Positions 1 through 64,000 of a DNA stretch of 64,000 nucleotides are shown piece by piece. The stretch covers positions 1,026,189 through 1,090,188 of the forward strand of contig OZ253667.1 of NCBI GenBank assembly GCA_965263235.1, in the 5' to 3' direction. A model generated the notes under the pieces. That model made no database searches. It saw only the letters and a list, made by a program, of their open reading frames with translations, and had not been told where the DNA came from. The stretch is from Pseudomonadales bacterium. Lineage in GTDB: Bacteria; Pseudomonadota; Gammaproteobacteria; Pseudomonadales; UBA7434. The translations under genes were made by a program, and so were the position numbers. The first letter of the stretch is position 1, and each line of letters begins with the position of its first letter.

Positions 1-100
1 ATGGCACAAGCTATCTAGCCCTCCCAAATAAAGCTCCTCTTGGTTGTAATCTAAAGCTAAGAGGGCTGACGTTAATCTCGATATTTCAGGTGATGCTCTC

Positions 101-2081
<1,981 letters not shown>

Positions 2082-2183
2082 CTTTTTAGCAGCCAAACAC
2101 ACTATGTTTAGGCGCTTAAATTTGGTTTCTCGCTCGCGTTAACGTCGAGAGGGCGCGCATAGTAGGTCTTGAGGAATGTGACG

Positions 2184-2651
2184 TCAAGCGCCGCAGCACT
2201 TCTTGTACTTTTTACCGCTTCCGCAGCTGCATGGGTCGTTTCTGCCAACTCTGCCGGGTGCTATGGCCTGGCCATCACAGAAGAACCATTGGTCATGTGC
2301 TTTTTTAAAGTGTGAGCGTTCGGAATGCTTGGTTTGGCGTCCTTCGCTATCTTCGTAAACAGCAGTGAACTCGACCGTGCCAACCCGATCGTTGCGTTTG
2401 CCGGCCTTACCGCCAAGAATTTCTAGAGAAATCCATCGAGAGCTTTCCGCCCATTTTTTAGTGGACTCTTCGTCGAAGTCATCACGGCTGTCGGGATGGA
2501 GTGAATCGTGTAGAAATTCGGTGTTGGCCGTGACGTAGGCGCTGTAGCGAGCGCGCATTAGTGCTTCGGCTGTTTCAGCCAGGGTATTGCCTTCAATTAT
2601 AGGTTGGCAGCATTGTTCAAACTCGGCGCCTGAACCGCAGTGGCAGTTCAT
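2184..2651 (-). CDS. ychJ: YchJ/UPF0225 family SEC-C motif protein
   Basis: MNCHCGSG at the N-terminus and [20 protein letters not shown] at the C-terminus match the E. coli YchJ architecture. I moved the start to the internal ATG at 2651, because the upstream part of the tracked ORF looks non-coding. Confidence 0.85.
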
Positions 2652-2876
2652 AATACGATTTCCTCTTACATCAAATCGATCAGCTGGGGAGTCTAGTCGA
2701 TTCAAAAAAAACTGACAAATCGGTGGGGTGGTCAACGAACGATTTATTAAAGTACCTCGTAAAAAGCACAGTTTAATTTTGTCTGTGTAAGGGAATGATG
2801 CATTTGGTATCTTATACAATTCAGCTTTCGAGTTAGCTTTTGGTCTCGCGCTGTACGCGGGCAGTTGTGAATTATC

Positions 2877-4073
2877 ATGCAAGAGTTTGATGACATCCGT
2901 CCTTATAACGACGATGAAATTAATAGAACAATTTTGTCGCTCTGCGACAACCGCGAGTTTGTTGCCCTGATTGCAGGGTATCGATTCCCTACGCTTTCGC
3001 GCCTGGCTGTTGGCTCCTTCAAATTAATTTTAAATTTGATGGTAAAGAGAGGGGTGCTGTCGCGCTTTGGAGGAATTCATTGCGTTAACGACATGCAAGC
3101 GTTGCTCGAGGAGTATCTAGAGATAATGCTGGTGAGAACCTCCGATGGTTTTTCGGTGGCGGGACTCGAAAAGTTGGCACTGGACAGATCCCATTTATTC
3201 TTAAGTAATCACCGGGACATTACGCTGGACCCGGCTTTTACCAATCTGGCGCTGCATCGTGCAGGGGGGAGGACAGTTCGTATAGCGATTGGCGATAACT
3301 TGCTAAGCAAGCCCTGGGCGTCGGATTTAATGCGGATCAACAAAAGCTTTATAGTTAGACGTTCGATTACCAAGCCTAGAGAGCTGCTTAAGGCGCTAAC
3401 TAAGTTGTCGCGTTATATAAAATTTTCTCTGGATGAAGAGCGGGAAAGTGTCTGGATCGCACATAGAGAGGGTCGTGCAAAAGATGGGATTGATAAAACC
3501 GACACGGCCGTATTAAAAATGATATTTTTAGGACGACCTAAAGGCGTGGATTTTTCTGATTATTTAAGAGAATTGCGAGTGGTGCCCTGTAGTATCGCCT
3601 ATGAGTTTGACCCATGTATTGCGATGAAGGCGCGTGAACTGCGTTTGCGACAATCTGAGCAGGGTTACGAAAAATCTGAACATGAAGATTTAGAGAGCAT
3701 TGGGCAGGGTATTGCGGGTTATAAAGGGCGTGTTCATTTGGAATTTTCTCCGCTGGTCACTGAGAGTCTCGACAATGTTGAACAGTTTGAAGAAGCACTG
3801 GATAAAGCCATCATATCGGGGTACAAATTGTTTCCAAGTAATTTCATTGCTTACAAAAGAGTGTTTGGCGAGGAAAAATATAATGCCGCCGTTGAAAAGT
3901 TAAGAGAGCATGATTTGATCGACGGTATGGTGTTGAGCGAGCTGGGTAGCATGCAAAGTTTGCAAAAATTTGAAGCGCACTTGTCGCAAGTAGAAGCGAG
4001 CGATTTGGAGATTGCATTACAGTGTTATGCGAACGCTGTAGTTTCAAAGCTTGGCTTGCTTCAACAAAACTAG
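2877..4073 (+). CDS. Acyltransferase family protein (PlsC/LPLAT-like)
   Basis: The [13 protein letters not shown] block resembles the acyltransferase NHxxxxD motif region. The ORF is 398 aa. The family assignment was made by eye only. Confidence 0.55.
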
Positions 4074-4096
4074 TCGACTGAATAGATAAGCTATCG

Positions 4097-6298
4097 ATGG
4101 CGCTTACCGAAGAGTTAAAAGGAAATATTCAGCGATATTATAGGGAGTGGTTAGAAAGCAATGACTGTAAACCTCGGCGACCGCAGAGGGAAATGATTGC
4201 TCATATCGCTCGATGTTTGGCCGCAGTAGAAACTGATGAAGAAGGTTTACGTCTGGACTCCTTTCAAAATCAGTTATGCATTGTTCAAGCCGGTACGGGT
4301 ACGGGTAAAACGCTTGCGTATTCGATTGCTTCGATTGTTATCGCGCAGGCGCTTGATAAAAAAGTCGTTCTCTCAACGGCAACAGTTGCCCTGCAAGAGC
4401 AGCTACTTAATAAAGATCTTCCAAACCTGCTTGAATCAACTTCGTTAGATTTTTCTCTGGCGATTGCGAAAGGGCGTTCGCGCTACTTGTGTTTGAGTAA
4501 GCTAAGCTTGCGTTTAAAAGAATCAGAGGGGCTTGCTCCGCCGCAAGGTTTATTCCCTGACGAGCAGGGTGTGTTAAGTCAAAGCGCCAAAAAATCCATC
4601 TCGATCCTTTCGAAAGCAGTTGGATCAGGTGAGGCTTGTGGAGAGTTTGATTCGCTACCGGATGATTTTGATCACGAAAACTGGCATCTGGTCGCTGCTG
4701 ATAGAAACAGTTGTAGTGGTAAGCAGTGCTCCAATTATCGGGATTGCTATCTTTTTAACGCGAGAGACGAAGTTCGTAAGTCGGACGTGATTGTGGCAAA
4801 TCACGATTTGGTGCTGGCGGACTTAACTTTGGGTGGGGGGAACGTTTTACCGCCGCCGGAGGAGACGATTTACGTGTTTGATGAAGGGCATCATTTACCC
4901 GAGAAATCACGTAACCATTTAAGTGTTTCGTTTGGTCTACAGGCGCAGAGAAAGCAACTAGGGAATAGTCAAAAAATTTTCGCACACTTGCGAGATGTTA
5001 CTGGTATTTCTGCTGATCTTTTGTCTCGAGAAAAAACGATCAATCAACTGGACGAAACCCTTAAAACGATCTTGGCAGCAGTAGACGGCGTGGTCGGTAA
5101 AATAGTTGATGGTGGCGGCGGGTTGGATGGGATCGATTCTGGTGCCGAAGGTGTGTACCGGTTTGTGAACGGAATAGTTGAAGAAGATTTGCGGCAGCAT
5201 TTTGCAGACCTTCAAACCTGCTTTTTGGAAAAACATCGCCAGTTGAGTGCGATTGGTTCAGGTTTGGCGGATGCGATAAAGGATACAGGTGACGGTGATA
5301 CTGTTGTGCACGAGCGCAGTATTGCGAAGGGAAAATCTAATTCGAAAAAAGGCATTACGACAAGGGAGCGCCTGGAAGCTGCGCTTTCGTTAGTGAGTCA
5401 TTCACTCGCTCAGGTAGACAATGCGCTTGCTGTTTGTGATAGCTATGCTAATTGCAGTAAAGATGACCCGTACGCACGCTGGCTTTTAGAGAGCGACACT
5501 TCGGCCACCGCGAGAGCGGATGTTAGTGTTTTTTCAGTGCCGCTTTCTACTGCGAGTATTTTAAAAAGAATTCTGTGGAAGCGCTGTTTTTCGGCGGTAG
5601 TTACTTCAGCGACGCTCGCGCCGGCCGGAAACTTCAAGCATTTTTTTAGCAAGTTGGGTCATGGAGATGAGGTCCGCTCAATTCAGTTGTTAGGTGAGTT
5701 TAATTACGCTGATGCTGTTTTTTACGTTCCGCAAATGCAAAGCTCTGCGACTAATGCAATACTGCATACTGAAGAGCTTATCGAGTTAATTCCGAATTTA
5801 GTAGACAGTACAGGCGGGAGTCTGGTTTTGTTTTCATCGCGAAAGCAAATGATGGATGTTGCGCAAGAATTAGAAGCTGCGTTAGATGTTTTGGTTCAGG
5901 GAGAGCGCTCAAAACAGAAGTTGCTTGATCTTCACCGAGAGCGTGTGGATAAAGGGGGGCGAAGTGTGCTCTTTGGCCTGGCTAGTTTTGCCGAGGGCTT
6001 AGATTTGCCTGGTGACTATTGCAAAGAAGTTGTTATTGCGAAGCTTCCATTTTCTGTGCCGGATGGCCCTGTCGATAAAGCAATGGCAGAGTGGGTCGAG
6101 TCCAGGGGCGGGAACCCGTTTTATGATATTAGTTTACCAGATGCAGCCATACGCTTGATGCAGTCAAGCGGGAGGCTTTTGCGCAAAGATTCTGATGAGG
6201 GTCGTATAACGCTATTAGATAGGCGGATAGTGGCAAAAAGCTATGGAAAGCAGCTGCTCGCGGCACTCCCTCCATACCGGCTCGAAGTGGGGCGTTAA
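4097..6298 (+). CDS. dinG: ATP-dependent DNA helicase, DinG family
   Basis: It has Walker A AGTGTGKT and a DEGHH (DEAH-type) box. Cys residues between the motifs are consistent with an Fe-S domain. The C-terminal helicase motifs include SFAEGLD. The ORF is 733 aa. Confidence 0.85.
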   Translation: MALTEELKGNIQRYYREWLESNDCKPRRPQREMIAHIARCLAAVETDEEGLRLDSFQNQLCIVQAGTGTGKTLAYSIASIVIAQALDKKVVLSTATVALQEQLLNKDLPNLLESTSLDFSLAIAKGRSRYLCLSKLSLRLKESEGLAPPQGLFPDEQGVLSQSAKKSISILSKAVGSGEACGEFDSLPDDFDHENWHLVAADRNSCSGKQCSNYRDCYLFNARDEVRKSDVIVANHDLVLADLTLGGGNVLPPPEETIYVFDEGHHLPEKSRNHLSVSFGLQAQRKQLGNSQKIFAHLRDVTGISADLLSREKTINQLDETLKTILAAVDGVVGKIVDGGGGLDGIDSGAEGVYRFVNGIVEEDLRQHFADLQTCFLEKHRQLSAIGSGLADAIKDTGDGDTVVHERSIAKGKSNSKKGITTRERLEAALSLVSHSLAQVDNALAVCDSYANCSKDDPYARWLLESDTSATARADVSVFSVPLSTASILKRILWKRCFSAVVTSATLAPAGNFKHFFSKLGHGDEVRSIQLLGEFNYADAVFYVPQMQSSATNAILHTEELIELIPNLVDSTGGSLVLFSSRKQMMDVAQELEAALDVLVQGERSKQKLLDLHRERVDKGGRSVLFGLASFAEGLDLPGDYCKEVVIAKLPFSVPDGPVDKAMAEWVESRGGNPFYDISLPDAAIRLMQSSGRLLRKDSDEGRITLLDRRIVAKSYGKQLLAALPPYRLEVGR

Positions 6299-7287
6299 CC
6301 GCCGAGGTAAAGACATTCTGTGAGTAAATTTTACAAGTAGATTTAGGCCTACCGCTTGAACTACAAAAGGAATTGTGTAATTATCGACCACATAATCTGC
6401 CACGTTGTTTGTGGTGAGCATATTCTTTTCCGCGACGAACATGTGTCGTTGCGTGTTACGTTAGGTGGTCCTGGTCGGCCTTAGCGTGAGGGAAAAGGTG
6501 CATTTGGTAGTCGTGGCGTTATATTCGTTGCCTCGGTTGTTGCTTGCTCGTTAACTGTTCAATATTTGCAGCAGTGCGGGCGGCAGTTTGTTTGTACCTG
6601 TTTCGTTCCTCCTCACGTTCTTCTTTCCCAGGCTTTCCTAATTGATACGTGTTTTTTGCGTGGGTATCTACGCAAATTGGCGTGCTGAATAGCAGCGCAT
6701 CTCCCCCTGTTGTGATGCTCTCAGCGCAACCAATATTTTTCATGAGGGCTTGCCTACGAATTTTGAATAGATATCTCGTAAGTTAGCGTCAATAGTTTTC
6801 GAGGGTTGTCCTGGTAGACCCGCTCGTCTTTATTGGCACTGCTTCGACCTACAGAACGTTTGCTTTACTCATCGCGCAGGCTTTGCATTCTTAGCTGCTA
6901 CCGTGTGGGGTAAGACGTTTAATAACGCCGGTCGCATTAGCGGTCGATTGGCTGTGGGTTGTTTTGTGGTGTCATCATCTACCAGTACTCCTCTTTAGAT
7001 AAATTAAAGGTGTAGCTCTAGCCTGGTCTATCGCTAGGGCTCTAATGCCGTCGGCTGTTTTACTGCACAGCATTCGTATGAGTGTTGGTGATCAGTTGAG
7101 GCTTTTTTTATTTTTTAGATCTCAGGAGGTCTTATCGCGCACCCCTACTAGTTTAAAAAATGCTTATGAAGCGTGCTTTGGTTCTGTGCACGTTGCGTCT
7201 TAATCAAATCTCCATAACTAAGGCTTTTGGCTATGTGGCTGTGTAACGCTGCGAGGCCTGCGTTTTGGTGATTTAGCTTGACTATAT

Positions 7288-7486
7288 ATGATAAAATTTT
7301 AACTGGTTTTTATATCTATCGTTGAATTTGTCGTTAAACGGTCACGCTGAAATTCTCGCTTTTTAAGCTGATAAAAGGCTCAGTAATGATTGTACCACCG
7401 AGCTAACCTGGAGCTATTTTTAATGTTTTTTGGGATTTTTTTCTCCAGGGTATTTCTTTTTTGTAAATAAAATGATAAAATTTTAA
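7288..7486. repeat. Two exact copies of the 15-mer ATGATAAAATTTTAA in an AT-rich ORF-free region
   Basis: The copies are at 7288-7302 and 7472-7486. The second lies ~25 nt upstream of the -35 element at 7511. Confidence 0.6.
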
Positions 7487-7510
7487 ATCTGGATTTTTTC
7501 AAAAAAAGTG

Positions 7511-7538
7511 TTGACACAGCCTGTAGACTGGTTAACAT
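7511..7538 (+). promoter_or_regulatory. Sigma70-like promoter candidate
   Basis: TTGACA (7511-7516), a 16-nt spacer, then TAACAT (7533-7538). No protein-coding ORF lies downstream. Confidence 0.4.
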
Positions 7539-7661
7539 TGTTCCCAAGTTTTAGTCGGTGTTGGCTCAATCACATTGTTAGGCGAGTTGATTGGCAACGC
7601 TTCCTAGTTTGAAGGCGTAGACGGCTTTTTGCTGGCGCGCTTGACGGTTTTAAACGCCAGT

Positions 7662-7810
7662 CGAGCCTTGCTGGGCTTCTCCAGGGGCCAAGGGGCAGCA
7701 GGGCTCGGCAGGCGATAAATTTTGATTTGATAGTAGTGGTTTTAACGTCAGCTGGACCCGTTGGGCTTCTCCAGGGGCCAAGGGGCAACGGGTTCCGGCA
7801 GACGATAAAA
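7662..7810 (+). ncRNA. Candidate structured RNA: two tandem hairpins with an identical 22-nt loop and covarying stems
   Basis: Hairpin 1 has stem cgagccttgctg / cagcagggctcg (7662-7707). Hairpin 2 has stem ggacccgttg / caacgggttcc (7754-7796). Both enclose GGCTTCTCCAGGGGCCAAGGGG and are followed by GGCAG(G/A)CGATAAA. The strand is uncertain. Confidence 0.35.
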
Positions 7811-7991
7811 AGGCAGGGATAAAGAATAATAAATGGAGTCTTGCTGGGTTTTAGCAGGCAGTTCAAATTTGTTGTTGCTGGTGCTGGTGTCACCACTGAA
7901 TTCATACCAGGCACTTTGATGCTCGAGGTTTTGTCATCAAGGTCAAGGGTATCGAGGTGGAGTTCGGTTTGAGTGGCGCCAGCAACAGTAT

Positions 7992-8018
7992 AAATAAGCT
8001 ATTAGCTTTTATTTTTTT
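7992..8018 (+). terminator. Weak intrinsic terminator candidate
   Basis: AAGCT-ATT-AGCTT is a short stem followed by TTTATTTTTTT. The stem is AT-rich and only 5 bp. Confidence 0.3.
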
Positions 8019-8460
8019 CGATTGCGTTTTTGCTTGGCTTGATTGGTGATGGCGTGCTCCGTTTTGAGTTTGTCACGACGTTTCCGCAACCAGCGGTTAA
8101 ATGACAGGATTAGGCGGTTTTGAGAGTAATGTAGTTATGTGGCAATGCGTTGCGGCGATGCGATTCCAGGGCTATTGTCTGGTCGCTATACGTTCAATTG
8201 TGCAAGAGTGATCGCACAAAAAAAGTACAAAAATGCTTGCTATATCCAAATGCGTTGTGTAGCATGTGATCCAGTCGCTAGACCTTACAGGATTTAGCGA
8301 TGACTTTTACAAGTTTAAAAAAGTAAAAACGCTGTAAAAAGCATTGTGAATCAAAGGTTTAGTAAAGCTTTAGGTTGACAAAAAGGTATTTTATTATAAC
8401 GGCTTGACTGACAGACTGTTGCTCAGCAAGAGGAGAACAATAAAGGCTGTACCTATTTAT

Positions 8461-8544
8461 CGATGTGAATCGACAATGCTTTCTTCGATGTGAATCGATG
8501 CTCAGGAAGAGGCTAATTATAATAATCGGTGTGAATCGACAATC
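8461..8544. repeat. Three direct copies of CG(A/G)TGTGAATCGA upstream of the first CTERM-protein gene
   Basis: cgatgtgaatcgacaat is at 8461, cgatgtgaatcgatgct at 8486 and cggtgtgaatcgacaat at 8527. Copies 1 and 3 share extended flanks. Confidence 0.6.
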
Positions 8545-8750
8545 AACAATTGGCTATTTAGCGGTACGGTCAAGTACAAAGCAATTCTTCACGGGGCAGA
8601 ATAAAATTGCTGCTGAGTGTGTTAGCTTGAGTTAAATAAAGACGTAACAATTAAGCGTCATACTTATTCCTCAGGTTAGTACTTGCAAGCGACTAGTTCG
8701 TTTGTCTTCTTAAAAAAGTAAAGTTTTTAAGCAAAATCGGAGTTTTAACG

Positions 8751-9467
8751 ATGAAAAAACAATTAAGCATTTTGGCGGGTTCAGTTCTGCTAGCTTCAGG
8801 TGCTCACGCAGCTACCGTTGGTGTTGGCGGAAATGCCGTAGCGGTTTTTGATACTGCTGGCGTAGGTACCTACATCATTGATACTGGTGTTACTGCCGAC
8901 GCTCTTGCAGCTGGTAATGGCTTCCAAATCGATGTGTCTGCAGCTTTAGCTGCACTTGGGTCAATTGATTCTTACGCAGTTCTAGGACTTACCACTCCTA
9001 CTGCAACAGGTTTATACAACTACGATTCAGGTTCTTACGTAGATGTTGGCGCTGGTGTTGTTTACGCTTCATCTACCGGTGGCGGTCCCGCAGTTAGTCA
9101 AAACAACACTGTTCTACAGACCGGTGGTGTAGCAACATACTTGAATAACGCTAATTTCGGCCTTAACGTAGATGGTTCTGGTGGAGATGCAAGTGGTTCT
9201 GCTGCAATACTCACTGGCTTTGGTGGCCTGTTGAACGCTGCCGGTGCATTATCCGGTCTGTTCGTACAGGATTCTGACTTTACGGGTTTAACTTCGTCGC
9301 CTGATGCGGTTACGATTCTGACTCCAACAGGCGCTATTGAAGGTGTTTATTTAGACGGTACAACTTTCAGTGCAACTGCTGTTGGTTCAACCGTGGTACC
9401 TGTGCCCGCTGCAGCCTGGCTATTTGGCTCGGCGCTTGTTGGTCTGGGCGTAGTTCGTCGCAGGTAG
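8751..9467 (+). CDS. Exported protein with a VPLPA/PEP-CTERM-like C-terminal sorting signal (paralog of 21108-21962)
   Basis: The signal peptide is MKKQLSILAGSVLLASGAHA/AT. The C-terminus VPVPAAAWLFGSALVGLGVVRRR has the motif, a hydrophobic helix and a basic tail. Confidence 0.8.
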   Translation: MKKQLSILAGSVLLASGAHAATVGVGGNAVAVFDTAGVGTYIIDTGVTADALAAGNGFQIDVSAALAALGSIDSYAVLGLTTPTATGLYNYDSGSYVDVGAGVVYASSTGGGPAVSQNNTVLQTGGVATYLNNANFGLNVDGSGGDASGSAAILTGFGGLLNAAGALSGLFVQDSDFTGLTSSPDAVTILTPTGAIEGVYLDGTTFSATAVGSTVVPVPAAAWLFGSALVGLGVVRRR

Positions 9468-9671
9468 TAAACTGCGAACTATCGTATGCTTTGTGGCTTA
9501 CTTGGTGAATATCTTTTTGTGTTGTTCATCCAGCTGTCACAAAGCTGCGGTAAAAAAGCAAAATAAAAGGGAGTTTCTGGTTGGACTGTCGTAGGTCTTC
9601 CAGTCAGGACTCCCATATTGATAGGGTCGTATAATTGGCTCTGAGAAATATTAAATTATGAGGTTATTACA

Positions 9672-10457
9672 ATGAAAATGACTAAACTCGCTGCAGCAAT
9701 GGCTGCAACCGTAGTTTCAGCAGCTCACGCTCTGGACTTCTCAACTGTTGACACTAATCCAAGCGGTACTGCTATCAATGTTGGTGCTTGCGCTATCGTT
9801 GCCGCGACTGATATTGCTGACGGCTTGCGTACTATTCAGGGCGGCGACGCAGCTTGTGCGGGTAGTACTGATGCGGCATGTGCGCCTTCATTATCTAGTG
9901 CTGAGCTCCGTGCTTTAGCTACTGGCGCTGTTAATAACGCGACAAACATCTTGGGTGACGGTGGAAACCTTGACGATGCGACAGGCATCAAAAAAGGTGC
10001 ATTGGTATTCAACATTGCTGATGGATGTGACAATGCTGTAAGAGCTTTCGCGGGTTCTTCAGCTGGTATTGGTGGCCTTTCTTGTGGTCAGGGTCCTGCG
10101 ACTTTAGCAACTGCCGGTAACGACGCTGCAGTTCTTGGTACACTTACCAACGGTCAATCTAACCACAGAATGGGTATTATCTCTTCTACTTCTTTGGCTG
10201 ATACCCACGCGTTTATCAAGCTTGATGGCGTAGCTCCAAGCGTTGAGGCAGTTGCTTCTTCAAACTACAATCTGGTTTCTAACCTGGCTGCGGCTGCAAG
10301 CGTTGCTGACAATACAACTAATGGCATTACTGTAGGTATCGTGGCTGCTGATTCTGGGAACGGTGTTGCTTATCACCAGGTGGCCGGTAACGCGGTAGGT
10401 TGTGCACCTCTCGCGCCTGGCGGTGCACTTACTGATGCAAACGGCGGCGCGCTTTAA
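9672..10457 (+). CDS. Exported Ala/Gly-rich, Cys-containing hypothetical protein
   Basis: The signal peptide is MKMTKLAAAMAATVVSAAHA/LD. The ORF is 261 aa, has no C-terminal anchor and is followed by a strong terminator. Confidence 0.7.
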   Translation: MKMTKLAAAMAATVVSAAHALDFSTVDTNPSGTAINVGACAIVAATDIADGLRTIQGGDAACAGSTDAACAPSLSSAELRALATGAVNNATNILGDGGNLDDATGIKKGALVFNIADGCDNAVRAFAGSSAGIGGLSCGQGPATLATAGNDAAVLGTLTNGQSNHRMGIISSTSLADTHAFIKLDGVAPSVEAVASSNYNLVSNLAAAASVADNTTNGITVGIVAADSGNGVAYHQVAGNAVGCAPLAPGGALTDANGGAL

Positions 10458-10534
10458 TAGAGCTAGCTATTCTCAATAGCAACGCCGATTTGAGCGATCT
10501 TTATAGACCTTTGTCCTAAAGAGTACGCTTGATT

Positions 10535-10570
10535 AAAAATACCCGCTCCGAAAGGTGCGGGTATTTTTGT
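10535..10570 (+). terminator. Rho-independent terminator
   Basis: aaaaATACCCGCtccgaaaggtGCGGGTATttttgt is a GC-rich stem followed by a T-run. Confidence 0.8.
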
Positions 10571-11178
10571 TGTGGGGAAGGCTTGCTCATATCTACACCC
10601 TGAGTTTGATAGATGCGAATATTGTTTGCTCCGCTATGGAGTGACCTGCTTTAAATAGCAGCACAGCCTTTATCGCTCTTAATAGCGTGTTACCTGAGTG
10701 TGTTTTGCGAGAGTTCGCGGGGTTTGAAGCTGATATCCTTATGGTGGTGATTTACGACGGTGATAAGGGAATGCCACAACCTTTTATTCCTGCGGGGCTG
10801 ATTTTGCTGAAAGTTAAAAGCACTATCAATAGAACCAGACTCGTGGGCGGTAAAAATATTTTGTGTCAGCTAGACACACTTCTATGGCTGTCGAAATTTT
10901 AGCATATCGGTTAGTTAAAAACGGCATTGATTGGCGAGTATAAACGGATCTTGGTTATACCCCTATGTTGCAGTAAAAGTAATAAACTAGGGTTTCCAGT
11001 TCAATCTTTTCCAACTTTGATAGGTAAATCAAAGTCTGTATTCATCTAGTCTCTACATTGGCGGCTATTTGCTAAAATCTGGTCTCGCCTGCCATAATTT
11101 TTGGTGGAAAAAATTAATAGTAATCAAATTTGAGTCTGAATCAGTTGAAATATTAGCACTCAGGTATTTAGTGGAAGT

Positions 11179-12366
11179 ATGAAAATTCGAACCCGCAATA
11201 CAGCGGTTGCGGCAGTTATTGAAAAGCTACATGAGAAAGTTTGCTATGAGGGCGGGGCTTATTTTGATGAGGCTCTTGAACTTGGTGTGAAAGGCTCAGA
11301 GCTCTCCTACAGTTTAGCTAGGAAAGTCCAGAATCAGCACCTGATGGTTTCCTTGCCTGTTTCTGTTATGCCTCAAATCGATCACTACAAATTTAGGCTA
11401 TCAAAAGATGGCTCTCTGAACGTTGATTCGATTGACTCTGATGCAACACCACTGCAGTCAGAAATAATGATGCTATCGCTTGAGCTGTTCAACTTGTTGG
11501 GCAAGGTTAGTCAGTTTGGTAAGGACTCCCCTCCAGTGCAGTTGAGTCAATTTCCCGAGTTACTAAATCTTCTGCTTACAGGAGGTAATGGCGCGGATTT
11601 GGCACAGCCGGCTGTCGAGGGGGACGAATCTCTGCGCATTGCGGCTTTCTGGCAGGCCCGGATGTTTTATGAGTTGAATTCTGAAGCGAATCGCAGCTTA
11701 CCTTTGTTAGAGTTTATGAATCACCATCTATTCGCCAATAACTTTAAGTATGACTTTAGGGGGGGTGGTAATCACATCCAATTGCACCATAAAAACCTTA
11801 TTGCAGGGCAAACATTTGCGCGCTATGAAATTATGGACGCGCTGCAGACTTTTGTGGTTTACGGCTTCGTGGATCAGAGTGCTTATTTTCTGCATTCGCA
11901 GAGTTTTGAGATGCCGTTAACGGATGGTCTTACACTTCAGGTTTCTTCACAGGCTGTTTGTAGTCATCAGAGTGATGTGCCTGATTGGAATCCCCCTCCA
12001 AAATTCCAAAACAGTTTCATGTATCGTTCTAAGCTACTGTATGGCTCATCGGGGCCCGTTATGCCCTATGCTATAGTTCCGCCGGGAAATCACATAGAGC
12101 CGTTTAAAGAAGCCACATTGGCCCAATTGGAAGAAATTGAGAGGCATTACGGGCTTGAAAAAGGCGCTATTAATAATGAAGAAGTTTATGATAGGTTTTT
12201 GAGGACCTTATATAGCGAAAACCTGGCATTCTACAAAAAATTGTTGGCAGAGCTGCGAACCATTGATTTCAAGTTGGTTGAGAAAAACTCCATGGTACCA
12301 AGCCAGTTTAAAGTTTTGATGGATAAACAGAGAGGTATATTAAGGGGGTTTGCAAAGTGCTTCTAG
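11179..12366 (+). CDS. Hypothetical protein with a SET-domain-like core (Rubisco-LSMT/SETD-like pattern)
   Basis: LPLLEFMNHHLFANN resembles the NHxxxPN-like block. IAGQTFARYEIMDALQTFVVYGFVDQ follows the pattern GEx(I/F)xxYGxxSNxxLLxxYGFV. There is no signal peptide. Confidence 0.5.
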   Translation: MKIRTRNTAVAAVIEKLHEKVCYEGGAYFDEALELGVKGSELSYSLARKVQNQHLMVSLPVSVMPQIDHYKFRLSKDGSLNVDSIDSDATPLQSEIMMLSLELFNLLGKVSQFGKDSPPVQLSQFPELLNLLLTGGNGADLAQPAVEGDESLRIAAFWQARMFYELNSEANRSLPLLEFMNHHLFANNFKYDFRGGGNHIQLHHKNLIAGQTFARYEIMDALQTFVVYGFVDQSAYFLHSQSFEMPLTDGLTLQVSSQAVCSHQSDVPDWNPPPKFQNSFMYRSKLLYGSSGPVMPYAIVPPGNHIEPFKEATLAQLEEIERHYGLEKGAINNEEVYDRFLRTLYSENLAFYKKLLAELRTIDFKLVEKNSMVPSQFKVLMDKQRGILRGFAKCF

Positions 12367-12412
12367 CCTTTAGTACGTAGCTTCAAAAAAAGGATTCTCT
12401 AAACGATGGGTA

Positions 12413-12997
12413 TTAGTCAAAGGCATGGCTTTTAAACTTGATACCTCCTTTTCGAAGTGAGACGGTATCCTCAAATGTCTGAGTATGGATATAACCCGAT
12501 CGATCGAAGAGCCAGGTACCGTCCATTAGTTTCATATAAGAGCGCAAATGCGCACGTTCAACGGTGTTACCTAGAACCGGAGACCATGCGTCATATGTCC
12601 CTATGCAGTCTATATAAAGTGAATTTCTGCTTAAGACTTTCAATTCGAAAGATTCACAGTCCATACCTTTCATAATATAGTGATTGGCAGAGTAGACAAG
12701 GCGATACCAGCCCCTCTGAGTATATAGTTTTTCAGCGCTAGCCTTAGTGTAAAATGTGCTTAGGTCGTTTGTATTCTCTATTTTTTTAGCTAGTTTCGCG
12801 AAGTGTATAAATTGCTTTGCTGCAGGGTGTTTTCTGGTTGCCTTGTTCATTGCCGTATTTGACCAGTGGTCTGCATTAAAGGTGGCGCATCCGCTAAAAA
12901 TAAAAGCGAAACATAATGATGCAGTTAGCCGAATAAGCGTTCCACTATTATAGTTCGTAAGGGGTCGTGTGTGTGTTTTGAGGTAAAGTTTCTGCAT
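12413..12997 (-). CDS. Putative lipoprotein
   Basis: The N-terminal hydrophobic stretch ends in the lipobox-like FIFSGC. The ORF is 194 aa. Confidence 0.55.
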   Translation of the reverse strand: MQKLYLKTHTRPLTNYNSGTLIRLTASLCFAFIFSGCATFNADHWSNTAMNKATRKHPAAKQFIHFAKLAKKIENTNDLSTFYTKASAEKLYTQRGWYRLVYSANHYIMKGMDCESFELKVLSRNSLYIDCIGTYDAWSPVLGNTVERAHLRSYMKLMDGTWLFDRSGYIHTQTFEDTVSLRKGGIKFKSHAFD

Positions 12998-13216
12998 GGC
13001 CTGGTTCGTGAGTAAAACCTGATTTGTCGTCTATTGAGATGATTGAATTGGCAAGCGAGCAACATACTAGTAAAGAAAGTATATTTCAAGACGGTGGGCT
13101 TGCTGTATACATATTGCGTTGTAAAACAATCTATGCCCTCTTATGTTGCGTTGAGTGTAGCGTCGATGAAGAAGGGCATGAACTAAACGAGTTGTCTAAT
13201 ATTTTGAGTTTATTGC

Positions 13217-14875
13217 ATGTCTCTGGTGAATAAAAAGCTCATAGCTACGGCTAGTCCAAAAAATGCTGAAAAGGCAAGAAAGCGGCTGGATGGTACAAGA
13301 ATTACAATCAGCCTTTTTGCGAAACCGGCGCAGGAAATGACCTGCGCAGAAGCAATTACCTATGCTAATTCACTTTTGGCAGAAGGTGATCCGCATTCAG
13401 CATTGTCGATAGCAGACCAGCTGCTGGAAATTCAGGATCAGATAATCGATATTTACCTATTAAAGGTAAGGGCTTTGCTGGATCTTGAAGCGCTGTATGA
13501 ACTGGACTCTCTTATTGAAGAGTTGCTAGATGTGGCTCCGGACAATATTGGAGTGTTAGTTAACGCATCGCGCTTCTATCTGTTGTTGGGGCGTGTCAAA
13601 GAAGCGTTTTCCGCACTAAAGAAAATCAATGAAATCAGTCCAAATCGAATAGAAACCTTTTCGCAGATGGCGTTGTGCTACAGGTACTCGGGAGCTGGTG
13701 ACAAAGCTATCAAGTTGCTTGAGCGAAGCATCGGCCAGGTTTGGAAGAGAAGGTTTAGTGACGAAGAGCGTAATGCTCAATATCGATCAGTTTTATTTCG
13801 TTATGCTGGATATAAGCACGTTGAAGGAGAGATGCGGCAGGATCTGGAGAACTTCGCGGGTTCTGGTGATGACAGGATTGCTGCTTCGGCTGCCTATGCG
13901 TTGGCTCAGCAAAGCCTGTTTGAGAAAAACATTCAAGATGAACAGCGATATCTTGTAATGGCTAATTTGTCTGAGAATAAATACACAACCCGTGGAGTTG
14001 AGCTCAAACACTATCTTAATGAGTATGAGCGTGTTCGAAAGCTGCATGCTTCTCTCTTTGCTTCTTCACAACCCGAATGGCTTGAGTCTGAGTTTGATAG
14101 TGATTTTAGCCCAATTTATATCTTGGGTTTGCCAAGGAGTGGAACGACTTTAATGGAGCAGATATTGGGAGCTAGCTCAAAAATAGGACAAACGGGAGAG
14201 TCAAAGGGGTTTTCACTCGCTGTCGAAAAAGCTTTTCTAACGCATCAGCCAGCTTTTGTAGGTAGCCCACATCCGGAAGACATCAACCGTCTGCCTATGT
14301 CTGCTTTTCATGAGATCGCACGTTACTATGAGCGACACCAAAGTGTCATGACGAAGAAGTATATGTATATTGATAAGGAGCTGTATAACTTCAACTATGT
14401 TGGGTTGATGGCGGTGCTTTTTCCAAAGGCAAAGTTTATTCACATGAATCGAGCTCCAATGGATATATTCCTGAGTTGCTTTAAAAATAGCATCCCTGGT
14501 GTGCATGCGACTTCTGACCTGGTGCATATGGCTGAATACTATGTTCACATGAAAAAGCTCATAGGGCACTGGAAGACTGTTTTTGAAGATCGTATATTTA
14601 TAATGAACTACCGTGACTTGGTAGAAAGACCCGAAGATAGTACTCAGCAAGTGGTTGATTATTTAGGTATTGGTCTTGAGAACGATATGCTTAAGTTTCA
14701 TGAGCGAAAAAACGTTGTTCGAACGCTTAGTGTGGATCAAGTGCGCCAAAAAATATATACATCTTCTATCGAAAAGTGGCGTAAGTATGAGGTTATGTTG
14801 GCGCCCGCGAGAGCTAGGCTAGAGGAGTTGGGTGTTCCCATAGAAGGGGTTTCGTACATTAACAAAGACAGTTAA
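13217..14875 (+). CDS. TPR-repeat protein fused to a TPST-like (Sulfotransfer_3-type) sulfotransferase
   Basis: The N-terminal ~280 aa has TPR-like helical repeats. The PAPS 5'-phosphosulfate loop is YILGLPRSGTTLMEQILG. The C-terminal block is RTLSVDQVRQKIYTSSIEKWRKY. Confidence 0.85.
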   Translation: MSLVNKKLIATASPKNAEKARKRLDGTRITISLFAKPAQEMTCAEAITYANSLLAEGDPHSALSIADQLLEIQDQIIDIYLLKVRALLDLEALYELDSLIEELLDVAPDNIGVLVNASRFYLLLGRVKEAFSALKKINEISPNRIETFSQMALCYRYSGAGDKAIKLLERSIGQVWKRRFSDEERNAQYRSVLFRYAGYKHVEGEMRQDLENFAGSGDDRIAASAAYALAQQSLFEKNIQDEQRYLVMANLSENKYTTRGVELKHYLNEYERVRKLHASLFASSQPEWLESEFDSDFSPIYILGLPRSGTTLMEQILGASSKIGQTGESKGFSLAVEKAFLTHQPAFVGSPHPEDINRLPMSAFHEIARYYERHQSVMTKKYMYIDKELYNFNYVGLMAVLFPKAKFIHMNRAPMDIFLSCFKNSIPGVHATSDLVHMAEYYVHMKKLIGHWKTVFEDRIFIMNYRDLVERPEDSTQQVVDYLGIGLENDMLKFHERKNVVRTLSVDQVRQKIYTSSIEKWRKYEVMLAPARARLEELGVPIEGVSYINKDS

Positions 14876-14900
14876 GCGGCAAGTTGATTCGGTTTTTTAT

Positions 14901-16400
14901 ATGAGTAGTTCTGGTAACAAGTATGAGCGGGTCGAAGAAGCTATAAATACAGGTAAATATCGACTTGCGCTTAGGATGCTTGTTGCTGTTACAGAAGATG
15001 CGCCCCCAAAAAAGCTCGATCAAACAGGATTGTTATATCGCATTACGATCTATAATCGGCTGCAGTGGCTGCCAGAGGGAATGGAGTTGTTGGAGCACTG
15101 TATCGCGAAAGCAGGCAGTAGCTGTGAATTAAATCTTGAGATAGCGTTATTCTTCATGCTTTTAGGGCGATCATGTGATGCCGAACGCTTCTTTCGATTA
15201 GCTTTAGATGCTGATCCCACTAGCGCACTTATTATTACTGAGTTAGCAATACTTTATGAGCAGCGTGGCGATTCGGATCAGGCATTAAAAATATATAATA
15301 GAGTTTTTTCACGTGGAATTAGGCGTGGACGCGCGGATGCAGTGTTTGCAAGGGCTCTGGCTCGCTTGACTGGGTTGCGTGAGCTAACGGGTGATGAAGA
15401 GAAAGCAGTTCTAAAGTTTATAAAATCGGGGAAAGGAACGTCGCTCGAAACACACTTGTACTTTTCGATGGCAAAACACTATGGCCGTAAGAATAACTTA
15501 GACAAGCAGCTGCAATTTTTGAAGATCGCAAATGACCTTGCTTATGCTGAAGACCGCGCGGGGCCGGGAGAGTATTCGGCTAGCCTGGCCAAGGAGCAGC
15601 TTTTGGCTCTAAAGCGAATGTTCAAGCAGCCGAGACCAGATTGGATGCCTGTAATTAACGCTGGCCAGAATCAGTATCTCTTTGTGCTCGGTATGCCGCG
15701 TAGTGGTACAACATTGATTGAGCAGATACTTGGAGCGCATTCAAGGGTCGGCAATACGGGAGAATCCCGAGCGTTACAGATAGCCTTGTCGAGGTTCTCG
15801 CCAGCTAAGCATGAAGGGAGGGTGGTAAACAGCAAGCTTTTCGAGCATTTCAGGCTGATGAGTGGCAGAGACTTTAATGAGGCCGTAAAATATTACCAAC
15901 AGTATCAACGCTTGCTCTCTGCATCAGAGATTGTCACCGACAAGGAATTGAATTGCGTTAACAGGGTGGGGCTTTTGGCTAATATGTTTCCTAGAGCAAA
16001 GTTTATCGTTATAAAGAGACATCCCCTTGATGTAGCGGCCAGCCTTTTACAGCACTATTTTAAAAATGCGACCTACTCTACTAGGGGGCTTAATTGTGTG
16101 CTTGAGCATGAACACTATTATGCGAAGGTGGATTTTTGGAAGGAGCTCTATTCGGAGAAATTTATAGAGGTCAATTATGAGTCGCTTGTTTCTAAGCCTG
16201 AGGAAAGTATAAGAGCGATGTTGGAAAAAATTGATTTGGATTGGGAGCCGGGGTTGTTAAGGTTTAATGAGAGGACAAACTCGGTGAGGACACCTAGCCT
16301 GAGCCAAGTCCGCTTAGGGTTGAACACAGCGGCAGTAAACAAGTGGAAAAATTTTTCCGAAATGCTTGGCCCGGCTATTGAATATTTAGGTATCAAATAA
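14901..16400 (+). CDS. TPR-repeat protein fused to a TPST-like sulfotransferase (paralog of 13217-14875)
   Basis: It has FVLGMPRSGTTLIEQILG and RTPSLSQVRLGLNTAAVNKWKNF. The architecture matches the upstream gene. Confidence 0.85.
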   Translation: MSSSGNKYERVEEAINTGKYRLALRMLVAVTEDAPPKKLDQTGLLYRITIYNRLQWLPEGMELLEHCIAKAGSSCELNLEIALFFMLLGRSCDAERFFRLALDADPTSALIITELAILYEQRGDSDQALKIYNRVFSRGIRRGRADAVFARALARLTGLRELTGDEEKAVLKFIKSGKGTSLETHLYFSMAKHYGRKNNLDKQLQFLKIANDLAYAEDRAGPGEYSASLAKEQLLALKRMFKQPRPDWMPVINAGQNQYLFVLGMPRSGTTLIEQILGAHSRVGNTGESRALQIALSRFSPAKHEGRVVNSKLFEHFRLMSGRDFNEAVKYYQQYQRLLSASEIVTDKELNCVNRVGLLANMFPRAKFIVIKRHPLDVAASLLQHYFKNATYSTRGLNCVLEHEHYYAKVDFWKELYSEKFIEVNYESLVSKPEESIRAMLEKIDLDWEPGLLRFNERTNSVRTPSLSQVRLGLNTAAVNKWKNFSEMLGPAIEYLGIK

Positions 16401-16402
16401 TT

Positions 16403-17959
16403 ATGTGGTTCCCAGCAAGAATTAAGGAAGTAGATAGTGTTGACATCAATCCAGCACTAGATTTTCTAGCGACCTTGTCTGCAGAAGACTGGGCTGGTGG
16501 AGAGGCACTTAAACAAAAATTGGCGGGTAGCAGACCAACTCAGTCGATATTTCTTTATTCGCTTACCAGGGAGGAGCTTTTTGACACTTTATCGAAGCGG
16601 CCGTTGAGGCAAGAGGATGTGCCCAGGCTTGCGGGTTTTAATAATTATTACCCGAGCTTAGCTTATTTGTTTGATAAGGTGAGGGAACATTATTCAAAGG
16701 ATGGGGTTTTCGTCAGAGCGCAGTTGGCTAAGATGGGGCCTGGCGCCAAGATTGATCCACACCGTGATTCTTTTTTTATACTAGAGAACAGCCACCGCAT
16801 TCATATTCCTCTAGTTACAACAGAGAAGCTTCAGTTTGTCGTCGACGATGAGCTAGTAAGGATGGATGCAGGGAAAATGTATGAGCTCAATAATCAGGTT
16901 ATGCATTGGGTTAATAATCCAAAGGACTCAATCGATAGAATACACTTGATTATTGATTACTTGCCTCCTGAGTATAATGTTCCGCAATCGCTTGCAGCGG
17001 ACTTTAAATTCTACATAAAGAAGCACAGAGCGGGTCGCCCTGTGCGACTACCGATAAAAGATGTTAGTTACCCAGAGTTGTTGGTGTCTGTATCTTGTGG
17101 AGCAATTAACAGATTATATTTATTTGACCTTGATAAAGAGAGTCTGCGGCCGGCTCAGTTGCAGCCGGGTAAAAATAGTACTGAAGTGTTAGATGTTGGG
17201 AAAATACTTTCTCTTAAATGCGTGGACAAAGAATTCGCTGCGCTGCAAAAAGATCAGCTAGTGGTTTTTGATAAGGATCTTAAAATCAAGGGTGTGTATA
17301 AAAACTCTCATTTAAAAGGCGCTTGCTCAATGTTTGTAGACGGGAGGTTTTCTTATGTGGCCTGTTCAGGCTGTGATGGGGTTTTAAGGTTTAATTTTCG
17401 CAAGAAGGTTTTCGATAAAGGGTGGCGACTAACCGTTAATGAAGAGAATGGAGCAGTGTGTATTACGGAGTTTTGCCCAAGCGATACGGATACAAAAAAT
17501 CTGTGTAACCAGTATGGTGTTAACGCGGGGTGGATGGATCGGGACAAATTGGTGGTTGGTTGTGCTAAGTTCGATAAACTTATCCACTATCAGGATGGAA
17601 AGGCTAGAGCGGTGGAACAGCTGCATCTAGGAGCAGAAAATGCACAGCCTTATAACAAAGGTATTCTGTATAGCAGTGCAGATCACCAGCACGTGGTCTA
17701 TTCAGCGAACTATGATTACAGGCAGGTTGATCTGGAGTCCGTGCCAGGGTTAATGATCGCGGCAGAACGTGTAGGTTTGTCTCTTGCCGGGAAGCAAGGT
17801 AGCTGTTTGCTGAGGCATCTAAAAGGCACAACATTGTTTGCAGTTGGTTCGAAAATCTTAGTGCTCGATATGAAAAACCAAGCTGTTGTTAGAGTTTTTG
17901 ATGTTCCTTTGGAGCGCTCATCGAGTATTTCAAGTATGATGGTTTGGTCTGCTCGCTAG
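16403..17959 (+). CDS. Aspartyl/asparaginyl beta-hydroxylase-like domain fused to a ~300-aa unknown C-terminal domain
   Basis: PGAKIDPHRDSF..SHRIHIPLVT..AGKMYELNNQVMHWVNNP..RIHLIIDY fits the HxD...H 2OG-oxygenase pattern of the Asp_Arg_Hydrox family. The start codon is 2 nt after the upstream stop. Confidence 0.8.
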   Translation: MWFPARIKEVDSVDINPALDFLATLSAEDWAGGEALKQKLAGSRPTQSIFLYSLTREELFDTLSKRPLRQEDVPRLAGFNNYYPSLAYLFDKVREHYSKDGVFVRAQLAKMGPGAKIDPHRDSFFILENSHRIHIPLVTTEKLQFVVDDELVRMDAGKMYELNNQVMHWVNNPKDSIDRIHLIIDYLPPEYNVPQSLAADFKFYIKKHRAGRPVRLPIKDVSYPELLVSVSCGAINRLYLFDLDKESLRPAQLQPGKNSTEVLDVGKILSLKCVDKEFAALQKDQLVVFDKDLKIKGVYKNSHLKGACSMFVDGRFSYVACSGCDGVLRFNFRKKVFDKGWRLTVNEENGAVCITEFCPSDTDTKNLCNQYGVNAGWMDRDKLVVGCAKFDKLIHYQDGKARAVEQLHLGAENAQPYNKGILYSSADHQHVVYSANYDYRQVDLESVPGLMIAAERVGLSLAGKQGSCLLRHLKGTTLFAVGSKILVLDMKNQAVVRVFDVPLERSSSISSMMVWSAR

Positions 17960-18025
17960 CTTTTCTGCTGCATAGTGATATTGTGTTTTAGCCGCGGCTA
18001 GTAAATTGGGAGAACAGAGTTTGCC

Positions 18026-18583
18026 ATGAAAGTATTCGGTATAGGTTTCCATAAAACAGGCACAACAAGTTTGGCTCAGGCGCTGCGATCGCTGGGGTAT
18101 TCTGTTACCGGCCCTAACGGTGTTAACGATCCAAATATAGCAAACAATGCATTAGCCATAGCTAACAAGTTGGTTTGGGAATACGACGCCTTTCAAGATA
18201 ATCCCTGGCCGATTCTTTATAAAGAAATGTACCAGCAGTTTCCTGATGCCTATTTTATCGCGACATTTAGAGATCCAGAAAAGTGGATTAATAGTCTTTT
18301 GAGGCACTTCGGCTCTAATAGTACACCTATGCGAAGCTGGATCTATGGTGTGGGTTGCCCAAAGGGAAACGAAGGTATCTATTTGGAGAGATACAAGCGT
18401 CATTATTTAGAGCTTGATAAGTTCTTTAAGGAAAAACAGAAAAGTATATTAAAGATGAACCTTGAGAAAGGGCATGGTTGGGAGAGGCTCTGTACTTATC
18501 TCGGTGTTGAGATACCAGATAAACCCTTTCCACATGCTAATAAGGCGAGTGCAAGAGAGCGTCGTCAACCACATCAGCGCTGA
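18026..18583 (+). CDS. Small sulfotransferase family protein
   Basis: MKVFGIGFHKTGTTSLAQAL is an N-terminal P-loop-like PAPS motif. The ORF is 185 aa. Confidence 0.7.
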   Translation: MKVFGIGFHKTGTTSLAQALRSLGYSVTGPNGVNDPNIANNALAIANKLVWEYDAFQDNPWPILYKEMYQQFPDAYFIATFRDPEKWINSLLRHFGSNSTPMRSWIYGVGCPKGNEGIYLERYKRHYLELDKFFKEKQKSILKMNLEKGHGWERLCTYLGVEIPDKPFPHANKASARERRQPHQR

Positions 18584-18611
18584 TTTGCTTTAGAGTCCCT
18601 GATTGAACAAA

Positions 18612-19415
18612 ATGGCCAAAAAAAAAATTGATCTCATTATCACAGGTATGCCCCGTAGCGGAACTAGTTTCTTATGTTCTAGAGTTAATGAGATGGAGAA
18701 TGCCGTTGTAGTTAATGAGCCGCAAGAGGTGTTTGGTGAGCTGAGAAGAGAAGGAATTGATGGTGTTTCTCGCTTGTTTGCAAGTTATAGGGAACGAATT
18801 ACCACAGGTGTGGCAGTTCCAAATAAAATCAAAGACGGAAAATTTATAGAGGATACGTCGTACGAAGATAGTCGTTCAATGCATGTTCATAAGGTTGATG
18901 ATCACGAGTTTCTATTGGGCATAAAAAATACGCTAGTGTTTATGTCGATTTTAAATCAACTGGTACGTAATAAAGCTGTCGACTATATTATGGCTAGTGT
19001 CAGGCATCCTTTGGATTGTATTGCTTCGTGGCATAAGGTGTCATTCCCGCATTTGAATTCGGCCAAGCCAGAGTTTCTTTCTGATTTTGCAGTGGGTAAG
19101 TTTTCAACCAGGCTTAATAGATTGTTGTCTGAGGATGATCTTTATGTTCGATCAGCAATGCTATGGCAACTTTTAGCTCAAACGTTGCTGGCCGAAAAAA
19201 GTAAAATCCATTTGGTTCGCTATGAGGATATAGTTAGAAGGCCTAATGATGCTTGCAAACATATTAGTAGATATCTTGGTCTGAATGAGCGGGCTCAAGA
19301 CCGCTCTGCTTCTAAGCCTATTCGTAGGCGATCATTATTACCGGGGGATAAGCAAGAGTTGATATATGCCATTTGTAAGAAAGAAGCAGTTCAGCTTGGT
19401 TACAAAAACGGTTAG
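18612..19415 (+). CDS. Sulfotransferase family protein
   Basis: It has the motif IITGMPRSGTSFLCS. The ATG at 18612 is preferred over the TTG at 18603. Confidence 0.7.
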   Translation: MAKKKIDLIITGMPRSGTSFLCSRVNEMENAVVVNEPQEVFGELRREGIDGVSRLFASYRERITTGVAVPNKIKDGKFIEDTSYEDSRSMHVHKVDDHEFLLGIKNTLVFMSILNQLVRNKAVDYIMASVRHPLDCIASWHKVSFPHLNSAKPEFLSDFAVGKFSTRLNRLLSEDDLYVRSAMLWQLLAQTLLAEKSKIHLVRYEDIVRRPNDACKHISRYLGLNERAQDRSASKPIRRRSLLPGDKQELIYAICKKEAVQLGYKNG

Positions 19416-19496
19416 TTAATGTTATTACATAATTATTATGTGGGATAAACTCCGTTCTTTTTTGAGTTGTATTTATTAGTATAAATAGTGCTTAAA

Positions 19497-20039
19497 ATGA
19501 TTATTCAGAAGAATTTTTTGGCCGACAATAAACGTATAGCGTTGAGAGATCATGCAATGCGTTTATATAAAAATGGATTGATGGAAAATAATTACACCCA
19601 GTATCGTTATATTTTGCCGATCTACAATACACCTCATGCGAATGCTATAGTCAAAAGCGTTGAAGCGCCTATCCGGGGTAGGCTGAGAGCGTTTGATGTT
19701 CAACCTGATCCTTTACTTGGTTGGGTTATTTCGCTTATCAAACCTGGGGGAAGAATCCATATGCATCGCGATAATTGCGATCATTATTCAGAGTCAGGTA
19801 GACAGCATTTAAGATGCAACGTAGTTGTTTCTAAAAACCCGGACTCTGGTAATCCAATAGTAGAGGATCAAACCTATGTTTTAAGGGAGGGGGATTTATG
19901 GGCTTTTTTTGCTCACAGCAACGTGCATGGCTGTGAAGTTGTAGACGGTAAAAAGCCCCGAATTATTTATCAATTCGGCTATTCGGTAGCGGTTGATAAA
20001 CTCGAAGATCTTAGTGCCTGTTTTGCTGCTGATTCTTAG
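19497..20039 (+). CDS. 2OG-Fe(II) oxygenase / Asp-beta-hydroxylase-like cupin
   Basis: KPGGRIHMHRDNCDH...LRCNVVV...SNVHGCE is an HxD...H arrangement. The start is uncertain (GTG 19488 or ATG 19497). Confidence 0.6.
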   Translation: MIIQKNFLADNKRIALRDHAMRLYKNGLMENNYTQYRYILPIYNTPHANAIVKSVEAPIRGRLRAFDVQPDPLLGWVISLIKPGGRIHMHRDNCDHYSESGRQHLRCNVVVSKNPDSGNPIVEDQTYVLREGDLWAFFAHSNVHGCEVVDGKKPRIIYQFGYSVAVDKLEDLSACFAADS

Positions 20040-20122
20040 CGGATGTGTTCTTGTCAGTTTATTTTATTTATAAGAGCAAATACTAATTCACAAGTCTTAT
20101 TAGCAGGAAGTTGAGTTTGATA

Positions 20123-20881
20123 ATGAGCGCCCACAAAAATTTAGTCGTCTTGATCTGTCTAGGTGATAAAAATCACAATGTAGACCTGACATTATTATCG
20201 CTGCAGTCTATTCGAAGGGTATCAGGCTTCGACGGTGACGTACTGCTTTTTACAGATTTCGACCGTGACATAGAAAGTTTGAATAAGCTGCAAGTCAAAA
20301 GAGTGGTGGTGCCTGCTGGGGCCATTGAAGATCCAAGAAATTTTAGAATATATATGCATCAGTATTACGACTTTGCGCAGCACGAAACAATACTTTATAT
20401 GGACTTTGATATATTGGTGCTAAAGGGGTTGGCACCGGTGTTTAGAAAGATAGAAAGTAACCATGTATACTTCTGTTACGCTCCTAAGCAGCCTTGGGAC
20501 AACTACGATGCATTTGGTGCAAATGAATACATCGCAAAATATATGAAATCCCCGATAGTAAGTGCTTCTCCCACTGGTATATGCTCTGGTGTTTTTGGAA
20601 TAAAGTCTAGAAAGTTAAAAAGTATGTTAAAGAGTTGGGAGAAAGTTTTAGCGAAAACCCCTTCCAATAATGATCAACACGCTTTTAATAGCCTTTTGGT
20701 TAAGCAGGGATATCCTTGCCGACCACTTCCTAATGAGTGGTTTGAGTACCCTATGCAAAAACCAGACGCTAGAGAGCTGCGTTCGCGGGATCATTTTATT
20801 TTCTATCACTACAACCCTGTTCCCAATCATATGAAGCTTGCCCGTATGTCAGAAGATTTTATCTTGGCCAGTGCTCATTGA
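20123..20881 (+). CDS. Nucleotide-diphospho-sugar (GT8-like) glycosyltransferase
   Basis: ILYMDFDILVLKGLAPVF is a DxD-type block like the GT8 motif YLDaDiivl. The ATG at 20123 sits behind an AGGAAG Shine-Dalgarno-like site. Confidence 0.55.
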   Translation: MSAHKNLVVLICLGDKNHNVDLTLLSLQSIRRVSGFDGDVLLFTDFDRDIESLNKLQVKRVVVPAGAIEDPRNFRIYMHQYYDFAQHETILYMDFDILVLKGLAPVFRKIESNHVYFCYAPKQPWDNYDAFGANEYIAKYMKSPIVSASPTGICSGVFGIKSRKLKSMLKSWEKVLAKTPSNNDQHAFNSLLVKQGYPCRPLPNEWFEYPMQKPDARELRSRDHFIFYHYNPVPNHMKLARMSEDFILASAH

Positions 20882-21107
20882 GCGGGTCGGGCTATTATGA
20901 AAACGGATTTGAGCGTATCGGCTGCATAGCGAGTATAGAAAATTAACCAATAATAATGCCCGCCTTTGATAGGGGCATCGGGGAAAAGAGAGTTTGGCCT
21001 ATTCGGCCAGAGCAATGCTAATTACAAATATTTTCGTACTTATTCATAGCACTATTAGCCCTTTTTGTTTGTGTCTTTTTTGGGTGGGTTTTTAAGTGTC
21101 AATCTAT

Positions 21108-21962
21108 TTACTGATTCTCAGTTGTGATGTGAGAACTTCCCTTTCGTTTGATCATGATTAGGCTAGAGCACGCGGATAAGAACAACCAAGCAGCACCGGG
21201 TATTGGTATTACGGCTGCGCCTTGAAAGCCTTGCACAGTTAATATGTTGTTGCTCAAAGATATGTGATGGTTGTATGAAGCAGTTACAAACACTAAGCAC
21301 TCGTCTACGCTCTCGTAAAAAGTTGCACCCTCACCTTCTGTGCACCACAACTCATCAACGACCGAAGGTGTAAACACGGTTTGTTCATTCTGCGCTGTGC
21401 TTACGCCAGTCGTTTGGTATTGATGAAAGTGCCTGGTATTTGGTCGTGATCCCAGTAGGTCACTAAAGCTGTTCAGGAATCCATTTCCAAGGCCAAAAAC
21501 AATCGGCGCTCTGTTATCCAGGTCTCCAAAGGTTCCTTCTCCATTCCAGCCAAAAGATGCATTTGCAATAGTGGCAGCGGTATTAAAGGTTGCAAACTGT
21601 AGCTGGCTGTTAGTCCTCAATGGTTCAGGAACGGTCTGTGCGTAAACAAGTCCTGCACCAGGGTCGACATATGCGTATTCGTCATAATTATATACTGTGG
21701 TAGCGTATGGCGTTGTGCGTCCAAGTATCATGAATGATTCAATCGATCCACCCAATGCTGAAAACGCAGCACTAATGTCCAGGCTGAAGCCAGTCCCCGT
21801 TACGAAATCATCAGCGCTTACACCAGTGTCATAAAGAAAAGATCCCATACCGAAGGTGTTGAAACCTACGACCATATTATCACCAGGCTGGAAAGGGATA
21901 GCTTGTGTATTTGAAGCTAACAGTATTGAGCTTGCTAGAGTGGTAAATGTTTTTTTAAGCAT
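21108..21962 (-). CDS. Exported protein with a VPLPA/PEP-CTERM-like C-terminal sorting signal (paralog of 8751-9467)
   Basis: The signal peptide is MLKKTFTTLASSILLASNTQA/IP. The C-terminus is VIPIPGAAWLFLSACSSLIMIKRKG. The N-terminal two thirds align by eye with 8751-9467. The start was set at the second ATG, which lies behind a GGAG. Confidence 0.8.
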   Translation of the reverse strand: MLKKTFTTLASSILLASNTQAIPFQPGDNMVVGFNTFGMGSFLYDTGVSADDFVTGTGFSLDISAAFSALGGSIESFMILGRTTPYATTVYNYDEYAYVDPGAGLVYAQTVPEPLRTNSQLQFATFNTAATIANASFGWNGEGTFGDLDNRAPIVFGLGNGFLNSFSDLLGSRPNTRHFHQYQTTGVSTAQNEQTVFTPSVVDELWCTEGEGATFYESVDECLVFVTASYNHHISLSNNILTVQGFQGAAVIPIPGAAWLFLSACSSLIMIKRKGSSHITTENQ

Positions 21963-22060
21963 CCGATTTGCTCCAGCAAACATGTTTTGTGTTTAGTATT
22001 ATTTTTATCGCTCGGGCTTAACCGCCCACCGATACTCCATATTACTCGAAGTTTATTGCA

Positions 22061-22091
22061 AAAAAAAGCGACTTAGATAAGTCGCTTTTTA
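22061..22091 (-). terminator. Intrinsic terminator downstream of nrdB (A-run/T-run flanked, potentially bidirectional)
   Basis: aaaaaaAGCGACTTAgaTAAGTCGCTtttt is a perfect 9-bp inverted repeat. Confidence 0.8.
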
Positions 22092-22118
22092 GGGGTTGTT
22101 TTAAGCTTGTCGAAAGTA

Positions 22119-23510
22119 TCAATCCCAACTCAACGCGCCACCTGTTTGATACTCAATTACCCGTGTCTCAAAGAAGTTTTTCTCTTTGCGTAAGTCCATG
22201 ATTTCACTCATCCATGGGAAGGGATTTTGTGCACTTGGATATTGCTCGGGCAGGCCGAGTTGGGCGAGGCGACGGTTGGCGATAAAGTGTAGGTATTCTT
22301 CCATCATACTGGCGTTCATACCGAGTACTCCGCGCGGCATGGTGTCACGCGCGTATTCGATTTCGATTTCGGTGCCTTCCAGAATCATTTGAATCACTTC
22401 TTGCTGGAATTGTTCAGTCCATAGATGTGGGTTTTCCAGGCGAATCTGGTTGATTACATCGATACCAAAGTTCAGGTGCATGGACTCGTCACGCAGAATA
22501 TATTGGAACTGCTCGGCGACGCCGGTCATTTTATTTCGACGACCCATCGACAAAATTTGTGTAAATCCGCAGTAGAAGAAAATGCCTTCGGTGACGGCAT
22601 AAAAGCCCACAAGGTTGCGTAGTAATTCCTGGTCGGCTTCCGGGGTTCCTGTTCTAAAGCTTGGATCGCTGAGCGAGTGAGTATGGCTTAGCGACCATGC
22701 TGCCTTTTTCGCGATAGAAGGAATTTCGCGGTACATATTAAAGACTTCGCCTTCATCCATTCCTAACGATTCTATGCAGTACTGATAGGCATGTGTGTGA
22801 ATGGCTTCTTCAAAAGCCTGGCGAAGAATATACTGGCGGCATTCTGGGTTGGTGATAAGACGATAGATGGCCAGTACCAGGTTGTTGGCAACTAACGAGT
22901 CTGCTGTGGAGAAGTAGCCCAGTGAGCGCATAACGATTAAGCGCTCGTCTTCACTGAGAGCGCCTTCGCCTTCTTTTTTCCATAACGCGATATCCGCGTT
23001 CATATTGATCTCTTGCGGCATCCAGTGGTTGGCGCAGCCGTCGAGATATTTTTGCCAGGCCCAGTCGTATTTAAATGGAACCAGCTGGTTAAGATCAGCG
23101 CGACAGTTGATCATGCGTTTTTGATCAACTTCGATTCGCTGCGCGCCCATTTCCAGCTCTTCCAGGCCCGGGGCGATGTCGATGTTCGCGACCGCAGCGG
23201 CGGCGGCTGAAACATTACTCTCTGCGGAGGGCGGGGTATTAGCTTCCGGTGGTACTACATTGGTTTTTTCAACACTGGTCTCTGCGCTTAATGGAGCCCC
23301 TGTTTTTGGGGTAGGCGCTGCAGCTTGTTCGATCGCTTTTTCAGTGCCCAGATTTTCAAGTATTGCTGCAGGCTCTGATGTGCTTTCTGCCAACGTTTCG
23401 GCGGCAGCGGCAACCACCTCTGGCGCAGCTTTTTCAAGGTTCTGTGGTGCAGGGCTGCTTTTGTGAGGGGCTAACGCGGCTTCTTCGTTGTAATCATCCC
23501 AGCTTATCAT
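22119..23510 (-). CDS. nrdB: Ribonucleotide reductase class Ia beta subunit
   Basis: It has the MISWDDY.. N-terminal extension and the di-iron ligand regions ([15 protein letters not shown]). Confidence 0.95.
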
Positions 23511-23567
23511 TGGGTGTTTCTCCTGATGCTGTAATTAACTTTAATATTCGGTTTATGGCGAGCCGGC

Positions 23568-26471
23568 CTACTGGCAGGCTTCGCAGTCGGGATCGTCTAA
23601 CGAGCAGGCTTTGGGGACAGGCGCTGGTGCGCTCATCGTGCCGGTAGCTCCAAGCGCCGCTGCACCTGGGTTTTCTGTGCCAGAGCTAACCGCGTTTAAA
23701 GTGCCTGTTGTTACTGTTGATTTCTCTGTACCTGTCGCCGCTAATGAGCGGAGATAGTAAGTGGTTTTTAAGCCGCGGTACCAGGCCATGCGATACGTGA
23801 CGTCTAGCTTCTTGCCACTGGCGTTGTTGATGTAAAGGTTGAGTGATTGCGCCTGGTCAATCCACTTTTGGCGACGGCTGGCGGCATCAACAATCCAGCG
23901 AGGTTCGATTTCGAACGAAGTGGCATAAAGCTGTTTGACGTCGGCAGGAATGCGGTCGATTTGTTGTACGCTTCCATCGAAGTGTTTGAGGTCGTTCACC
24001 ATTACCGAGTCCCACAGGTTTCGCGCTTTAAGCTCACGAACGAGGTAGGGATTAATAACCGTGAATTCGCCCGACAGATTCGATTTTACGTAAAGGTTTT
24101 GGTAAGTTGGCTCTATTGACTGCGAGATCCCTGTGATATTCGCAATAGTCGCTGTAGGCGCAATAGCCATTACGTTAGAGTTACGCATGCCCTGTTTTTG
24201 CACGGTAGTACGTAGCCCGTCCCAGTCAAGAGTCTGGCTTAAGTCGACTTCGATAAAATCCTTACCACGTGATTCGACCAGCTCTTTGAGTGAGTCGATA
24301 GGCAGGCGCCCCTGACTCCACAATGAGCCGTCAAAGCTGGAGTAGCTTCCGCGCTCAATCGCCAGGTTTGATGATGCCTGAATTGCGTAGTAGCTGATAG
24401 CTTCCATCGAGCGGTCAGCAAACTCTACTGCGTCTTGCGAGCCGTAAGCGATATGTTGCTTGTAAAGCGCATCCTGGAAGCCCATTACTCCCAGCCCAAC
24501 AGGGCGATGGCGCATGTTAGATGTGCGCGCCTGCGGCACCGAGTAGTAGTTGATGTCGATAACATTATCGAGCATACGCACAGCGGTTTTCACTGTTTTC
24601 TGGAGTTTTTCCTGTTCCAGGCCATTCTCACCAATATGCTGGGGCAGGTTAATCGAACCAAGGTTACAGACTGCGATTTCTTCTTCTGAAGTGTTTAGCG
24701 TGATCTCTGTGCAAAGGTTGGATGAGTGCACAACGCCAACGTGTTGTTGAGGTGAGCGCAGGTTGCAAGGATCTTTGAAAGTAATCCAGGGATGGCCGGT
24801 TTCGAACAGCATACCGAGCATCTTGCGCCACAGATCCTGCGCTTTCATCCGCTTAAAGACTTTAATTTTGCCTTCGTCAGCCAGACGCTCGTACTCTGCA
24901 TAACGCGCTTCAAAAGCTTGCCCGTAGAGCTCGTGCAAATCAGGCGTTTCGTTAGGTGTAAACAGTGTCCAATCTGCATCTTCGAACACGCGCTTCATAA
25001 ATAGATCTGGCACCCAGTTGGCGGTGTTCATGTCGTGCGTTCGGCGGCGATCATCACCTGTGTTTTTACGTAGTTCTAAAAACTCCTCGATATCGAGATG
25101 CCATGTTTCGAGGTAAGCGCAAACCGCTCCCTTACGTTTGCCGCCCTGGTTGACCGCAACCGCAGTATCGTTAACAACTTTCAGGAACGGTACAACCCCC
25201 TGAGATTTTCCGTTAGTGCCCTTGATATAGGCGCCAAGTGCTCTTACGGGTGTCCAGTCGTTACCAAGACCGCCAGCCCATTTGGAAAGCATGGCGTTGT
25301 CATGAATCGCGTTGTAAATTCCGTCGAGATGGTCCGGAACGGTAGTCAGGTAGCAAGACGATAGCTGTGGACGCAGCGTGCCAGCGTTAAACAGTGTTGG
25401 GGTAGAGCTCATATAGTCAAATGACGAAAGCAGCTGATAAAACTCTATCGCGCGCTCGTTCTTTTTCTCCTCGCGAATCGCAAGTCCCATCGCAACCCGC
25501 ATAAAGAAGACTTGCGGTAGCTCAAGGCGGATGTCGTCTTTATGAATAAAGTAACGGTCATAAAGCGTTTGCAGGCCGAGATAGGTGAACTGTTTGTCGT
25601 TATCCGCAAGCAGTGCGTTGCCCAGCATGTCGAGGTCAAAATCGGCCAGCTCGGGCGAGAGCAGTTCGTATTCGATGCCCAGGCCAATATAAGCTTTAAG
25701 CGCTTGCGGGTAGACCGCCTGCATGTCGGCTTGTGTAGCTGAGCTAATTAGGCCAAGGCGCGGCAGTGTTTCGCTGCGCATAGTGTCTAGCAACAGACGC
25801 GCAGTGACATAGCTGTAGTTCGGGTCTTGCTCAACCTTGGTGCGCGCGGTCATCACCAGCAGGGTGTTGAGTTCTTTGGCAGATACACCGTCGTAAAGAT
25901 TTTTAAACGCTTCGTCCAGGATCGCTTCGGGGTTGACGTCGCTAAGACCATTACAGGCTTCTTTAACGATAAATTGAATGCGCTGCCAGTCTAGCGGGCG
26001 CAGGCTACCGTCTTCGTGTTTCACCGAGATCGCAGAGCGCTCTTCAGCCTCTTCTTGTTCTTTGGCTCGTTCCTGGGCACGTTTCTCGCGATAGAGTACG
26101 TAGGCGCGCGCAACTTTTTGTTCGCCGCTTCGCATCAGCGCCAGTTCGACCTGGTCCTGAATATCTTCGATATGAATGGTTCCACCAGACGGCATACGAC
26201 GCTCAAAAATGGCACCGATCTGGTCGGTGAGCGCAGCGACCGTGCTGTGAACTCGTGTTGAATCGGCTGCGTGCCCACCTTCTACTGCCAGAAAAGCTTT
26301 GGTGATCGCAACGGAGATATTACTCGGGTCGTAGCCAACGACCTTGCCATTACGTTTGATAACCCGTATCTGGCCTGGCGCGATTGCCGGTTGTTCCTGG
26401 TGGTCTGTGGTTGCTGGTGAAGCGGTTGCTGAGGTATAGCTGGGGGATCCGGAAGTGCCTTCAGTGTGCAT
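23568..26471 (-). CDS. nrdA: Ribonucleotide reductase class Ia alpha subunit
   Basis: The ORF is 967 aa with an ATP-cone region (VIKRNGKVV), active-site blocks (NLCTEI, CNLGSINL) and a C-terminal Cys pair. Confidence 0.95.
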   Translation of the reverse strand: MHTEGTSGSPSYTSATASPATTDHQEQPAIAPGQIRVIKRNGKVVGYDPSNISVAITKAFLAVEGGHAADSTRVHSTVAALTDQIGAIFERRMPSGGTIHIEDIQDQVELALMRSGEQKVARAYVLYREKRAQERAKEQEEAEERSAISVKHEDGSLRPLDWQRIQFIVKEACNGLSDVNPEAILDEAFKNLYDGVSAKELNTLLVMTARTKVEQDPNYSYVTARLLLDTMRSETLPRLGLISSATQADMQAVYPQALKAYIGLGIEYELLSPELADFDLDMLGNALLADNDKQFTYLGLQTLYDRYFIHKDDIRLELPQVFFMRVAMGLAIREEKKNERAIEFYQLLSSFDYMSSTPTLFNAGTLRPQLSSCYLTTVPDHLDGIYNAIHDNAMLSKWAGGLGNDWTPVRALGAYIKGTNGKSQGVVPFLKVVNDTAVAVNQGGKRKGAVCAYLETWHLDIEEFLELRKNTGDDRRRTHDMNTANWVPDLFMKRVFEDADWTLFTPNETPDLHELYGQAFEARYAEYERLADEGKIKVFKRMKAQDLWRKMLGMLFETGHPWITFKDPCNLRSPQQHVGVVHSSNLCTEITLNTSEEEIAVCNLGSINLPQHIGENGLEQEKLQKTVKTAVRMLDNVIDINYYSVPQARTSNMRHRPVGLGVMGFQDALYKQHIAYGSQDAVEFADRSMEAISYYAIQASSNLAIERGSYSSFDGSLWSQGRLPIDSLKELVESRGKDFIEVDLSQTLDWDGLRTTVQKQGMRNSNVMAIAPTATIANITGISQSIEPTYQNLYVKSNLSGEFTVINPYLVRELKARNLWDSVMVNDLKHFDGSVQQIDRIPADVKQLYATSFEIEPRWIVDAASRRQKWIDQAQSLNLYINNASGKKLDVTYRMAWYRGLKTTYYLRSLAATGTEKSTVTTGTLNAVSSGTENPGAAALGATGTMSAPAPVPKACSLDDPDCEACQ

Positions 26472-26721
26472 CTGCGTTTGTCTCTCTGTCAGTTCTCGTG
26501 CGTCGGTAAGTCGTGCGGTATTGTTTTTTTAGTTAGACGGTCTCAGTGTCGCTAACGCTTCGATGTGCTCTGGAAGCTCGGTTTACACCGCGAAATGGAT
26601 ATCCATGCCTGGCTAGAAAAGCTCGCGGTTATGGCATTGGTGTTATCAATCGCTAGTTAGCGTGATTGTGGCGTTATGTTGGAACATTGAGACCGAATGC
26701 GCACCAAAAACAACCACCTAG

Positions 26722-26775
26722 ACACCCTATATCTTGGGGTGGCGCCGATGCACATGCACAAGATAATGCGGTGTG
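26722..26775 (-). promoter_or_regulatory. Possible pair of NrdR-box-like palindromes upstream of nrdA
   Basis: The sequences are acaCCCTATATCTTGGGGtg and gCACAAGATAATGCGGTGTg. The match to the NrdR consensus and the spacing (~34 nt) are imperfect. Confidence 0.25.
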
Positions 26776-26996
26776 ACGAAAGAATCAAGAGGCGAGATTG
26801 ATGTCTTTGTAGCCAACAAACTTATTGGATTTCAAATGGTTGGTGACTACTAGCGTGAAGATATGCGGCCGCATGGGCTTTCAACTTTGTCGCTGACAGA
26901 AGGTAGATGTGTCAGGCATGCGGTGGTAAAAATTAAATATTTTTTAGATTGATTTTCTCAAGCGCGAGAGATCTATTTACTGCCTGGCGTAAACAA

Positions 26997-27887
26997 TCAG
27001 CCGTTGAGCAAAAACTCTAATAATGCTTTTTGCGCGTGTAGCCGGTTTTCGGCTTCGTCCCATACGACACTAATGTTCGAGTCTTCTATCAGCGCGGTCG
27101 ATACTTCGTATTCTCGATAGGCTGGAAGGCAGTGCATAAAGATAGCTTCACTAGTGGCAAGGCTCATCATGTCATGATCAACCATATATCCAGAAAATGC
27201 TTCGACGCGTTGTTGCTTTTCTTCTTCCTGTCCCATTGAAATCCATGTATCGGTAACGACGAGATCGGCGCCTTTTACGGCTTGTTCGGGGGAGCTGCAC
27301 ATTTCGACGCGGTCTTTGTTGGTCTTAACCAGTGCCTCGTTGGGTTCGAAGCCCTGTGGGCAGGCAATAGCAAGTTCGAAATCGAATTGCCTCGCCGCAT
27401 TGATATAGCTGTTACACATATTGTTGCCATCTCCCACCCATGCTACGCGTTTGCCCGTTATCGACCCGCGGTGCTCGAGGTAGGTTTGCATGTCAGCAAG
27501 TAACTGGCAGGGATGGAAGTCGTCGGTCAGCGCGTTAATTACCGGGGCGCTCGAAAACTTTGCGAACGTTTCTATTTTGCTGTGTTCAAAAGTGCGAATC
27601 ATGATGGCATCTGCCATTGAAGAAATAACTCGCGCGCTGTCTTCAATCGGTTCGCCACGTCCTAACTGTGTGTCTCTGGGCGAGAGGAATATGGCGTGGC
27701 CGCCAAGCTGCGCCATGCCGCTTTCAAAAGAAATACGAGTGCGTGTCGACGCTTTTTCAAAAATCATTGCCAGCACTTTACCGTCGAACTGTTTTCCAAG
27801 AGGTTGGGACTTAAGCTCTATTGCCCGTTGCAAAATGCTTTGAAGCTCTGCCGGTGTGCAATCAAGGAGTGAAAGAAAGTGACGCAT
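26997..27887 (-). CDS. argF: Ornithine carbamoyltransferase
   Basis: It has the [13 protein letters not shown] and HCLPA motifs. Confidence 0.9.
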
Positions 27888-27906
27888 AATCGTTGCTCTT
27901 ATTCGG

Positions 27907-29136
27907 TTAAGAGGCTGCTAAGAAAGACTGAATGACGGCTGACGTTTTTTCGCAGATTGTGTCGGCTTCTTCGTCGCTAAGGACTAACGGTGGAAGCAAA
28001 CGGACAACGTTGCCAGCTGTTACATTGATAACAATTCCTGCCTCCAGCGCTTTGGCGACAAGTTCCCCGCAAGGGCGGTCGAGTTCAATGCCAATCATCA
28101 GTCCCTTGTGTCGTACATCTTTTATGGCTGGATTGTCGCCCAGCACGGCACTAATTTGCGTGGTGATTTTCTCGCCTAACACTTTTGCTCTGTTGTGGAG
28201 CTGTTGTGTGATGATGGTATTGACGACTTCAAGACCCGCGCGGCAACAAAGAGGGTTTCCGCCAAATGTCGAGCCGTGTTTGCCGGGAACAAAAGTTTCT
28301 GCGATTTCGCGTTTTGCAATGCATGCACCAATTGGCAAGCCATTGCCAAGACCCTTGGCGGTGGTAACGATATCTGGTTGAATTTCTGCGCCTTCTTTCT
28401 GGAACTCTTGAAACGCAAAGTATTCGCCGCAACGGCCATTTCCGCTTTGCACTTCATCGAGGATAACCAGAACGTTGTTGTCCCGCGCCGGGGTTTTGCA
28501 TAGCTTTTGGATAGCGTTAAGAAACTCAGTCCTGGCTATGTTAATCCCACCTTCACCTTGCACGGGCTCCAGAATGACCGCCGCTATGTTTTGATGTTCG
28601 GCAAATGCTTGTTCAAGTGCAGCGATATCGTTATAGGGCAGGTGAAGAAAGCCAGGCAGTATAGGCGCGAAGCCTTCTTTGATTTTATCGCCAGCGGTCG
28701 CAGCGATCATGCCCATTGTTCGTCCGTGAAAGCTGCCCGTAAAGCTAATTACTAGTGGGTCAGCAGCAGTTTTTGCGGCGAAATTTTTATGGTAATAAAG
28801 TCGCGCGAGTTTAATTGCCGCCTCATTGGCTTCTGCACCTGAGTTGGCAAAGAAAACGCCGTCCTGCTCGTCCTCGGTTAGCCTGCTTTGTTCTGCAAGC
28901 GCCGTGGCCAGTTTTTCCTGCCATTCGATATGAAACAGGTTGGACGTATGCAACAGGGTGTCTGCCTGGTCTTGAATAGCCTTAGTAACCGCAGGGTGGT
29001 TGTGCCCAAGGTTGGTAACACTAATGCCACAAAGGGCATCAAGATACTTTTTGCCCTCGGCGTCATACAGCCAGCAGCCATCACCTTTGATAAAGCTAAT
29101 GGCCTGGCGGGCGTAGTTGTTCATCAGGTTATTCAT
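27907..29136 (-). CDS. argD: Acetylornithine (class III) aminotransferase
   Basis: It has the blocks [37 protein letters not shown] and GSTFGGNPL. Confidence 0.8.
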
Positions 29137-29162
29137 TCGTTTGTCGCGAAACGTCGAAATAA

Positions 29163-29199
29163 GTTTAAAAATAAAAAAAGGGCAGCAGAACTGCCCTTT
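29163..29199 (-). terminator. Intrinsic terminator on the minus strand immediately upstream of the argD start
   Basis: The minus strand reads AAAGGGCAGttctgCTGCCCTTTTTTTATTTTT. It ends ~29 nt before the argD ATG. Confidence 0.6.
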
Positions 29200-29372
29200 G
29201 ACAAAAGTTTGATTGAAAGGCGAAGACTAGCCCAGAACACCCAGAGGCGCAATACGACCATTGTTTGCGCGCATTATGGCTAGCCAGTTGCGCGCAGGAT
29301 TATTAGAATAAGCCTTGCATTGGGGCATAAGTTTAGCGCCCCAGATTTATTGTCGTCGGAGTGAGTAAGCCC

Positions 29373-29711
29373 ATGGACATCATGGAAACAATTAAGCAGC
29401 AAATTCAGGACAATCCTGTCATTCTTTATATGAAAGGCTCGCCAAACCAGCCACAGTGCGGGTTTTCTGCACGTACGGTAGAGGCTGTTATGGCCTGTGG
29501 CAAACGGTTTGCCTACGTTGACGTGTTAACCAACCCTGACGTTCGTGCTAATTTGCCAACCTACGCCAACTGGCCTACGTTCCCGCAACTTTGGGTGGCG
29601 GGCGAGTTAGTGGGTGGATGCGACATCGTGACCGAAATGTTCGAAAGCGGTGAGTTGCAGCCGATGATTAACGAAGCGGTTCCCGAGGAGCCTGCGAGCG
29701 AGACTGAATAG
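29373..29711 (+). CDS. grxD: Monothiol glutaredoxin (Grx4 family)
   Basis: It contains PVILYMKGSPNQPQCGFS (CGFS active site). The ATG at 29373 follows a GGAGTGAG site. Confidence 0.9.
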   Translation: MDIMETIKQQIQDNPVILYMKGSPNQPQCGFSARTVEAVMACGKRFAYVDVLTNPDVRANLPTYANWPTFPQLWVAGELVGGCDIVTEMFESGELQPMINEAVPEEPASETE

Positions 29712-29875
29712 CACTTTTGTTTTGACAACGGTTGTTGGTTGGGCTTAGCTTAGTCTTTCAATTGCCTGGATGAACAACGGTTTGTTTTTCTTGTAGTAGT
29801 TAGTAGTACCTTCCCAAACTTTTTAATAGTCACGTGGCCTCTCGTAAGGGTCACCACTGAATAGGTTTAAATATT

Positions 29876-31804
29876 ATGTCTTCCCCGATTATTGTCACTC
29901 TGCCCGATGGTTCGCAGAAAAATTTCGACGCCCCCATCACAGTAATGCAGCTAGCCGAGTCAATTGGCCCTGGCCTCGCGAAAGCGACGCTCGGTGGCCG
30001 AGTCAACGGCGAGCGACGTGATGCCTCTGATCTTATCGAGCAAGATGCAGAGGTCAGCCTGTTTACCGCAAGAGATGAAGAAGGGCTCGAAATTATTCGC
30101 CACAGTTGTGCGCATCTTATTGGTCACGCGGTTAAGCAGTTGTGGCCCGACGCAAAAATGGCGATTGGCCCGACTATCGAAAATGGATTTTATTACGACA
30201 TCGACCTTGAGCATAAACTCACAGATGGCGATGTTGAAAAGCTTGAACAGCGCATGAAGGAACTGGCGGCAACCGAATATGAAGTCGTAAAAAAGAAAGT
30301 GTCCTGGCAAGAAGCTCGCGATGTTTTTGCAGAGCGTGACGAGCCGTATAAGGCGGAAATTCTTGATAACGATATTGATCAGTCTGATCAGCCTGGCTTG
30401 TACCATCACGAAGAATACGTTGATATGTGCCGCGGGCCGCACGTGCCGAATATGCGGCATTGCCAGCATTTTAAGTTGATGCGAGTGTCGGGCGCCTATT
30501 GGCGTGGCGACCAGGCTAACAAGCAGTTACAGCGCATATACGGTACGGCGTTTGGCGACAAAAAGGCGTTGAAAAAGCATCTAGCTTTGTTAGAAGAAGC
30601 GGAAAAACGTGATCACCGTAAAATTGGCAAGGCGCTAAATCTATTCCATTTGCAGGAAGAAGCGCCTGGCATGGCGTTTTGGCACGCTAAAGGTTGGGCT
30701 ATTTATACAGTGCTCGAAAAGTACATGCGGGCGAAGCTTAACGAGTATGGCTATGAAGAAGTACGCGCGCCAATGGTGATGGATGTTTCCATGTGGGAGA
30801 AGTCCGGGCACTGGGACAAGTATCACGATAATATTTTCGCGACCGAATCTGAAAAGCGGACTTATGCGGTCAAGCCCATGAACTGCCCCGGACATATTCA
30901 GATTTATAACCAGGGCTTGAAGAGTTACCGTGATCTGCCTTACCGCATGGCCGAGTTTGGCGTGGTACATCGCAATGAGCGTTCAGGTTCCTTGCATGGT
31001 TTGATGCGAGTGCGTTCCTTTACTCAAGATGATGCTCACGTTTTTTGTACCGAAGAGCAAATTCTCGACGAGGTAACGGCTTGTATTCGCATGGTTTACG
31101 ATGTTTATCGCGACTTTGGTTTCGGTGATTCGATTGTCGTAAAACTGTCGACGCGACCAGAACAGCGTATCGGATCAGATGAAGTTTGGGATAAAGCCGA
31201 GCAAGGGCTGGCTGATGCTCTTAAAGCCAATGGATTGAGTTATGACATCCAGGAGGGCGAAGGGGCGTTCTATGGCCCTAAAATAGAATTTACCCTCTTC
31301 GACTGTTTGCAGCGCGCCTGGCAGTGCGGCACCATTCAGCTCGACTTTTCGATGCCGGAGCGACTTGGTGCGCAATACGTCGATGAGAATGGCGAGCGCA
31401 AAGCGCCAGTGATGTTGCACCGCGCCATTCTGGGCTCTTTTGAGCGCTTTATCGGCATACTTATCGAGCATTATGAGGGGCGTTTCCCACTGTGGCTGGC
31501 GCCGATTCAGGCCGTGATTATGAACATTACCGATAATCAGGCCGATTACGCACAATTTGTGGCTAAAACCCTTAAAGATAAGGGCTTTAGGGCCGATTTA
31601 GACTTGAGAAATGAAAAAATCGGCTTTAAAATCCGCGCCCACACTTTAGACCGAGTTCCTTATCTGCTGGTGGTTGGCGACAAGGAGCTTGAGAGCGAGA
31701 CCGTTTCGGTGCGTACCCGTGAAGGTAAAGATATGGGTAGCTTGCCGTTGCAGTCCGTTGTTGAGTTACTGACTGAGGCAGAAAGCAAGCTGTTACAGGG
31801 TTAA
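29876..31804 (+). CDS. thrS: Threonyl-tRNA synthetase
   Basis: The ORF is 642 aa with a TGS N-terminus, class II motifs and [11 protein letters not shown]. Confidence 0.95.
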
Positions 31805-31917
31805 TAGCCTAACGTCAGGTGACGCATAGATATAAACTTTTGAGGAAAGCATTATTCTAGACCTACACAGCGCTTTGTGCGCGTTTGCAAAAAGCCAGGG
31901 GGCGAAGGTATAAGTCC

Positions 31918-32442
31918 ATGGCTGTAAAAGACAAGAAACGCGCGATCATTAACGACGCGATCGAATCAAAAGAAGTTCGGCTCATTGATGCGGACGGCAC
32001 GCAGGTAGGTATAGTTCCCATCGCCGAGGCGCTTGAAGTAGCGCAACGGCAAAGTCTGGATCTGGTGCAAATAGCAGGTGAAAGTACGCCTGTCGTTTGT
32101 AAGGTTATGGACTATGGCAAACACCTCTTCGATTTAAAGAAGAAAAAAGCCGCGTCCAAAAAGAAGCAAAAGCAGATTCAGGTCAAAGAGATTAAATTCC
32201 GCCCAGGCACTGAGGAAGGCGATTATCAGGTCAAGCTACGCAACCTGAGACGTTTTTTGGAAGCGGGCGACAAGGCCAAGGTTACGCTGCGTTTTCGCGG
32301 TCGTGAAATGGCTCACCAGGAGCTCGGAATGGAACTGCTGAAACGTGTTGAAGCAGATCTTGAAGAGATTGGGAACGTTGAGCAGTTTCCCAAAATGGAA
32401 GGGCGACAAATGTCGATGGTCATTGCGCCCAAAAAGAATTAG
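31918..32442 (+). CDS. infC: Translation initiation factor IF-3 (start codon uncertain; a non-ATG start upstream is possible)
   Basis: [17 protein letters not shown]...[17 protein letters not shown] is the conserved IF-3 pattern. Confidence 0.85.
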
Positions 32443-32635
32443 TTAGCAAACCAATTCTTTTAAGGCTTTGAAATAAGCCATGCTCATAAACCGAGGTTAA
32501 GTTAACGTATTTAACCGAGGTTTAAACATAATAGTTCACTGGGTTTTTAAAAGTTTGCGTTGGCGCGCCAGCTACCTAGTAACTTGTATATTAACAGAGC
32601 GCTGGAAAACCAGTGCGAAACCAAGAGATTGAATC

Positions 32636-32830
32636 ATGCCAAAAGCTAAAGTGCATAGTGGCGCTGCGAAACGTTTTAAGAAAACCGGAGCAGGCTACAA
32701 GCGTAAGAGTGCGTACAAAAGCCATATCTTGACCAAGATGACCACTAAGCGTAAACGTCAGTTGCGCGGAACGTCGTTGATTGATGCGTCAGATAAGCCG
32801 TTGATCGATAAAATGCTTCGCAATAATTAA
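32636..32830 (+). CDS. rpmI: Ribosomal protein L35
   Basis: [20 protein letters not shown].. in a 64-aa ORF. Confidence 0.95.
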
Positions 32831-32901
32831 TTGCAGCGAAGAAAAGATTAACCAAAGCGGTATTTATTAAAACACCCGGCTAAAAGATTAGGTAAAGAGA
32901 T

Positions 32902-33258
32902 ATGGCAAGAGTAAAACGTGGCGTAATAGCTCGCCGCAGACACAAAAAAATCCTTAAGCAGGCGAAAGGCTACTATGGTGCCCGTTCGCGTGTTTTTCGC
33001 GTAGCAAAACAGGCAGTCACTAAAGCAGCTCAGTACGCTTACCGTGACCGTCGTCAACGTAAACGTCAGTTTCGTGCATTGTGGATTGCAAGAATTAATG
33101 CGGCTACCCGCGCGCAAGGCATGACGTATAGCCGTTTTATCGCAGGGCTTAAAAAAGCACAGATAGAACTTGATCGCCGTGTTTTAGCCGATATTGCGGT
33201 GCACGATAAGCCAGCGTTTAGCAAGATTGTCGACGCTGCAAAAGCTGCGCTCGCCTAA
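32902..33258 (+). CDS. rplT: Ribosomal protein L20
   Basis: [30 protein letters not shown].. in a 118-aa ORF. Confidence 0.95.
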
Positions 33259-33276
33259 GCGATCGACATAAAGCAC

Positions 33277-34404
<1,128 letters not shown>

Positions 34405-34463
34405 ACAAGTTTTGGGTTGTGGGTTTCTACGTTCAACCCACTATTAAAATAGATAGATAGCAA

Positions 34464-36959
34464 ATGAAATTAAGCGAATCCTGGTTGAGAAAGTGGGTTA
34501 ATCCCAGTGTAAGCACAGAAGAACTGGTGCATCGCGTTACTATGGCCGGTTTAGAGGTTGACGCAGTAGAGCCTGCGGCACCTGCGTTTTCGGGTGTTGT
34601 TGTCGGGGAGATTACTGCGATTGATGCCCATCCCGACGCAGAAAAACTCAGGGTTTGCCAGGTTTCTAATGGTGTCGATACGGTCCAGGTGGTTTGTGGC
34701 GCATCTAACGCAGCAGTAGGAATGAAAATACCTTTTGCTCAGGTGGGTGCAACTTTGCCGCCTGTTGAAGACGGAAAGCCTTTTAAAATTAAAAAAGCCA
34801 AGCTAAGAGGCGTGGAGTCTTTTGGTATGTTGTGTGGTGCTTCCGAGCTCGGTCTGGAAGATGTTGTTGATGGCTTATTGCAACTTTCTGCAGATGCGCC
34901 GCTAGGTGAAGACGTTAGGAGCTATCTTGATCTTGATGATTCGATTGTCGAGCTGGACTTAACCCCAAATAGAGGGGACTGCTTGTCGGTGCTTGGTGTG
35001 GCGAGAGAAGTTGCCGTTATCTGTGATGCCGAGATGACGCAGCCAACCATCGAACCGGTTGCCGCGACTTTAGATGAAGCGGTAGATGTCAGTATTCTTG
35101 CGGATGACTATTGCCAGGCATATGCAGGCAGAGTCGTCAGGGATGTAAATCCCAATATTGAAACGCCGATATGGATGCGTGAAGCTTTACGTCGTGCAGG
35201 CTTGCGTAGTATCGATCTGGTTGTCGATATCACCAATTACGTGATGCTTGAGCTTGGCCAGCCCATGCATGCGTTTGACCTGGAGGAAATTCAGGGCAAT
35301 ATTCAGGTGCGATATGCTCAGGATGGCGAAGCAATTGCTTTGCTGGATGGCAGCAGTATCGAAGCGACGAGTGATTTGCTGGTAATCGCGGATGACCAGC
35401 AAGCGTTGGCGCTCGCCGGGATTATGGGTGGCGAGACGTCTTCGGTAAGTGCTGATACCCAGCATATTTTGTTTGAATCAGCGTTCTTTGTGCCGCATAA
35501 GCACGCGGGTCAGGCGCGTCGTCTGGGCATGCATACAGACTCATCTCATCGATTTGAGCGAGGCGTTGACTCGCAGGGGCAGGTGAGGGCAATCGAGCGC
35601 GCCACACAGCTATTGTTAGATATCTGTGGCGGCAAGGCTGGCCCGGTATTTGAAACCCGAGCTAAGGCCCAGTCTACGGCTGCAGGAAAAGAAATTTTAT
35701 TTAAGCGCGCGAATATTAAGCGCGTGCTTGGTTTTGAAATGGCTGACGCCGAGGTTGAAGCTATTTTTAGTCGCCTGGATCTATCGCCCGTTGCTAATGA
35801 CGCGGGCTGGTCGATAAGCGTGCCTTCGCATCGCTTTGACATAGCCATCGAGGCTGACTTGCTCGAAGAGATTGCGCGTGTTTATGGGTACGACCGGCTG
35901 CCCGTTGAGCCGCCCGTAGCGGCCATGACCTTTACCCTAAAGCCAGAGTCGAACCGTGACCCGATGAGCTTGCGTCAAACACTCGTGGCACGCGGTTACC
36001 ACGAGGCGATAAGCTACAGCTTTATCGACCCGTCCATGCACAATGCGTTGTTTGGTGACTTGCCAGCGGTTAAATTGGCCAACCCCATCAGCGAAGAAAT
36101 GTCGGTGATGCGTGTTAGCCTGATTCCAGGTCTGCTGAAAGCGGCCGAGCAGAATGTTAAGCGACAGCAGTCGCGGCTAAAGCTGTTTGAAACCGGCCTG
36201 CGATTTTTGCCCGAGGAAGGCCAAACTGACCAAGCTACGGGTAAGCGTAGTTTTGCCCAGCAGCCGAGAATTGCCGGTTTGATTTACGGAACGCGCCACA
36301 GGGAAAGCTGGCTATCCAAGCCTGAAGCGACGCAATCGCCTGGTAAAACTGCCGACAAGCTTGATTTTTACGATCTTAAATCGGATGTCGAAGCGCTGTT
36401 AACCGGCATAGCTCCCGACGTTAAAAGCCAGTTAGAGTTTCGGTCGATTGTTAGCCAAGATGGCCAGATGCTAACCGAATGCGAGTCGCTTTGTTCAAAT
36501 ATGATACACCCTGGGCAGGGAGCAGCTATTTTCCTTGCTAATCAATACCTTGGCTTTTGTGGTGCAATTCATCCGGCATTGCAGAAAACCCTCGACGAAG
36601 TCACATCTGCATGGGTCTTCGAGTTGGATATGACCTTGATTTCTCAGAAAAAAGTGCCAGAATTCAAAGAATTATCCAAATTTCCTGAAGTTCGGAGGGA
36701 TATTGCGATAATTGTCGACGACAGCCTTGCAGTTGGCGAGCTACTTCAAGCCATTCGTAGTGCAGGCAATGAGTTGTTAACCGCAACTTATGTCTTCGAC
36801 CAGTACAGCGGTGAGGGTATTGAGCAGGGAAAGCAAAGTGTTGCTATTGGTCTCAATTGGCAACATCGTGAGCGAACGTTAACAGATGCTGAGATTAATG
36901 AAGCGCTCGACAATATCGTTGCCACTTTATCCAAGCAGTTTAACGCGAGCTTAAGATAA
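34464..36959 (+). CDS. pheT: Phenylalanyl-tRNA synthetase beta subunit
   Basis: MKLSESWLRKWVNP, the B3/4 and B5 regions and an FDX-ACB-like C-terminus. Confidence 0.95.
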   Translation: MKLSESWLRKWVNPSVSTEELVHRVTMAGLEVDAVEPAAPAFSGVVVGEITAIDAHPDAEKLRVCQVSNGVDTVQVVCGASNAAVGMKIPFAQVGATLPPVEDGKPFKIKKAKLRGVESFGMLCGASELGLEDVVDGLLQLSADAPLGEDVRSYLDLDDSIVELDLTPNRGDCLSVLGVAREVAVICDAEMTQPTIEPVAATLDEAVDVSILADDYCQAYAGRVVRDVNPNIETPIWMREALRRAGLRSIDLVVDITNYVMLELGQPMHAFDLEEIQGNIQVRYAQDGEAIALLDGSSIEATSDLLVIADDQQALALAGIMGGETSSVSADTQHILFESAFFVPHKHAGQARRLGMHTDSSHRFERGVDSQGQVRAIERATQLLLDICGGKAGPVFETRAKAQSTAAGKEILFKRANIKRVLGFEMADAEVEAIFSRLDLSPVANDAGWSISVPSHRFDIAIEADLLEEIARVYGYDRLPVEPPVAAMTFTLKPESNRDPMSLRQTLVARGYHEAISYSFIDPSMHNALFGDLPAVKLANPISEEMSVMRVSLIPGLLKAAEQNVKRQQSRLKLFETGLRFLPEEGQTDQATGKRSFAQQPRIAGLIYGTRHRESWLSKPEATQSPGKTADKLDFYDLKSDVEALLTGIAPDVKSQLEFRSIVSQDGQMLTECESLCSNMIHPGQGAAIFLANQYLGFCGAIHPALQKTLDEVTSAWVFELDMTLISQKKVPEFKELSKFPEVRRDIAIIVDDSLAVGELLQAIRSAGNELLTATYVFDQYSGEGIEQGKQSVAIGLNWQHRERTLTDAEINEALDNIVATLSKQFNASLR

Positions 36960-36969
36960 ATGGTGAGTT

Positions 36970-37269
36970 ATGGCACTAACCAAAGCAGAGATGGCCGAGC
37001 GTTTGTTTGAAGAGCTTGGTCTCAATAAAAGAGAAGCAAAAGAAATCGTCGAATTGTTTTTTGAAGAGATCCGAATGGCGCTCGAATCAAACGAGCACGT
37101 AAAGCTATCCGGTTTTGGCAATTTCGATTTGCGAGACAAAAAACAACGCCCAGGTAGAAACCCAAAAACGGGAGAAGAGATTCCTATTTCTGCTCGCCGC
37201 GTGGTAACATTCAAGCCCGGTCAAAAACTCAAGCAACAAGTCGAAACCTATGCTGGAACCGAGCAATAA
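36970..37269 (+). CDS. ihfA: Integration host factor alpha
   Basis: [49 protein letters not shown]. Confidence 0.95.
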
Positions 37270-37612
37270 CGAAGAACTTCCGGCCATCCCCGGAAAGCGC
37301 TATTTCACGATTGGTGAAGTCAGCGACCTGTGCGCAGTAAAGCCCCACGTCCTACGTTACTGGGAACAAGAATTTCCACAGTTAAAACCGGTAAAGCGTC
37401 GCGGTAACCGCCGCTATTACCAGCGCCAGGACGTTATCATGATTCGTCAAATCCGAAGCCTGCTATACGATCAGGGTTACACCATTGGCGGTGCTCGCCA
37501 GCAAATGACCGGCGAAAAAGCCAAAGACGACGGTGCGCAAACACAGCAGCTCGTCCGCCAGATGATTGTAGAGCTTGAAGAAGTTCTCGATGTTTTAAGA
37601 GCACCTGTGTGA
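37250..37612 (+). CDS. MerR family transcriptional regulator
   Basis: [25 protein letters not shown] is a MerR-type HTH. The gene overlaps the ihfA 3' end. Confidence 0.85.
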
Positions 37613-37676
37613 GCTCCGATTAAGCCTTAAAGCACACAACTTCCAGTAGTATCCAAAGACACTTTGCATTAGAATC

Positions 37677-37715
37677 GCGCTCCCGTTTAAAACTCGGGAG
37701 CGTTTTGGTTTTGGT
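37677..37715 (+). terminator. Rho-independent terminator
   Basis: CGCTCCCGtttaaaactCGGGAGCGTTTTGGTTTTGG. Confidence 0.75.
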
Positions 37716-37747
37716 GTTTTAAAACACTGACAATCCAAATGTTTTTC

Positions 37748-38050
37748 GGGATGTAGCGTTCTCTTTGTACCCTTCACACAGACAGGCAGTAGCGCACTAA
37801 GTAGTGCGCCTAGAAAAGAAAGAGATATTAAGATTATTAGTTAGATAGTTTAGAGTGGGATGTAGCGCTCACTTTGTAGAGAGCGGTAGCGCACTAAGTG
37901 GTGCGCCTAGAAAAGAAAGAGATATTAAGATTATTAGTTAGATAGTTTAGAGTGGGATGTAGCGCTCACTTTGTAGAGAGCGGTAGCGCACTAAGTGGTG
38001 CGCCTAGAAAAGAAAGAGATATTAAGATTATTAGTTAGATAGTTTAGAAC
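37748..38050 (+). repeat. Three tandem units (109, 97, 97 bp), each starting with a degenerate copy of the tRNA-Pro 5' part
   Basis: The units start GGGATGTAGCG at 37748, 37857 and 37954. Units 2 and 3 are identical. Each contains GGTAGCGCAC and an AT-rich spacer. The true tRNA follows at 38050. Confidence 0.9.
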
Positions 38051-38126
38051 GGGATGTAGCGCAGTCTGGTAGCGCACCACACTGGGGGTGTGGTGGTCGT
38101 CGGTTCAAATCCGGCCATCCCGACCA
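38050..38126 (+). tRNA. tRNA-Pro (anticodon GGG)
   Basis: CGGGATGTAGCGCAGTCTGGTAGCGCACCACACTGGGGGTGTGGTGGTCGTCGGTTCAAATCCGGCCATCCCGACCA. All four stems pair, and the anticodon loop is CTGGGGG. Confidence 0.85.
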
Positions 38127-38154
38127 ATTTATACTTATAAATCAAAATGTTAAA

Positions 38155-38180
38155 AGCCTCGCAAATGCGGGCTTTTTATT
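38155..38180 (+). terminator. Terminator after tRNA-Pro
   Basis: AGCCTCGCaaatGCGGGCTTTTTATTT (one bulged base). Confidence 0.6.
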
Positions 38181-38217
38181 TAGCGGTGATTTAAGTCCAT
38201 ATTAAGTCCAAATTGCG

Positions 38218-39219
38218 CTAAGTGTGACTAAGTTGATCAATGGGGCTGGTCACACCTTTGCCGCCCCGGTTGACTACATGAGTGTAGATTTCGGTGGTGC
38301 TGATGTCGCTGTGTCCTAACAACTCTTGAATGGTGCGCAAATCATAGCCCGACTCCAATAGGTGAGTCGCAAAGCTATGCCTGAAACTGTGAATGCGTGG
38401 TAGCTTGTGAATCTTGGCTTCTTGCACTGCGCGTCTTACCTGGCGGCTCAGTGTGGTCGGGTGCATATGGTGGCGGCGCTTCACGCCACTGCGAGGGTCT
38501 TTGCCGATACTGCTTGAGGGAAATAGAAACTGCCAGGCCGTCTCGTACGGCGCTCGAGGGCTTTTGCGTGCGAGTGCATCAGGCAGGCAAACTTCGCCAT
38601 ACCCGTCGCGAATATCTTGGTCGTGGAGCAGCTTAACGCGCGCTACTTGCGCTTTCAATTCGGGGATTAATTTTTGCGGCAGCATGGTCGCGCGGTCCTT
38701 ATTTCCTTTGCCATTGCGGACGATAATATTATTGGAGCCAAAATCGACATCCTTGATGCGCAGTGAGAGAAGCTCTGCGAGCCTCAAGCCAGTGCCGTAA
38801 AGTAATTCGACCTGTAGCCGGTAGACGCCATTAAGGCCGTTGATAATAGCCGCTATCTCATCCCGACTATATATCACGGGAAGCCGCTTGGGCGCTCTCG
38901 CGCCTTGATAGCCAAGTTCACCCACCTCAATTCCTAAAAAGCGCTTGTACACGTATACGAGCGCATTGAGTGCGGTGCGTTGTGTATTGACCGAGCAAAA
39001 GCGTTGATTGGATAGATAACTTAAAAAATTTTCGATTTCAGTGGGGCCTAATGATTTGGGGTGTTGCTTACCGTGAAAGTTAATAAAGCGGCGGATCCAG
39101 TGAATATAGGTTTGCTCGGTGCGGTACGCGAGCCCCTTTTGCCGCATGTGCAGGCGTAGCTGATCGAGAAAGCGTGGCGATTGCGGTGGAATGGTGGTGC
39201 GGATTTTTATTTGTTCCAT
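38218..39219 (-). CDS. intI: Integron integrase
   Basis: It is a tyrosine recombinase with the R..HxxR..Y boxes (TGLRLAELLSLR, HSFRHSFATHLL, TEIYTHV). It also has the IntI-specific insertion LPDALARKSPRAPYETAWQFLFPSS. The start was set at MEQIKIR. Confidence 0.9.
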   Translation of the reverse strand: MEQIKIRTTIPPQSPRFLDQLRLHMRQKGLAYRTEQTYIHWIRRFINFHGKQHPKSLGPTEIENFLSYLSNQRFCSVNTQRTALNALVYVYKRFLGIEVGELGYQGARAPKRLPVIYSRDEIAAIINGLNGVYRLQVELLYGTGLRLAELLSLRIKDVDFGSNNIIVRNGKGNKDRATMLPQKLIPELKAQVARVKLLHDQDIRDGYGEVCLPDALARKSPRAPYETAWQFLFPSSSIGKDPRSGVKRRHHMHPTTLSRQVRRAVQEAKIHKLPRIHSFRHSFATHLLESGYDLRTIQELLGHSDISTTEIYTHVVNRGGKGVTSPIDQLSHT

Positions 39220-39479
39220 GGGATGCACTCGTATACCTGTATGTATATACAGTATCAATTTTAAGTGCACTCTGTCAAACTTCAGGTGATCAATGGATAG
39301 GTGTTCACTATTTCCAGGGTTGCAGGGCTAAGGTATTGAAAAATAAGATGGTGGTATCGTGTACAACAGCCATTGATTTTCCCCGCCTGGCAGATTCCTG
39401 CTCGCTTTAACCTTTTTTGATATCAATCATTCATTGCTTAACCTACTGAACAATAGACTCTTTTTTTGATGTCTAAGTA

Positions 39480-39545
39480 TGTTTAAATTTGGATACACAG
39501 CATGGTGGATATGAGCCACTTGCTATTGAATAAACTGTTAGCCAT
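39480..39545 (+). other. attI region with the recombination point in GTTAGCC (G39537/T39538)
   Basis: GTTAGCCAT (39537-39545) is the exact reverse complement of ATGGCTAAC (40036-44), which ends the first cassette. The left extent of attI is not determined. Confidence 0.6.
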
Positions 39546-39560
39546 ATTAAGGATACAATA

Positions 39561-40043
39561 ATGAATGAAGTTAGAATCCCTTATAAACCAAACAAAATTC
39601 TATTTATATTAGCAATCGGGTTTTTTGGTGCCTGTGCCGGATTTATGGGAAATATTGCAATAACAAACGATAGAGGTTTGGTGCTTAACCGAATTTTTGA
39701 ATTCTCCACACAAGGAGCTTCTATTTTTTACTGGGTTATTACAGTAATAGCTCTAGCATTTGTTTTAGTTGGAATTATTGCCCTTATAAAAAGCTTTACC
39801 TCAAAAAGAGAGATAATTATCTCCGATACTTCTATCACGTCCCCTAAAAGTGGTTTTAGCAAACTAGATATTACCGTCAATTTTTCAGACGTTACGGATG
39901 TCACGATACAAACTGTACAAAAAACCAAAATACTTAACATCGACCACTTAGATGGTAGACTCTCAATTCCAAATAGCATGTTGCCAAATAAACAAGCTTT
40001 TGAAGAGTTAGTTTCACATATTCAAGTTAAATTAAATGGCTAA
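39561..40043 (+). CDS. Cassette 1: small membrane protein (two TM helices + soluble C-terminal domain)
   Basis: The hydrophobic segments are ILFILAIGFFGACAGFMGNIAI and IFYWVITVIALAFVLVGIIALI. The ORF is 160 aa. Confidence 0.65.
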   Translation: MNEVRIPYKPNKILFILAIGFFGACAGFMGNIAITNDRGLVLNRIFEFSTQGASIFYWVITVIALAFVLVGIIALIKSFTSKREIIISDTSITSPKSGFSKLDITVNFSDVTDVTIQTVQKTKILNIDHLDGRLSIPNSMLPNKQAFEELVSHIQVKLNG

Positions 40044-40057
40044 CAAGTGACTATGGT
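40036..40057 (+). other. 5' (R''/L'') part of the attC of cassette 1, interrupted by an IS
   Basis: ATGGCTAACAAG has the same R''-AAG organisation as the other attC sites (GCATAACAAG, CCTAGCAAG, GCTAGCAAG). Confidence 0.55.
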
Positions 40058-40072
40058 GTCAAACTCTAATTA

Positions 40073-40459
<387 letters not shown>

Positions 40460-40481
40460 TTAACGAAGAGGAGATCTCAAC

Positions 40482-40748
40482 ATGAAGAAGAAACGATTTA
40501 CCGAAGAACAGATTATTGGTGCGCTGAAGGCACACGAAGCTGGCGAGAAGGTCGCTGATATTTGTCGACGAATCGGCGTGGCGCAGGGTACGTTCTACAA
40601 TTGGCGAGCCAAATTTGGTGGGATGGAAGTGAACGAAGCTAGGCGGCTGCGTGAATTGGAATCAGAGAACACCAAGCTCAAAAAGCTGTTAGCCGATAAG
40701 CTCCTTGAAGTTGAAGCGATGAAGGATGTGTTGTCAAAAAAGTGGTGA
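40482..40748 (+). CDS. IS3-family transposase OrfA (HTH)
   Basis: MKKKRFTEEQIIGALKAHEAG..GTFYNWRAKFGG, with a leucine-zipper-like tail. It ends just after A AAA AAG (40736-40742). Confidence 0.9.
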   Translation: MKKKRFTEEQIIGALKAHEAGEKVADICRRIGVAQGTFYNWRAKFGGMEVNEARRLRELESENTKLKKLLADKLLEVEAMKDVLSKKW

Positions 40749-41560
40749 AACCTGCGAGCAAGAAGTTGGCGATCTCGCATATGAAGACAACACATCGTGT
40801 GAGTGAACGAACAGCTTGTCAGCTCGTAGGTTTGAGCCGAAGCGGTTATCGCTATCAAGCACAACCCAAAGGTGATGAATCACTGACGAAAAGGCTCAGT
40901 GAGCTGGCCACGCAATATCCTCGCTACGGCTACCTGATGTTGTACAGTCTACTCAAACAGGAAGGGTTAGTCGTTAACAAGAAACGCACCTATCGCTTGT
41001 ATACAGCAATGGGCTTGCAGGTTCGCACGAAGAAACGTAAGAAGCTCACAAGACCACGACAACCGCTAGCAGTCCCGATTGGCAAAGATATTCGTTGGTC
41101 GATGGACTTTGTCTCCGATCAATTGAGTAATGGCAGACGCTTTCGAGTGCTCAATGTGGTCGATGACCATACACGCGAGCTGGTCGGCCAGCTCACAGCG
41201 TTTTCGATATCCGGCCAGCAAGTCGCGGGCTTCTTAAATCAACTGTTAGCAACCCGTAACAAGCCCGATCAAGTGATCTGCGATAACGGCACGGAGTTTA
41301 CGAGTAAGGCGATGTTCTTTTGGCAGAAGGATGCAGGCATAAAGCTTGGCTTTATTCAGCCAGGCAAACCGACACAGAATGCGTTTGTAGAAAGTTTAAA
41401 TGGCAAGTTCCGAAACGAATGTTTAAACCAGCATTGGTTCCGCAGCATTGATGAAGCGAGACACATCATTAACGACTGGCGAGAGCACTACAATCATAAA
41501 AGGCCGCATAGCGCATTGAACTATATGACGCCAGTGGCCTTTGCGAATCGAGCAGCATAG
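40742..41560 (+). CDS. IS3-family transposase OrfB (DDE), expressed by a -1 frameshift from OrfA
   Basis: It lies in the -1 frame relative to orfA. The rve-type core is WSMDFV..VVDDHTRE..DNGTEFTS..ESLNGKFRNECL. Confidence 0.9.
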   Translation: MVKPASKKLAISHMKTTHRVSERTACQLVGLSRSGYRYQAQPKGDESLTKRLSELATQYPRYGYLMLYSLLKQEGLVVNKKRTYRLYTAMGLQVRTKKRKKLTRPRQPLAVPIGKDIRWSMDFVSDQLSNGRRFRVLNVVDDHTRELVGQLTAFSISGQQVAGFLNQLLATRNKPDQVICDNGTEFTSKAMFFWQKDAGIKLGFIQPGKPTQNAFVESLNGKFRNECLNQHWFRSIDEARHIINDWREHYNHKRPHSALNYMTPVAFANRAA

Positions 41561-41607
41561 AATGAAAATCTCATCCAAGCTGTGGTGTTAATCGTGGGGA
41601 AAGGTCA

Positions 41608-42218
41608 GCAAGGACGTTGCCCACGCCTTTAGCGCTTAATAGCAGATCACGCTTTTGTCGCCACTCAGCGACACTGTTAACCAATTTGTCGAGTTGTTTA
41701 TCGATGGTGAGCAGTTCTTTTTTGATGGCTTTGAGAATGTTTTGAATGGGGTTGTGCACAGCTTTTGGCATGCGTTTTAAACGATTCTTTTGCATGGTGC
41801 TCATTTCGAGGCATTGACTGCGCACGACGAGCAAATCGCTAATCGCTCTTAATTTCTCGGGTTTTATTGAGGAAAGCCTGGGCTTCATCGTCTCGCCATA
41901 GTGAGCGATGTCCTGCGCATCGAGCTTGTCTGTTTTTGCCATGCGGCCTGCTGATTTAGCAAAGTTGCGCACGTTGCCTGGATTACAGATGACGATGGGC
42001 AGCCCCGCTTTGTGAGCGGCGATGACGAAGTCGAGTTCTAATCGTCCGGTGGACTCGATCAATACACGAGTGGGTTTGAGAGGTTGAAGTTGTTTAACGG
42101 CGTCTTTGATGCCGTCTTTATCATTGGAGGCACTGAAAAACTGGCCAGTGGGTCTCACGTAAATATCGAGTTGTTTTGTGCTGGTGTCGATACCGACATT
42201 GATCTCTTGCGTATTCAT
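41608..42218 (-). pseudogene. IS110-family transposase, N-terminal fragment
   Basis: MNTQEINVGIDTSTKQLDIYV..VLIESTGRLE.. matches the DEDD N-terminal domain. It is truncated by the IS3 insertion. Confidence 0.85.
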
Positions 42219-42489
42219 GGGATAAGCTATCTCCGCCTTGCTATTCGGGCTCGAGGCCCACATGACTATTCGAGTTATGCCTGGTGAGTGTTTGTCACGT
42301 TCACACTAGCGGGTTTAATACACCTGGCCAGCATCGAACTATGACAAACAAGGCCTTGGGTGGCCGCCCAAGGTGGGCCTCAATTTACCCGTTAGTGGAA
42401 AGGATTAAAATAATGAATATAGAGAGAATTGAACCATACAAGGTCATCAAGCCGGACAGTTTTTCCGTTGCTTCTTTTGTGTTTACCCG

Positions 42490-42545
42490 CTACGCTAGCA
42501 CAAAAACGCAACTACAAAACTGCCGCTTATAACGGCGTTAGCTTT
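42490..42545 (+). other. attC 3' part with R' GTTAGCT preceding cassette 42538-43952 (left limit unclear)
   Basis: GTTAGCTTT (42537-45) is complementary to AAAGCTAGC (43879-87) at the end of the following cassette. Confidence 0.55.
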
Positions 42546-43952
42546 CAAAATAATGGATTGACCATCAATGTCTGAACAAGAAATTGAATACGAAGAAGAG
42601 GACTGGGCTGACGAGCCAGTTGATCCGCAGCAACTGGAAGAAGCTCAAAATGAACTTAGAGCACGTTGTGATGCGGCGGGAATAACTGTAGAAGAAACGG
42701 AAGGGATGGAAGAAGGCGACACAGCCTTGGAATTGTCATTTCCATGCGGGAGAAACAAAAGAACACACATCCTTTGGGATTACGATGATATTAAGAGAAT
42801 ATTAGCCGTACCTTTTGAAAAATATACATTTATTGATGGATATAGGGCTATTTGCTCTTACTCAGATAACACCATCGAGGCGCAGATAAGGCCGATGGGT
42901 CCTTTTAGTCCTCGCTTGGCCATTCGTCGACTTTTTAGCGATAGATTTGATGAAGATGATTTACGAGCAGAAAACTACAGCATCGATTTGACTCCAGATA
43001 AAGGCGTAGATGGTCCACAAGTCTCTGTTGGCCCTTCAACTCAAGATTTTCGGGCAATAAACCGCGGACCATCTCTCGGTAATCTCAGTTTAAAACTAGT
43101 GAATACTGGTCTATCACATCATGATCAATCTCGCTCTTTGCTGGAAAAAATATCCAATTCATTGTTCTTTCAAATTGAGCTGCTCGCAGGACTCCCGCTC
43201 GGATTGTTCAGGCAAAGACGGCACCCAAGGCCTATTCGCAGAAAAAATCAGAGGGCATCGATAGAAGACCTGCAATACCCAAAAAATGAATACGATGAAG
43301 CGCCAATCTCACTGTATTGGTATGGCATCAGCGCCATGGGAATGCCCCTCCTACAATTTCTCGCTTTTTACCAAGTGATCGAGTTCTATTTCCCGACCTA
43401 TTTTCAAGCTGAAGCACGACGGAAAATTCGAGCAATACTAAAAAACCCAACATTTCGAAACGATAGAGATGCCGACCTAGGCAAGATACTAAGCGCAATA
43501 CAACTCGGCAAGTCAGGCAGTTTAGGTGATGAAAGGTCGCAATTGCGGGCCACAATAGCGGAATGTGTAGATCCTGATTCCTTAAGGTCATTCTTTTCGG
43601 ATACGGAGGAGAGAACAGGTTTCTTTTCATCAAAAACCAAGGGGATAACAGATCACAAGATTCCGCTTGCTAATCCCAATGTCGACCTTAGGAACGATGT
43701 TGCTGATAGGATTTACGACATTAGGTGCAAGATCGTACATACCAAATCTGATAGCAGAAATGGAGAAATCGAGCTTCTTCTACCATTCTCAAAAGAGGCG
43801 GAACAGCTGTATCACGATATAGAACTAGTGCAATATATCGCGCAGCAAGTACTCATATCAGCAAGTGCACCACTGTAAAAAGCTAGCAAGTACATTAAAT
43901 ACGCTCCCTTTGGTCGCCGGACCTCGCTACCGCTCGGCCGTTTATGTAAGCG
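42538..43952 (+). mobile_element. Integron gene cassette (one ORF)
   Basis: It is bounded by G/TTAGCTTT and by an attC ending G/TTAGGTGC. The start and the R'' end are complementary (8 of 9). Confidence 0.75.
42568..43878 (+). CDS. Cassette protein, 436 aa, acidic N-terminus; the C-terminal region carries a HEPN-like Rx4H motif
   Basis: DRIYDIRCKIVHTK (R-x4-H) lies in a predicted helical C-terminal domain. No other motif was recognised. Confidence 0.6.
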   Translation: MSEQEIEYEEEDWADEPVDPQQLEEAQNELRARCDAAGITVEETEGMEEGDTALELSFPCGRNKRTHILWDYDDIKRILAVPFEKYTFIDGYRAICSYSDNTIEAQIRPMGPFSPRLAIRRLFSDRFDEDDLRAENYSIDLTPDKGVDGPQVSVGPSTQDFRAINRGPSLGNLSLKLVNTGLSHHDQSRSLLEKISNSLFFQIELLAGLPLGLFRQRRHPRPIRRKNQRASIEDLQYPKNEYDEAPISLYWYGISAMGMPLLQFLAFYQVIEFYFPTYFQAEARRKIRAILKNPTFRNDRDADLGKILSAIQLGKSGSLGDERSQLRATIAECVDPDSLRSFFSDTEERTGFFSSKTKGITDHKIPLANPNVDLRNDVADRIYDIRCKIVHTKSDSRNGEIELLLPFSKEAEQLYHDIELVQYIAQQVLISASAPL

Positions 43953-43960
43953 TTAGGTGC
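43879..43960 (+). other. attC site
   Basis: R'' AAAGCTAGC-AAG; L'' TACATTAAATACG pairs with L' CCGTTTATGTA; R' GTTAGGTGC. Confidence 0.75.
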
Positions 43961-43979
43961 AACTCACTCGAATCTCATC

Positions 43980-45272
43980 ATGAAAGTTACTATCTACACC
44001 CTGTGGAGGTCATTCGCCATTTTTACGGTACTCCTGTTCATCGTCATGGGGTATTGCGCTGTTCTTGTGGCTAAACCGTTTATCAGTGCAAAAATTAAAA
44101 ACATCTATATATCTAGGAGCTTAAAGGCTTTGGTAACGTTCCTTGGCCCTCCTTACATCAAGATAATTCAGATACTGAGTACAAGGGCAGATATATTCTC
44201 TGATGAATTTATAAGAATATGTGGCCAATTGAGAGTAAATGTACCTGGCCCTTCTTTTTCAAGAATAAAGAGTAGCATACCTAGTTCGCTTGCTGATGCT
44301 ATACGTACTAAGCAAATTAGCATCGAAGAAGAGCCAATTGCTGGAGGGAGTGTTGCGGTAGTCTATAAGGGCATCGATATAGGCACCTCGAATCCTTTAG
44401 CAATCAAAATCATCCGACCAAACGCAAAACTACTTATTACAACTGATATTAAGATTCTAGTTTTTTTCTCTTTCTATTTGAGGCTAATACCGTGGCTCAA
44501 GCCGATTCCCATGCAGTCCGCGTTGAGGTTCGTTGGGAATGCATTGATTGAGCAAACAAATTTAGAGCTAGAGCGCAGAAATCTAAATAGATTTACGGAG
44601 CTTACGACCGAGAACAATAAAATCGTGTTTCCTATTGCTTGGCCAGACTATTCAAATGAAAACACATTGGTAATGGGTTACTTAAGTAACTTTAACGAAG
44701 AGTGGCTATACAATATGACTGCTGAACAAGGTTCAGTCATTTCTGACTCCTTAGTTCATATGCTATTTAATATGGTCTTTGTCGAGGGGTTTATACATTC
44801 AGATTTACACCCAGGTAATATTGGCGTAGATCAACGGGGATTCATAAGAATAGTAGATACAGGTTTGGTTGCACAACTAAACTCAATGGATAGGAAGCAG
44901 TTTGCAAGATTCTTTTTTGGGATGGTAAGCAACAATGGACTAATGAGCGCGAAAGTTTTAAATGAAACAGCAGAAAAATCGCTAAAAATATTTGATAAAC
45001 AAATGTTCGATATAGAAGTTTCGAGTATCATTGCCAAGTATTCTGGCTTGAGTGCTGCGGATTATGATGTTGCCCTTTTCGTGTCAGAAATATTTCAAGT
45101 GCAAAGAAAACATGGGTTAGTGGCTACACCAACATTTCTTACAGTAATTCTTGCTTTTGTGTCTCTTGAGGGAATAATAAAAATAATTTGCCCAGCTTAT
45201 GATTTCCAAGAAAAGGCGAAACAGTATATTTTTAGGTATTCCCAAGCAGTTGGGCTATTTGAAGCAACGTAG
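43980..45272 (+). CDS. ABC1/UbiB (AarF) family atypical protein kinase with an N-terminal TM segment
   Basis: FLGPPYIKIIQILSTRADIFSDEFI..LRVNVP..EEEPIAGGSVAVVYKG..AIKIIRP..FIHSDLHPGNIGV is the classic ABC1 domain pattern. Confidence 0.8.
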   Translation: MKVTIYTLWRSFAIFTVLLFIVMGYCAVLVAKPFISAKIKNIYISRSLKALVTFLGPPYIKIIQILSTRADIFSDEFIRICGQLRVNVPGPSFSRIKSSIPSSLADAIRTKQISIEEEPIAGGSVAVVYKGIDIGTSNPLAIKIIRPNAKLLITTDIKILVFFSFYLRLIPWLKPIPMQSALRFVGNALIEQTNLELERRNLNRFTELTTENNKIVFPIAWPDYSNENTLVMGYLSNFNEEWLYNMTAEQGSVISDSLVHMLFNMVFVEGFIHSDLHPGNIGVDQRGFIRIVDTGLVAQLNSMDRKQFARFFFGMVSNNGLMSAKVLNETAEKSLKIFDKQMFDIEVSSIIAKYSGLSAADYDVALFVSEIFQVQRKHGLVATPTFLTVILAFVSLEGIIKIICPAYDFQEKAKQYIFRYSQAVGLFEAT

Positions 45273-45313
45273 GTTCTTCTCCAGATCCTACCAATATTTC
45301 TCAGGAGTTTAAA

Positions 45314-46105
45314 ATGGCAAAGTTTGAAGACTCGATTTTTTTCAATGAGCTTAATCGGTTTGTGGGTTCTGGAGGAGAACTAGTATTAAAGAAATCACAG
45401 AAAGAAGATGGAGATACCAAAATCGATGTCGGAGATATTCTAATTGGTATCGGTGTGACCCACCTTGTAGAAAGTCTTTCTAGGCCGCCAGGGTTGGATT
45501 CCTTTCGTTCTTTCGACGTAAATTCCTTGGCATATGACAGAAAAATGGCTGCGCGCGCTTTTAGAGTAGTCGCGAAAGAGCAAACTGACGAAGGGTTTGA
45601 TTTTCGATTCGAGCCATTGTCTCCAAACGAATATAGCGAAGCGTTGTCTGAGGTATCCGAGGGCACCGTTAATATTGACCCAAAGACTATACCAGACGGT
45701 ACAGTAATCCTGAGCTTTACATCAGAAAAACCTGAATACACGCTCAAATCAAATGAATCTTCACCGAGAGCTAATTGGGAAGCACTAGCAAAGGGGGAGC
45801 GTCATTGGAATGTAGGAATTGGCTCTGAAGATGATTTTTGGGCAGCGAGTTTCCCGTCAGATGAAATGGAGTTTCTGAAAGAGTTTTCGGCAGCAGCAAA
45901 ATTGGGTCGAATTCGATTTGGCTTATCAATGCTCAAAGGAAGTGTTGGAGCGATAAAACTAGAAAAAGTTGAGACTGAACATCCGACTGGAAGGATTACA
46001 AAACATGATTTTTGCTTAAATGGCAACGCTGCTGGTACGAAGAACTTAGATTCTCCATTTCCTATAGGACTGCGAACCGAAATCACTTTTTTTCCAGTCG
46101 AATAA
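45314..46105 (+). CDS. Hypothetical protein (263 aa), second gene of the two-gene cassette
   Basis: The ORF has an AGGAG Shine-Dalgarno site 8 nt upstream. No recognisable motif was found. Confidence 0.6.
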   Translation: MAKFEDSIFFNELNRFVGSGGELVLKKSQKEDGDTKIDVGDILIGIGVTHLVESLSRPPGLDSFRSFDVNSLAYDRKMAARAFRVVAKEQTDEGFDFRFEPLSPNEYSEALSEVSEGTVNIDPKTIPDGTVILSFTSEKPEYTLKSNESSPRANWEALAKGERHWNVGIGSEDDFWAASFPSDEMEFLKEFSAAAKLGRIRFGLSMLKGSVGAIKLEKVETEHPTGRITKHDFCLNGNAAGTKNLDSPFPIGLRTEITFFPVE

Positions 46106-46108
46106 ATT

Positions 46109-46206
46109 GCACCTAGCAAGGCAAATGCACTCGGACTGCCAAAAGCTGCGCCGCTCGTTCCTCGCTCTGCAGCTTTTGGCAGCCGGTGATTTGCGGCGTT
46201 ATGCAT
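46109..46206 (+). other. attC site
   Basis: R'' GCACCTAGC-AAG; L'' GCAAATGC pairs with L' GATTTGC; the internal inverted repeat is CTGCCAAAAGCTGC/GCAGCTTTTGGCAG; R' GTTATGCAT. Confidence 0.8.
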
Positions 46207-46675
46207 CAGGAAAAATATGAGTATTAGCCCAATTTTGGAGAAAGACTTCTACCACGACGGTAGAGGCCCAGAGCTTCAAAAGGTACAGTGGAAATCGAAT
46301 GGGGTAGTACTTGTTGGTTTTGAGTATTTCAATCCGGACGATGAATACACTCCGGAAAATTTAAAACATTTGGCTCTCGACAGTGTTGAGGCATACAGCA
46401 TGTCCTCGGAGGAAGTACACGGTAATATTCTGGCAGGAGGTGACAATAAGGCAGCTATCTTTGAAGTCAAAAACTCAGAGTGGCTAGCCTCATTTAATCA
46501 ATATCACCTATCAGAGTGTAGGCACTACCAAATCATGTTTTACGATGAAATCTATGATGTAATCTGCAAGAGCATTAAAGCAGGTTCAGGTCGGCTAAAT
46601 GCATAACAAGGCGCTGTTATCGCAGCCTTCGGCTGCTGGGACGCACCACTGCGTGGCGCGCCCTAAAGCTTGGCG
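46199..46675 (+). mobile_element. Integron gene cassette (one ORF)
   Basis: GTTATGCAT (46198-46206; the cassette begins at T46199) is the perfect complement of ATGCATAAC (46599-46607). Confidence 0.8.
46217..46606 (+). CDS. Cassette hypothetical protein (129 aa)
   Basis: The ORF fills the cassette, and its stop codon lies inside R''. Confidence 0.6.
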   Translation: MSISPILEKDFYHDGRGPELQKVQWKSNGVVLVGFEYFNPDDEYTPENLKHLALDSVEAYSMSSEEVHGNILAGGDNKAAIFEVKNSEWLASFNQYHLSECRHYQIMFYDEIYDVICKSIKAGSGRLNA

Positions 46676-46684
46676 TTAATCCGC
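46599..46684 (+). other. attC site (last recognisable one)
   Basis: R'' ATGCATAAC-AAG, a GC-rich imperfect palindrome (GCAGCCTTCGGCTGC) and R' GTTAATCCGC. Confidence 0.65.
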
Positions 46685-46979
46685 TTTTTCTGCTTTTCTT
46701 TTTTTGATTTATTACTTCGCTTTCTGGCCTTAAAATTTTCTCCGTACAGTTATTGACAGAACTCCAGGTGGGCGCTTCCGCCTGGAGGTGCTGTCGCTTG
46801 CGCTCGGCCGATTCCGACGCCATCGGATGATTCGTTGCAAACAACGTCTTTACTTTATCCTTGAGTTTTACCGTCCACTCTATTGGTCGGGATATAACAG
46901 CTTGGGTTTTAAACCAAATCCCTTTAATGGCCTTTATCGCTTCGCCGTATAGATTGCGTTTTTCTCTTTCCAGAAACAT
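46617..46979 (-). CDS. Doubtful ORF / possible gene remnant at the distal end of the cassette array
   Basis: The 120-aa ORF has its last ~20 codons running through the attC at 46599-46684. No motif was recognised. Confidence 0.25.
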   Translation of the reverse strand: MFLEREKRNLYGEAIKAIKGIWFKTQAVISRPIEWTVKLKDKVKTLFATNHPMASESAERKRQHLQAEAPTWSSVNNCTEKILRPESEVINQKKKSRKSGLTPSFRARHAVVRPSSRRLR

Positions 46980-47054
46980 AGGGGTTTCTGGGACAGTTTA
47001 CTGAATTCATTGTGATAGAATTAAACAGCTATACTGTCTTCACAAAATTCAAAT

Positions 47055-47624
47055 ATGAGTCTCCAATTGAGAGCCTACCCTAATACATCATCACAAGTGA
47101 GCAAGCCATTAAAAGAAGGCGTTATCGACGCAACCAGAAAATGGCTTAGCGATTTTGTTATTGAGCATAACCTCTGTCCGTTCGCCAGGCGTGAGTTGGC
47201 TAACGAAACGATTCGTTTTGTGGAAAGTGACGCAAGCGATATTGAAAGGCTGCTTGGCCAGTTGCATCAGGAGTTGATGTTGCTTGAGCAAGATGCGACA
47301 GTCGAAACGACCCTGCTAATTCATCCCAATGTTCTTAGTGACTTCCAGGACTATCTGGACTTTCTTGATATCGCCAATGGCTTATTGATTGAACTTGATT
47401 TGGAAGGCATTTTTCAAGTGGCTAGCTTCCACCCGGACTATCAATTCGCCGATACCAAATTCTCCGATCCAGAGAACCTTACCAACCGTTCGCCTTATCC
47501 CATGTTGCATTTGCTTAGAGAAGCCAGTGTTGAAAAAGCAGTTGCCAGCCACCCCGACCCCGAAAGTATTCCCGAACGGAATATCGCCTTGATGAAGCAG
47601 CTTTTTGTAGAAGGGAAATTGTAG
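47055..47624 (+). CDS. DUF1415 family protein
   Basis: NLCPFARRE..TTLLIHPNVLSDFQDYLDFLD..FQVASFHPDYQFA..NRSPYPMLHLLREASVEKAV is the pattern I remember for DUF1415. Confidence 0.75.
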   Translation: MSLQLRAYPNTSSQVSKPLKEGVIDATRKWLSDFVIEHNLCPFARRELANETIRFVESDASDIERLLGQLHQELMLLEQDATVETTLLIHPNVLSDFQDYLDFLDIANGLLIELDLEGIFQVASFHPDYQFADTKFSDPENLTNRSPYPMLHLLREASVEKAVASHPDPESIPERNIALMKQLFVEGKL

Positions 47625-47942
47625 AAGGAGTTCCGGCGATCAGTTCGGTTTGAAGGGATAGAAGTTTCTTGCCAACGCTTTCATCAGCTCAGGGAAAGAG
47701 CCCCATTATCTGGGGAAATATTTTTAAGTAATTGATTTGCTCTGGCCGCTTATCTTAAGATTCTTCGACGCGTATGATTATTGTCTTGAAGGCATTTGAT
47801 AAGTATAAGAGTATCGCAGGGCAAGGACATGAATTTAAAGGAGGTTTATTTGTATTATCGTTTTTATCAGCGAACTCTACATAAGGGGCCATTTGGCCTT
47901 TTAATTAACTATTAGATTTCAGTCAAATTTAGAGTAATCATT

Positions 47943-48878
47943 ATGAATAAGGTAGCAATTGTTCAAGAAGCTCCGATAGTACTAGATAAAGAAAAGACTA
48001 TTGTGCAGGCTGTGGGGTTGGTGGAAAAGGCCGCTGACAATGGTGCTCAACTTATAGTATTTCCCGAAGCCTTTATATCAGGATATCCCGCTTGGATATG
48101 GCGCCTTCGTCCTGGTGGTGATTGGGGTGCAAATGAAGAGCTCCATGCAAAGTTGCTTGAAAATTCAATAGATCTAGAAGTTAACGAACTTGCGCCATTA
48201 TGCAAAATTGCAAAAACTAGAAAGATCACAATCGTTTGCGGCATCAATGAAAGAGATGGGAAGTTAAGTAGGGCAACTATATATAATTCGGTGGTAGTTA
48301 TAGGTGACGACGGGACAATTATAAACCGCCACAGAAAGCTAATGCCGACCAACCCTGAAAGAATGGTTTGGGGTTTCGGTGATGGTTCTGGCTTAAAAGT
48401 AGTAGACACGCCGGTCGGTAGAATCGGTTCTCTAATTTGCTGGGAAAATTATATGCCCCTGGCAAGATATTCTCTTTATTCGCAAGGTGTCGAGATTTAC
48501 ATTGCACCAACATATGATAGTGGTGATGGTTGGATAGGCACTATGCAGCATATTGCAAGGGAAGGCCGATGTTGGGTGGTCTGTGCCGGGGTGCCTCTAA
48601 CGCGCGATGATATTCCAGCTGATTTTCCAAATAAAGAGCTTCTGTATCCTGATTCAGAAGATTGGATTAATGCAGGTGATTCAGTCGTGGTCGCACCTGG
48701 TGGTGAGATAGTTGCTGGCCCAATGAGAAAAGAAAAGGGCTTGCTATTTGCTGAAATAGATTCTAGTCGTGTCGCTGAGTCAAAAAGGGCTCTAGATGTA
48801 GCTGGGCATTATTCAAGGCCTGACGTGTTTACATTAAACGTAAATACAGAGAAGCAAAGTCCAGTGAAATTTAAGTAG
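47943..48878 (+). CDS. Nitrilase / carbon-nitrogen hydrolase family
   Basis: The E-K-C triad contexts are VFPEAFISGYP, HRKLMPT and LICWENYMP. Confidence 0.85.
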   Translation: MNKVAIVQEAPIVLDKEKTIVQAVGLVEKAADNGAQLIVFPEAFISGYPAWIWRLRPGGDWGANEELHAKLLENSIDLEVNELAPLCKIAKTRKITIVCGINERDGKLSRATIYNSVVVIGDDGTIINRHRKLMPTNPERMVWGFGDGSGLKVVDTPVGRIGSLICWENYMPLARYSLYSQGVEIYIAPTYDSGDGWIGTMQHIAREGRCWVVCAGVPLTRDDIPADFPNKELLYPDSEDWINAGDSVVVAPGGEIVAGPMRKEKGLLFAEIDSSRVAESKRALDVAGHYSRPDVFTLNVNTEKQSPVKFK

Positions 48879-49145
48879 AAGGTAATGAAATCTAACAACT
48901 ACATTCAGCCGGCCACTGTAGCGGTGTGATGCTTATGGGAATTCTGGGAAGTCCATTGTGCTTCAACATTGTGTCTAAACAGAACCCTTTCTAAACCTCG
49001 CAGGCGAAGCTTATAATCCGTCAAAGAGCTCGGGTTAGCTCTTTAACTGAAATTCGGACTTCCTGAGTCAGTTTGCTCAACTCATTACGCCCGACCGCTT
49101 TTTACCCTGACCTTATATTTTAGTATTAACATTGCAAAGTAAATT

Positions 49146-49388
49146 ATGATTACGATTGAAAAAGATTTAAACGCAGAAGAGATTTTTATTCACGCCGCGC
49201 CAGAGGGCCTCAGAGAGTTTGCCAGAACGCTTTGGGAAATTGCAGATAAAAGTGAAACCAAGGGCAAGCATAAAAAGCAGCTAACGACTACAGGTGACAC
49301 TGGCTCTGATTTATTTGCCCAGCTCCAGGGCGAGCCTGGTAAACATAGTGTTATCAAAAAGCTCACAATTTCTAGTCGCGTTGATTAG
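49146..49388 (+). CDS. Small hypothetical protein
   Basis: An 80-aa ORF with no motif. Confidence 0.4.
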   Translation: MITIEKDLNAEEIFIHAAPEGLREFARTLWEIADKSETKGKHKKQLTTTGDTGSDLFAQLQGEPGKHSVIKKLTISSRVD

Positions 49389-49447
49389 TAAACCTATAAG
49401 CTTGCTTTCTACTGGTTTTAAATAGAGAGAAACTACAGGGGTGCTTC

Positions 49448-49963
49448 ATGAAAGACTTGAAAAAAATAGATTTAACTTATTTGGACGCTGCATCGAGTTG
49501 CATGCAAATGACCGTCAATATTAAAGCGCCACTTGAGTTTGCTTTTAGGATCTTTGAGGATGCTGATGCATGGGTGCATTGCTTTCAAGCCATCACGCGT
49601 GTTGACTGGACCAGCGAGCCGCCTTACAAAAAAGGCACTACAAGGACGATTGACCTTAAATTGCCTGGCCAGCCGTTGCTAACAATCGACGAAGAATTTG
49701 TCGAGTGGGAACAAAACAAACGTTTTGCGTTTTATTTCCAGCGTTCAAGTAGGCGAGTCTTTAACGCGATGATTGAGGACTATAAATTTACCGAGGGCGC
49801 TAACGGGTCGACTGATATTGTGTGGGACCTGGCCTATGAAGGGGCAGGTATATACAGGTTTATTTTTAAGCTTATTGCGGGACAGGCAAAAAAAGATAAT
49901 CAGAAGGCGCTGAATAACTTTCGAGACTACATCGAAGAGCAGTACAAAAAGAGTTTGGTTTAG
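49448..49963 (+). CDS. SRPBCC (START/polyketide-cyclase-like) family protein
   Basis: The size and the pattern (..FRIFEDADAWVHCFQAI..W..) were judged by eye only. Confidence 0.55.
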   Translation: MKDLKKIDLTYLDAASSCMQMTVNIKAPLEFAFRIFEDADAWVHCFQAITRVDWTSEPPYKKGTTRTIDLKLPGQPLLTIDEEFVEWEQNKRFAFYFQRSSRRVFNAMIEDYKFTEGANGSTDIVWDLAYEGAGIYRFIFKLIAGQAKKDNQKALNNFRDYIEEQYKKSLV

Positions 49964-49989
49964 CGTTTATTTTTCTCGAGACCGATGCT

Positions 49990-51198
49990 TTACGTGGATT
50001 GCACGGCCCGTAATATCTGCATGCCTTCGTCGTGAGTGATATAGCGTGGCACGCCCATAATATCCATCGCTTCAGTTTGGGCGTTGTTATAAATCGCTTC
50101 GTGATCTTTTTCTAACAGTTCAGGTAATTGGCGAGGAATATCGACAGCCGCGATTAATTCACGACATGCATCAATAAACTTATCAGCCAGTGCAGAATTA
50201 GTTTCACTCTTTTCGCCAACGCCGATAAGTATGGCTAGCTCGGCCAACTGGTCGCTAATTTCCGCTTTCATCATCTCTAGCACAGGTACAAGCATCACAG
50301 CGTTGGCGAGTCCGTGGGGCACGTGATAAAACGACCCAAGATTATGTGCAAACGCATGAACATAGCCGGTGCCAACGCCATTGATAGACAGCCCACCCAT
50401 AAACGCCGCATAAGACATGCCTTCACGAGCTTCAATGTTATTGCCATCGTCATAAGCTGCTTTTAAATATTTAAAAACGCCGCGGATAGTAATTCTCGCT
50501 CGCTCGTAGGTTTCTACTGTGGCTAGCGTAGAAAGGAATGCTTCGATGCCGTGTACCAGCGTATCTATACCCGTCGCCGCTGTAACACTTTTGGGAAGGC
50601 CAAGCGTAAGTAGTGGGTCAAGTGCGGCCATCTTTGGTGCTACCTTTACGTCAGCAATCGTATATTTAATACCGCGTTGTGGATCGCTCACGATGGCAGC
50701 CATGGTGCCTTCCGACCCGGTCCCAGCGGTTGTAGGAATGGCAAAAAGCGGTAGTGGCGTTTTGCGAATTTTGAAAAGGCCCTCCATTTCGGGAACAGAA
50801 ATACTGTTGGTGACTCCCGCAGCGATCACTTTGGCGGTATCAATAGGAGACCCGCCACCGATAGCCAGTACACCATTAATACCCTCCGAACGTGCGAGTG
50901 CAATACCTTCTTCCATCTGGTCAATACTCGGGTCAGGAGAAACGTTGTCATAAATAACTACATCCATGCCGAGCTTGTTTAATGTATCGAGAACGGCTTC
51001 GTGTAAGCCAAGCGAAATAAGGACTTTATCGGTAACTAACAGAAGTTTTGTGACGCCATAGTCAGGGATATTCTTACACATTTGCAGCGAAGCATTTTCA
51101 CCAATAAACGTTGAAGGCTTTTCTGGCTTCGACAGGCCGGCCACAAATTTGATGGCTTTCATTTTTGTTTTATGAATTGCTTGCGCTGCTGTTAGCAT
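49990..51198 (-). CDS. Iron-containing alcohol dehydrogenase
   Basis: It has the GGGSPIDTAK motif and His-rich metal ligands (HAFAHNLG..HVPHG). Confidence 0.85.
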   Translation of the reverse strand: MLTAAQAIHKTKMKAIKFVAGLSKPEKPSTFIGENASLQMCKNIPDYGVTKLLLVTDKVLISLGLHEAVLDTLNKLGMDVVIYDNVSPDPSIDQMEEGIALARSEGINGVLAIGGGSPIDTAKVIAAGVTNSISVPEMEGLFKIRKTPLPLFAIPTTAGTGSEGTMAAIVSDPQRGIKYTIADVKVAPKMAALDPLLTLGLPKSVTAATGIDTLVHGIEAFLSTLATVETYERARITIRGVFKYLKAAYDDGNNIEAREGMSYAAFMGGLSINGVGTGYVHAFAHNLGSFYHVPHGLANAVMLVPVLEMMKAEISDQLAELAILIGVGEKSETNSALADKFIDACRELIAAVDIPRQLPELLEKDHEAIYNNAQTEAMDIMGVPRYITHDEGMQILRAVQST

Positions 51199-51290
51199 CT
51201 TATTTCTCGCTTATATTTGTTTTGAGTAGGGCATGATAGTTGCGCTGATTTCTGGGCAGCGAACTGCCCAGAAATGAATAGTAGCAGAAC

Positions 51291-52079
51291 CTACTTCTTA
51301 AGCATTGCATCTTCGGAGGTTTTCAGGACCATGCCACGAGGCATAAATGGGATAACCCAATTCAGCATAAATTTTAAACTACCCTCGTTGAACGTTACCA
51401 GCTCGCCTTTTTGCATACCTTTGTAACCGCACTCGGCAACAGAGCGTGCGGATTTAGCGTTTTTCCACAGGTCGACACCATCCAGGTTACCCGCTTCAAC
51501 AAAGCCAGTGGCAACAGCGCCAGGGCATAATGATGTCGAAGTGATATTGGTGTCTTTTAGTTCCTGGGCGATAGCTTGTGAGAAGGATACAACATAAGAT
51601 TTGGTCGCGTAGTATACGGCTTGTAGCGGGCCAGGCATAAAGGCTGCGGTGGATGCAACGTGGAGAATTTTTCCACTATTGCGAGCAACCATTCCCTTCA
51701 GGTATAGATGAGTAAGCTGGGTCAGCGTCACCATATTAACTTGCATCATCGCTTCGTCTGCAGACAGCTCGCGCTCGTAGAACTTGCCGTGGCCACCGAA
51801 GCCAGCGTTGTTGATCAATATTTCCACCTCGATTTTTTCTGCTTCAGTGGCATCGAAGATTTCTTGTGCTGCGGTTGGGGAGGACAGGTCTTTAGCTATC
51901 ACTCTAACGGATACGCCGTGCTGCGATTCAAGTTCAGATTTCAGGGTGTTGAGTTTGTCTTCACTGCGCGCGACGATAACCAGGTCGCCACCTTTCTCAG
52001 CGTGAATCCTGGCCAGTTCGAGGCCAATTCCGTTAGACGCTCCGGTGATCAGTGCAACATTGTTTTTAGGGCTAGACAT
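51291..52079 (-). CDS. Short-chain dehydrogenase/reductase
   Basis: It has TGASNGIG, NNAG and YYATK. The start was set at MSSPKNN behind a GAGGA site, because the longer tracked ORF overlaps the upstream gene. Confidence 0.85.
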   Translation of the reverse strand: MSSPKNNVALITGASNGIGLELARIHAEKGGDLVIVARSEDKLNTLKSELESQHGVSVRVIAKDLSSPTAAQEIFDATEAEKIEVEILINNAGFGGHGKFYERELSADEAMMQVNMVTLTQLTHLYLKGMVARNSGKILHVASTAAFMPGPLQAVYYATKSYVVSFSQAIAQELKDTNITSTSLCPGAVATGFVEAGNLDGVDLWKNAKSARSVAECGYKGMQKGELVTFNEGSLKFMLNWVIPFMPRGMVLKTSEDAMLKK

Positions 52080-52137
52080 AATTGATTTCCTCATTAATCG
52101 GTTAGATAAGGGTAAATGCTGACCTCGTTTAAAGGTC

Positions 52138-52803
52138 TCATATTGCAAAACTGGCGATACTTTCGACGGGCTCTCTGTCCATTTTCGCGGTGTTGATGAT
52201 GTCGTCTTTGTCTTCATAACCAAAAGATAGTCCGACCAGGATGGCATTTTCTTCGGGTACATGAACATGCTTGCGAACGACATCGGGAAACATGGCCAAT
52301 GCGCCTTGTGGGCAGCTGGATATACCTCGCTCAACCATCAGCAGCATAATGGATTGCAGGAATATGCCGAGGTCGAGTGCGTGGGCTCTGTGCATGTAGT
52401 TAGGCATTGAGATAAACGCCGCATGAGGGGCGCCGAAAAAATTCCAGTTGCGTTTACTGAGTTCCTCTCGCGCCACTTTATCTTCCCGCGTGATACCCAT
52501 GGTGCCGTAGTAACGGTCAGCGCAGGCATACTGCCGCTCTTTGTAGATGCCCTGTAAACCCATGCCGCCGGGTGGCCACTGTGGATGAGGCTTCATGCCA
52601 TCGGCAACACCTTCCATAATGGCCTGTTCGAGATTGTCCCTAGAGGCGCCAGAAACAACAGAGATATACCAGGGTTGAGTATTACTGTTTGATGGCGCGA
52701 AGCGGGCAATATCGATAATTTCGTGGATCACGTCTTGGGGAACAGGTTCTTTTTTATATCCTCGCACAGTGGTACGGGTTTTAATGGCATCGGAAATGTT
52801 CAA
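52138..52803 (-). CDS. Nitroreductase family protein
   Basis: RTTVRGYKKEPVP..ARFAPSNSNTQPW is the typical nitroreductase N-terminus. Confidence 0.8.
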   Translation of the reverse strand: MNISDAIKTRTTVRGYKKEPVPQDVIHEIIDIARFAPSNSNTQPWYISVVSGASRDNLEQAIMEGVADGMKPHPQWPPGGMGLQGIYKERQYACADRYYGTMGITREDKVAREELSKRNWNFFGAPHAAFISMPNYMHRAHALDLGIFLQSIMLLMVERGISSCPQGALAMFPDVVRKHVHVPEENAILVGLSFGYEDKDDIINTAKMDREPVESIASFAI

Positions 52804-52839
52804 GGTGTGTTCCTCGTGTTTGTTAATTAAGTGTCCGGC

Positions 52840-53796
52840 TTAATTTAGCCAACCTAACAGTTCTTGTTTGGCTTGTTGGTATTCCTGCGTTAACTGTTTG
52901 CAGACTTCTGCAGCGGGTTTTGATTCGTGGGTCATTCCACAGCCCTGGCCTGCTAACCAGATACCTTTGTATTTTTGTTTTACCGCTTCGGCGCCGACTT
53001 TTTGTCCGGGCAACATCATTTTCATCTCGTCGAGGCTCAGGCCTGCATTTGTTAGGCTGGGGCTCAGTAAGCTGACTGGAAAACCATCCAGGGCTGATGT
53101 TTCAAATATTTCCATGGCACCACATTCGACCAGCATCTCTCGGTAGGCATCGCTGGCCAGTGATTCTGGTGAGGCGATAAAGCGAGTGCCCATATAGGCC
53201 ATGTTCGTGCCCATCGCCTGAGCGGCCAGAACATCTTTGCCGGTACTTAGAGCTCCGGCAAGAATGATGGGCTTGTCGGTGATGCTGCGAATTTCGTTTA
53301 CCAAAGCAAAAGGGTTCTGGCGGCCCGTGTGGCCACCAGCGCCAGTGCATACGGCGATGACGGCATCGGCGCCAGCATCTAACGCTTTTTCTGCGTGGCG
53401 CTTAGTCGCGACATCATGAAAGGCTACTCCGCCCCAGCTGTGAATCTCCTTAAAGACATTGTCGGGGGCGCCCTTGGAGGTCAAAACTATTTCAACCTGA
53501 TACTTACGGCACAGTTCCAGGTCGCCTTCATAGCGAGGGTTGGTGGGGTTTACTACCAAATTTACCGCATAGGGAGCCGGGTTCAGGCCATCGTCTTTCA
53601 TCTTTTGAATGCCTTCTTCCATTTGGATAAGCCATTCTTCCAGCGCCTCTCGGGTGCGGGTACTGTGAGCCGGAAAGCTGCCGATAATGCCCTGCGAGCA
53701 GCATGCCAGTGCCATCTCTGGACTGGAAACGAGAAACATTGGAGCGGCGATCACTGGCGTGCGAACTCTGCCGCCAAAAGTTAGGTCTAGGGTCAT
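52840..53796 (-). CDS. Nitronate monooxygenase / NAD(P)H-dependent flavin oxidoreductase
   Basis: PVIAAPMFLVSSPEMA..AGGHTG..ILAGALSTG..GTRF matches the NMO pattern. Confidence 0.8.
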   Translation of the reverse strand: MTLDLTFGGRVRTPVIAAPMFLVSSPEMALACCSQGIIGSFPAHSTRTREALEEWLIQMEEGIQKMKDDGLNPAPYAVNLVVNPTNPRYEGDLELCRKYQVEIVLTSKGAPDNVFKEIHSWGGVAFHDVATKRHAEKALDAGADAVIAVCTGAGGHTGRQNPFALVNEIRSITDKPIILAGALSTGKDVLAAQAMGTNMAYMGTRFIASPESLASDAYREMLVECGAMEIFETSALDGFPVSLLSPSLTNAGLSLDEMKMMLPGQKVGAEAVKQKYKGIWLAGQGCGMTHESKPAAEVCKQLTQEYQQAKQELLGWLN

Positions 53797-53800
53797 TGGG

Positions 53801-55879
53801 TTATTCCTCAGTAATCATTAGAGTGTTGTGTTCCCCAACTTTTGGTGCATCACTCCACACCGACATTGGCGTACTAGCAAACTGAAAGGGGAAGCCTTTA
53901 ACCAGCTTTTTTGTTGGAGACATCAGGAACGTTTGATTGGACTTTACGGTCGGGTGTTTAAACATCTCGGATCCATGGAGACATTTGGATGCGCCAATAC
54001 CCTGGGCTCTAAGCAGTTGTTCAATTTCGTCGGCATTATGTTGGCTGGCCCATTCAACCAACGTTGCATCCTTAAGGCCCTCGATTTTTGATAAATCTTC
54101 TTCATCGTAAAAGCTGATTGCAACCCAGCGTTGATCCGATGACAGCACCATATCGCCAAGTGGGTGGTCTTTGAATGTTTCGTGAATCGAGCGGACATCA
54201 TCTGCCGCGCCAGCGGAAACCCCCTCAAATACCGGGGCTGCGAGATAGAGGGTGACGTCGCGCTGAGCAACATCAATCTCGATAGCACGATTGTCTCGTT
54301 GAGCGCTGAGTAATGCCGCAGAGATCATGGTGGCTCCGTAGAAGCATACCGCCTGATCGGGGAAGTTAACCTGGCGACCGGTGATATAGGGTAGGCCAAT
54401 ATCCTCGTAGGCGGTTAAAGCGGCAAAACCTGACAGGGCTTCCAGCGTTGAGCCATAGGTGGTGTGATCTGCACCCGGCCCATCAAGCCCTTGCCCTGAG
54501 ATGGAAGCAAGAACTATTTTGGGGTTGTGTTCTCGCAGAGTCTCAAGGGTAATGCCCAACCGTTCCATAACACCACGCCGGAAGTTCTCAACCACGGCAT
54601 CAGCGGATTTCACAAGCTGAAAGAAGCGCTGTCTATCGTCGGGGTTTTTCAGGTCCAGAGCCACGCCGAATTTATTGCGATTGTTAAAATTAAAAAGAGG
54701 CGATTCGTCCTCGGCACCGGCCCAGAGCCGGAACGGGTCGGGATAGGTGGGCGATTCAATCTTGATAACCTCAGCGCCCATATCTGCCAATAAGCCAGAG
54801 GTACCTGCTCCCGCAGTGATAATACCCATGTCGAGTATGCGCTTACCCGCAAGGGGCAGGTTCGCCCTGACAGGCGGCGCATCAGTAGAGTCTTCAGAGG
54901 CTTCGCCTGTAGCGGTGATAGACCTCGCACGATAGGGAGCAATCGGCGTTTTCACCGTCTTCCCATTGGCACCTTCAATTGTCTCGAAAGCATCGCGATG
55001 GTTTAGCAGCGGTTCTGCCAGGAGGTCTGATATCGTGGAGACCGGCGCTCCGGGTATCGCATGTTGAAGACAAAGATCAGCGAACTCTGCCTTGGTTGTT
55101 TGCTGGGCCCATTCGCGAACAATCGCCATATAGTCATCGCGGTGCTTGGCGCGGCCCTCGAATGTGGAGAATCGCTCATTACTCAAGCGATGATCACCGA
55201 TCATCTTAACGACGTTGTCCCAGTCTCTCTCTGTATACACAAAGGCAATGTGACCGTCTTTGCAGGGCAGTACCGGCCACTCGGCGCTGCTGCCCTCACG
55301 GTGATATTCATCGCCCGCCAGTCCCGCTGCGCCAGCTTTCCAGTTAGTCCAGGCCATGACCGAGAGCCCGTCAACATGGGCAACTTCCTGTCGATTGAAT
55401 CGCTGTTGTTTGGCGTAGACGCCAAGCAGAGCTGTGAACCCTGCCAGCCCAATGGTGCCGGATGCGTAGTAACCCGCGGGAACCAGTGGCTCGCGATCAG
55501 GGTCTCCAAGCAGATCGGCAAGCCCACACTGTGCAAAGAGTGTGGCCTCGCTGTGCCATGGTGGTGTGGTTATAACGACGGCTGACAGATCGTTGGATTC
55601 ACTGATTTTTTTGTATTCATCATCGGTTGATGCGATTAGAACAACGCGATTGGGCTCGGCTTTTGCCCAGCTTGCCGGGCTTGCAGCATCATCCAGCCGC
55701 TGTTTTTCCCGGTGGTAAAATGCTTCCGTTTCTAGCGGCTTTTCACCAGAAACATAAACGCGAGCACCGCTGCGAATTGCTAACTGGCTCACCACATCAG
55801 CGGCACGAATAGCTGGAGCAGAGGCTCCCTCAGAGTAAACCTGAAGAATCTCCAGGCCCTGCAAAAGGTTCATATTCAT
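53801..55879 (-). CDS. CoA-transferase family III (CaiB/BaiF-like), unusually long (692 aa)
   Basis: The C-terminal half has RILDMGIITAGAGTSGLLADMGAEVIKIESP. The N-terminal half has a degenerate, similar layout. Confidence 0.75.
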   Translation of the reverse strand: MNMNLLQGLEILQVYSEGASAPAIRAADVVSQLAIRSGARVYVSGEKPLETEAFYHREKQRLDDAASPASWAKAEPNRVVLIASTDDEYKKISESNDLSAVVITTPPWHSEATLFAQCGLADLLGDPDREPLVPAGYYASGTIGLAGFTALLGVYAKQQRFNRQEVAHVDGLSVMAWTNWKAGAAGLAGDEYHREGSSAEWPVLPCKDGHIAFVYTERDWDNVVKMIGDHRLSNERFSTFEGRAKHRDDYMAIVREWAQQTTKAEFADLCLQHAIPGAPVSTISDLLAEPLLNHRDAFETIEGANGKTVKTPIAPYRARSITATGEASEDSTDAPPVRANLPLAGKRILDMGIITAGAGTSGLLADMGAEVIKIESPTYPDPFRLWAGAEDESPLFNFNNRNKFGVALDLKNPDDRQRFFQLVKSADAVVENFRRGVMERLGITLETLREHNPKIVLASISGQGLDGPGADHTTYGSTLEALSGFAALTAYEDIGLPYITGRQVNFPDQAVCFYGATMISAALLSAQRDNRAIEIDVAQRDVTLYLAAPVFEGVSAGAADDVRSIHETFKDHPLGDMVLSSDQRWVAISFYDEEDLSKIEGLKDATLVEWASQHNADEIEQLLRAQGIGASKCLHGSEMFKHPTVKSNQTFLMSPTKKLVKGFPFQFASTPMSVWSDAPKVGEHNTLMITEE

Positions 55880-56916
55880 AAAGAATTAGCTCGTGGTCGA
55901 TTGTTATCGTGGGGATCTGAAGGGGAACTGCCTTGCAGAGTCTTTCTGGCAGCCTCGGGCGTCGTTCCAGTCCATTGATGGAACGCTCTAAAAAAGGAGT
56001 TCTGGTCTTTGAAACCCAGTAAAAAGGCGATTTCGTAGAGGGCTAAGTTGGTACTTTTTAAATAGTGTAAGGTCATTTCCGAACGGACTGTATGCAGCAG
56101 CTTACCAAAGCTGATGCCCTCTTCTTTTAACCGGCGTTGCAGTGTTCTGGGGGTGACATTCAGATAGTTTGAGAGGTCACTGATTGAGGACCGGCCAGAA
56201 GGTACCAACTTATACAGCGCCCTTTTGGCCTTTAGTGAGTAGCGCTGACTTTTGTTAATGCCCTTAAGCTTTTCTTTTATTAACGGTTCGTAGTGCTCCC
56301 ACAACAATGGATTAGCTGTGGCAAAGGGTTGCTCGGCATCAGTACGCGCGAAGACAACACTGTTGTGCTCGCCTTGAGTGACAGCAACTCCAAGCATCGT
56401 TTTTAGCTGATTGGACACTATGGGCTTAAAATTGGTAGTGATGCGCAGCGGTGTAATGGGCCGCTGCGTGCCTCTTTGAATCAGCATGGTCAGTACAGTC
56501 AAGTCGGTAAGAATCAGGCTTTCAGGAAGCTCGCCGGACTGGAGGTCGTTCGTTAAGGTCACAGTGTATTCGGACTTGCTGATAGCCGTTTGGTAGCAAA
56601 CCGGTGAGATAAGTCGTCGATATTGGCTAAGTCGATCCACCGCAAAGATCATATTTTCACTGCAGAGTGTCGAAGAAACAGTGACATTAAATGTGCTATT
56701 AAAAGAATACTGACCAATTAAAATTGGCAGCTCGGAAAGCCTGCAGTGACTTTCCAGAGCGCGCCACAGCTTTATATAGTCGCTGCCGCTAACTTTTCCC
56801 TGCCCGCGCGAAAATGTACCCTCGGGTAGCCCCGCGCTGGTCGCCAGAGTTGTCGGGCTTATCTTCAGTGTCTCCGCCAGGGAGAGCCAGCCCATTGATA
56901 GCCGAAAGTAAGTCAC
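55876..56916 (-). CDS. AraC family transcriptional regulator
   Basis: The C-terminal double HTH includes ..IAFLLGFKDQNSFFRAFHQWTGTTP. Confidence 0.85.
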   Translation of the reverse strand: MTYFRLSMGWLSLAETLKISPTTLATSAGLPEGTFSRGQGKVSGSDYIKLWRALESHCRLSELPILIGQYSFNSTFNVTVSSTLCSENMIFAVDRLSQYRRLISPVCYQTAISKSEYTVTLTNDLQSGELPESLILTDLTVLTMLIQRGTQRPITPLRITTNFKPIVSNQLKTMLGVAVTQGEHNSVVFARTDAEQPFATANPLLWEHYEPLIKEKLKGINKSQRYSLKAKRALYKLVPSGRSSISDLSNYLNVTPRTLQRRLKEEGISFGKLLHTVRSEMTLHYLKSTNLALYEIAFLLGFKDQNSFFRAFHQWTGTTPEAARKTLQGSSPSDPHDNNRPRANSL

Positions 56917-57162
56917 AAATCTGCCTGTGAAGTCGGTTGGATGAGCTCATTGTATCTTCTGGATTACAGGCGTGACTTACTAATCGCGACAGCGATATTC
57001 AAAAACCTCACCTTGCCTCCGATGGTTGGTACACGAAAACTCATGCCCAAAAATGTCGTCTTTTGAAAGTCTGCGCCTGGTGCGCCCCATTAGCATGCGA
57101 TGAGACCTGTTTAACCACCCAGCTAGACCACTAAAGTAAAACTCCGCGTCAGCGAGGCTAAG

Positions 57163-58602
57163 ATGACTACCACCTACGACCTATATATCAACGGCAAGAC
57201 CGAAGCTCCTTCGTCCGCAGAGTACTTTGACACTATCAACCCGGCAGACAATTCCGTGTTAGCGAAGATTGCCAAAGGCTCCGCAGCCGACGTGGATAGA
57301 GCGGTCGCCAGTGCCGATGCCGCCTGCGAGGCCTGGGGCGAAATGAATCCCATTGAACGCGGCAGAATACTTAATCGGATGGCCGAGGCCATTCGCGACA
57401 ACGCAGACCTGCTGGGCAAATGTGAATCCGATGAAATGGGTGTCCCCCACGAAGCACAATCGATAGTTATCGATGGCTCAGCGGATTTTTTTGAATACTA
57501 TGCCGGGCTTGCGCCATCCATTCTCGGCGACACCATTCCCGCTGACCCCGACAAATTTGTTTTCACCTCTCACGAGCCCTACGGCGTGGTGGGAATTATC
57601 ACGCCCTGGAATGCTCCGCTAAACCAGGCCGCCAGAAGCGTCGCACCCGCCCTGGCTGCCGGCAATGCCGTGGTTCTCAAGCCCAGCGAATTTACCTCGC
57701 TGTCCTCTCTGGAATTCGCACATCTGGCCACTGAAGCGGGCTTACCCAGGGGCGTCTTAAATGTCGTCACGGGCTTTGGCCAGGATGTGGGCGCGCCCCT
57801 GACAGCTCACCCCAGGGTATCGAAAGTTGGCTTTACTGGCTCAGTTCAAACCGGCCAGGCAGTTGGCGCTATCGCTGCAGAAAAAGTCATGCCTGTGACC
57901 CTGGAGCTGGGCGGTAAATCCCCCAATATTGTCTTTGAAGATGCCGACCTGGAAGCCGCGTTACCGATGGCGCTGTTCGGTTTTATCGCCAACAGTGGTC
58001 AGATTTGTTCCTCCGGCACCCGGGTGTTAGTGCAACGCTCCATTTACGAGCAATTCAGCAAAATGATTGTCGGCGCCGCAGAGTCCATTCCCATCGGCAT
58101 CGACAAGCCGTTCCCCTGTCTCGGGCCCGTTGCCAACCGGATGCAATATGACAAGGTGCTTAGCTATTTCGAAAGTGCTCGCGAAGAAGGCGCAACCATT
58201 CTTACCGGTGGCGAAAAGGCTACGGGTGAAGGACTGGACAATGGCCTTTATATCAAACCCACGATATTCGCGGACGTGACCCGCGATATGCGTATTGTGC
58301 GTGAAGAAATATTCGGGCCCGCCGGCGTGTTAATCCCCTTTGATACCGAAGAGGAGGCCATCGAAATTGCCAATGACACCGACTACGGCCTATGTTCCGG
58401 TATTTGGACAAGAGATATCAGCCGTGTTATTCGCGTCTCGCGAAAAATTAAAGCGGGTACGGTTTACGTTAACACCTATCACGATCACAGTGTTGGCGCG
58501 CCGGTGGGCGGCTATAAGAAATCGGGTATAGGCCGCGAGCGAGGTGTTCAGGCACTTAAACAATATACACAGTTAAAAAACGTGACGGTGAACCTGGCCT
58601 GA
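57163..58602 (+). CDS. NAD(P)-dependent aldehyde dehydrogenase
   Basis: It has ELGGKSP, the GQICSSGTR catalytic Cys and EEIFGP. Confidence 0.9.
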   Translation: MTTTYDLYINGKTEAPSSAEYFDTINPADNSVLAKIAKGSAADVDRAVASADAACEAWGEMNPIERGRILNRMAEAIRDNADLLGKCESDEMGVPHEAQSIVIDGSADFFEYYAGLAPSILGDTIPADPDKFVFTSHEPYGVVGIITPWNAPLNQAARSVAPALAAGNAVVLKPSEFTSLSSLEFAHLATEAGLPRGVLNVVTGFGQDVGAPLTAHPRVSKVGFTGSVQTGQAVGAIAAEKVMPVTLELGGKSPNIVFEDADLEAALPMALFGFIANSGQICSSGTRVLVQRSIYEQFSKMIVGAAESIPIGIDKPFPCLGPVANRMQYDKVLSYFESAREEGATILTGGEKATGEGLDNGLYIKPTIFADVTRDMRIVREEIFGPAGVLIPFDTEEEAIEIANDTDYGLCSGIWTRDISRVIRVSRKIKAGTVYVNTYHDHSVGAPVGGYKKSGIGRERGVQALKQYTQLKNVTVNLA

Positions 58603-58842
58603 TTAAAAGGGAGAGCTTGTGGATGGGTAGTGCTCATTGAAGATTAAGGTGACGCGGTGGGGATTTAACGTTGGGGATGGATTGAGCTATCTCTGCAAAA
58701 TGGATAATTAAATTAAGTAACATTACCTGGTTCAAACTGTTTTGGTGTTTAATGACTCAGTGTTTGATGTAAACGCTTTTGAAGTTCATTTGCTATAAAA
58801 CCCTGCGACTGGTTGCTCAAGCAACGGTCAGGAGAAAAGTTT

Positions 58843-59184
58843 ATGACCTGTTCTAATTCGCATTCCCATCCCGAGCACACCCATGGCCCTGACTGCGGCC
58901 ACACGGCTATCCGCCATAACGGCCATGTTGATTACATTCACGATGGTCATTTGCACCATCCCCACGGTGATCATTACGACGAACATAGTTTAGATGTTAG
59001 TGAAACTAACCCGGCTACGTGTGCGCCGCTGCATGAATGTGGAGATCATGTTCATGGGCCTGGTTGTGGTCATGAAGCGGTGCCGCATGGCGACCATATT
59101 GACTACATCGTAAATGGTCGGCTGCATCACGTGCACGACGGTCATTGCGATGATCATGGGCCGGTAGAGGTGCTTTCTGCGTAG
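58843..59184 (+). CDS. His-rich putative metal-binding protein with an internal duplication
   Basis: The two repeats are HGPDCGHTAIRHNGHVDYIHDGHLHHPHGDHYDEH and HGPGCGHEAVPHGDHIDYIVNGRLHHVHDGHCDDH. The ATG at 58843 follows an AGGAG site. Confidence 0.7.
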   Translation: MTCSNSHSHPEHTHGPDCGHTAIRHNGHVDYIHDGHLHHPHGDHYDEHSLDVSETNPATCAPLHECGDHVHGPGCGHEAVPHGDHIDYIVNGRLHHVHDGHCDDHGPVEVLSA

Positions 59185-59289
59185 CAGGCTCGGTATCAAG
59201 TAAGGCCATAACCATCTGATATAAAAGCTTTATCTGGTTTTCGAGCGCGTCTGCTCGGGAACGCCATGGACGATCGTCTCTCATGGCAT

Positions 59290-59349
59290 TTAGAAAAAAG
59301 GTGCTTAGAGAAAAGGCACTTAGAAAAAAGGTATTTAAAAAAAAGCATT
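59290..59349. repeat. Four tandem 15-bp A-tract repeats (TTAGAAAAAAGGTGC-like)
   Basis: TTAGAAAAAAGGTGC / TTAGAGAAAAGGCAC / TTAGAAAAAAGGTAT / TTAAAAAAAAGCATT. Confidence 0.85.
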
Positions 59350-59354
59350 TTGCA

Positions 59355-59390
59355 AAGCCCTGCTCAGAAGAGCGGGGCTTTTTTGTTTTG
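59355..59390 (+). terminator. Rho-independent terminator
   Basis: AAGCCCTGCTCagaaGAGCGGGGCTTTTTTGTTTT. Confidence 0.85.
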
Positions 59391-59499
59391 CTCGCTTGCA
59401 GAACATGACAGGTATTATGGTCGGACTGTCCGACCGTATTGAGTTTCTGCACAACGTCGTGTTATCGTCCCTGCCGGTCGAGCAAGAGGGCACACTGGC

Positions 59500-60225
59500 G
59501 TGCAAGCAATACAGCGAGAGCCGATTTACCGGCAAATCTACCAACTACTAGAACAACGTATTCTGCAAAACGAGCTGCAAGTAGGCGATGTGCTCGATTC
59601 CGAGCAATCACTGGCAGAAAGCTTTCAGGTGCATCGTTCATCGGTGCGCGAAGCGCTGCGCCTGCTTGAAGAGAATGGTCTCGTGCAACGCAGACCCGGC
59701 GGTAAAAAGCTATTTGTTAGCTTGCCGGACAAAGACCGATTGGGCAGTCGTATCAGTCAGGCGCTTGTGTTAGATGAGGTGACTTTTCGGGAGCTGTACG
59801 AAGGCATTCGCGTGTTAGAGCCGGCGATTTCGGCAGTAGCGGCACAAAAGGTTACCCAGGAGCAGCTGGATAGAATCGCTAAAAATTTGCGCTTCACTGC
59901 CGACAATCTTGGCGATGCCAAAACAATGCTCGAACTGGACTTTGAATTTCATAACCTCGTTGCCGAAGCATCGGGCAATAAAGTATTGACGCTCTCTCGC
60001 CTTGGCGTTGTCGAGCTATTTTATCCAGCGGTAAATCGCTTGATGAAAGTGTTAGACGTTAGCCAGCGTATTCTTGTTGCTCACGAAATGATTTTTCAGG
60101 CGTTGTTAAACGGTGATGCCGAGCAGGCGGAGACATGGTCAAAAAAACATGCCGACGACTTTTTGCGTGGCTATGAGTTGGCAGGGCTAGACATTAATGC
60201 ATCGGTCAGGCCACCCAGGCAATGA
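59500..60225 (+). CDS. GntR family (FadR/FCD-type) transcriptional regulator
   Basis: It has the winged HTH SEQSLAESFQVHRSSVREALRLLEENGLV and a helical C-terminal domain. Confidence 0.85.
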   Translation: MQAIQREPIYRQIYQLLEQRILQNELQVGDVLDSEQSLAESFQVHRSSVREALRLLEENGLVQRRPGGKKLFVSLPDKDRLGSRISQALVLDEVTFRELYEGIRVLEPAISAVAAQKVTQEQLDRIAKNLRFTADNLGDAKTMLELDFEFHNLVAEASGNKVLTLSRLGVVELFYPAVNRLMKVLDVSQRILVAHEMIFQALLNGDAEQAETWSKKHADDFLRGYELAGLDINASVRPPRQ

Positions 60226-60315
60226 TTTTAAGTGCTAGTTTTAAGGGCTAATTATAAGTACTAGTTAGAGAGCTATTGCGCTCAAGTGACATATTAAACG
60301 AGAGACCCGGTAAGT

Positions 60316-61818
60316 ATGAGTGAGTCAATGAAAGCTGAACATCGAACGCCCAAAGAACTTATAGAAATGTACTGGGAGCGCGTCTGGAATAACCGTGAGG
60401 CAGAGCTTATCCGCGAAATCTGTGCTGATCCGATTTATCGGCATGACCCCGGTAGCACAACGGCGCTATCACACGACGAACAGGTAAATCGCGTAAAGCA
60501 GCAATCAGAACGTGGACATCCCCAGTTCTCTCATGAGGTTTTATTGGCAGATGATGAGTATGTCTGCTCCGTATGGAATGTAGTAACCACGAGAGGGAGT
60601 CAGGAAGTTAAGTTTTCTGGTATCGAAGTGTTTCGTGCTGAAAATGGCCGACTGACAAATTGCTGGAATTCTAGCTATACCAAAGGTTTTTGGGGCCGCA
60701 TAGGCGATAAGTCGGTGCCTGACGATTTACCGCCGCCGCAGCTACTTAATTCTGTCGACCAGATTACGAAGGACTGGATCCAGCAGGCTTTGCAGCATGG
60801 CGGTATCGACGCGCCGAAGCTAAGTATGGTCGCAAACAAACCGATAGGCGCGGGCAGTTTAAGTAATACGGTGCAAACGCGAGTTACCTACAACGCAGAC
60901 GCGCGCGATTTTCCCAGAACGGTGATTTGTAAGTTTCATCCCGCATCGGAGGTGCCAGCACAAATCGCTAAGAGATTGGGCGCTTCTACGCGAGAAGTGC
61001 AGGCAGCTCGCACCCTGGCAAAGCATTCCTATGCATACACCCCAAAAGTTATTTGGGCGAATTGTTCAGAGAGCGGTGAGCAAATGAATCTGGTAATGGA
61101 GGATTTATCGCATTTTAAACTCGGTGACCAGGTTGAAGGTTGTTCGATTGAGCAGGCTGAAGCAGTTACCGATGCTTTTATCGCCTTGCATGGCTTGCAT
61201 TGGAATGATCAGCAGCTCGGGCAGCAGGAATGGTTGCTGCACCGTGATAAAAATGCAGAGGGGCTGGGCGGCAGCTATAAGCGGGGCTGCGAAGATTTTC
61301 ATCAGCGTTTTACTGGCCGTTTGTCAGAAGAAGATTTTTCGATGATTGATGCGCTAGTTCCGCTGATTACCGACGCAGGTCGATTTCAGAGTAAGTACCG
61401 ATGTTTGGTTCATGGTGAGCCAAGAGTAGACAATATTATTTTTGATATGACTGCCGACAAGCCCAAAGCTTATTTAATTGACTGGCAGTTTGCCGATTTT
61501 GCCAATCCAATGTTTGATCTTGCTTACCTTGTTAGCGGCAGTCTAACGATTGAAGATAGGCGCAAAAGTGAAAAAGAGCTAGTTACAAAGTATAGTCAGG
61601 CGATCCAGGCATTGGCCCCTGATTACTCCTCGGCACAAGCGAAAGAGGATTTCGCGTTTAACCTGTTATTTGGCCTATCTACAACCGTTAGTGCGGCGAG
61701 ATCAGTTCCTCCTGGAGAAGCGGAGGATAAATTGCTTATTACCCTCGCGGAACGCAATTGTGCTGCTATTCGTGACTGGGATGCGCTCGCTGTTGCCAGG
61801 CAGCGATTGGGTAAGTAA
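60316..61818 (+). CDS. Fusion protein: SnoaL-like (NTF2-fold) domain + phosphotransferase (APH/EcKL-like kinase) domain
   Basis: The N-terminus has YWERVWNNRE..IEVFRAENGRLTNCWN. The C-terminus has NLVMEDLS, LVHGEPRVDNIIF and LIDWQFA. Confidence 0.7.
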   Translation: MSESMKAEHRTPKELIEMYWERVWNNREAELIREICADPIYRHDPGSTTALSHDEQVNRVKQQSERGHPQFSHEVLLADDEYVCSVWNVVTTRGSQEVKFSGIEVFRAENGRLTNCWNSSYTKGFWGRIGDKSVPDDLPPPQLLNSVDQITKDWIQQALQHGGIDAPKLSMVANKPIGAGSLSNTVQTRVTYNADARDFPRTVICKFHPASEVPAQIAKRLGASTREVQAARTLAKHSYAYTPKVIWANCSESGEQMNLVMEDLSHFKLGDQVEGCSIEQAEAVTDAFIALHGLHWNDQQLGQQEWLLHRDKNAEGLGGSYKRGCEDFHQRFTGRLSEEDFSMIDALVPLITDAGRFQSKYRCLVHGEPRVDNIIFDMTADKPKAYLIDWQFADFANPMFDLAYLVSGSLTIEDRRKSEKELVTKYSQAIQALAPDYSSAQAKEDFAFNLLFGLSTTVSAARSVPPGEAEDKLLITLAERNCAAIRDWDALAVARQRLGK

Positions 61819-61881
61819 ACCGTTACCTGTTAGCGCAGGCAAAAGCACGACAAGGTAGATGGTATAAATAGAAGTGATTCA

Positions 61882-62628
61882 ATGAAGATATTTATTCTTT
61901 ACGCGCATCCTGAACCAGAACACTCCTTTAACGCCGCACTATTGCAGCGTTCGATTGAAACGCTGGAAGCCGAAGGTCACGAGGTTAAGGTCTCCGACCT
62001 TTACAAAATGAACTTCAACCCTGTAGCTTCCGCTGATGATTTTTCGGATAGGAGATTTCCGGAGCGCTTACAGTACGACCGTGAGCAAAAATATGCAGTG
62101 CAAAACGATGCGCTTAGCGATGATATTGTCGCTGAAATGGAAAAGGTAATGTGGTGCGATTTATTTATCCTGCAGTTTCCGCTTTACTGGTTCTCGATGC
62201 CCGCAATAATGAAAGGCTGGTTTGACAGGGTTTTCGTGAACAGCGTGATCTATGGCAAGGGTAAACGCTACGAAACAGGCGGGCTAAAGGGCCGCAAAGC
62301 GATGGTTTCGATGACAACGGGCGCTTATAAAGAAATGTTTCAGCCCAATGGTTTATTGGGTGACCTGGAGGTCGCGCTTTGGCATATTCATAACGGCACT
62401 CTTTTCTACACGGGGTTTGAAGTCTTGCCGCCGTTTGTTGGCTGGTGTCCGGTACATAAAGGGCAGTCAGCCTGTGATCAATACCTTGATCAATACGCTA
62501 ATCGCTTAAAAAATCTTGATCAGCTAAAACCTCTTGAATTTCATCCCTTAAGCGATTTTGGTGGTGACTTCTTACTCAAGCCAAATGTCGAGCCACGATC
62601 AGCAGGGCATCGTCTTACTCGCGACTAG
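61882..62628 (+). CDS. NAD(P)H:quinone oxidoreductase (flavodoxin-like fold, NQO-type)
   Basis: MKIFILYAHPEPEHSFNAAL..FPLYWFSMPAIMKGWFDRVF. Confidence 0.8.
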   Translation: MKIFILYAHPEPEHSFNAALLQRSIETLEAEGHEVKVSDLYKMNFNPVASADDFSDRRFPERLQYDREQKYAVQNDALSDDIVAEMEKVMWCDLFILQFPLYWFSMPAIMKGWFDRVFVNSVIYGKGKRYETGGLKGRKAMVSMTTGAYKEMFQPNGLLGDLEVALWHIHNGTLFYTGFEVLPPFVGWCPVHKGQSACDQYLDQYANRLKNLDQLKPLEFHPLSDFGGDFLLKPNVEPRSAGHRLTRD

Positions 62629-62772
62629 AGCCTTACGTTAGGGTTAGGAGCAAGTAAGAGCTCCAGGGCAACTTCATGAGCTTAGCTTTGTATTGTTCTT
62701 AGGCAAACCGCTGACACACAGAACACCGCCCCGGCAAGCTATAAACACTTACCGGGCATGCGACTAAAAAAC

Positions 62773-63276
62773 TCAATGCATTATTGCAGAGCTAAAGTCG
62801 TACTGCTCAATCGGGCAGCTAATGTCGTCGTGCTCCTGTAATCCCAACAACTGCATGAACCCTGCGTGGTTGACCTGGATCAGGTTGGTATGATCACCAG
62901 CTTCAAAATAAAGCTTGTCGACCTTTGCAAGACTTTCGTCCCAGGTGACCGGTATACCGTAAACCTGTCCCAATGCGGGAATTGCTCCCCGTTCACAGCC
63001 TTCGAAAATTTCACTTATTTCTTTTTCCGAAACCAGCTCATAGTTTTTATGTGTGGTTTCGTTAAGCCATGCGAAAACCAGTTTATTACTAGCAGGGATT
63101 AAACACATTCGGTAGCTTTCTTCATCGTGAACAATAACTGCTTTCGCAACTTTGTTTGATTGAAGATGTGCGGAATGTGCACTCGCTAAACTGGAGAAGG
63201 TTTTTGGATGGTGAACAATATTATATTCAACGCCGGTTTTATTCAGGTGCTCTTGTATTTTGGGTGCCATAGTCAT
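62773..63276 (-). CDS. YbaK/EbsC-type aminoacyl-tRNA editing-domain protein
   Basis: The layout and the CERGAIPALGQVYG block resemble the tRNA_edit domain. The start was set at the ATG 7 nt behind a GGAGGT site. Confidence 0.55.
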   Translation of the reverse strand: MTMAPKIQEHLNKTGVEYNIVHHPKTFSSLASAHSAHLQSNKVAKAVIVHDEESYRMCLIPASNKLVFAWLNETTHKNYELVSEKEISEIFEGCERGAIPALGQVYGIPVTWDESLAKVDKLYFEAGDHTNLIQVNHAGFMQLLGLQEHDDISCPIEQYDFSSAIMH

Positions 63277-63681
63277 AACGATTACCTCCCAACAGAAAAT
63301 ATGAACAACTACTGAAAGATAGTAACCAGAGGCAGCCTCCAATTTTTCTTTGGATTAAACAGCCACAGCTACATAGTGTTGGGCCATTAAAAGGGTGAGG
63401 AAGTTCATTTTTTAATGGTTGATTGCAGTGGAAATAGGCGGTTTGGCGGACTCTGTATATCAGCACGCGATGTTTAGGCCAGGTGGTTAGCGTACGCAAT
63501 TGAGACATAAGGGCCGAGGGTAAGACCAGGGATATCTTGTGACGGTATACCTGTTTGATGTCAGCGCTAAAAAAATTTGTATACTGTACCCAGATTCCTA
63601 AGAATGATAGGTTACACTGCCAGCAGGGTAAGTAACCGGTTAGACTTGACCAGAACATAAAAGATAACAGCGTGCTTTAGT

Positions 63682-64000
63682 ATGTCCAATTTTCTTATCA
63701 ACTCTCCTCGCTGTGTATTTATACATATTCCTAAGACCGCTGGCACATCGATACGTAACGGCTTTTTTAACAAGGATTATCAGGGCCCGGTATTCGGGCA
63801 CGTCCCCGAAGAGTGGAACGGGTACTTTTCGTTTGCATTTGTTCGTAATCCTTATGACAGGCTTGTCAGCGCATGGAAGATGTTTACTGTGGGAACTGAA
63901 AATCTAAAGGATGACTTTCCTCAACTGACGCTCAGGGAGTTTCTGGATATCGTGACCGATGAATCAATCATCTTTGATGAGCGTCGTAAAAGCTATGAAG
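63682..64000 (+). CDS. Sulfotransferase family 2-like protein (5' partial; runs off the window, not in the ORF track)
   Basis: My own translation from the ATG at 63682 gives MSNFLINSPRCVFIHIPKTAGTSIRNGF...FAFVRNPYDRLVSAWKMF. IHIPKTAGTS and RNPYDRLVS are typical Sulfotransfer_2 motifs. Confidence 0.7.
   Translation, partial: MSNFLINSPRCVFIHIPKTAGTSIRNGFFNKDYQGPVFGHVPEEWNGYFSFAFVRNPYDRLVSAWKMFTVGTENLKDDFPQLTLREFLDIVTDESIIFDERRKSYE

Follow-up and report, generated by a model that had tools for sequence, protein, structure and literature searches.

In the established integron model, intI would be expressed once DNA damage has inactivated LexA, and IntI would bind the folded bottom strand of an attC site, recombination with attI then inserting a cassette and recombination with another attC excising one. 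Because the cut falls between G and TT, a cassette opens with the closing bases of its own R', and the R'' at its other end is complementary to them. Insertion sequences that settle in such sites have been described in the IS1111-attC group (ISKpn4, ISPst6, ISPa25), where elements with DEDD transposases occupy a fixed site close to the R'' end of attC, in a single orientation, guided by an RNA of their non-coding region, which lies downstream of the gene for a 330-350-aa transposase (PMC11187229). Their insertion point lies about 11 nt ahead of GTTAG, as between CGGCTTGAA and CGAATTGTTAG (PMC13604230); insertion thus within L'' and subterminal inverted repeats that are long count among the reference features of the group (PMC11187229, PMC13604230). 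In the seekRNA of IS110-type elements, the bottom-strand target match lies 5' of the top-strand match (PMC11187229).

The locus described here belongs to a marine gammaproteobacterium of about 3 Mb, related to the Cellvibrionales, and was studied within the window, by which we mean the whole 64-kb stretch of DNA that was analysed. It is a chromosomal integron, genuine though unremarkable, and as a gene-capture system it holds four cassettes; integrons of this kind are already known, and an IS that appears to home to attC is part of the wider interest. We are highly confident of the reading as a whole, namely a resident chromosomal integron with an intact intI, probably under SOS control, an attI and four cassettes, the array being partly crippled and targeted by a family of IS. 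Following the model above, we infer that the locus would respond to SOS induction and that its cassettes may actually recombine. The integrase side of the locus consists of the following features:

38218 to 39222, minus strand: intI, the integron integrase gene, 334 aa from the ATG at 39222, assigned by TIGR02249, Pfam and alignment
39237 to 39252, no strand: LexA (SOS) box CTGTATGTATATACAG, overlapping the -10 of the candidate intI promoter
39251 to 39278, minus strand: candidate intI promoter TTGACA-16-GATACT, predicted by a consensus scan at 10 of 12 positions
39491 to 39543, plus strand: attI, a conserved block ending TTGAATAAACTG/TTAGCC, with the crossover at G39537/T39538

IntI scored 417 bits against the integron-integrase model TIGR02249 (cutoff 265) and 129-135 bits against the XerC and XerD models, whose cutoffs are about 330, which answers the question, raised in the initial annotation, of whether an IntI HMM would leave the protein among ordinary XerC/D recombinases. 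With the equivalog model NF011946 it reached 344 bits, under the 435 cutoff, and its Pfam domains are Phage_integrase and Phage_int_SAM_4. The alignment with Vibrio cholerae IntIA (PDB 2A3V) runs over the full length at E 1e-91 and takes in the integron-specific insertion, the additional domain between patches II and III, in which the Trp of ...ETAWQF... is kept; the peptide ALARKSPRAPYETAWQFLFPSS, which had been picked out as this insertion by eye, is indeed present and lies opposite ALKEKYPNAPYEFRWHYLFPSF of IntIA. The catalytic motifs LRL, GKGNKDR, HSFRHSFATH and EIYTHV are all there, and the open frame continues past the predicted promoter as far as a GTG at 39270. The LexA box is the single match in the window, with 0 expected by chance, and CTGT-N8-ACAG was found 25-45 nt upstream of intI in most relatives' loci. 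The attI block, which ends in AAACTGTTA, is conserved in 7 of 8 aligned relatives, divergence setting in right after GTTA. A sigma-70 consensus scan for a cassette promoter (Pc) on the plus strand from 38900 to 39560 returned nothing above 8 of 12 positions.

Beyond attI the array is made up of four cassettes and their attC sites:

39538 to 42537, plus strand: cassette 1, about 605 bp once the IS is left out, coding for a 160-aa predicted membrane protein (ORF 39561-40043)
40038 to 40047, plus strand: 5' part of attC1, R'' GGCTAAC and spacer AAG
42443 to 42543, plus strand: 3' part of attC1, with L'', branched centre, L', GGC and R' GTTAGCT; R1 match 42434-42541 at 52.1 bits
42538 to 43952, plus strand: cassette 2; ORF 42568-43878, 436 aa, with a DzbB/MauJ-like C-terminal domain
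43882 to 43958, plus strand: attC2; R1 26.0 bits, E 2.6e-4, 14 of 17 pairs standard
43953 to 46198, plus strand: cassette 3, a two-gene cassette coding for a 430-aa ABC1/UbiB-type kinase (ORF 43980-45272) and a 263-aa protein without family (ORF 45314-46105)
46112 to 46204, plus strand: attC3, canonical; R1 36.7 bits, 17 of 17 pairs standard
46199 to 46675, plus strand: cassette 4; ORF 46217-46606, 129 aa, no family
46602 to 46681, plus strand: attC4, degenerate; R1 23.7 bits, E 1e-3, 6 of 17 pairs non-standard

The boundaries had been drawn in the initial annotation from four cassette starts, each said to be the reverse complement of the R'' of its own cassette. All eight 9-mers are in place (start and R'' at 39537/40036, 42537/43879, 43952/46109 and 46198/46599), but only two of the pairs are perfect, the other two having one mismatch and an R'' that ends in AGC and not AAC. 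At the five positions outside the GTTA/TAAC consensus, every R'' matches its own cassette start at 5/5, making 20/20 in total, against 0-3 of 5 for the other starts. By our own arithmetic, with the purine/pyrimidine constraints of GTTRRRY granted, the chance of 20/20 is about 4e-9; for a lone 9-mer match with one mismatch within 3 kb the same arithmetic gives about 0.3, so that such a match is not significant alone. The boundary signal is the ordered chain of the matches and their fixed position.

A first heuristic for attC demanded R''/R' pairing within the array and missed every real site, because the R' in an array belongs to the next cassette, and by the stem score of a second one only attC3 stood out. 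For that reason attC sites were gathered from relatives, and a covariance model, R1, was built from 28 of them, relatives only. Since YYYA[AG]C...GTT[AG] and a stem were preconditions of the heuristic that supplied its training sites, R1 formalises the consensus of this clade and is not a blind test. On the window it returned exactly four sites, scoring 23.7-52.1 bits (E 1e-3 to 5e-11), all on the plus strand and where the cassettes had been predicted to end, with no match elsewhere under E 0.16, so that scoring by an attC model, proposed beforehand as a check, bore out all four sites. As to specificity, 101 of 102 matches in 17 relatives' loci fell on the array side and strand, and in the 8 IS-bearing loci 50 of 50 were on the cassette strand. 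The array stops at 46681, with no more sites found by R1 beyond that point in the window, and a DUF1415 gene follows from 47055, in agreement with the end that had been placed at about 46.7-47.0 kb before this gene.

The four sites are in different states of repair. The claim that each R'' is followed by AAG and an imperfect palindrome holds for the AAG (4/4), but not throughout for the palindrome: the stem of attC1 is interrupted by the end of an IS and resumes 2.4 kb on at 42443, the stem of attC2 is weak, and attC4 is without L''/L' pairing. Folding, which had been suggested as a check, likewise gave a divided answer, attC3 and a rebuilt attC1 being canonical, but the stem of attC2 being missed by the minimum-energy fold and attC4 yielding local hairpins only. 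In attC3 a long stem has three bulged bases on the L'' arm (bottom strand -27.9 kcal/mol, z = -4.2), and in the bottom strand of the rebuilt attC1 the R boxes are paired and the L stem is bulged (-22.5 kcal/mol). The stem of attC2 is weak and AT-rich, which is why an unconstrained fold misses it; attC4 keeps R''-AAG and GGC-GTTAATC, and appears to have lost the pairing of L'' with L'. With attC2 weak and attC4 not folding as an attC, half of the intact-looking sites are marginal. The lengths are about 110, 77, 93 and 80 nt, and the stems are unrelated. As judged from the sequence, cassette 3, with the kinase and its 263-aa partner, may alone be flanked by two usable attC sites.

The cargo had been described as mostly unrecognisable, which holds for the 263-aa and 129-aa proteins, both without family, but is overstated for the array, since the 436-aa protein falls in a large conserved DzbB/MauJ-like family and another is an ABC1/UbiB-type kinase. 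The cassette 1 protein has a match to the STM3941 family that is weak and under cutoff (28.8 bits), and it is the sole member of its 90% identity cluster. The cassette 2 protein matches PADLOC DzbB partially, over residues 251-398 (E 9e-13), and Pfam MauJ at 25.7 bits (cutoff 28); it has 938 homologues, many of them about 50% identical over the full length, and the homologue in Pseudomonas sp. KB-10 is 69% identical and has attC sites on its flanks. Cassette 2 does not amount to the Dazbog defence system, which needs both DzbA and DzbB, as DzbA was not found among the cassette proteins. The kinase of cassette 3 scored 118.8 bits with PF03109 (ABC1) and 196.6 bits with TIGR01982, under the cutoff of the latter, and R1 finds no attC between the two ORFs of this cassette. 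In the 90 loci retrieved for comparison, the cassette proteins have no homologues save for one weak kinase match (23% identity).

A nested IS110/IS3 insertion, which the initial annotation missed, splits attC1:

40048 to 42442, minus strand: IS110-type element in attC1, 2,395 bp including the nested IS3; 1,195 bp when intact
40408 to 41607, plus strand: IS3-family element in the IS110 transposase gene, 1,200 bp; orfA 40482-40748, orfB 40742-41560

The IS110-type element splits attC1 between the AAG spacer and L'' and is interrupted in turn by the IS3. Its transposase gene runs from 42218 to 41612 and again from 40407 to 40073, both halves being matched by NF033542, PF01548 (DEDD) and PF02371, and the rebuilt 313-aa transposase is 100% identical to P0001. 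The element has a 5' non-coding region of about 224 nt (42219-42442) and a 3' end of 25 nt; since it has (C)TTGT in common with the target, its ends may be off by as much as 5 nt. In the intact copies, 1,195 bp long, the gene is preceded by about 228 nt and followed by 24-25 nt. The DEDD transposase, the long upstream non-coding region and the short 3' end are the class features of IS110-type elements. Compared with the intact copy in L081 it differs by 2 SNPs, carries 1,204 bp of inserted sequence and lacks 4 bp, with exact breakpoints, and reading against an intact copy also reveals the IS3 target duplication GCAA at 40404-40407 and 41608-41611. The IS3 element has an A6G slippery site, an orfB that scores 243 bits with NF033516, and inverted repeats TGACC...GGTCA. 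When both IS are removed in silico, a canonical foldable attC1 is restored. The first 9 nt of the R1 match at 42434-42541 are the IS end, which mimics R''-AAG. An extra attC at 42338-42412 (ACAAAC-AAG...GTTAGTG) and a 137-bp mini-cassette at 42401-42537 were considered and rejected, as the sequence there represents the 5' non-coding region of the IS, which every IS copy conserves, and its folding does not surpass that of shuffled sequence. By a presumed polarity, the 2.4-kb antisense insertion probably cuts cassettes 2-4 off from whatever promoter may lie near attI.

All 12 IS copies examined, from at least five genomes and down to 52% protein identity, occupy the same attC position (CTTGTTA) in the same orientation, with the insertion point within (C)TTGT/TA, at the junction of R'' and spacer. 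Going by these copies, the placement of the element in attC1 appears not to be accidental, and the element appears to home to attC sites. Within its 5' non-coding region, TAACAAG is invariant in five copies of 84-100% protein identity and is also present in the 52%-identical copy; CCTTGTT and TAACAAG both match the target CTTGTTA, and the right end is matched by AATAGTCA, a match that covaries with this end at one base in the Pseudoalteromonas copy (AATAGTCT with CCATAGTCT). A hairpin in the non-coding region is supported by a compensatory G/C change. The candidate guide assignment draws on these sequence matches, the one compensatory change and the one covarying base. An Rfam scan of 36.5-48 kb had the tRNA as its sole match, the IS non-coding region matching no known RNA family. 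By analogy with IS621 and ISEc21, we infer that the IS may be guided by RNA (PMC11208160, PMC11187229). Our literature search found no paper that calls an IS110-type element attC-specific. IS492 of Pseudoalteromonas atlantica has the target CTTGTTA, with a CTTGT repeat; if that holds, the classical target of IS492 would be nothing other than an attC R'' motif. It can tentatively be hypothesized, at a likelihood that we put a little short of even, that the element represents an undescribed RNA-guided clade of IS110 type (IS492/IS621 branch) that would have acquired, separately from the IS1111-attC group, the ability to home to the conserved R''-spacer motif TAACAAG/CTTGTTA of attC in marine gammaproteobacterial chromosomal integrons, through two guide segments in its 5' non-coding RNA.

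Three other readings of the locus can be weighed against a resident integron. The one that survives best, unlikely as we consider it, is that of a fossil, an integron by descent whose array is frozen, whose IntI no longer moves cassettes and whose attC sites are decaying relics. The array does hold just four cassettes, attC4 is without L pairing, attC2 is weak and no Pc was found; moreover, attC1 is split by a dead IS that was itself hit by a second one, which makes the insertion old. A fossil would, however, sit poorly with a full-length intI that has all its catalytic motifs, a LexA box both intact and conserved, and a perfect attC3, and the cassettes are wholly unlike those of relatives, save for the weak kinase match, which argues for turnover on an evolutionary time scale.

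A good deal less probable is the new arrival, beside tRNA-Pro, of a mobile integron or of a portion of a genomic island. The 3' end of this tRNA lies 92 nt from intI, the array resembles mobile integrons in being small and in having attC sites unlike one another, the GC content of the cassettes (0.38-0.44) is below that of the flanks (0.47-0.53), and a 21-nt imperfect inverted repeat brackets the unit. However, a tRNA-linked island had to be rejected, as the tRNA-Pro 3' end is not repeated anywhere in the window, and no transposition modules, conjugation genes or phage genes were found adjoining the integron. The flanks are housekeeping genes (pheT, ihfA, tRNA-Pro), and among relatives outside the species the tRNA-Pro/merR/ihfA/pheT flank is shared with one MAG (L029), which has an integron at this same locus with an IntI only 66% identical, the flanks differing in the other relatives. 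Together with these flanks, the shared locus supports the chromosomal setting first assigned to the array, and conservation of the attI and LexA regions extends to chromosomal relatives. That the locus is no integron, but an ordinary XerC/D-like recombinase beside genes separated by REP-like palindromes, is scarcely credible. The Xer models do match IntI at lower scores and two of the four sites have poor stems, but TIGR02249 was passed with XerC and XerD far under their cutoffs, the alignment with IntIA takes in the insertion, cassette starts and their own R'' agree at 20/20 positions and the matches of the attC model are specific for strand and position.

Taken as a resident chromosomal integron, the locus adds one small example from a poorly sampled marine lineage, with LexA box, attI, four cassettes and nested IS cleanly mapped, useful for annotation and unsurprising. 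The conserved 436-aa DzbB/MauJ-like family is an attC-bounded cassette in two distant genera, which makes it mobile cargo worth testing for phage defence. The finding of 12/12 IS copies at one attC position, along with the matching heptamer that each has in its non-coding region, provides a natural, testable case of bridge/seekRNA targeting of a structured recombination site outside IS1111, and suggests that such IS regularly disable cassette mobility in marine integrons.

In comparison with V. cholerae and other sedentary chromosomal integrons, the locus shares the IntI insertion, the divergent arrangement of intI and array, an attI ending in GTTA, a LexA box at the intI promoter, a chromosomal location and cargo mostly of unknown function. 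The V. cholerae integron, however, has tens to hundreds of cassettes and uniform VCR repeats, whereas there are four cassettes here, no Pc was identified, and the attC sites vary from 77 to about 110 nt and in sequence; the large-array sedentary type, with more than about 20 cassettes and highly similar attC sites, thus does not describe an array with unrelated stems. The Cellvibrionales relatives (Zhongshania, Spongiibacter, Porticoccus, Microbulbifer; loci L001-L080) have an IntI 61-73% identical and the same attC consensus YYTAAC-AAG...GGC-GTTA, attI block and LexA box, but they have no cassette in common with the locus beyond the weak kinase match, and the Microbulbifer arrays are much larger and more uniform. 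Class 1 mobile integrons also have a short array, dissimilar attC sites and IS inside them, but the present locus is without Tn402/tni genes, a 3' conserved segment or resistance genes and has housekeeping flanks; carriage on a transposon or plasmid, as in mobile integrons of classes 1-5, does not apply, and NF011946 is under its cutoff. As for the IS, its upstream non-coding region of about 225 nt, 25-nt 3' end, 313-aa transposase and insertion at (C)TTGT/TA set it outside the IS1111-attC group, while the short transposase and long upstream non-coding region are those of the IS492/IS621 branch, the transposase being homologous to the IS621 and ISCro4 recombinases (E 1e-22). The target of IS621 is REP sequences, unlike the attC of the element here. 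This element shows the bottom-strand match 5' of the top-strand match, as in the IS110-type seekRNA.

The integron that the initial annotation had placed at 38218-46684 is of a well-known kind, and both the observation and its interpretation proved correct, given the match of the integrase to the IntI model, four sites scored by a covariance model of attC, and the pairing of cassette starts with R'' elements; what we gain over that annotation is a corrected anatomy and an IS110-type element that may home to attC sites. On TIGR02249, the NCBIfam model for integron integrases (cutoff 265), the intI product scored 417 bits, and it fell far under the cutoffs of the XerC, XerD and XerA models, which answers the suggestion that it be compared with ordinary Xer recombinases. 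An alignment with V. cholerae IntIA (PDB 2A3V; E 1e-91) spanned the whole protein, with the catalytic R, K, HxxR, H and Y motifs present and the segment ALARKSPRAPYETAWQFLFPSS opposite ALKEKYPNAPYEFRWHYLFPSF of IntIA.

Features of the integron (R1, covariance model of attC)
38218-39222, minus: intI (from ATG), TIGR02249 match
39278-39251, minus: promoter-like site TTGACA-16-GATACT, candidate intI promoter
39237-39252: perfect LexA-type box CTGTATGTATATACAG, overlapping the promoter-like site
40048-42442, minus: IS110-type element in attC1, delimited against the intact copy in locus L081
40408-41607: IS3 element, 1,200 bp, within the IS110 transposase gene
42434-42541, plus: attC1, 3' part, R1 match of 52.1 bits
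43882-43958, plus: attC2, R1 26.0 bits
46112-46204, plus: attC3, R1 36.7 bits
46602-46681, plus: attC4, R1 23.7 bits

For comparison, 80 loci encoding IntI up to 73% identical were sampled from Zhongshania, Porticoccus, Spongiibacter, Microbulbifer and several MAGs. Most of them carry a CTGT-N8-ACAG box 25-45 nt upstream of intI. Because the LexA-type box lies at the candidate intI promoter, is the sole such match within the 64-kb window and is common in relatives, SOS control of intI is likely, following the established model for integron integrases.

Direct reading found all eight motifs quoted for the cassette boundaries in place, and the four start/R'' pairs follow in order on the plus strand with the circular-permutation signature originally described. 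In every cassette R'' overlaps the stop codon of the last ORF or comes straight after it, and AAG follows R'' in all four. Each R'' is complementary to its own cassette start at all five positions outside the GTTA/TAAC consensus (5/5), whereas it matches the starts of other cassettes, the next downstream one included, at only 0-3/5, a pattern far beyond chance. When the intI-proximal intergenic regions of the window and seven relatives were aligned, seven of the eight shared a conserved attI block ending in TTGAATAAACTGTTA, and directly after GTTA the similarity was lost. Since the block ends there, the attI crossover would fall between G39537 and T39538, the start of cassette 1. A promoter scan found no convincing cassette promoter near attI.

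The attC candidates in the relatives' arrays were gathered by a simple stem heuristic, and the consensus YYTAAC-AAG-L''...L'-GGC-GTTA emerged though the heuristic had not demanded it; its AAG and GGC features also occur in the window. R1 was built from an alignment of 28 relatives' sites with no window sequence (17 base pairs). With filters off, its scan of the 64-kb window gave exactly four sites at E <=1e-3, each on the plus strand, and the next best at E 0.16, so that an attC model does score the four proposed sites. As a control, R1 was run on 17 relatives' loci, and 101 of its 102 matches there lay on the cassette strand, upstream of intI. A search of Rfam, in which attC has no family, returned the tRNA only.

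The imperfect palindrome said to follow each R''-AAG stood in part. By its predicted fold attC3 is canonical, with 17/17 standard pairs, three bulged bases on the L'' arm and a bottom strand at -27.9 kcal/mol (z = -4.2). In the case of cassette 1, the palindrome is interrupted by the IS; attC2 has a weak, short, AT-rich stem (14/17 pairs standard) that an unconstrained fold misses; and attC4, which keeps R''-AAG and GGC-GTTAATC, has L'' and L' unpaired, 6/17 pairs non-standard and only local hairpins, and is regarded as degenerate. An attC-like motif at 42338-42412 was rejected as a cassette boundary, as it sits inside the IS non-coding region. A putative 120-aa ORF (46617-46979, minus) enters attC4 from the far side with a 65-nt overlap; domain and defence profile searches gave it no family match, and its N-terminal 80 residues find a weak match in a Candidatus Reddybacter MAG, immediately downstream of intI at L016 2392-2626 (43-45% identity; small database, E 2e-6).

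The nested insertion in attC1 had been missed in the original map of the region, and was recognized from transposase matches and comparison with the intact L081 copy. The R''-AAG of cassette 1 ends at 40047, where the attC is interrupted and an IS110-family transposase gene follows on the minus strand, in two pieces with an IS3-family element (orfA/orfB and terminal inverted repeats) between them. Joined, the pieces encode a 313-aa protein 100% identical to metagenome proteins and 99-100% identical to three proteins on one NCBI contig; since that contig appears to be the one to which the window's cassette proteins map, we infer that the window's genome holds intact IS copies elsewhere. Compared with the L081 copy, which is intact at 1,195 bp, the window IS has two SNPs, a 4-bp deletion in the non-coding region and a 1,204-bp insertion, i.e. 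the 1,200-bp IS3 element plus a GCAA target duplication. Removal of 40048-42442 in silico joins ...GGCTAACAAG to GTCATCAAGCCGG..., and the rebuilt attC1, which resembles attC sites in the relative's locus L004, is predicted to fold as a canonical attC (bottom strand with R boxes paired, bulged L stem and branched tip, -22.5 kcal/mol). The top R1 match, at 42434, is the 3' part of attC1, with the last 9 nt of the IS (CCATACAAG) mimicking R''-AAG.

Because attC1 is split and attC4 degenerate, cassette 3 alone would have a plausible attC site on either side. For cassettes 1 and 2 the only way out would be together, via attI x attC2, and the 2.4-kb antisense insertion probably stops read-through from any promoter near attI.

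The cargo had been described as mostly unrecognisable, which holds for the 263-aa and 129-aa proteins without family but not for the 436-aa protein or the kinase. The product of cassette 1 (160 aa) is predicted to be a membrane protein and has a weak STM3941-like match. Cassette 2 encodes the 436-aa protein, with a C-terminal match to PADLOC DzbB (E 9e-13) and one, under cutoff, to Pfam MauJ; cassette 3, an ABC1/UbiB-type kinase and the 263-aa protein, with no attC between the two genes in the R1 search; and cassette 4, the 129-aa protein. Four of the five cassette proteins are in the searched collection, each the sole member of its 90% identity cluster, and the kinase is absent. Far from being an orphan, the 436-aa protein has 938 homologues in Proteobacteria and beyond, many of them sharing about 50% identity from end to end. 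One, 69% identical, lies in Pseudomonas sp. KB-10 (L091 4904-6387, QYYB01000003.1) between a preceding attC of 51.9 bits and its own following attC of 18.7 bits (R1), so the same gene is a cassette in a distant genus. The KB-10 homologue and its neighbours form a same-strand run, and the genes called in the 11-kb locus include no integrase; this could be an attC cluster without integrase. A defence function is plausible for cassettes 2 and 3; Dazbog membership of cassette 2 fails, as DzbA is absent among the cassette proteins.

One flank of the integron holds pheT, ihfA, a MerR-like gene and tRNA-Pro(GGG), and the other a DUF1415 gene, a nitrilase-like gene and an iron-type alcohol dehydrogenase. 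These housekeeping flanks, the lack of a repeat of the tRNA-Pro 3' end or of mobility genes other than the two IS within the 64-kb window, the lower GC content of the cassettes, and a MAG (L029, IntI 66% identical) whose integron adjoins the same tRNA-Pro/merR/ihfA/pheT/pheS block together support a resident chromosomal integron. The large, uniform-array type is a poor fit, the four attC sites being dissimilar. Directly upstream of the tRNA and running into it are 2.8 tandem copies of a 97-nt unit (37789-38062, also 37748-37769; 98% identical), each holding a degenerate copy of the tRNA 5' part (GGGATGTAGCGC...GGTAGCGCAC); they may be a tRNA gene array remnant or a duplicated promoter region. 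The integron is bracketed by an AT-rich, imperfect inverted repeat of 21 nt (17/21; 38137-38157 / 46692-46712) with an 11-nt exact core ATAAATCAAAA, one arm 61 nt past the intI stop and the other 10 nt past attC4; it could be chance or a terminator-related A/T tract.

The IS was compared in 12 copies: that of the window, one from Pseudoalteromonas (52% protein identity), and ten at 84-100% identity in L081-L090, which come from several Microbulbifer genomes, a Pseudoteredinibacter MAG and an ENA metagenome.

IS copies
Window: 40048-42442
L081: 3773-4967
L082: 610-1804
L083-L090: about 2772-3966
L095 (Pseudoalteromonas): about 8180-9395

All 12 are in attC sites at the same position and orientation, with target CTTGTTA and an identical insertion point (top strand YTAAC-AA(G), then the IS, then L''). 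The eleven further copies have ends CTTGTATGG...CCATAGTC(A/T), followed by CTTGTTA, and all lie within arrays of R1 matches with the transposase gene antiparallel to the cassettes. At the left junction of three copies T or G replaces C, so the crossover lies within TTGT and the C belongs to the right end of the IS. In L083 (Microbulbifer sp. PSTR4-B, CP174285.1) the IS-bearing array adjoins phage tail, capsid-decoration and protease domain genes and thus abuts a prophage-like region. In L095 (Pseudoalteromonas sp. Bsw20308 pPBSW1) two further, larger IS110-family transposase genes (3417-6476; annotated CDS of 1,269 and 1,155 bp) share the attC array with the 52% identical element, and several IS110 lineages appear to populate it.

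The non-coding region of the IS contains CCTTGTT, which equals the target sequence spanning the junction, and, 3' of it, TAACAAG, complementary to the target, the order reported for IS110-type seekRNA. A hairpin in this region shows a compensatory G/C exchange between copies, and the segment AATAGTCA becomes AATAGTCT in the copy with right end CCATAGTCT. By analogy, we infer that insertion is RNA-guided. TAACAAG is invariant in the other copies and destroyed in the window's, where at 42303-42312 4 nt (AACA) are missing inside the otherwise invariant TAACAAGT, so that it reads GCTAGTG against GCTAACAAGTG elsewhere. With 4 nt lost inside this candidate target guide and IS3 in the transposase gene, the window IS is, from its sequence, doubly dead.

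IS492 also targets CTTGTTA, with a CTTGT repeat, and the recombinases of IS621 and ISCro4 are homologous to the 313-aa transposase. The transposase gene is preceded by about 225 nt of non-coding sequence and followed by 25 nt, a layout that is IS110-type, unlike that of IS1111 (PMC11187229, PMC11208160). The known attC-targeting elements ISKpn4, ISPst6 and ISPa25 are IS1111-type and insert about 11 nt deeper into L'' than this IS (PMC11187229; table in PMC13604230), which may represent an attC-homing lineage distinct from IS1111-attC.

Follow-up and report, generated by a model that had tools for sequence, protein, structure and literature searches.

The actual role of the proteins of the UbiB/COQ8 family is still debated. 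The members that have been characterized display ATPase rather than protein-kinase activity and, to our knowledge, very few members of the family have a defined ligand or partner. In anthraquinone-fused enediyne clusters the gene tnmR3, which encodes an ABC1/UbiB-family protein, is conserved; its deletion leads to product-dependent premature death, and TnmR3 has been linked to the avoidance of self-killing by tiancimycin (PMC9464397). It has been viewed as an orphan sensor kinase that acts together with the regulator TnmR1, a kinase role that was speculated and not validated (PMC9464397). Furthermore, resistance to macrolides is conferred by MABP-1 (Rv3197), an ABC1-family ATPase that binds erythromycin (PMC8696161), and enediyne resistance elements are widespread outside the producers (PMC9854587).

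In this study, a window of 64,000 nucleotides (the whole stretch of DNA that was analyzed) from a Pseudomonadales bacterium was investigated, in which an integron gene cassette carries a UbiB/ABC1-type gene (ORF1) followed by a gene of a rare family (ORF2). The features are collected in Table 1. The cassette represents a minimal mobile two-gene unit in which an accessory UbiB-type ATPase is combined with a candidate partner belonging to a rare family, and which could be expressed and tested directly.

Table 1. Features of the integron and of the two-gene cassette, with positions given in the window.
Feature	Position	Strand	Remark
tRNA-Pro(GGG)	38050-38126		adjoins intI
Integron integrase gene intI	38218-39270	-	TIGR02249, 4.4e-125, 417 bits (cut-off 265)
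attC of preceding cassette	43884-43958	+	R' GTTAGGT 43952-43958; contains the left point G|TT of the two-gene cassette
Integron gene cassette	43953-46198	+	2246 nt; two ORFs and one attC; start complementary to own R''
ORF1	43980-45272	+	430 aa; short-clade UbiB/ABC1 atypical kinase-like ATPase; PF03109
Hydrophobic N-terminal helix of ORF1	44013-44072	+	codons 12-31; putative membrane anchor
Alternative TTG start of ORF1	44130-44132	+	codon 51; public annotation; AGGAG 44115-44119 upstream
Spacer between ORF1 and ORF2	45273-45313	+	41 nt; AGGAG 45303-45307, 6 nt before the ATG of ORF2
ORF2	45314-46105	+	263 aa; rare uncharacterized mostly-beta family
attC of the two-gene cassette	46108-46204	+	R'' ACCTAGC 46111-46117; R' GTTATGC 46198-46204

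The integrase gene lies in a pheST-ihfA-merR-tRNA-Pro neighbourhood, and an attI-side GTTAGCC (39536-39542) is located ahead of the first cassette. In common with the cassettes of sedentary chromosomal integrons, the two-gene cassette has an intI gene nearby, is bounded by attC sites with G|TT recombination points, starts with a sequence complementary to its own R'' box and carries ORFs that are co-oriented with the array and have a GC3 below that of the host genes (0.37 for ORF1 and a similar 0.34 for ORF2, compared with about 0.5-0.59). It differs from them in containing two ORFs, whereas one is usual. IS110 and IS3 insertions sit between attI and the cassette, where they may interrupt transcription from Pc. 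The neighbouring cassette (42568-43878) encodes a protein that resembles the Dazbog protein DzbB (PADLOC, 9e-13).

The left recombination point reads G|TTAGGTGCA, with the G at 43952 and the TT from 43953, and the right one reads G|TTATGC, with the G at 46198. The cassette start TTAGGTGCA is complementary at eight of nine positions to the R'' box TGCACCTAGC (46108-46117) at the other end of the same cassette. A complementarity of seven to eight positions out of nine was found between start and own R'' in all four array cassettes that were compared (this one and three neighbours), whereas non-cognate pairs of starts and R'' boxes reached just three to six. The bottom strand of the attC of this cassette folds at -28.8 kcal/mol (z = -4.4), with none of 200 shuffles as good; the preceding attC, with the L''/L' pair TACATTAAATACG / CGTTTATGTA, has a weak fold of -7.4 kcal/mol (DNA parameters). 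Compared with the consensus GTTRRRY / RYYYAAC, the R' of the two-gene cassette is GTTATGC and its R'' ends in AGC. A possible extra attC at 48880-48950, 3' of a nitrilase gene, was rejected (z = +0.9, no fold).

No attC was found between ORF1 and ORF2 in a pattern-plus-folding scan of the cassette, a crude procedure that missed true attC sites, the R'/R'' boxes of which are off consensus. The sole internal candidate (45190-45255, GCCCAGC...GTTGGGC) was rejected: its fold is no better than those of shuffles (z = -0.5), it encodes conserved C-terminal residues of ORF1 (P405, F409 and Q410) and its boxes agree with neither end of the cassette. Furthermore, the start and the R'' box come from the same attC, which argues against a fusion through simple loss of an internal attC. 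The 41 nt spacer contains no terminator-like site, and folding of the region 45230-45320 gave z values of -0.6 and -1.1. The 3' end of ORF1 contains a sigma-70-like match (45203-45230); it carries no weight, since shuffled sequences yield more matches of this kind. The similar GC3 of the two genes points the same way. Positions 43953-46198 thus form one genuine attC-bounded cassette and not a fusion, with two co-oriented ORFs and no attC between them, as the initial annotation had described it.

ORF1 matches the ABC1 family PF03109 (2.8e-34, 118.8 bits against a gathering score of 22.9), and the motifs quoted in the initial annotation as the full ABC1 pattern align with those of the family. 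Its AlphaFold2 model (pLDDT 91.2) resembles COQ8A in Foldseek searches (E 9e-18, TM 0.68-0.80; 4ped, 5i35 and 7udq) as well as MSMEG_1954 and Rv3197 (TM 0.5-0.75), and the best sequence match in the PDB is 5yjz (MABP-1/Rv3197, E 1.7e-8). Alignments A2, A3 and A5 show no variation at K143, E198, H273, D275, N280, D293 and G295. Compared with COQ8A/ADCK3 and bacterial UbiB, ORF1 shares PF03109, the fold, an N-terminal extension of the KxGQ type and the catalytic residues (Lys, Glu, HxD...N and DxG), but has K-I-I-Q in place of KxGQ (K61 and Q64 are kept, while G63 is replaced by Ile), an altered Ala-rich loop, no C-terminal membrane domain, an N-terminal hydrophobic helix as a putative anchor and a location in a mobile cassette rather than a ubiquinone operon. 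Altogether, 23 of the 70 positions conserved in its clade are changed, among them G63 (to Ile) of KxGQ and two residues of the Ala-rich loop (Q127V/H129Y), and the activity of ORF1 may therefore be altered.

The N-terminal hydrophobic helix noted at the outset is recovered as a 19-residue Kyte-Doolittle mean of 2.69 at residues 12-30 (clade median 1.87), and the model places a helix at residues 2-30. Basic residues are commoner after this helix than before it, which suggests that the kinase domain is cytoplasmic. The public annotation (P0055) starts at the TTG codon and gives a protein of 380 residues without the hydrophobic helix, identical (100%) over 88% of ORF1; however, homology to relatives reaches back to residues 10-30, which favours the 430-residue form.

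The best profile match of ORF1 is the UbiB profile TIGR01982 (5.6e-58), with 196.6 bits against an equivalog cut-off of 487.55. The scores against PRK04750 (114.4 bits, cut-off 667) and the MABP-1 profile NF050082 (34.8 bits, cut-off 800) are likewise below their cut-offs. In the alignment, ORF1 lacks the C-terminal membrane helices of the UbiB proteins of about 550 residues; it stops where a short clade stops, while relatives of 553-658 residues run 100-150 residues further. Its nearest relatives are 28-32% identical, and nothing found exceeds 32%. ORF1 therefore has a genuine UbiB/ABC1 fold and has kept its catalytic residues; it is very diverged and is not a housekeeping UbiB.

The clade to which ORF1 belongs consists of short accessory UbiB/ABC1 proteins of about 425-475 residues without a C-terminal membrane tail. 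PKS or enediyne-type clusters hold five of the ten loci examined for it (L003, L016, L020, L023 and L024), three of them on plasmids or megaplasmids. These clusters encode PKS proteins of 1900-2000 residues, a 4HBT thioesterase, DUF1702/UnbL, UnbV_ASPIC and HEAT_2, and the best overall match of ORF1 (31.9% identity) is the ABC1 protein of such a PKS/enediyne-type cluster on a Serratia plasmid. Regulator genes adjoin the ABC1 gene in L003 (GerE/LuxR) and in the Serratia cluster (LuxR). The short clade is thus a recurrent component of enediyne-type or polyketide clusters that also occurs on plasmids, and the premise of the initial annotation that UbiB/ABC1 proteins are housekeeping does not apply to it, given these contexts and the profile scores.

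The repeated position of the clade beside enediyne-type PKS, thioesterase and UnbL/UnbV genes is the setting of the AarF/ABC1/UbiB proteins of the TnmR2/TnmR3 type; the identity of the ORF1 and TnmR3 clades is read from genomic context and not from sequence comparison. The cassette differs from that setting in that no PKS cluster was seen near it within the window. MABP-1 and MSMEG_1954 (435-452 residues) are similar to ORF1 in size as well as in fold, and MABP-1, to which the likeness is one of fold and sequence, provides a precedent for an ABC1-family protein in polyketide tolerance. Neither of them is known to have an ORF2-like partner.

The family of ORF2 is tiny: of 5.8 billion clusters, 54 belong to it, as homologs with identities of 46-61%, and at the profile level there are 64 matches in 1.84 billion representatives. 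ORF2 has no match in Pfam, NCBIfam, PADLOC or the PDB sequences, in agreement with the initial description of a gene with its own AGGAG site and no recognizable motif. Its AlphaFold2 model is confident (pLDDT 95.9); against PDB and BFVD folds it gave no significant match, with weak beta-barrel likenesses at TM values of at most 0.43. The analysis revealed neither a ligand nor a pocket or catalytic site. Full-length homology relates ORF2 to exported PEP-CTERM/IPTL-CTERM proteins (P0221, P0224, P0207 and others) at 24% identity across 263 residues (E 2e-12 in the pairwise comparison and 2.5e-14 with the profile). These remote relatives match PF07589, whereas ORF2 does not, and, unlike them, the core ORF2 family has the extra conserved polar residues H50, E53, R163 and H231. 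Some close homologs have signal peptides; ORF2 itself begins (MAKFEDSIFF) straight at the conserved domain and stops at the domain end, with neither a signal peptide nor a sorting tag. It is a soluble, signal-less, mostly-beta protein.

Loci of the ORF2 family are mostly solitary, and no neighbour is conserved across the 13 independent ones; a member in L018 forms a single-gene mobile unit. A glyoxalase/bleomycin-resistance (VOC) gene adjoins the ORF2 homolog in two of the 13 loci, from two phyla. Between these two, the ORF2 homologs are 49% and the VOC proteins 44% identical, which indicates an old and conserved ORF2-VOC pair. No relatives of ORF2 were found on viral contigs or plasmids. Defence-like neighbours occur in a single locus among those of the relatives (L005).

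The initial annotation had read the cassette as a two-component module. The shared cassette, in which no degenerate attC separates the genes, and a recurrence elsewhere agree with this reading, so that both of its proposed refutations came out in its favour: a short-clade ABC1 gene adjoins a gene of the ORF2 family in two of the 13 independent ORF2 loci, namely the window and L003, a 3.7-Mb genome with a PKS cluster. In L003 the ORF2 homolog (49% identity) lies 163 nt upstream of an ABC1 gene whose product is 28% identical to ORF1; the gene order is opposite to that of the cassette, and a gene for a PKS of 1992 residues adjoins. Both families are rare, so a chance adjacency in L003 is unlikely (we estimate less than 1e-3 per genome). 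However, the coupling is far from obligate, as 11 of the 13 ORF2-family loci have no ABC1 neighbour, eight of the ten short-ABC1 loci have no ORF2 neighbour and the member in L018 stands alone. In addition, the two ABC1-linked ORF2 proteins are not mutual closest relatives (ranks 26 and 13) and the ABC1 proteins of the cassette and L003 are not sisters, so that neither pair gives evidence of a co-inherited lineage, and the signal peptides and PEP-CTERM export among the relatives of ORF2 fit poorly with a general cytoplasmic partnership. Taken with the mostly solitary homologs, the ABC1 neighbours in two of 13 loci suggest functional coupling but do not show it, and a functional link between ORF1 and ORF2 is plausible but unproven.

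The reading that we tentatively prefer, at somewhat less than even odds, is that ORF1 and ORF2 are a co-transcribed pair that acts on a lipophilic small molecule, most likely tolerating or processing a toxic natural product of other microbes. The two genes would form a small operon transcribed from the integron promoter or from an upstream promoter, with ORF2 translated from its own ribosome-binding site downstream of ORF1. In such a pair, ORF1 would work at the membrane with ATP, leaving ORF2, the beta protein, to bind the compound or to modify it. We infer a physical or functional partnership, a small-molecule substrate and a protective role of the pair; the relatives TnmR3 and MABP-1, which counteract or bind lipophilic natural products, count in favour of the small molecule. 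The adjacency in L003, the catalytic residues and UbiB fold of ORF1, the PKS and enediyne-type surroundings of its clade, the spread of enediyne resistance elements and the old ORF2-VOC pair likewise speak for this reading. Besides the solitary loci and the exported relatives of ORF2, the deviations of ORF1 from its clade, the failure to find a ligand, pocket or active site and the IS insertions ahead of the cassette speak against it. If the pair confers tolerance of toxic natural products, chromosomal integrons would circulate resistance functions derived from producer clusters.

In a narrower form, which is unlikely, the cassette would have left enediyne/polyyne-type polyketide clusters as a portable immunity module, and the membrane-anchored ATPase and the beta protein would together protect a non-producer from a lipophilic DNA-damaging or membrane-active product. 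If it were true, it would represent a new resistance mechanism as well as a tractable two-gene bacterial UbiB model with a defined partner.

It is quite possible, if on balance doubtful, that ORF1 and ORF2 are functionally unrelated passengers, each working alone, in a cassette that arose from a contiguous donor stretch or from a very old, traceless fusion. The overwhelmingly solitary ORF2 family without a conserved neighbour, its occurrence as a single-gene mobile unit, the Shine-Dalgarno site of ORF2 and the failure of ORF2 and its L003 homolog to form a distinct subclade are all in keeping with this view, whereas the second, independent adjacency of two rare families in L003, the lack of an attC remnant and the origin of the start and R'' from the same attC speak against it. 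If the two genes are unrelated, this would be an ordinary two-ORF cassette of unknown function.

An improbable alternative to the small-molecule pair is a signalling pair, in which ORF1 would phosphorylate proteins or serve as a sensor, as has been suggested for TnmR3 together with TnmR1, with ORF2 as its substrate or effector. The reading of TnmR3 as an orphan sensor kinase in partnership with a regulator (PMC9464397), the intact catalytic loop of ORF1 and the regulator genes beside ABC1 in L003 and the Serratia cluster would fit. However, nothing in ORF2 points to DNA binding or to a receiver, and it matches no regulator family. The family members characterized so far are, moreover, ATPases and not protein kinases, and a kinase role of TnmR3 has been speculated only.

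An anti-phage defence or toxin-antitoxin module, the analogy drawn in the initial annotation, is very improbable and gained no support. The location in a mobile array, the DzbB-like neighbouring cassette and weak PADLOC matches of ORF1 to two kinase models (PD-T4-6 and mad6, best E 1e-6) could be taken in its favour; these matches, however, span just 30-90 residues in the catalytic region common to kinases, and ORF2 has none. Both proteins are also much larger than typical toxin-antitoxin components, no relatives occur on viral contigs and none of ORF2 on plasmids, and the contexts of the relatives are biosynthetic clusters rather than defence islands, with the exception of L005. That ORF1 is a spare housekeeping UbiB for ubiquinone biosynthesis is scarcely credible. 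TIGR01982 is its best profile match, but at a score far under the cut-off, and the C-terminal extension with membrane helices that marks the 550-residue UbiB is missing. ORF1 also shares no more than 32% identity with any protein found and has no ubiE-ubiJ-ubiB context.

Sites similar to the attC of the two-gene cassette occur on plasmids. One attC-like site, part of an array of small genes on a plasmid of Desulfosarcina sp. BuS5, shares 85% identity with it, and another, on a Pantoea plasmid, 80%.

The cassette at 43953-46198 carries a diverged accessory UbiB-type ATPase (ORF1) together with a novel, rare partner (ORF2), and its architecture is that of an ordinary integron cassette. It runs from the TT that follows the G of GTTAGGT to the first G of GTTATGC (46198). 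Because each cassette represents one circularly permuted attC site, the bases at its start have to be complementary to its own R'' box. The cassette start TTAGGTGCA pairs with its own R'' box TGCACCTAGC at eight of nine positions; the three neighbouring cassettes reach 7-8/9, and every non-cognate combination reaches 3-6/9. Because the start and R'' box of a fusion would derive from different attC sites, a simple two-cassette fusion is disfavoured. The 41 nt spacer between the ORFs, with AGGAG 6 nt ahead of the ORF2 ATG, contains neither a terminator-like site nor significant structure. The sole internal candidate from a crude attC scan was rejected because it codes for residues conserved across the ABC1 clade and its folding is that of shuffled sequence (z = -0.5). 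The boundaries, the start/R'' pairing and the spacer scan thus bear out the initial annotation of one cassette with two ORFs and no attC between them. Furthermore, the 3' attC (compared over 46104-46198) shares 85% identity with a site on a Desulfosarcina sp. BuS5 plasmid (NZ_CP087953.1:57627-57713), located inside a small-gene array whose members include a PEP-CTERM protein and a RelE/HTH pair; this sequence similarity suggests an attC type common to distant taxa.

The window bears a chromosomal integron, the integrase gene of which sits just downstream of pheS-pheT-ihfA, a MerR-family gene and tRNA-Pro(GGG). GC3 is 0.27-0.43 in the cassette genes, compared with roughly 0.5-0.59 in flanking host genes. 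The IS110 and IS3 insertions, placed between attI/Pc and the downstream cassettes, may alter cassette expression.

Coordinates of features in the window and at comparison loci (L-numbers)
Feature	Position	Strand	Description
Integron integrase	38218-39270	-	TIGR02249, 4.4e-125
attI	39536-39542		GTTAGCC; cassette array extends rightwards
Cassette 1			160-aa protein; attC interrupted by IS110-family element
IS110-family element	40050-42420	-	transposase remnants 40073-40429, 41571-42263
IS3-family element	orfA about 40483-40750; orfB 40742-41560		splits IS110
Cassette 2 gene	42568-43878		436-aa protein; precedes the two-ORF cassette
Cassette 3	43953-46198		two-ORF cassette
ORF1	43980-45272	+	430 aa
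Rejected attC candidate	45190-45255		internal
ORF2	45314-46105	+	263 aa
3' attC of cassette 3	46108-46204		-28.8 kcal/mol, z = -4.4
Cassette 4	end near 46675		129-aa protein; GTTAATC
Region past last clear attC	47055-49963		includes DUF1415 gene
Nitrilase gene	47943-48878		GC3 0.34
SRPBCC/Polyketide_cyc2 gene	49448-49963
ORF2-VOC pair, Proteobacteria MAG	L004:6001-7213		VOC 124-134 aa (both pairs)
ORF2-VOC pair, Bacteroidetes MAG	L007:151-1269
Repeat array	L018:826-11601		JGI 3300086628, contig Ga0683547_0000019
Unit with ORF2 homolog	L018:5802-6883		1.27 kb
Intact tRNA-Met	L018:11528-11601	-

ORF2 has no match in Pfam, NCBIfam, PADLOC or PDB sequences, and appears to represent an undescribed domain family. 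Its 54 homologs (46-61% identity) strongly conserve the motifs NRFVGSGGE, DVGDxLIGIG, RHWNVG, DDFW, FGLS and FPIGLRTEI, and profile searching through all 1.84 billion representatives returned only 64 proteins, with about a dozen full-length close clusters. The AF2 model (pLDDT 95.9) consists mostly of long beta strands; in Foldseek it matched no solved or viral structure at E <= 1e-3, and the weak matches (TM <= 0.43) were beta-barrels that bind or cyclise lipophilic substrates, a likeness of the predicted fold that is only a hint. Remote relatives, which align over the full length of ORF2, are exported and carry signal peptides together with PEP-CTERM or IPTL-CTERM tags. Some close homologs also have signal peptides or extensions; both signal peptide and sorting tag are absent from ORF2 itself. 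Among P0206-P0209, P0212 and P0221-P0228, the ORF2 domain is present in exported proteins that have signal peptides, PEP-CTERM/IPTL-CTERM anchors and a Gly/Asp-rich insertion (LSGDDPxTPGFDPDG...DPDLDGP); fusions with unknown regions, of 300 aa at the N-terminus or 220 aa at the C-terminus, also occur.

The neighbours of ORF2-family genes were surveyed at 13 independent loci, including the window. A short-clade ABC1 gene adjoins the ORF2-family gene at two of them, the window and L003 (a 3.7-Mb genome), where the ORF2 homolog is followed after 163 nt by the ABC1 gene and the pair adjoins a PKS cluster; homologs of both genes therefore do co-occur elsewhere. The two ORF2 proteins linked to ABC1 form no subclade; nor are their ABC1 neighbours sisters. 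At two other loci, L004 and L007, a VOC gene (glyoxalase/bleomycin-resistance type) lies immediately downstream; the ORF2 homologs (49% identical) and VOC proteins (44%) have diverged in parallel, and therefore constitute an old conserved pair found in two phyla. The remaining loci have no conserved neighbour. At L018 the ORF2 homolog is the sole gene of its unit, so that the gene travels alone there. This locus contains six direct repeats of ~191 nt (78-92% identical), spaced 1.27-2.7 kb apart and each holding the 3' half of tRNA-Met, and its units comprise one or two small ORFs apiece with no Pfam hits; it looks as if very small integrative units had accumulated in tandem at a tRNA gene, giving an array that resembles one of cassettes but is not an attC integron. 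The ORF2-ABC1 link is clearly facultative.

ORF1 matches ABC1 (PF03109, 2.8e-34), and its AF2 model (pLDDT 91.2) most resembles COQ8A/ADCK3 (E 9e-18, TM 0.68-0.80), followed by the mycobacterial macrolide-binding ATPases MSMEG_1954 and Rv3197, the latter (5yjz) also being the best PDB match by sequence (1.7e-8). Alignments show all nucleotide-binding and catalytic residues to be retained (K143, E198, H273, D275, N280 and D293). The short clade to which ORF1 belongs comprises about 60 clusters (424-477 aa) from Myxococcota, Actinomycetota and others; ORF1 departs from it at 23 of 70 conserved positions, among them G63I of KxGQ and, within the Ala-rich loop, Q127V/H129Y, and neither the 5.8 billion clusters nor the plasmid collection contained a relative above 32% identity. 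Residues 12-30 of ORF1 form a strongly hydrophobic N-terminal helix whose Kyte-Doolittle mean, 2.69, exceeds the clade median of 1.87. Within the start region (43980-44132), the public annotation (P0055, 380 aa) begins at TTG codon 51, after AGGAG, and drops this helix. No Shine-Dalgarno site precedes the ATG at 43980; the 430-aa form is favoured because homology to relatives reaches back to R10, and the deposited model is probably truncated.

Ten loci were surveyed for the context of this clade. Besides the ABC1 gene, L003, L016 and L020 (Salinispora tropica) have in common 4HBT thioesterases (39-47% identity) and homologous PKS genes encoding 1900-2000 aa (27-34%). A HEAT_2 gene is additionally common to L003 and L020, and L016 also has DUF1702 and UnbV_ASPIC genes, an enediyne-type cassette. 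A 1984-aa PKS, a thioesterase and an ABC1 gene occur together on the Streptomyces clavuligerus megaplasmid, and the relative that matches ORF1 best overall is carried by a mobilizable Serratia proteamaculans plasmid, in a cluster of DUF1702, VCBS-repeat, RnfD-like, KS/ACP and deoxysugar genes and a VOC protein. No PKS/enediyne-type context was present at L017, L019, L021 or the P0058 locus. The initial annotation had proposed a mobile two-component module around an atypical kinase; the two-gene cassette and the recurrence in L003 support this in part, whereas its assumption of a housekeeping role for ABC1 kinases does not fit the clade of ORF1, given these PKS/enediyne-type and plasmid contexts. 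Short (about 430-aa) ABC1/UbiB proteins recur beside enediyne-type PKS, 4HBT, DUF1702, UnbV/VCBS and HEAT_2 genes at L003, L016, L020, L023/L025 and L024, in unrelated bacteria and including both the mobilizable plasmid and the megaplasmid.

In the tiancimycin cluster, tnmR2 and tnmR3 encode AarF/ABC1/UbiB proteins, and tnmR3 deletion causes premature death dependent on product formation (PMC9464397); macrolide resistance is conferred by MABP-1 (PMC8696161). By guilt by association, we tentatively favour a co-transcribed accessory pair that would act on a lipophilic small molecule; the grounds are the biosynthetic-cluster context, the VOC partners, the precedents of MABP-1 and TnmR3, and the status as mobile cargo. 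ORF1 would be active as an ATPase at the membrane, and ORF2, the beta protein, would bind or modify the lipophilic compound, with tolerance of a natural-product toxin as a plausible outcome. That the pair is a portable natural-product immunity module is rather unlikely.

The main rival, a real possibility, is that ORF1 and ORF2 are unrelated passengers sharing one cassette, in keeping with the solitary ORF2 homolog of L018; both families being rare, a second ORF2-ABC1 adjacency would hardly be expected by chance. A kinase-substrate signalling pair would accord with the intact catalytic residues of ORF1 and is improbable, since ORF2 resembles no regulator family and characterised members of the UbiB family act as ATPases and not as protein kinases. 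A defence or toxin-antitoxin module would suit mobile cargo and is very improbable, with ORF2 unmatched in PADLOC. A housekeeping UbiB is scarcely credible: ORF1 is not UbiB proper, as it scores 196.6 bits against the UbiB cut-off of 487.55 and, unlike the 550-aa forms, has no C-terminal extension.

Past the last clear attC, an R''-like ATCTAACAAC is present 3' of the low-GC3 nitrilase gene, but the region has no attC-like fold (z = +0.9); the DUF1415 gene there has a host-like GC3 of 0.50. In the cassette that precedes the two-ORF one, which lacks a DzbA partner, the 436-aa protein weakly resembles MauJ (Pfam 2e-5, below cut-off) and resembles the Dazbog defence protein DzbB (PADLOC 9.3e-13).
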